A stretch of DNA of 39,562 nucleotides from Reclinomonas americana ATCC 50394. Lineage: Eukaryota. Positions 1-39,562 of this stretch are shown here, one piece after another. The position numbers and the translations under genes are program-made. The notes beneath the pieces were generated by a model, which saw only the letters and a list, made by a program, of their open reading frames with translations, had not been told where the DNA came from and did no database searches. Location: positions 1 to 39,562 of the forward strand of contig AFZH01016638.1 of NCBI GenBank assembly GCA_048213135.1, read 5' to 3'. The stretch's first letter is position 1, and every line of letters starts with the position of its first letter.

Positions 1-376
1 AGCATTGCTGGCTGCCGAGACGACGACCACTGTGCAGTCGCCGCCGCCGCCACCACCACCTGCTGCTGCCGTCGAAGCGACGCCAACATCGTCGCAGTTG
101 AGCATGGTCAGTGCCGCCGCGGCGCCACTGCCTTCGTTTGTCGATGGCACCATGATTGTGCCGAGCATCCCCGTCGAGCCTGCCGAGCATAAGGCTGACT
201 CGACATTACCATCTCTGCCACCACCACCACCTCCTCCGCCACCACGACCACCATCGCCACCACCAGTGGGCCTGCTATCCACCGACGGACTTCGTTCCGC
301 CGTGTCGGCTTCACCGTTTGCTGCCTCGATGCTCGGCTTGGCATTCACCACCACCAAGCCCGCGGCACCCGGATAA
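1..376 (+). CDS. 3' end of a proline/serine-rich protein (partial, begins upstream of the window)
   Basis: Open frame with poly-Pro tracts (SPPPPPPP, PPPPPPPPPRPPSPPP) ending at TAA 374-376, followed by AT-richer sequence. No recognisable domain. Confidence 0.6.
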   Translation, partial: ALLAAETTTTVQSPPPPPPPAAAVEATPTSSQLSMVSAAAAPLPSFVDGTMIVPSIPVEPAEHKADSTLPSLPPPPPPPPPRPPSPPPVGLLSTDGLRSAVSASPFAASMLGLAFTTTKPAAPG

Positions 377-423
377 CGCATGACATAGTGTGTGTAGAAG
401 TAATACAAGGGAACACAGACGCA

Positions 424-3186
424 TTAAATTAGGCTCGCTAACTCGAGTTTCTCGAGCAACTCTGTCACATTTGACTGGTACTCCTTGTAGAATCTGGAGG
501 CCTTGAATCGGCGGAACGAGTCTGCGCAACGAGGAAATGAGCAAACAGAACGAAAGACACAGGGTGTCGTGTCGAGCAACAGCACGGTTCCTCACCGGTG
601 CGCATTGTGTACACCACGGATTTCACAGCGGGCTCAAAGCCCTCCACTCCCATCCCGTGGGAGAGATTTTCCAGCGTCTGCCGTCTTGCAAAGCCCGACA
701 GATTGAGCTCCAGCATCGCACCCGGCAGCAGGTACTGTCACCGCAGATGGTGAGACACCAGCCATGAACACACACAAAACGAAGAAGAAAAGGACGCACC
801 TCGGAGCGAATGCGCTCCATTTCTTCGCGGATGCGAGTCGACTGCCGCCCACTACTCCGCTTGGCGCGCACTCGTAATCTTTGCACGTCTTCCCAGAACT
901 GCGCACGACATGTTGCACGTGAGCTTCCAACGAAAGAAAGCGTCGTCCTCTCATCCCGCAACTCACCAGCAAATTCTCGACAGAGAACTCGGTGGCGAGG
1001 AATGCACGGAACACTTGCCGTGCTGTTGCATCGTGCAGCACCTCCTCAAACGTGGTGGCCTGCAACAGTGTCTGTCCTAGTGGTTCTCGCAACTCCTCGC
1101 CCTCGTCTTGCACCTTGCGGGCACGGCGCATGCTCCTCCACGTGCCCCACAGCGGCACAATCACGGACAGAATGAGCGACGCAATCACGTCGACCACCAC
1201 CAGATACGCCGGCCACGGCGACGTCGGCCACGAGTAGCCGGTCTCGGTGAGCACAAAGAACGGGAGAAGCACGAGGCAGCGCGCCACAATGCCGATCTTC
1301 AGTTCGCGGTTGATGCTGAACTCGTCGCGGACCTGGGCAACGACAAAGGGAGGTGGTGAGCGGCGACAGCATGGCGAGAGGGCAGTGTGTCACGCATGAG
1401 ACGCAACATTGCGCAGCAAAAAGATGAACACCAGGTTCGACAGAATGACAACGGCCATGACGGCGGCCACGACCAGCAGCGAGGTGCGCTCCAGCTCTTG
1501 GCAGTGGCACGCTGCGTGACACGAGAAAATGTAAATCGGAGAGCGGCAGAGAACGAGCATAAGCGAGTGTACCTTCGCAGTAGGGAATCACCAGATCACC
1601 GATCTTGGTGGTCCGGCTGCGACTCTCCGACGGGAACACCCAGATGGAGAGTGCCGTGATCAGCATGAACATGACAAGCTCGAAGATGAGAAGGCACACC
1701 AGGAGGAACCACTCGCTGCGATGGCAGGCTCATCAGCACCAGCCACACCTTCTCCTGTGGCAGACACTCACTCACCTGACAGTGTTCTCTCTCCTAAACA
1801 GCTTATTCAGCGTGCCGTCGGTCGCGCGACCCCGGCGAGGCGTGTTCTGCGCACGGAAGTCTCCATCAGAGCTGCCGGCCGACAGCGGCGACCGTACATC
1901 GTCGTCAGCACGTGGCGTTTGGCCGACGTCTGTCATCTCGTCCTCGGTCATCTCGACCTGCAACGAACACACACGCTCATGAACAACGGTGTTGCGCACG
2001 AGCGCCAGCGACAGAATGCGCACATCAACTGCCAAGCCGCTTTTCAGGGGTGTCTCTTCGCCGGCAGCGCTCGCCATGCTCTCTAACCGCGCATGGTCGC
2101 CACGCCTTCCAGGGGTGCTGGTGCCGGACTCGCTGCCCGTGGAAAAGTACCCGCTGGCGTTCATCGGCAGCGGCGAAATCGCGTCGACGGGACCCTCAAA
2201 GTCAAAGTCCGCCGACGAGTTTGAGCGCTGTGGCGCCAGCTTGGACCGCAGCTTTTCCACCGATAGCCGGAAAATGAGGAGCAAGCGAACACAGCGCAGC
2301 GCGTGTGGTGCTGCAGCGCGAGGAGAGGCCATGTGTCAGATTTGAGGCGGCTGACAAGAGAGTGGGGGGGAATGGCACATACCCAAGTAGGCCGGCAGCG
2401 CCAAGTAGAGCACAAAAAAGTACACGGTGCATGGCATGTTGAGGAGGCGTTGTGAGAGGCCTCCAAACGCCAAGACAATGTAGCCTCCGACACTATAGCG
2501 CGACACACACACGCGAGGTTACGAACAAACGGGGGCGGAGGAGACGTGACAGCAGCCACGGCGTACCTGGAGGCAAACAACAGCAAGGGCGACGACGCTC
2601 GTAATGGTTGCCTCTTGCGCCACATCAGCACCAACACCATGAGGAAGAGCCAGAATGCCGAGTACACCAGGTACAAGTAGAACACCGCCGGACCCGCAGT
2701 CTCCTGCAGACGTAGAGTGAGGGCTAAACATAGCACTCGCTGGATGCACGTGTGCGAGAATATGCACTGACCCCTCACACAGACACATGCATGCACGCGC
2801 GCGCGACTCACGCAGCACATCGTGTCGACATCGACACACACAAAAGATTCACCAGTGTCCCCTCACACAAGCACAGAGGCATTCAAGCAGCGACACGCAC
2901 ACGCGCGAGTGCAGCGCACGCACAGAGAGAATGAGAGAGAGAGAGCAGAAGAGCGCGAGGAAACAAGACAAGGACGCGTGAGTTCGGCATGGCATCACTC
3001 ACTCGCTCACACACACTCTCTCTCTCACAGACACAGACAGCGCGTGTATGTGTGTGAGAGATGCGCAGAGTGAGGCACACACACCTGCACACCGGTCTGC
3101 GATCCATCTGTGCAGTGTGGATATTGACTCTTGGAGTACATCGGCATCCCCATGGCCTCATTCCAACACTGCGACACATACGACAT
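424..3186 (-). CDS. 7TM-RGS protein (seven-transmembrane region fused to a C-terminal RGS domain), 11 exons
   Basis: ATG at 3186 (MSYVSQCW...), 10 GT-AG introns. TM segments include VFYLYLVYSAFWLFLMVLVLMWRKRQPLRASSPLLLFAS, NMPCTVYFFVLYLALP and LLRN|VRDEFSINRELK. RGS box: FEEVLHDATARQVFRAFLATEFSVENLL|FWEDVQ...YLLPGAMLELNLS...DSFRRFKASRFY. Stop TAA 424-426. Confidence 0.9.
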
Positions 3187-3321
3187 ATCGCCCACACAAA
3201 GCAAAGCACTAACACAAACTAACTACTAAGACAAAGGGCGCACACGCGCGACGGAAGAACTGTGACACAAAAAAGTGACTGCAGTGAAATTTCATTCGCC
3301 TTTGCCCTTCCCGCTTTCACC
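3187..3321. promoter_or_regulatory. Putative bidirectional promoter between the 7TM-RGS and multi-ASH genes
   Basis: 135 nt between divergent ATGs at 3186 (-) and 3322 (+). Inferred from gene geometry only. Confidence 0.5.
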
Positions 3322-18329
<15,008 letters not shown>

Positions 18330-18518
18330 CGTAGTTGTTATTACTATTATTATTATTATTGGAATTATGTTTATTGGCCACTGCTGCGACGTAGGAATGC
18401 ATCGTAGATGCGCTGTTGGTATGCCGCAAACGCTTGGTTGCCGGCCAGTTTCTGCGAGAAAACACAGAGTACTTAGAGCGTGTGCGAAAAGCGCGAGAAG
18501 CGGTGTGAAGCAGGTGGG

Positions 18519-21500
18519 TTACGCAACAAACGCATCGCCTGTTCCATGTCTTTCCACAGACTGCTCTCGCTCCAGCGAGGCCGCACGTTGCACCGGGAAG
18601 AACGTCTCGTCGCCAGCACGTAGCCGCTCAAGCACAAATCTACAAAAGAAGTGAGTGAATGGGAAGCCAGGGAAACAATAAGCACCAAAAAAGAACGGAA
18701 CTGCTCGGTGCCATTCAGACTGTGGTACGGCTTCAGTTGGACAGCAACGAGGAAGTTGAGGTAGTGCTGCACGTTGTGCTCGTGCGTTGTGTGATGCCGG
18801 AAGCCTGGTGCCATCGGTGTGAGTCGCTGCGCGCACGCACAATTGATGCCAACAACACATGCAACACACCGTTCGATTTGCGGTCAAAGAGTGCTCGAGA
18901 GAGGCCACAGATGAAACACACGTTGTTTTGGTCTTTCGTGCGCTCCTCACGCTCATTACGCAGTTGCGAGAACGTGTCGAGAATTTGACTGCAGAGCAGG
19001 GTACTCGTGAGTATGCAAGACTTATGGTACAGTAAAACTGCGATCGCAGCTCACCCGAAGATCATGCTGCGCAGCGAGAGAGAGACGGTTAGTGAGTGTG
19101 CGCAGTGTGACACGCACAGAAAGTGCACACACGCACTTGAGAATGATAATGACCATGATGATCCAGAAGACCATGTTGAAAAAGATGCGTCCGCTGCACA
19201 CATCATCTCAGGATGAGCAGGAGGATAACGGACGAGTCATTGCATACAGAAGTGAAGACGCACGGAGAGAGATCCACGGGAAACAGGTCCTCCCATACAC
19301 CACCAACTCGCAATCCAATGCCGAACAGCGCGACCAAGTAGCACTGAATCATGCTCTCACACGTCTGCGCGAAAGCAGCAGAGTTAGTGCGCATCCGTGT
19401 CAGCGCGAAACTGGAGAGACGTCGAACCTTTTCACCCGTGTCTTTCATGACGAATGTCGGTTGCATAAACAGGAAAGCGAATGTGGCAAACAGGTAGAGC
19501 AGAACCATGGCAAGTGCCGCCTGGAGACAAAAGGCTGGATAAGAAGACTACAAGACAGAGGGAAACAAAAATCACACGCAAACGTAACAGTCAGCAACAG
19601 TGACCACTTGTTGGTGGTGATCGACTGAAGCACTTGCTGCAGACCGGCCGACACGAATAGTACCTCCTGTGTGTTACACGCCGACACGTGAGACAAAAAC
19701 AGGTCAACACACAGTCAGGTGTTGATGCCGACAAACCAGCAGTAGGAAGGCGTAGAAAAACTCCGAGACTGCCAGCCCCAAGGACGCAAACACGACAGTG
19801 GCCACCTGCAAGATACAAAGCTCATGCAATGTAAGAAACGGGCGAGAGAGTTCTCGCGAGGACTGCAGGCGGACGACGGCGCAACTCTGTACAGAAGGGC
19901 GAATTGCGTGACACATCCGAGCAAGACTCGCGAATAGTAGCGGAAGTTCCGTGGTAATTTGTCGGTGGCATCCTGGCAACCGCGTTGTCAACACCATTGT
20001 TACCCACACAGCACACAGTGATTTGAAGTCGCTCACTCACCACAGTGTCTAATCGCGGACTCCAACGATTCCAAGCGCCAAGAATGGCCTCGTAGACGAG
20101 ATAGGTCACCAACGTGGTCGCAGCTGACGCCAACGCTATGGAACCGCCAATGAATAGCACAGTGCTCAGACCATCAGATCGGTATCGCAGAGTCCTGCGA
20201 TTGACGCAAACAGAAAACTGAGGCAATGTGTGCGCCAACACAGCAACATCACATGAGTGTTACTCAACAGCAATGAGTTGTCGTCGGCGTACGTGTCCAC
20301 TTGACTGCCGAACAGAACAACGGCGTTCACAAAGAACGACACCAGCAGGAGCAGGCGAATGAGGTTCTGTTCACGTCAAAAAAACATCAGTCGAACGTTC
20401 ATGTCGCGCAGCACCTGCATCGTATACGCACCACATAGTTCTTCCGCAAGAATAACAAGAATTTTCGATTGCGAAGGCTGTACAGATGTCGCATCTCGCG
20501 ATACGCCCACGGAACAACGGCGATGAGCGACTCAATCTTGTGTATGGGACTCTGTCGATCGGCAGTCGACAAGAAGTAGGAGAATGATCGCTTGGACAGA
20601 TACTGACACTCGGGTGGTACTTCGTACCACAGCTGCATGTTGGTGTAGGCGTTGAGAAGAGCAAGTAACAGACGGCAATCCAACACTCGCACACACCGTC
20701 TCAATCTGGTCGTCACGCACAATCTCCACCACACCCACGGCCTCCTTGAAGAGCACCAGTGATGCAGCTCGTGAGCTGACATCATTTCTCGTCGACTTCA
20801 TCACATTTTGCCAGCTCTCCGTTGGCGCGGATGACAGCCACTGCATCAACATGAAGCGGAGACGTCCCAGTTGGAGCAGCTACGGAGAAGCACACGCTGT
20901 GTTGGAAAGTTGCACCCCCATCTCGAGCAGGAGTCGCCGCAATAACGCACCTCGTCTGAGAATTCACGCAGTATTCGAACTTCCATGGCATTGCGCGGAG
21001 CCGCCAGCTTGTCACTATCGTCAGCAACTTCATGCACTCGAACCGCAAGGTCGTACTGAACATCAAGCAGCAGCCATGAGAATCAACGCAGCGACGAAGT
21101 CACACAAAGAGCATGAAGGCACGTCACCATATGGCGGGGATTAAGAATGTCTGCAATGCGCTCCACTCGCGCCGCCGACTGCGATGGATTGCCTTCCAGC
21201 ACGGCAAGCAGCATGGTGCAACACTCGACCTGTGCAACAAGCCAATGATACGTTCAGGTTGAACAGGTCATAACACGGCGGCGAATGGTCACATCATAAA
21301 GGGAAAACCTGGCTAAAGACAGTTGTCGGGCACGGCATTTCGCCGAGTGGGATGCCGAGGATGCGATTGGCAACCGACAATATGTCCGACGACAGCGCCG
21401 CCTCCTGATTCGCCTGACACGGCCTACAACAAGGGAGTGTCAACACTGCGCGCATCAAGAAGCCAGACTGAGAAAAGTCCACTGACCCTTGCAACAACTC

Positions 21501-24500
21501 AGTCACAGTTCGAATGCACTGCGACAGCAGCGGCGCAATCACGCTGTCGATATTCGATTCCACGATCAATGCAAAGCGCGTGATCTCTTCCATCATGTCG
21601 ACATTGACTGGGTAGCCGGCCTGCGTCCGCACAAAATGCTGCAAGCGGAACAACAAGTATGAGAGACTGCGTACCGAGCACACCAGCTCCCGCAGAGTGT
21701 CGTCGAACCTGGAGTGGCGAGAAATGACCTTCGGCCATGAGCTGGATGAGCACGAGAATCTCCATGGGGCACGAATCCACCAACGGACTCTCCCACGGGA
21801 GGACGACTTCGGCTGCACTGAACTGCTTGTAGAATTCCATCACATGCTGAGGCGTCACCCAGCGCTGTGATGGGCGCCGTCGAACAGTGGCCCAGTCCAC
21901 AATCTCTTGCGCCGCCAAGTGGAGACGCCTGCGCAATGACACAAAGAAATCGTCGTGCTCGAGGCTGGCCAGCGCACCACGCACAGCCACTTGAGCCAGG
22001 CGATTTCCACCAGCAAGGACGCGACACAGAACCACCAGTGCGCCACGGGCAATGTTATGCAGCGGTGCTCTGGAGATGATGCTCATCATCTGGAAGAACC
22101 CCCTCAGACATGAGAGAGAGATGAAAGAGCCAATCTTGAACGGTAGAACGCAACTGAAGAGACCACATCCTGCTGCACAAGCATATCACTGCTCGCACGC
22201 TCCATCGCCACCATGCTCAGCAGCGTCAACAGCTTGGAGGCCAGCGTGCTCTCCGCCGAGTGCATGTCGGTGACGGCAACGGCCGACACCCTGCGTGAAG
22301 CAGCACATCCTTTGTTCAGCCCCAGTACGTACGCTACGTGTGTGACATTCTTCTTTCACTCACCGCAGATTGCGAATGAGCGTGTTACATGCTAGCGGGA
22401 CCTGGCGCAGCAGCTCCACCATGCTAGCGTAGTCAGGTCCACAGCGACGACCAGCGGCACTGTTGACGAGCGGAGACAAATGAGAGAAAATGCGCAGGGC
22501 TGCAGCAGTGCACTGGCGTCGATCCAACGTAACATGGTATTCATGTACTCCATAAATCGGCGGTGTCTGGTGTCACAAAGGAGGAGAACGTCAGCAAACG
22601 GATGCGCACTTGCATGCACATACACGGTACTTACAATACTTCGTCAGCCGACAACGCCGCCGTGACCTCATTATCCATGCTTCCCAACTCCACGGTTGTC
22701 GAGTCTTTCACACCGTCGTCGCCGTCGTCGTCATCCGTCACGGCGGTGAGCGACGATGAGAGTCTAAACAGTGGATCGGAGGCCGTTTGCGTGGGATTGA
22801 GACGCTGTTCCAGACGAGCAACGGCCATGCCGAGGCTAGCAACTCGGCGTTCGTCCAATCCACGTACATTGAGTGACGCACTGTACAACTGCCGCAAGTG
22901 CGTGACCAGGCGTCGATACAGTTCACCGTGGGTACTGTGAGAGGTGAAGTAAAATGAGACTAATGAAGAAAAGTGACTGCCACACACTGCTGTCACTCAC
23001 CGCTGCATGCTGCGAGCAACGAGCAAAAAGTCCACCAGCAGCCCAACAATGCGCCCGAGTATGTACTCGTCGGCGCCGGCCTTCCCAAACAACGTCTGAT
23101 CGCCCACTACGCTGGACGACGATGCTTCGTCTTCCAGGTCCTCGACTCCCACCTCGTAGTCCTCCATTGCACCGACAAGCAGCGAGTGCGTCGGTGAACT
23201 GTGACAGGCTGTTGGAGAAGGGACAAAAATATCGAAACATCAGAAAACAGACAAACGAAACGTGTCGGCAGCGTGTCCAGGTGCCGAGTCGACCGGCAGC
23301 CGTCGGCGTACGGTCGGCGACGGCACCAGTGACTCGCGGGTTCCCGTGCGCTGTCGCTCAAAGGAAGCTCGGGCACTCCACGCACCGCTGATGTAGTTGA
23401 CGATCTCTGCATCGAGGAATTGCAGAAGCGACTGACTGTTGCTGAGATCCAGCACCGTCGGTGATACCATGCCGGTGTCGACATACACCTGCCAGAGTGG
23501 GAAAGAGAGAGTGTGAGACTTTCGACGGCAGTCGACGAGGCAAGAATACCGCAAAAACGACATTACGCACTGAGCGAATGAACGTGACCAATGCACAGCG
23601 CAGTTCAATCGGAACGCCTTCTTCGATCAGCATCGACACGGCCTCTTCAAATGCCAGCGTCGACTGCACGATGCTCTCAATCTGGCCACACCACCGTCGC
23701 GTGTGAGAAGACAAAACAAATACAGTCAAATGGGGAGTGCACACAGGAGACGAACCGCAGTCTGCCGCCCAGACGCACACTTGGCAAGCACGCGCAACAG
23801 ATCAATGTGGTACGCCAGCGGTCCTTGCGGGCGGTAACGATGGTCATCGGTCAACATCAATTCGCGACTGCGGAGGGGTGAGTGACGATGGGGATCAAGC
23901 AAGAGACGAGGGAATCAGAAGACGCACCGCTCAGCACGACCATTCTTGCCGCTGAAAAGCAGCAGGGACCGGGGGTGGTGTTGAACAAGAGCTTCGGCCA
24001 CCAGCCGTTGATTGCGAGGAACCGGCAAGTCGTCGACAATGACCGACACCTCAAGAAGCTCCAAATGCCGACGCTGATGAGTGGCAGCACAACTGCTGGC
24101 GGCCAACTCGATGAGATCCACGGGAACTCGTTGTGCCAGCAGCGCCGAGTTGCGAAAGATGTACGGCAGCAGCGAGTCTGCACCGACGTCACACCTGCAA
24201 GCGCAAACACAGTCAATATCACTTAGCGGTGACGCAAGAGAGGGTTGACATGGCGCTCACAAGTAATGCGACTGAAAGAGCGAGATGTGTTCAGAGAACA
24301 TGCGCTGCACAATCGGGCACAGCACAAGCGAAACCTGCGAAACAACATGTTGGTTAGCAGCACAGCACAGTCTGTTGTGGGCGCCGTGACTGCATAACAC
24401 ACCGCCAACAGAGAAGCATACAGGCCACTGACTGCGGACTTGACAAGGGTTCGCTGCGCAGGGCGGCAGTGGAGGATATCCGCAGCTCTGCACCACGACA

Positions 24501-27500
24501 TGCATGTCAGTTGTGCGCGTACACTTGAGCTGCATGACGGGAGTGACCGACACGCAACGTCACTGATCGAAGCAAGTGCGTAATGACAGGGAAACAGCCG
24601 CTGGCAAAGAAAATTCCAACCGCGTCAGTTGGACTCTCACGCACGGCTCGGCGCATCGCTGCACACACAATTCCATCAAAAAGAGAGGAAGAAGAAGAAC
24701 AAGCAGAAAAATGGAAACGCACCCTCAGTGATGGTGCTCATCAAGTGTGCCTGTAGGCGCAGGAATAAGCGCCGGTTGTGCAGCAACACACACGACAACA
24801 CGCACCACACGCTCCAGCAGATCTGGACTGCTGGTCCACTTGTCGTCGGCGTCGGTGGCCACTCGCACCATGGCCAAACTGAGGTTCTGCATCTCTCGCT
24901 GACAGTCGACCAGCGTTCGAGAAAAGAGAAGCCTCACATCTTGCACCGTTGTCAGGGTGTCGGAAAACTTTTCGTGAATCATCAGCAGCGTGTGGAACGC
25001 TTCTGTCTGCAGTGCGACGCTGTCGTATTGGCACAGATCCAGCAGAATGTCGTGCACTTGCTTCGACGCAGAGACGCCAGAGCAGCGCTGGTACATGCAC
25101 GATTCGCAGAGTCAGCATCGTCTCACCCCAAGGAACAGACGTCTGAGACGTACGTTGATGACAGTCGGCAGATGAACGTCCTTGGCTGGCACACCGGCCT
25201 TGAAGTGTCGCAAGAGTACGGTGCAGCGGAAGGTGGTCTCGGTGTACAGCAACGTCTGCATCACCTGCAAGGCAACGACTTTGCAATTCTGCACACACAC
25301 AAGACAAACGCCTTCGTCAGCCGAAGCAGAGACACGAGACACAAGAAAGAAACACGAAACCATGATTGTATCGTTGTTCTCGTTGCTGGCGTAGCGGAAG
25401 TTTGAATGCCGCGTGGCTCCCGGTGCTGGCAGCAAGAGATGTAAGCTGCAACAAGCACAGACACACATCTTGACGACATCGCAACCCACCATCGTACACG
25501 TCTGTGGTGCCGTCCAACAGGTTCCACAAGCTATCAATGAGCGTCCCTCGCGATTGTCCCAGACCAATGAAACCCTCCCGTATCAGTACATGCAGAGTTT
25601 CGAGGAACAGCAGCACTGACTGCGAATGTGATGGATCGGACCAGCGCAGCCGCGTCTCCAATTCCTGCCAGATCACGCGCAGGTGAGACAGAAGTGCGCT
25701 CCACTCTCATCATCCGCAGCGCGCACACACATACCACCACTTGCATCACGCCACTGACAATCTGCTCCTGCATCCGTACAACGGGGTGGTTGCCGTAGCG
25801 GTAACGCATAAACTCGGCATTGTCGATCGTGCACTCAAAGGAGGCTTCGCTGAGCACCTCTGTCCAGACCTGCGTGCACAACAGCAACAACACTTAGTTG
25901 TTGTACGATGATGAATTCGACACAAGCGACGAGCAAGTTATGCACCCGAACGAGATTGATCTTCGGTAACACTTGGAACGGTTGCTGGTCAATGTACAAA
26001 CAGCGCAGAATGTAACAGCAGCCGGCGCGCAAACGCAGTGGCAATCGTGGATCAAAGGCCCCGCGTACAACGACGGGCAATGAGAGGCCAAACGTGTCAC
26101 CCACCAGCGTCACCGCCGGCCGGTACCGTTCCTAACGACCAGAATAAGCCAGATTCGCCAGAAGAACAGCATCTACGCACCGACTCACCGCCGCGAGCAG
26201 TGCGTACAGTCGCAAGCTGCTCATGAAAAACTCGTAGTCCATGCTTGGATTGGCTCGACTGGCGGCAGCCCAGGACAGCACTTCTGTCGACTCCTTCACC
26301 GACAGATCCGCATTGAGAGACACCAACATGAGTTCCTCCCCGCTTGAGCGAGGCTCCTGCGTGAAGGCTGGCGTATGAGTGGTGATCACACACAGAGAGT
26401 CATACGATTCGACAACAGGTGCACACCAAGCAGAGGCGGAAGAAAGGCCAATGTACTTGCGAGTCCGACAACTCGCGAACAGCTGCATGCTGTGCGTACC
26501 GACTGGCCCGGCCGTGTATCGACAGTCCGTGGAAGATGAGAAGCAGGTAGCTGCGACAAAAGAGGTGCCAATCAGTGAGACAAATGCGGGCACCAAGAAG
26601 CGATCATTGCATGGCAACTTTGGATTGCGGCCTTCGCGAGCGGCAGCGGACAGAGTGAGACGCACATCGACGCGGGTGCGGAATAGTTCCGCTTCGTTCT
26701 CAAAGCTGAGTGAAGCGGGTTGAGAGAGTGCGCGAAGAGGCAGTGTGCATGCACAACAAGATAGCCACGAAACAGAAAGGGAAAGGTCCAGCTGGCGCCG
26801 ACAAACAGCGCAAAGTGGAGGCGGAAAACCGCCAACAGCGAAGACTCCGGCCGCAGCACGGCGTACTTGTTGCGACGGTAGCCTCGAATCGACTGCCGGA
26901 TCAGACTGTGCAATCGGGACGTACGGTTCACAAGAGACTGGTGCAGGGGCAACAACAGAGAACACCGGCGGCATGACTTACCGATAAAAGAGGCGGAAGA
27001 CATGTTGAGCTCGCTCATTCACTGGGTCCTCGCGGATCGAGCGACCCGGATAGGCGGTCTGCAACTCGCGAATGCAGAGGCACACCGCTCGTAGCACTTT
27101 CAGCTCTCGCAGTATCTTTTGGAACGCGCGGTCCAGACGACCCTCACGTGTCAGCGGATCGGGGTCGGAGCTAATGGTGCACCCATTGATGAGGCGGGTC
27201 AGTGACTTGCAGATCCACTGGTACGAGCGGTCGTCATCCAGCTGCAGCGGGCCTTGCTGCAGAATGCTACGCATTGACACGAGCAACTACCCGGCACACT
27301 CACGAATTAAGCGAAGCGCATAGATACAGAGATAACGTCGCACAGTCGAGTGAGACGCAACAGGAAGATGAGTGGCGACTGAGTAGGCTCGTGAAATGTC
27401 CGAAAAGCTGACGTGCAGCATCTCCCACGTGCACGAGTACGACGGCGCAGAAGCAAAGACGAGCTGCACAAACAGCACCTCAGTCATCACGGCCACGGGA

Positions 27501-27517
27501 GCGACAACAACAACAGC

Positions 27518-27568
<51 letters not shown>

Positions 27569-29655
27569 CAACGAAGGAAAACGAGAGCACTGAGCATCCT
27601 CATCGTCCTCCAGCATGTCGAGGTCCTTTAGCCTTCCCTCGTCGCAATCGTTTCCCGTGTCGAGTACTGTGAGCACGCACCCCGACGCCACGTGCTGCAG
27701 AATCACCTTGTCGCGGACAGAAAATGGCTCGTTGGTGCCAAGCGTGTGCTGCGCCCCGCTCGTTCAGACGCCACACAACAGTCGACACCTTCACAACAAA
27801 CAAGCAAGCAGACCGCAAGTTCGCCCTTGACGAGACGCCACAAGGTGTTCTCGTCGTCGCGATCGCACGTTGTGTACACAACTGGAGTGCTACTGGCGAC
27901 CGCCTCTGCAGCAGCGGACGATGTCACCGCAATCTCGGCGGCAGGCGCTGCGGCCGACGGGGCCGTGGCGACCGACGCACGAGAGTCGGCGAGACCAGCC
28001 AGCGGATTACGCGTCACCACTGCACCTTCTAGACGGAGGAGAGCCTCGGCGCGCGCCTCTGCCACCTCCTCGGCAGTGGCCATTTGCACAAAACGGTACC
28101 CGAGACCACCTACAGATCGAGGGAGTGAGGCGAGACCAATGCCACCCAAGAGAACCCATGCGATCGTCACTCAACGAGAGTCGCCAGCGGGCGACGGTGC
28201 GGCCACGGATGCGGCACGTGCACGGTGGCCAGTGGTGGCTGCATCGGGATGGGCCGCCAGAAACATGCAGCCACACATGTGCCGCAATCGAAATGTGCTG
28301 CCGAACTTGACAGCACCGCCTGTAGGCAATGGCGACGTGAGGTGCAAGAGAAAGAGAGAGAGGAAGGACAAGAGGAAGAGGAAAACACAAGACCTGTGGC
28401 TGGGCACTCGTGCTCGATCTGGAAAAAGAGATTCGGGTTGTCCAGCTTCATGCGTGACACGCGAGAGCCACGTGTTGCGCGCGGAACAGTGCGGCTGTAT
28501 GCTGCGACGGATGGAGAGACAACGTGTGAGACGACAAAGGCGTGGAGCTGCTGAAAGATGAAGACGAACCGAAACCGTCGGCGCAAAACTCACTGACGCA
28601 CAGATGCGTCTGCGAGTTGGTGTGGTACAGCAGCACCGCATCGCCAAAATGTAGCAGCACCTCGTCTGGTGAGTTGGCGTAGGCGCGGCAGAAGCGATGA
28701 ATGCGCAGAGGTGAGCCAGCGAGCGCCGAGTTGAGCGCGTACCGCTGATCGAGAGGCAGCTTGAACTGACTGACTTGCAGCAGCAGGTTGGTCTCCATCA
28801 CCGCCAGCATCAGGTCGTCCTCGATGCGCACCAGATCGCCGTCGTTGCGCAGTTTCATGGCCGGCGTCAACACGAAATGCGTGCACGAGGTCGAGTACTT
28901 TTGCAACTGCACCGCCATGCTCGTCGACTCGGTGTCGGCCACACGCGGCGTTGATCCCAGCAGCCAGCCCGTACGCACGTGTCGCAGCTGATGGCACGCA
29001 CAGATGAGAAGAGTGGCAGGGAGAGAGGGGGGAAGGGAGGGGGAGGACGAGAACATGCCTGCACAGTGCCGCTGTAGATACACGAGTGAGTCCGCACCCG
29101 GTTCTCCTCGCACCGGTTCGTCTCACGCTCTTGCTCGGCCGACACCTGAGCACACAGCGTCTCATCAGTGGAGGGGCGATGGAAGAGAGAGAGAGGAGAC
29201 GAGCGCAACATGCAGATGCTGCAACTCGGCGCGATCGCCCGGACTGAGCCAGGTCGGCGGCAACTGCGGATCAAACTCCTCCAGACCGAGCACCTCCAGT
29301 CGCCGCACATACTGCATCTGCACCACACACGAGGTGCGTGGCATCACCTCAAACACCGCATCTGTTTCTCGATCATCAGTTACTCATTCGTCATGACTCT
29401 TGATGGAGAGAGAGACGCACCCGAGAAGGATGTCGGTGGGTGCGACACACTCCCGCGCAAAACACCCGCGCGATCGTCGCTCTCGCTGTGCGTGCGCGTG
29501 AGGAGTGGTCAGAGGCGATAAGAAGACCACTCTGCCAATCACAAACGCGCTCACCCGACAGTGAGCACATAGCCGTCGAGCTCCACGCACTCAATCGTGA
29601 TGTGATCGCCATAGTGCAGCAGCGTAGGTGCAGGTAGCACGCTGTCTGCGCTCAT
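18519..29655 (-). CDS. ITPR: Inositol 1,4,5-trisphosphate receptor (IP3R/RyR superfamily) Ca2+-release channel, many introns
   Basis: N-terminal LHYGDHITIE; MIR repeats (GGAVKFGSTFRLRH); RIH motifs RAFQKILRE, GYRRNK and LAYHIDLLRVLAKCASG; RIH-associated LIQLMAEGH..LQ and ELLQGPCQANQ; VGVVEIVRD; TM region; pore helix GLRVGG; NMIFGQILDTFSQLR; zinc finger CFICGLSR..HTTHEHNVQHYLNFL. Stop TAA 18519-18521. The start may instead be the in-frame ATG at 29751. Confidence 0.93.
27519..27566 (+). repeat. (CA)n microsatellite in an IP3R intron
   Basis: Directly visible ac run. Confidence 0.9.
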
Positions 29656-29760
29656 CGGGGCGCACTCCGAGGTTTTGACTGCGAGAAGGGCGAGACTTTG
29701 CATGCATGAAAATGAAGGTCGGTGTCCTGCGTGTTCGAAGTCTTCATTCATTGATATCAC

Positions 29761-30706
29761 ATGGCTGCGGCGACTCCATCGTCATCGCCAGGCGTGTTTT
29801 CGTATCTCCTTCGGGTGTTCACCCCCTCGTCGCCGGCGCCACCACCACCACCACCACAGACCACCAGCGCCACGTCATCACGTCGCGTGACTGTGCGGCA
29901 TCGACGGCGACGAGTGGCGCGCAGCGCATCACCCTCCGCGGCCGCTGCTGCTCCAGTGTCATCACCTCCTCCTCCTCCTCCAGCTCCAGCTCCAGTGCGA
30001 CACCCATCACCTTCACTGCCACCACGGCAACAACAACGGCGAGCATCGGCGTCGCCAGTTCGTGGTGTGTCGCTCGGAGCCGGCGCCCCAGATCCGCAAG
30101 TGCTGCTCGGCCTCGCCTCCTCGTCGATCAGCACCATCTCTGATGTTGACGAGGACAGCGATGACTGTGAACGCAGTGCCGCACCCTTGCTGCAGCAGCC
30201 TACGATGGCCGCCATGCAGGAGCAGCTGGCACGAGCGCGGGCCGACTTGGCGCGGTGGATTGAGTTTGCGAATCGGTGAGTGCGTGGTCTTATGGGGCGC
30301 GTGCTACGTCGTGTGGCTCACATGTGCACACAGACTGCGTGCGGATCTGAAGGACGAGCGAGAGCGGCGATTGCAGGCCGAGTCGCGTCTCGAGGATGTG
30401 TACGCCGAGATGCTGACGTATCATGCGCGGCTGAACGAGCTGGAGAGCCACTACCCGCGGCAAGCGGCGCCAGCGTATCAGGGAACACCGCCGCCTGCAC
30501 CGCGTGTTCTGTTCAGTCCGGCCTCCACGCCGCCGTCGAGAGCCACGTATGCCATGCAGCACGACGTCGATGCGTCGCCAGCCTCGTCGCTGCAATCGGT
30601 GCTGCTTGTCGCCTCGCCACCAGAGGTGCTGGAGTCGCCACCTGTTGCCAGCAAACCACCAGCACGTGCCGGTGCCAGCAGCGACGTCGTGGAGATTGAG
30701 CGATGA
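29761..30706 (+). CDS. Hypothetical Pro/Ser-rich protein with central coiled coil, 2 exons
   Basis: ATG 29761, intron about 30276-30334 (gtgagt...cacag). Coiled coil MQEQLARARADLARWIEFANR|LRADLKDERERRLQAESRLEDVYAEM. Stop TGA ending 30706. Confidence 0.7.
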
Positions 30707-30751
30707 CGGACGGAGACGGATTTAGCATTTTGTTAGGTTTTCGCCCATGCG

Positions 30752-31963
30752 ATGAGCTGGGGGTGGTGGCTGTTGTGTACAGTTGGTGGATCACTCAGTG
30801 CACTTGCTCTCTCCTCGCTGTTGATCTTTGTGCTATACTGTCGATACGTGTGTGGCTTGTCGTGGCTGGCCACCAAGATCGAAGTGATGATGGTGTACGT
30901 GCGTGCAGATCAACTCCCTCCCTCCCTCCCTCCCACCTCCCACCTCCCATCATTCGGTGACATGCATCGCACACGCAGTTCCACGTGCTCAAAGTCGTGC
31001 ACGTTCCCCTGTGGAGAAGGTACCGGCGATCACCCGACTCGCACTACGTTTTGCTGCGCCTGCGACCTGCGGACAACAACCCGACACGGCGTTTCGAGGT
31101 GGACTACGTGGAGGAGCCGCTGCATCAGTGGCCGCCGACGCACGAGCCGCACAGAACGCATGTGCGCGTGGTGTGCATTTCGGACACACACGAGCGCCAC
31201 GCGGCGTTGCAGGTGCCGCCGGGCGACATTCTCGTCCATGCAGGTCGGTCGATTGCATTGCTGCAGTAAGTCTTTGCTTCCACTCACGGCGGTTGCAGGG
31301 GACATTCTATTGCAGAACCGCGGCGTCTCACCCAAGGCGCTGCAGCAACTCGACGACTTCAATCGCTTCCTCGGTTCGCTTCCGCACCGCCACAAGGTGG
31401 TGGTGGCCGGCAATCACGACCAGGTGCTGATGGATCTTGGGGCGGAGCGAGTGCGTGCTGTGCTGTCGCACGCCGTGTACTTGGAGAACGACTACGCTGT
31501 GCTGCCGGTGGACGACGAGCACGAAGTGCATGTGTTCGGGTCGCCCTTGTCGCGACGTGGCAACTCCGACAATCGCGCCTTCCAGCACCGACGCGGTGAG
31601 GCACTGCATGCGCAGTGGGAGCCGCTGCGGAAGCACGCGCAAGAGACCGCTCGCCGTGTGGACCTGCTGGTGACGCACGACACGCCCGAGGGACACGCCA
31701 CCGACGGCATCCACGGCCAGTGCATCCACACCCGTCAGTTTGCCGAGACCGTGCAGCCGGTGCTGCACGTGTGCGGCCACGTGCACAGCTACGCCGGCAC
31801 CTCGCAGTGGTCAGACGACACACACTCGTGCCTCGTGGTCAACGCCACCTCCGTGACGCGCACCTACTTGCCGTACAACCCACCCATCGTCGTCGACATT
31901 CCCATCTCGCTGCTCCGTCACCGGAAGCACAAAAACACCAGCGAGGAGCCAGTCGCCCGCTGA
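30752..31963 (+). CDS. Calcineurin-like metallophosphoesterase (MPPED1/2, 239FB-like) with N-terminal hydrophobic anchor, 3 exons
   Basis: All metal-binding motifs present after splicing: VVCISDTH, DILVHA|GD, VVVAGNHD, LLVTH, HVCGHVH, followed by VVNA..YNPPIVVDI. Confidence 0.9.
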   Translation: MSWGWWLLCTVGGSLSALALSSLLIFVLYCRYVCGLSWLATKIEVMMVYVRADQLPPSLPPTSHLPSFGDMHRTRSSTCSKSCTFPCGEGTGDHPTRTTFCCACDLRTTTRHGVSRWTTWRSRCISGRRRTSRTERMCAWCAFRTHTSATRRCRCRRATFSSMQVGRLHCCSKSLLPLTAVAGDILLQNRGVSPKALQQLDDFNRFLGSLPHRHKVVVAGNHDQVLMDLGAERVRAVLSHAVYLENDYAVLPVDDEHEVHVFGSPLSRRGNSDNRAFQHRRGEALHAQWEPLRKHAQETARRVDLLVTHDTPEGHATDGIHGQCIHTRQFAETVQPVLHVCGHVHSYAGTSQWSDDTHSCLVVNATSVTRTYLPYNPPIVVDIPISLLRHRKHKNTSEEPVAR

Positions 31964-32046
31964 GAAAGGCCCATGAAAGCACACAATGAAGGAGGAAAAA
32001 ACAAACGAAATGTATTTTGCAAGAGGCGGACCAGCAGGCGTCGAGC

Positions 32047-32713
32047 TCACTTGGCCTGCTTGGAGAGATGTTGCAGTACGCGTGACTTGACCCATGCCTT
32101 GTCGTGCGGCACATACGCTCCACTCTGATTGTTGAATGTCAACACGGCCAAGTCGGGCAACGCGTCGACTACAACACACAGTCAGGGAAGGCGACGAGAG
32201 CAGGCGCACAAACAGAGGAAGACGCAACTCCACGCATGCAAGTCCTCGATCTCGTATGTGATGGAGCGCGCCCTCGGGAAGTCCTTCTTCAGCTTTTGTT
32301 CGAACAATTGGCACACACCTGCGATGATTGATCAGCAAAGGGGTTTGCTATCACTCACTCTCACACACACAATCAGACGCACCATCCATGGCCTCATCAC
32401 TCGACTCAAAGTCCGCATATGTGCGTGTGGCGGCCTTGGCGCCCGGTTGCAACAGAACAATGGTGTGCGTTTGTGCCTGCGCCTGTGACAACAAGTGAGC
32501 GACATGGCCATCGCGGTTTCTCTCTCTCTCTCTCTTTCCACCACCCGTCGTGCTTTTTTGTTCCGCGTGTGCTCTGCTGACGCACATGAAGAGAGACACA
32601 CAGAGAGAGAGAGGGGTGGCGGAGAGGCAAGACAACGCAAGCGCGTGTGACGCATGCATGCATGCAACGAGGGCAACATGCAAGATGGACGGGCGCAGAA
32701 AGAGACCAACCAT
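32047..32713 (-). CDS. ERH: Enhancer of rudimentary homolog, 4 exons
   Basis: Spliced product M|AQAQTHTIVLLQPGAKAATRTYADFESSDEAMD|GVCQLFEQKLKKDFPRARSITYEIEDLHAW|IDALPDLAVLTFNNQSGAYVPHDKAWVKSRVLQHLSKQAK matches the ERH family across its length. Not recoverable as a single ORF in the track. Confidence 0.93.
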
Positions 32714-32837
32714 TCTCTTGTGTGTGTGCGTGAGTGTGTGTGGCGGTCGGCGCAGAGGGCGGGCAGCGAGGTGTGATTGATTGTTCCGAGCCAGTGGACC
32801 AACGAACCAAGAACATCTCTTATCTTTTTTGTGCACA

Positions 32838-33379
32838 ATGGACTCTGCGCTGCTTGACTCTGCTGCCCGATCGTTGCGCATAGCTTCACACACTCTCACA
32901 CGCGCACATGAGCAATCGCGGACGTGTGTGTGTGTGTGTAAAGAGGGGCGAAAGAAGTTGTTGAGAGATGCTCATGCATGACCACACACACGCACGCGCA
33001 CACAGGGTCGGAGCCGACGGTGTGACTGGCGTGTTGTGCACGGATGAGTACGGCTTGTGCATTGCAGGTAATGACAGAGAGCGTGCTTGTGCGCTGTGCG
33101 CGTCATTGTGTGCTCACTCGTGCGCAGCCAATGGATCCGCCAACGCGCGTGGTGCCGGCTACGTGAGCTCCATTGCGACACGGGCGTCGGCACTGTCAAA
33201 CCCCGACGACGTGCCTGTTGTGTGCGTGGAGACGCTCTCCAAGTTGAGCACAGAGAGAGATTGAGTGGATCTGTTGTTTGTGTGGTGATCAGTGGCTGAC
33301 ACACGTGTGTGATCTGTGCAGGAAGATTCTCATCCGAAGGGTCGACGCGCAGACGACTGCGATCATCAAGGACAAGTGA
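32838..33379 (+). CDS. LAMTOR5: Ragulator complex subunit LAMTOR5 (HBXIP) homolog, 4 exons
   Basis: Spliced product MDSALLDSAARS|VGADGVTGVLCTDEYGLCIA|ANGSANARGAGYVSSIATRASALSNPDDVPVVCVETLS|KKILIRRVDAQTTAIIKDK matches the LAMTOR5 motifs GVLCTD..GL and PVVCLE. Confidence 0.88.
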
Positions 33380-33479
33380 GGTACTCGGGTGTGCAGTCTG
33401 TTGGTGGATGGAGGAAGAGCGGAAGAAGATGGAAGACCATGATGAAGGATTTTGTGTTACATTTTTTTTGAGAGGCACT

Positions 33480-36400
33480 TCACAGCATGGTACAGCGGTG
33501 TTTGGCTTCACCCCAGTGACACGTGCAGCAGATGCAGCACAAGGCGAGGCACTTGGGGAAGCACTGGTTGCCGCATGTGTCGCAGTGGCAGGCGGTGACG
33601 CAGGTCACGCAGGATTCGTGCAGGCAGTTGGTGATGCCGAATTCGCGACTGCGGCTGCGAGGGTAAGGATCAGCACAGATGGCGGCGCGCGTGTGTGCAT
33701 ATGTGTCGGTGGCACCACAGCAGACGTACCCGGCCAGTTCGTCGCGCGACAGCTCCCAGGTGCCAGGCGGTGCGATGCGTTTCTGGTACACGGTTTGCTC
33801 TCTGCCCTCGCCGTACCACTGCACCAGCAGGCCGGGTCTACCGTTCTCGTCAATGGCCCAATCGTCGTGTACCATGATCATGTAGTTGCGGGAGAACAGG
33901 AACCTGTGTGGTGGAGTGTGTGAGGAATCACGATGTGTGGGAGGAAGCACCACGGACTCGTCACCGTTCGCGACGTTGATGCTCGGAGGCGTGACGGGGG
34001 TAGAGATCGAGCCTGCGATGTCGTGTCGTGAGTTTGCTTGCTTGCCAGCTCATTACGCAAGCACATGGCGGGCGCGCAACAAGTAGGCGTGCATGCCGGG
34101 TGTCAGGTGTCGCGATGTCGATGTGTGACTGGCGAACCACGACATGGGTCCGGCCGGCAGATCACTCGGTGGCATGGCAGTGATGCCTGTCGTTGGGGGA
34201 GCAGTGGGTTTCAGTGGCATGGTGTGCACTCACCACTTCGGTTCGTTCACAAACCACTCGATACAAGTTGATTCATCAGCTTGACACTGGTGGCGGTGAG
34301 GAGATCACAACACAGCAAGTACTCATTTCTGCAGCGGGGCTCACTTTTCGTACTCGGGAGGAACGTCTGCAAACGCTGGTGCACGCCTGGATTCACACAC
34401 GCCCTATTGACAGACGAGTGAGTGCCATACAGCCTCTCTCATGTGACTATGATACAAGATCACACCTGCCCGGCTACATGCGGGTCACCCGAGATGAAAA
34501 TCACTCGAGCACGCTTCTCCACGGCCAGCTGCACATGCGTCACACCGCCATGTGAGCAACACACCACTCCGCGCTCCACAAACACAAACAGATTTACGAA
34601 ACAGTCTGAAAGTTCTTGAGCAGATCTGCTCGCTCCGCACGGTGCTGCACGGTGGACCATTGATCTCGCAGATCGTCTTGCAACAACACCAACACATCAG
34701 TGGCAAATGATGAGGCAGTGATCGGCGCACCGAGAGTCATTACCTTCGTTGTCGGCTTGGCCAGGAAGACTCGGCAACGTCTGTGCTTGCCACACGTAAT
34801 GTACCATGTACAACTAGTACACGAGAAACAGGATGTCGGCACCATTGCAACTCACCATTCCAATCACTGTGACAATGCACATGAGCTCATGGCAGCACAG
34901 CAACGCATCACACAAGTACGCAACACTCGTAGTTGATCCAGATAATCGGTGTCGGAGACGAGACCACAATGAACCGAACCTCACCCTCATCCAAGTTCTG
35001 CATGTCGACGACACACCACAGCGTGTGCTATTAGAACTGCGTCGTCCCACTTGCTGCAGTGACTCGCGACGGAACTGCCAACCACTCCATGATACGGCGA
35101 TGCGTTTCCACTTTCACCACCTGTCGCTGCGAGCGCTCCGTGCGCATGTCCACCGCGACAAAAGCCCAATCGCCGAGCAAGTGCACGTATGTGGCCGACA
35201 CCTGCGCATCACTGCACATCACTCTACTGCAAAGACACATGGAACAGCAGCACGTGCTCTCACACCTCCGGGTTTCCAAGCAGGTTGGTGCGAAAATCGC
35301 CAGCCAGCTGGAAGGCAAGAAACATTTCCTGGGCCACCTTGAACAGACCCTGCACGGCACCAGTGAAACTAGTACGTGAAAGAGAGTATCTAGAAACTGT
35401 TTCCACCGCGTACCTGCATCACTGGCGACTGTTGATCTGCATCGCGGTACGATCCCCAGCCATCGAACTGCGCGCGCGCACACACACACATGCACTAAAT
35501 TACAACAGCTCGACTACCAGTTGTCCGCAATTACGCTGCACATTACGCACAATATCGTGATCGTCCCACATGCATGAGAGCGGCACCTGGCACATCACTC
35601 GCGAAACCGGAAATGAGCCCCAGTTGCTGCAGTAGTCGTCCCAGAAAAATCGATGCAGTGAGCGGTGCATTTCGTCGGTGCAGGGCGTCTCTCGGAGCGT
35701 TCGTGTGGCCTCCGTGTCACCGTACATGGCCTCCGCCGACTTGTCCACCCACTCACGCACTGCAGCGACCGCAGACCACACTGGATCGGCGTAGATCTGA
35801 TCGCCACCCATGTGCATCCTGCATGCACGCAGCGATGACACGAAACAACAAAAATGAACAGTTCGGCACGATTTCAATTGTCACAGAGTGTCTGCAGACG
35901 CAACATGTGATACGGTGGCGCGTCCTCTGGATCCAGGTGCGTTTCACGCAAGTGTTCCCACATGGCGAACAGAGTCGCGTCTTCTGTTTGCTCCTCCACC
36001 AGATTCGACATGCCGGAATTGCCATTGCACCTGAGGAGGACTGGTGAGCAAAAACCAGAAGAGGTGTGCAAGTGTGGACTCGACTGAGAAGACGCAGCGA
36101 GGCAAAGAGCAAATTCGGAGCCGTGCCCACGGGTGGCACTCGGAACTCGAAGCGAAACGACGGCTGATCAAACTTGAACTCGGAGAACGAGTAGTGCACG
36201 ACCTGGTGCACGTCATTCTGTGGCACATCCATGTCCCATCGAATGAGGGCCTGTCTGCCATCACAATCCACGGCCACTGGGGCGACTGCTTCGACTGTTT
36301 GCGGTTCGCATCCAGGCGATGTCGACTGCCAAGTTAAAGTGCCCGGTCGTCTGCGCATTCATGCAGGGCAGATGTTGTTGGATATTGCCGGCATGCAGTA

Positions 36401-37401
36401 TTAACTCCGGTTTTGCACGCAACTGTGGTCGATGCAAAACCATGCTGACGCCGACACTCCACACATTGTCCTCACATCCGAGGAAATGGAGCACGGGCCC
36501 CCGACGAACACTGTTTGGCAATGGAATGCCAAACCACAGCATCGGCGCGCCCACTTGCAGGAGTGGCGAGTCATCCTACGTCGGACCGGTTTTTATGAGT
36601 TGTCTGTCGATCGACTCGCCACGTGACTGGTGCACGATAACTCACCTCCGTCCCACGAGCGCTGAGCAGCTTCTTGGGAAAAACACCCTCCGGACAATCG
36701 ATCCACCACCCCGTTTGCGACCTTGCCAGGTTCCTACAACGGCTCAGCAGATGAATACCACATGAACTGCATGCGCAAAAGATGGCAAATCACTTCACCC
36801 ACTCACTTGATCTGGAACTTCTCCAGCTCCCACGCTCGATGGAGATCGCGCTTCCTAAAGTACAATCGCACTCCAGCGAGCTCGTCCAGCCCCAGGTCCT
36901 CGGTTTGTAGGCAGAAACGGTCGATGTTTCGTGGATGAAAGTTCGAACGATCCTTGCCATACTGTTGAGTCGCGTGAGTGCCAAGGACAGAAACAGGCAG
37001 TGAAGAAAGAGAAACAGAAACCCGCGCCTGCAAGTGATTGTCGAGTACGATGGGTGGTAACTCTTGCCCGTTGGACTTGACTGCAACGAGCGCGGAAGAG
37101 GAGGGGGATGAGCACAGATCGAGAATCTCTGACAAGTGGCGCGCGCCGCACCGAGAACAATGGTGATGAGCTGCTCATCGTTCTTGCGACTGCGCTCGCC
37201 CGTCCACATGAACAACTCATAGGTGGCATACGATGGCACGGGTGCCGCGTCGACAGACGCCTCGGCGGATATCGAATGCGCCGGAACTGCACCACCCGCC
37301 GTCAGCGGATCCACCATCGGCATCAAGGCGACGGCATTCGGCACCGCCAGCTGTGGAGCCATCGCGGAAGGTGGCACGACGACGACTGCACTGTCAGCCA
37401 T
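33480..37401 (-). CDS. PhoD-like metallophosphatase with N-terminal PLAT/LH2-like domain and Cys-rich CaaX tail, multi-exon
   Basis: PhoD motifs LLFAS|CNG, MHMGGDQIYAD and MWDDHDI. PLAT-like YELFMWTG..NFHPRNIDRFCLQTEDLG..LAGVRL..AWELEKFQI. C-terminus ...CCICCTCHWGEAKHRCTML then stop. Confidence 0.8.
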
Positions 37402-37587
37402 CGTTGCGTGCGAGCACCCACTGAAAACGAAACATAAAAAGAAGAAAAATTCCGGCGGGCGATAATGGTTCTCTTGTCACGACGACCAGCAGCACACACC
37501 GAGCTCACACAAACATTCACACGATGCATTACAACACTTCAACCCAGTCACTGATAGGAATTAAAATAATGATCTACAGCCGCTCAT

Positions 37588-38870
37588 TTAGTAGCCGTAC
37601 TCGTCTGCCCCGTCCGGATCGTCGTCGTCGTCATCGTACTGGCCGTCGCCCTCCTCACCGTCGTCTTCGTACGAATCGTACTCGCCGTCGCCATGATGCA
37701 CCGACGAGAAGCCCTGTTGCACGGTGCGCATCTGCGCCAGTTCGTGCATGCGCTGCCGCCGCTTCTCCAGCATTTTCTGCGTGCACGCATGTCATGAGCA
37801 AAAAGACATTTCATCGCAGTGACCCCACAGCGCGACAAACCAGCTCGGCTTCCCGCTGTGCGGCCTTTCTCAGTGACCGCTCCACGTCCTGACGTGCCTT
37901 GGACGCTCGTTGCTCTGCACGTGTGCGCGTTGAGTGGAGTGGCGTGCGAGGAGCCGTCACGTGACGAGTGCACACACAAACCATCGATAATGAGTTTGCG
38001 CTGTAACCGGACAACATCCACCTCCGAGAACTCGGTCAGCGCTCGTGCGATGATCTCCGTCTTCAACTGCACGCGGGTGGTGAGATCGGGAAGCACGCCA
38101 AGCCGACACTGGCGACACAAAACACATACACACGAACCTTTTGCTTCTTGACCTCGAGCGCACGCTGTCGTCTCTGCTCCTGCCGTTCCTTTACTCGATT
38201 CTCCTCGTCTAACCGCTCGTTCTCCGCCACCAGATCCACTGCGTACGCACAGCTAAGCACACACACGCACACTGGGGAAGAGAGAAAACAAGCACACAAG
38301 CAGCGAACCTGTGAATGGACTGCGCTCTGTTCTTCGCTTCCACGTCGCCTGCTGCGCGTTCTGCCGCTGCTTCTGCATGGTCTTCAGTCGCTCCTTCTCC
38401 TGCTCACGCTCCCGCTGCAGCCGTTGCCGCTCCGCCTCCCGCTCCTCCATAATCTTCTGACTCTCGCGATACATGCGCCGCGGGGTGATGGGCGCCGGTC
38501 CCCGATGCGGGTAGTGGTAGCCAGGCCCACTACCGCCACCACCTCCCTCAGCTCCACCACTGCCACCACCACCAGCAGCGGCTCGACTTGCCTCGCGACT
38601 ATGTGTGTGTGCGTGTGTGAGAGAGAGCGAGTGACTGCGTTGATGACGCCACTCACGCAACGATGACATCCATCCACGCGACGGCTTCTGAGCAGGCGCC
38701 GGTCGTGTTCTACCCAGCAGCACCAGTGAGCTCTTTCTCTCCTTACACACACTTGGAGAACACAAAAACGCATCCAACCTGGCTGAGCCGGGCCCTGTGT
38801 ACAGTGATGTCTGCCGCGTGCGCTTGATAGCCTCCACGTGGTGCGAAGTCGGCACCTCCACTAGTGGCGA
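37588..38870 (-). CDS. Hypothetical charged coiled-coil protein with acidic C-terminal tail; 5' end unresolved and probably further upstream
   Basis: Exons encode EEREAERQRLQREREQEKERLK, DLVAENERLDEENRVKERQEQRRQRALE, LKTEIIARALTEFSEVDVVRLQRK and the tail DGEYDSYEDDGEEGD...DEYGY ending at TAA 37588-37590. Upstream exon frames are ambiguous. Confidence 0.6.
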
Positions 38871-39562
38871 GAAGTGGAACAGACGCGGCTGTGTGGAGTT
38901 GAGAGAGTGTGAAATGTGAGAGTGAGATTCAACGATCAACGCACACTCGCGTCAGTCTGTCAGCATGTGTGTGTCGCTCCCTTGTGTGTGTGCGTGTGTG
39001 TGTGTATGTGTGTGTGATAGAGACGTAACATCAACACGATATGGAGCAGAGGCCGATGATCCTGCGCGAACACCGGGAAGGTCGAGAGCCGGCAACTTTG
39101 GCGAGTGCGTCGCCATTGCTCACTCTCTCAATGAAATCGAATGATATGAAACCGACAGGACGAGATTGATCCTTTCTCTCTCCTTCTCTCCCTCTCCCAC
39201 TCCCTCGTGGCGTGTGTGTCTCTCTCTCTGTGTGCCGCGACTGCCTGCCGTCCAATGCATTGCATGGGCAGAGTTTAGTAGTGAGAATATTAAACGTGTT
39301 CGATTGAGATACCGAGTCCGCTGCCAGCACCGCCTGTCGCCACGCTTGAGCACACTCAACTGGCTGCAGGAGAACGCAAGGCGCGCGCAAGTGGCAAGGC
39401 GCGCGGGCATGAAAATTCCAGGCAAAATCCGTATCGTGTCCAGTAACATTTTGCATTCGCCGTCCCAGGTGAGCACAGACACACTGCAGTGTGTGTGTAC
39501 ATGTGCGTGAGTGTGCACGCCAGCACGCGCACGAGAGAGTGAAAGAGAGGCAGAGGGAGAAG

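Follow-up and report, generated by a model that had tools for sequence, protein, structure and literature searches.

Do the genes in this stretch of DNA from Reclinomonas americana carry two kinds of 5′ splice site and, if so, how is the second kind read? The original prediction described donors in which an extra T moves the usual start signal of the intron downstream by one base. This second class is real in the window, the whole 39.5-kb stretch analysed. The introns considered here are ab initio predictions from models self-trained on that one window alone. A donor-blind model, built with no donor information beyond GT, predicted 173 introns (136 in its high-confidence subset), and a learned-donor model, in which a two-class donor was learned, predicted 163 (132 in its high-confidence subset). 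Shifted donors make up 23 of the 173 donor-blind introns (13%; 22 of the 136 high-confidence introns, 16%) and 32 of the 163 learned-donor introns (20%; 27 of the 132). The class is abundant, as had been proposed, at a share nearer one sixth than the suggested one tenth (13–20% of predicted introns), and its spread over unrelated genes is borne out in at least six genes of the window.

Two forms of the 5′ splice site

The usual donor in the window reads G|GT(G/A/T)(C/A/T)GT and the shifted donor (T/A)|GTT(G/T/A)CGT. The proposal that the normal core lies one base further in, after the extra T, agrees with the base frequencies: the shifted profile at +4 to +7 (G.66, C.84, G 1.0, T.75) mirrors the canonical profile at +3 to +6 (G.60, C.47, G 1.0, T.68), and canonical +6 is mainly T (67/99). 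The C of the core is tighter in the shifted class, being found at +5 in 27 of 32 donors compared to 47 of 99 at canonical +4, and T alone is accepted at +3. On the exon side, G at −1 drops from 77/99 in canonical to 2/32 in shifted donors (66/87 and 2/23 in the donor-blind set) and is scarcer at this position than in the exon background (p 0.001 to 0.015). The commonest base at −1 is instead T (15/32; donor-blind 12/23; p 0.001 against exon composition). A two-component unsupervised mixture recovers nnG|GTGCGT and nnT|GTTGCGT, with a BIC of 5878 compared to 5901 for one component.

The statistical test attached to the original prediction, an excess of G at +6 among GTT donors lacking G at +5, gave 25 of 39 donors against a background of 107 in 468. 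With a stricter model, 23 of 34 predicted GTT donors have this G compared to 102 of 440 unused sense-strand GTT (p 1.8e-7), and G at +6 followed by T at +7 is found in 17/34 compared to 32/440 (p 7e-10). The excess is absent among the predicted donors when +3 is A (2/12), C (6/20) or G (11/43). Three donor-blind runs with different settings gave the same GTT-NN-G enrichment.

All 18 positions listed in the prediction carry GT and the heptamer assigned to them on the expected strand, and the limits given for the class, 1333 and 33321, mark where the introns with donors at 1407 (−) and 33243 (+), respectively, have their 3′ ends. The word GTTGCGT has 16 occurrences on the two strands together, compared to 11.8 +/- 3.3 in shuffled sequence, and 15 of 100 shuffles reach 16. 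Because the word is not over-represented, the signal lies in usage and not in raw occurrence. Within gene spans there are 11 sense and 4 antisense copies; the donor-blind model uses 6 of these 11 sense copies as donors and the learned-donor model 10, the highest donor usage of any heptamer. Donor-blind donors coincide with 17 of 49 sense copies of GTT.[ACT]GT in gene spans, compared to 3 of 156 for the control word GT[ACG].[ACT]GT and 1 of 59 for GTT.[ACT][ACT]T. Likewise, 11 of 31 copies of GTTGCGN serve as donors, compared to 0 of 60 copies of GT[G/C/A]GCGN.

Shifted introns and their protein-level junctions

The shifted-donor introns are collected in the table. The donor-blind model picks 13 of the 18 listed sites and the learned-donor model 16; the two disagree at several shifted-donor sites. 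The donors at 32873 and 33243 came only from an earlier model and direct reading of the sequence. For most listed sites there is no in-frame GTNNGT alternative within 45 nt, and the reading frame requires 28 of the 32 shifted introns, which restore long open frames. The introns with donors at 6874, 15028, 25360 and 38661 have lengths that are multiples of three and contain no in-frame stop, so they may be read through. Two of these, 15028 and 25360, neither of them frame-required, were among the sites first listed.

Table. Introns with a one-base-shifted donor in the window, by position. "Both" stands for the donor-blind and learned-donor models.
Position	Strand	Feature	Donor	Model	Frame-required	Remarks
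1333..1407	-	intron, RGS-like membrane protein gene	aat|GTTGCGT	both	yes	75 nt; CTCAC branch motif; CAG acceptor
6874..6951	+	possible intron, Hydin/CFAP-like gene	tca|GTTGCGT	learned-donor only		low confidence
7061..7131	+	intron	gaa|GTTGCGA	both	yes	
9534..9594	+	intron	aag|GTTTTGT	both	yes	one of two shifted donors with −1G
9748..9822	+	intron	caa|GTTGCGC	both	yes	absent from original prediction
10882..10957	+	possible intron	gct|GTTGTGA	learned-donor only		donor-blind prefers 10885 GTGATGG; low confidence
12104..12171	+	intron	cca|GTTGCGC	both	yes	absent from original prediction
15028..15093	+	possible intron	caa|GTTGCGG	learned-donor only	no	low confidence
15308..15396	+	intron	aca|GTTTCGT	both	yes	
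18452..18527	-	intron, 3′ end of IP3R-like gene	ttt|GTTGCGT	both	yes	
18640..18701	-	intron, IP3R-like gene	gca|GTTCCGT	both		homology on upstream side only
19521..19588	-	intron, IP3R-like gene, pore-domain region	act|GTTACGT	both		homology on downstream side only
19806..19885	-	intron	aga|GTTGCGC	learned-donor	yes	
20195..20268	-	intron	gct|GTTGAGT	both	yes	
22090..22154	-	intron	tca|GTTGCGT	learned-donor		donor-blind took in-frame GT 9 nt upstream (GTCTCTT)
22460..22533	-	intron	cat|GTTACGT	both	yes	
23199..23261	-	intron	cac|GTTTCGT	both	yes	
24488..24558	-	intron	gac|GTTGCGT	both		100-nt upstream exon open in phase-2 frame (direct reading)
25289..25360	-	possible intron	atg|GTTTCGT	both	no	
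26706..26773	-	intron	tct|GTTTCGT	both	yes	in-frame GTTTGTC 33 nt upstream
27287..27361	-	intron	cct|GTTGCGT	learned-donor		donor-blind took in-frame GT 18 nt upstream (GTCGCCA)
28110..28175	-	intron	ctc|GTTGAGT	both	yes	
29146..29209	-	intron, N-terminus of IP3R-like gene	cat|GTTGCGC	both	yes	
32169..32228	-	intron, ERH	gga|GTTGCGT	both		Pfam ER and PDB 1w9g_A exact
32873..33005	+	putative first intron of LAMTOR5	atc|GTTGCGC	earlier model		direct reading
33243..33321	+	intron, LAMTOR5	caa|GTTGAGC			5vok_A alignment of upstream exon; length fit
34013..34080	-	intron, PhoD-like gene	ctt|GTTGCGC	both	yes	
34529..34602	-	intron, PhoD-like gene	act|GTTTCGT	both	yes	
34867..34924	-	intron, PhoD-like gene	agt|GTTGCGT	both	yes	
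34998..35075	-	intron, PhoD-like gene	gca|GTTCCGT	learned-donor only	yes	
35819..35904	-	intron, PhoD-like gene	cat|GTTGCGT	both	yes	PhoD_2 match in downstream exon
38599..38661	-	possible intron	atc|GTTGCGT	learned-donor only	no	
38889..39029	-	possible intron	gat|GTTACGT	learned-donor only		141 nt, atypically long; low confidence

The ERH junction is the only shifted junction confirmed exactly by homology. With the donor at 32228, as originally proposed, the flanking exons correspond to positions 31-59 and 61-98 of the Pfam ER profile and the split codon fills position 60; against PDB 1w9g_A, residues 1-26 of the exon align to 32-57 and the next exon begins at 62. In LAMTOR5, the exon upstream of 33243 aligns to residues 35-69 of 5vok_A, the 33243 donor gives 71 residues, one split codon and 18 residues (90 of 91), and reading past it to the next in-frame GT runs into a stop. 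The alternative donor chosen by the final model, 33217, conflicts with the 5vok_A alignment. The donor at 32873 would place the GV of the conserved GVLCTD at LAMTOR5 residues 20-21, where the human chain of 91 residues has it, with moderate to low confidence since the N-terminus is not conserved.

The IP3R-like gene gives one-sided evidence. Upstream of 18640..18701, exon residues 5-34 align to IP3R1 residues 2628-2657, and the downstream exon has no PDB match. Downstream of 19521..19588, alignment to IP3R3 begins with the first residue of the exon, opposite residue 2373 (12/12 matches are IP3R), and the upstream exon has no match. Neither exon flanking 29146..29209 matches IP3R in PDB, and the P0002 alignment has a 2-residue gap beside this junction. 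A 4-nt micro-exon placed at 24558 by an earlier model was discarded as an artefact, a 100-nt exon being open there.

Reading of the shifted donor

Apart from the donor, the two classes resemble each other. Among the high-confidence introns, 82 canonical and 27 shifted, the branch motifs (CTCAC/CTGAC/CTCAT), the branch-acceptor distance and the CAG/TAG acceptor are alike, and the median lengths are 68 nt for shifted and 71 nt for canonical introns (p 0.18). All-against-all blastn of the 163 predicted introns revealed no sequence family shared among the shifted introns, the matches being short (13-21 nt), largely of low complexity and without grouping by class. Introner-like repeats were rejected because the shifted introns share no sequence beyond splice signals. 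U12-type introns were also rejected, as the branch motif, branch-acceptor distance, acceptor and length are those of the canonical class and the donor consensus differs.

The best explanation, to which we assign a probability of roughly 0.55, is that the introns are of the ordinary GT-AG type and are spliced out by the major spliceosome that also handles the introns around them, with the 5′ splice site read one base out of register. The U1 snRNA 5′ end would pair one base out of its usual register with the displaced core, and the ACAGAGA region of U6 would later do likewise. G at +1 of the intron would fill the slot normally held by the exon G at −1, U at +3 would replace U at +2, and cleavage would still occur before the only available GU. 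The general U1 and U6 would presumably serve the shifted class, and U1, or another reader, may pair with the C of the core.

Duplex energies were calculated by nearest-neighbour rules against the standard U1 5′ end, ignoring pseudouridine and proteins. For the shifted class they are −0.72 in the shifted, −0.63 in the bulged and −0.21 in the canonical register. Predicted pairing with standard U1 is therefore near zero in every register, and U1 pairing alone fails to explain recognition unless the U1 of this organism differs. With a U1 carrying G opposite +4 (ACGUAC type), the energies are −3.68, −2.86 and −0.21, respectively, and the shifted register is best in 26 of 32 sites. The shifted-register model predicts A at −1; the observed preference for T and the sub-background level of G at this position are left unexplained by it.

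Several other readings have to be weighed against the one-base shift. In a bulged-U arrangement, which we regard as unlikely, U1 and U6 would pair with G+1 and U+2 in their usual register, one U of +2/+3 would be looped out, and pairing would resume at the core. Experiments in human cells have established this register (PMC4856993, Table 3); where a base other than G stands at −1, it forms as many base pairs as the shift does, its energies are close to those of the shift with either U1, and it is the best register in 2 of 32 sites with standard U1 and 5 of 32 with the G variant. However, a bulge frees the −1 slot, where G should then be kept or favoured, and G is instead nearly lost. A bulged +3 could be any base, but T alone is seen (0/60 compared to 11/31), and the +6 excess is missing with A, C or G at +3. 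Indirectly, from the sequence statistics, the canonical −1/+1/+2 pairing that characterizes a bulge +2/+3 appears not to be retained. Taken together, the required T at +3, the loss of G at −1 and the tighter C at +5 favour the all-shifted register over a plain bulge: under the shift, U+3 must pair in the slot of U+2, for which a plain +3 bulge has no need, and the loss of G at −1 is expected because G+1 already fills its slot. It is also unlikely, if a shade less so than the bulge, that a dedicated snRNA variant is at work, namely an additional U1, possibly together with a U6 to match, whose recognition sequence has one base more and pairs without mismatch to (T)GTTGCGT, giving two U1 species within one spliceosome type. 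To our knowledge, two U1 species with different 5′ ends acting on one intron population have not been described at such a scale. The class is sharply defined and not the tail of weak sites, as seen in the use of 10 of 11 sense GTTGCGT copies; its exon-side preference for T and its tighter core are its own; and standard U1 pairs with it at about zero. According to the preprint 10.1101/2022.06.08.495308, Entamoeba and Mastigamoeba have lineage-specific U1 5′ ends matching atypical donors, yet Thecamonas and Mamiellales prefer C at +4 and only standard U1 was found in them. No RNA genes, including snRNA genes, were detected within the window at Rfam gathering scores. The variant U1 or U6 snRNAs or altered U1C/LUC7-type factors named in the original prediction are hypothetical. 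The broader proposition of two parallel 5′ splice-site codes in one major spliceosome, with a second U1 and possibly a changed U6 serving about one sixth of the introns, is doubtful, and slightly less probable than the variant or the bulge.

Two further readings deny any special register. Recognition could be loose, requiring GT with G and T somewhere downstream and aided by proteins or exon definition, so that GTT-NN-GT would be the commonest tolerated variant. In the learned-donor model, 21 of 163 donors fit neither class and 5 more have G at +6 without T at +3; G+7 T+8 shows some enrichment in the "other" donors (11/41 compared to 150/1410), a hint that larger displacements may exist; and GC donors are also present among the predicted introns. 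Looseness is nevertheless improbable, as the displaced core copies the canonical core position by position, the excess is restricted to T at +3, and the coupled loss of G at −1 is a register signature. Finally, the sites could be products of the gene models or of chance, with the true donors elsewhere. The models trained themselves on 39.5 kb, a GC-AG intron was overlooked and micro-exons were introduced by earlier versions, the raw motif count does not exceed that of shuffles, and the donor-blind model replaced 22154 and 27361 by upstream in-frame GTs. Against this, the enrichment recurred across the donor-blind runs, the control words were not picked as donors, most listed sites have no nearby in-frame alternative, and the ERH junction is exact. 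An artefact is thus very improbable.

Significance and relation to known donor classes

Shifted and bulged donors are already known as rare human exceptions, where they complicate splice-site scoring and disease-variant interpretation; what appears to be new here is the abundance of a displaced class, at about one sixth of predicted introns, and no published case resembling such an abundant one-base-shifted class was found in the literature. In this genome, gene finders that rely on one donor matrix will put a sizeable part of the introns in the wrong place or overlook them. If the shifted-register reading is true, these genes offer a natural system for studying how the cleavage site is fixed with U1 bound out of register, how U1 hands over to U6 with one extra nucleotide between, and whether snRNAs co-evolve with donor classes. 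A second U1, if true, would join U1 and U11 as a third type of dedicated donor reader.

In human genes, shifted-register 5′ splice sites were reportedly described by Roca and Krainer in 2009, and the bulge +2/+3 and bulge +3 registers by Roca in 2012 and Tan in 2016. The likening of the present donors to these rare registers is apt. Both registers are proven in human cells, and at shifted-register sites U1 presumably pairs one position out throughout the donor; bulge +2/+3 accounts for 68 sites (54 after curation) and bulge +3 for 51 (36) of 201,541, about 0.03% each (PMC4856993). Like the human shifted-register sites, the donors here keep GU for cleavage, carry U at +3 and have the consensus core exactly one base deeper, with no G at +5 and no selection for G at −1; in these predicted introns, GU cleavage preserves frame and protein. 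The human sites are a handful with an AAGU core, whereas the class in this window has its own (G/T/A)CGT core and, unlike them, prefers T or A at −1 with almost no G. The resemblance to the human bulge registers lies in the one extra intron nucleotide between GU and the paired core, which in human cells U1 can accommodate, as must the U6 interaction that follows. The share found here is several hundred times above that of the human bulge registers, and a bulge accounts poorly for the loss of G at −1 and the need for T.

The U12 donor consensus is RTATCCTT. Like U12-type introns, the shifted introns form a second, sharply defined donor class beside the major one in the same genes; unlike them, they have a different donor together with the branch motif, acceptor and length of the canonical class, and at 13–20% are far above any known U12 frequency (about 0.36% in human; PMC4856993).

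Among lineages with a co-evolved U1, Mastigamoeba has the U1 5′ end ACGUAC and GUGCGC donors, and in Entamoeba the U1 5′ end is AACAAAC (Roy and Bowser, 10.1101/2022.06.08.495308). The canonical donor here similarly prefers C at +4, and the energies are much better with G opposite in U1. The +6 position is mainly T here and C in Mastigamoeba. In Entamoeba and Mastigamoeba the consensus has been replaced for all introns, whereas in this window two registers coexist in the same genes.

Predicted use of the displaced motif as a donor

Ordinary 5′ splice sites in the window (canonical donors) carry GT with G at +5. The original prediction, made from the sequence alone, had described a second class, GTT-NN-G, in which the core follows one base later behind an extra T and G falls at +6, and had listed 18 such sites. 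All 18 positions carried the claimed heptamer on the claimed strand. As a bare word, GTTGCGT was not enriched (16 copies compared to 11.8 ± 3.3 in shuffles, with 15 of 100 shuffles reaching 16), and the question was therefore its use as a donor above chance.

Introns were predicted with a small exon/intron dynamic-programming model that was self-trained on the window and scored three-periodic Markov coding, intron composition, acceptor and branch matrices, and the length distribution. The donor-blind form had a flat donor score in which any GT was equal, and the learned-donor form trained donors as a two-class mixture. The first gene models gave micro-exons of 1–14 nt and spurious antisense genes; later models set a lower limit on exon length and also allowed GC donors. 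Introns of the high-confidence subset were frame-required, 45–130 nt long and ended by a YAG acceptor, with neither flanking exon shorter than 30 nt.

Three donor-blind runs at different settings were concordant. In the first (133 introns), GTTGCG was picked 8 times and GTGCGT 10 times. In the second (217 introns), 25/39 GTT donors lacking +5G carried +6G and 15/39 carried +6G with +7T, compared to 107/468 and 35/468 at unused sense-strand GTT sites; no +6G excess was found in this run with A (2/12), C (6/20) or G (11/43) at +3. The third and stricter run (173 introns, minimum exon length imposed, GC donors permitted) gave +6G in 23/34 GTT donors without +5G against a background of 102/440 (p = 1.8e-7), and +6G with +7T in 17/34 against 32/440 (p = 7e-10). 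Word usage agreed: 17 of 49 sense-strand copies of GTT.[ACT]GT were donor-blind donors, compared to 3/156 when +3 was not T and 1/59 when +6G was missing, and GTTGCGN was used at 11/31 sense-strand copies versus 0/60 for GT[G/C/A]GCGN. An unsupervised mixture fitted to the donor-blind donors separated nnG/GTGcGT (70%) from nnt/GTtgCGt (30%; the slash marks the junction), with a BIC of 5878 for two components versus 5901 for one. The absence of a +6G excess among GTT donors had been named as the result that would speak against the class; the excess was found, and in view of this enrichment, the word usage and the mixture, the observation stands. We put the probability that the shifted class is real, among predicted introns, at about 0.9.

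The class made up 23 of 173 introns in the donor-blind model (22/136 in the high-confidence subset) and 32 of 163 in the learned-donor model (27/132), the other learned-donor introns being 99 canonical with +5G, 21 other, 6 GC, and 5 carrying +6G without +3T. Since the learned-donor share is partly self-reinforcing, 13–20% is given as an honest range; the class is thus more common than the roughly one tenth that had been proposed. Shifted donors were spread, as predicted, over unrelated genes (Hydin-like, IP3R-like, PhoD-like, ERH, RGS-like, LAMTOR5 and coiled-coil). The donor-blind model selected 13 of the 18 listed donors and the learned-donor model 16; for 32873 and 33243, the basis is an earlier gene model and reading of the sequence. 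Most listed sites had no in-frame GTNNGT alternative within 45 nt.

Genes, introns and junctions

The window spans 39.5 kb at 57% G+C and is very densely set with short introns. The median of the predicted intron lengths is near 68 nt, and these introns have an interior rich in CT/TG, a CAG acceptor, and CTCAC/CTGAC-type branch motifs about 18–20 nt from that acceptor. Pfam searches of 146 raw open frames were used solely for locating genes. No Rfam family, snRNA genes included, reached its gathering score within the window, and no tRNA was found there.

Genes of the window, placed by Pfam scans and self-built gene models
Gene product	Position	Strand
RGS-like membrane protein	about 424-3323	-
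Giant Hydin/CFAP-like protein, ASH/Ig domains, 66 exons	3322-18329	+
IP3-receptor-like channel, >50 exons	about 18371-29655	-
Metallophosphoesterase	29761-31963	+
ERH	about 32047-32655	-
LAMTOR5	32838-33379	+
PhoD-like phosphatase	33508-36232	-
Coiled-coil protein	36803-39116	-

The genes are tightly packed. The predicted stop codons of the convergent Hydin-like (18329, +) and IP3R-like (18371, −) genes are about 40 nt apart. Two gene pairs are divergent: ERH (32655, −) and LAMTOR5 (32838, +), separated by about 180 nt, and the IP3R-like gene (about 29655, −) and the metallophosphoesterase (29761, +), separated by about 100 nt. Runs of GT/TG dinucleotides show a strong strand bias, with 110 sense versus 8 antisense copies of GTGTGT in the two large genes. 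Because these runs sit within introns, for example at 27464–27562 (−), 32916–32940 (+) and 3464–3575 (+), apparent GTNNGT counts are inflated.

When 149 exon translations were scanned against Pfam, profile coordinates were contiguous across the junction for ERH alone. The exon upstream of its GTTGCGT donor at 32228 covers positions 31–59 of the Pfam ER profile and the next exon 61–98, with the split codon at position 60. Against human ERH (PDB 1w9g_A), exon residues 1–26 fall on 32–57 and the next exon starts from residue 62, so that here too a single residue is left for the split codon, and the junction proposed at 32228 is exact by both comparisons. In LAMTOR5, the exon ending at donor 33243 aligns to 5vok_A residues 35–69, and the remaining 1 + 18 residues, from a last exon too short for its own search, bring the predicted protein to 90 of 91. 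The final model chose donor 33217 in place of 33243 and is in conflict with this alignment.

Comparisons for the IP3R-like gene were less complete. At 29209, neither flanking exon had an IP3R match in PDB, and the local alignment to the sole relative retrieved, P0002, has a 2-residue gap next to the junction. PDB searches of both flanks aligned only the downstream exon at 19588, beginning at IP3R3 residue 2373, and only the upstream exon at 18701. Nothing in these comparisons contradicts the three predicted junctions. Word-index searches of proteins of up to 2000 residues (E ≤ 0.001) found no match for single exons from the IP3R ligand-binding region (28604–28987, −), the RGS domain start (967–1332, −) or the PhoD motif (35551–35817, −). 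An exhaustive search of representatives with the IP3R exon gave two weak matches, an unrelated repeat protein and P0002, a 632-residue IP3R-like N-terminal fragment with 32% identity. Neither a close relative nor a protein derived from transcripts of the organism turned up in these searches, and the lineage seems very poorly sampled among the searched proteins. The final model also splits the IP3R-like gene near 19051 (18814–19066, −), where it predicts a stop codon behind a 16-nt exon and places a second start at 18814; an earlier model reads a conserved pore-lining/C-terminal stretch across this interval.

Other donors were seen as well. The IP3R-like gene contains a probable GC-AG intron at 28988–29058 (−), cag/GCATGT; with it included, the translation aligns to P0002 without a gap across the junction, and GT-only gene models gave a 4-nt micro-exon or a 110-nt intron there. 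Six GC donors were predicted, at 36098 (−), 4388, 9405, 7499 and 33053 (+), and 3551 (−). The donor of intron 36031–36098 (−), ctc/GCTGCGT, matches the shifted motif except for C at +2; it is ambiguous, as a GT donor and a GC donor are available 3 and 5 nt further downstream. Among donors with neither +5G nor +6G (e.g., 12290 and 17205, +), G+7 T+8 occurred in 11/41, compared to 150/1410 unused GT sites, and in 6/21 of the "other" donors of the learned-donor model; these may be two-base displacements or merely mis-chosen donors.

Anatomy and proposed U1 register of the shifted donors

Shifted donors are the canonical core repeated one base later: frequencies at +3 to +6 of canonical donors (G.60, C.47, G 1.0, T.68) recur at +4 to +7 of shifted donors (G.66, C.84, G 1.0, T.75), and the inserted base at +3 is T in every case. 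On the exon side, −1G was present in 77/99 canonical versus 2/32 shifted donors (p = 2e-13; 66/87 versus 2/23 in the donor-blind set). Position −1 of shifted donors was T in 15/32 and A in 11/32; relative to exon composition, T was significantly in excess and G significantly depleted. The core C was tighter in the shifted class (+5C in 27/32 versus canonical +4C in 47/99, p = 2e-4; 19/23 versus 39/87 in the donor-blind set).

Shifted and canonical introns were alike in length (68 versus 71 nt), branch motifs, branch distance, acceptors and composition. A U12-type origin was ruled out by the branch motif and distance, acceptor and length common to both classes, and the agreement in 3′ features points to a single type of spliceosome rather than a U12-like parallel system. 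Introners were also ruled out, as shifted introns are not copies of one repeat.

Read from −1, the canonical G-G-T-G-C-G-T differs at one position from the shifted G-T-T-G-C-G-T read from +1. U1 would pair as though the site sat further downstream by one base, leaving one mismatch, with catalysis then at the actual GU. Such a shift would account for the T at +3, which has to pair in the slot usually filled by U+2, and for the absence of selection for −1G, whose position is taken over by G+1. Neither feature is expected from a plain bulge, in which one base is looped out of the U1 pairing. Simple duplex energies also rank the shifted register first for shifted donors, although with standard U1 they are near zero in all registers.

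Mean U1–donor duplex energies (kcal/mol) by register, computed with the standard U1 5′ end or its variant, pseudouridine treated as U and no proteins
U1	Donors	Canonical	Shifted	Bulged
Standard	Canonical	-5.86	-0.21	-2.86
Standard	Shifted	-0.21	-0.72	-0.63
G opposite +4 (ACGUAC type)	Canonical	-7.91	-0.19	-2.84
G opposite +4 (ACGUAC type)	Shifted	-0.21	-3.68	-2.86

The shifted register was best at 26 of 32 shifted sites when the U1 had G opposite +4. The tight +5C and these energies suggest that something in the organism pairs with that C, and they suggest such a U1 as a concrete prediction for this organism. The −1T preference is explained by neither the shifted nor the bulged register, which would allow for a dedicated U1 variant able to pair with the entire 8-base motif. 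The register shift is retained as the best available interpretation, at slightly better than even odds, with the bulge and a variant snRNA remaining as its rivals. The variant snRNAs or altered protein factors raised in the original prediction would be candidate readers of the class.

Comparison with known systems

The shifted register reportedly was first described in a 2009 paper. A study of human sites describes it for rare sites (PMC4856993), and U1 pairing displaced by one base with one mismatch is likewise proposed for the class found here. The study lists, among 201,541 human sites, 68 (54 after curation) for the bulge +2/+3 register and 51 (36 after curation) for bulge +3, with all non-canonical registers combined at about 2% of sites (PMC4856993). 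According to a preprint by Roy and Bowser (10.1101/2022.06.08.495308), Entamoeba and Mastigamoeba have an altered donor consensus with matching U1 changes, the Mastigamoeba U1 being of the ACGUAC type with G opposite +4, whereas Thecamonas and Mamiellales prefer +4C yet retain a standard U1. The Ostreococcus donor is given as GTGCGTG (PMC2483917).

Within a literature search covering main texts, mostly outside subscription journals, there was no report of a one-base-displaced donor as a major class in any organism, and neither the motif strings nor this canonical consensus were found reported. The predicted shifted class is a quantitatively extreme new form of a known mode of splice-site recognition.
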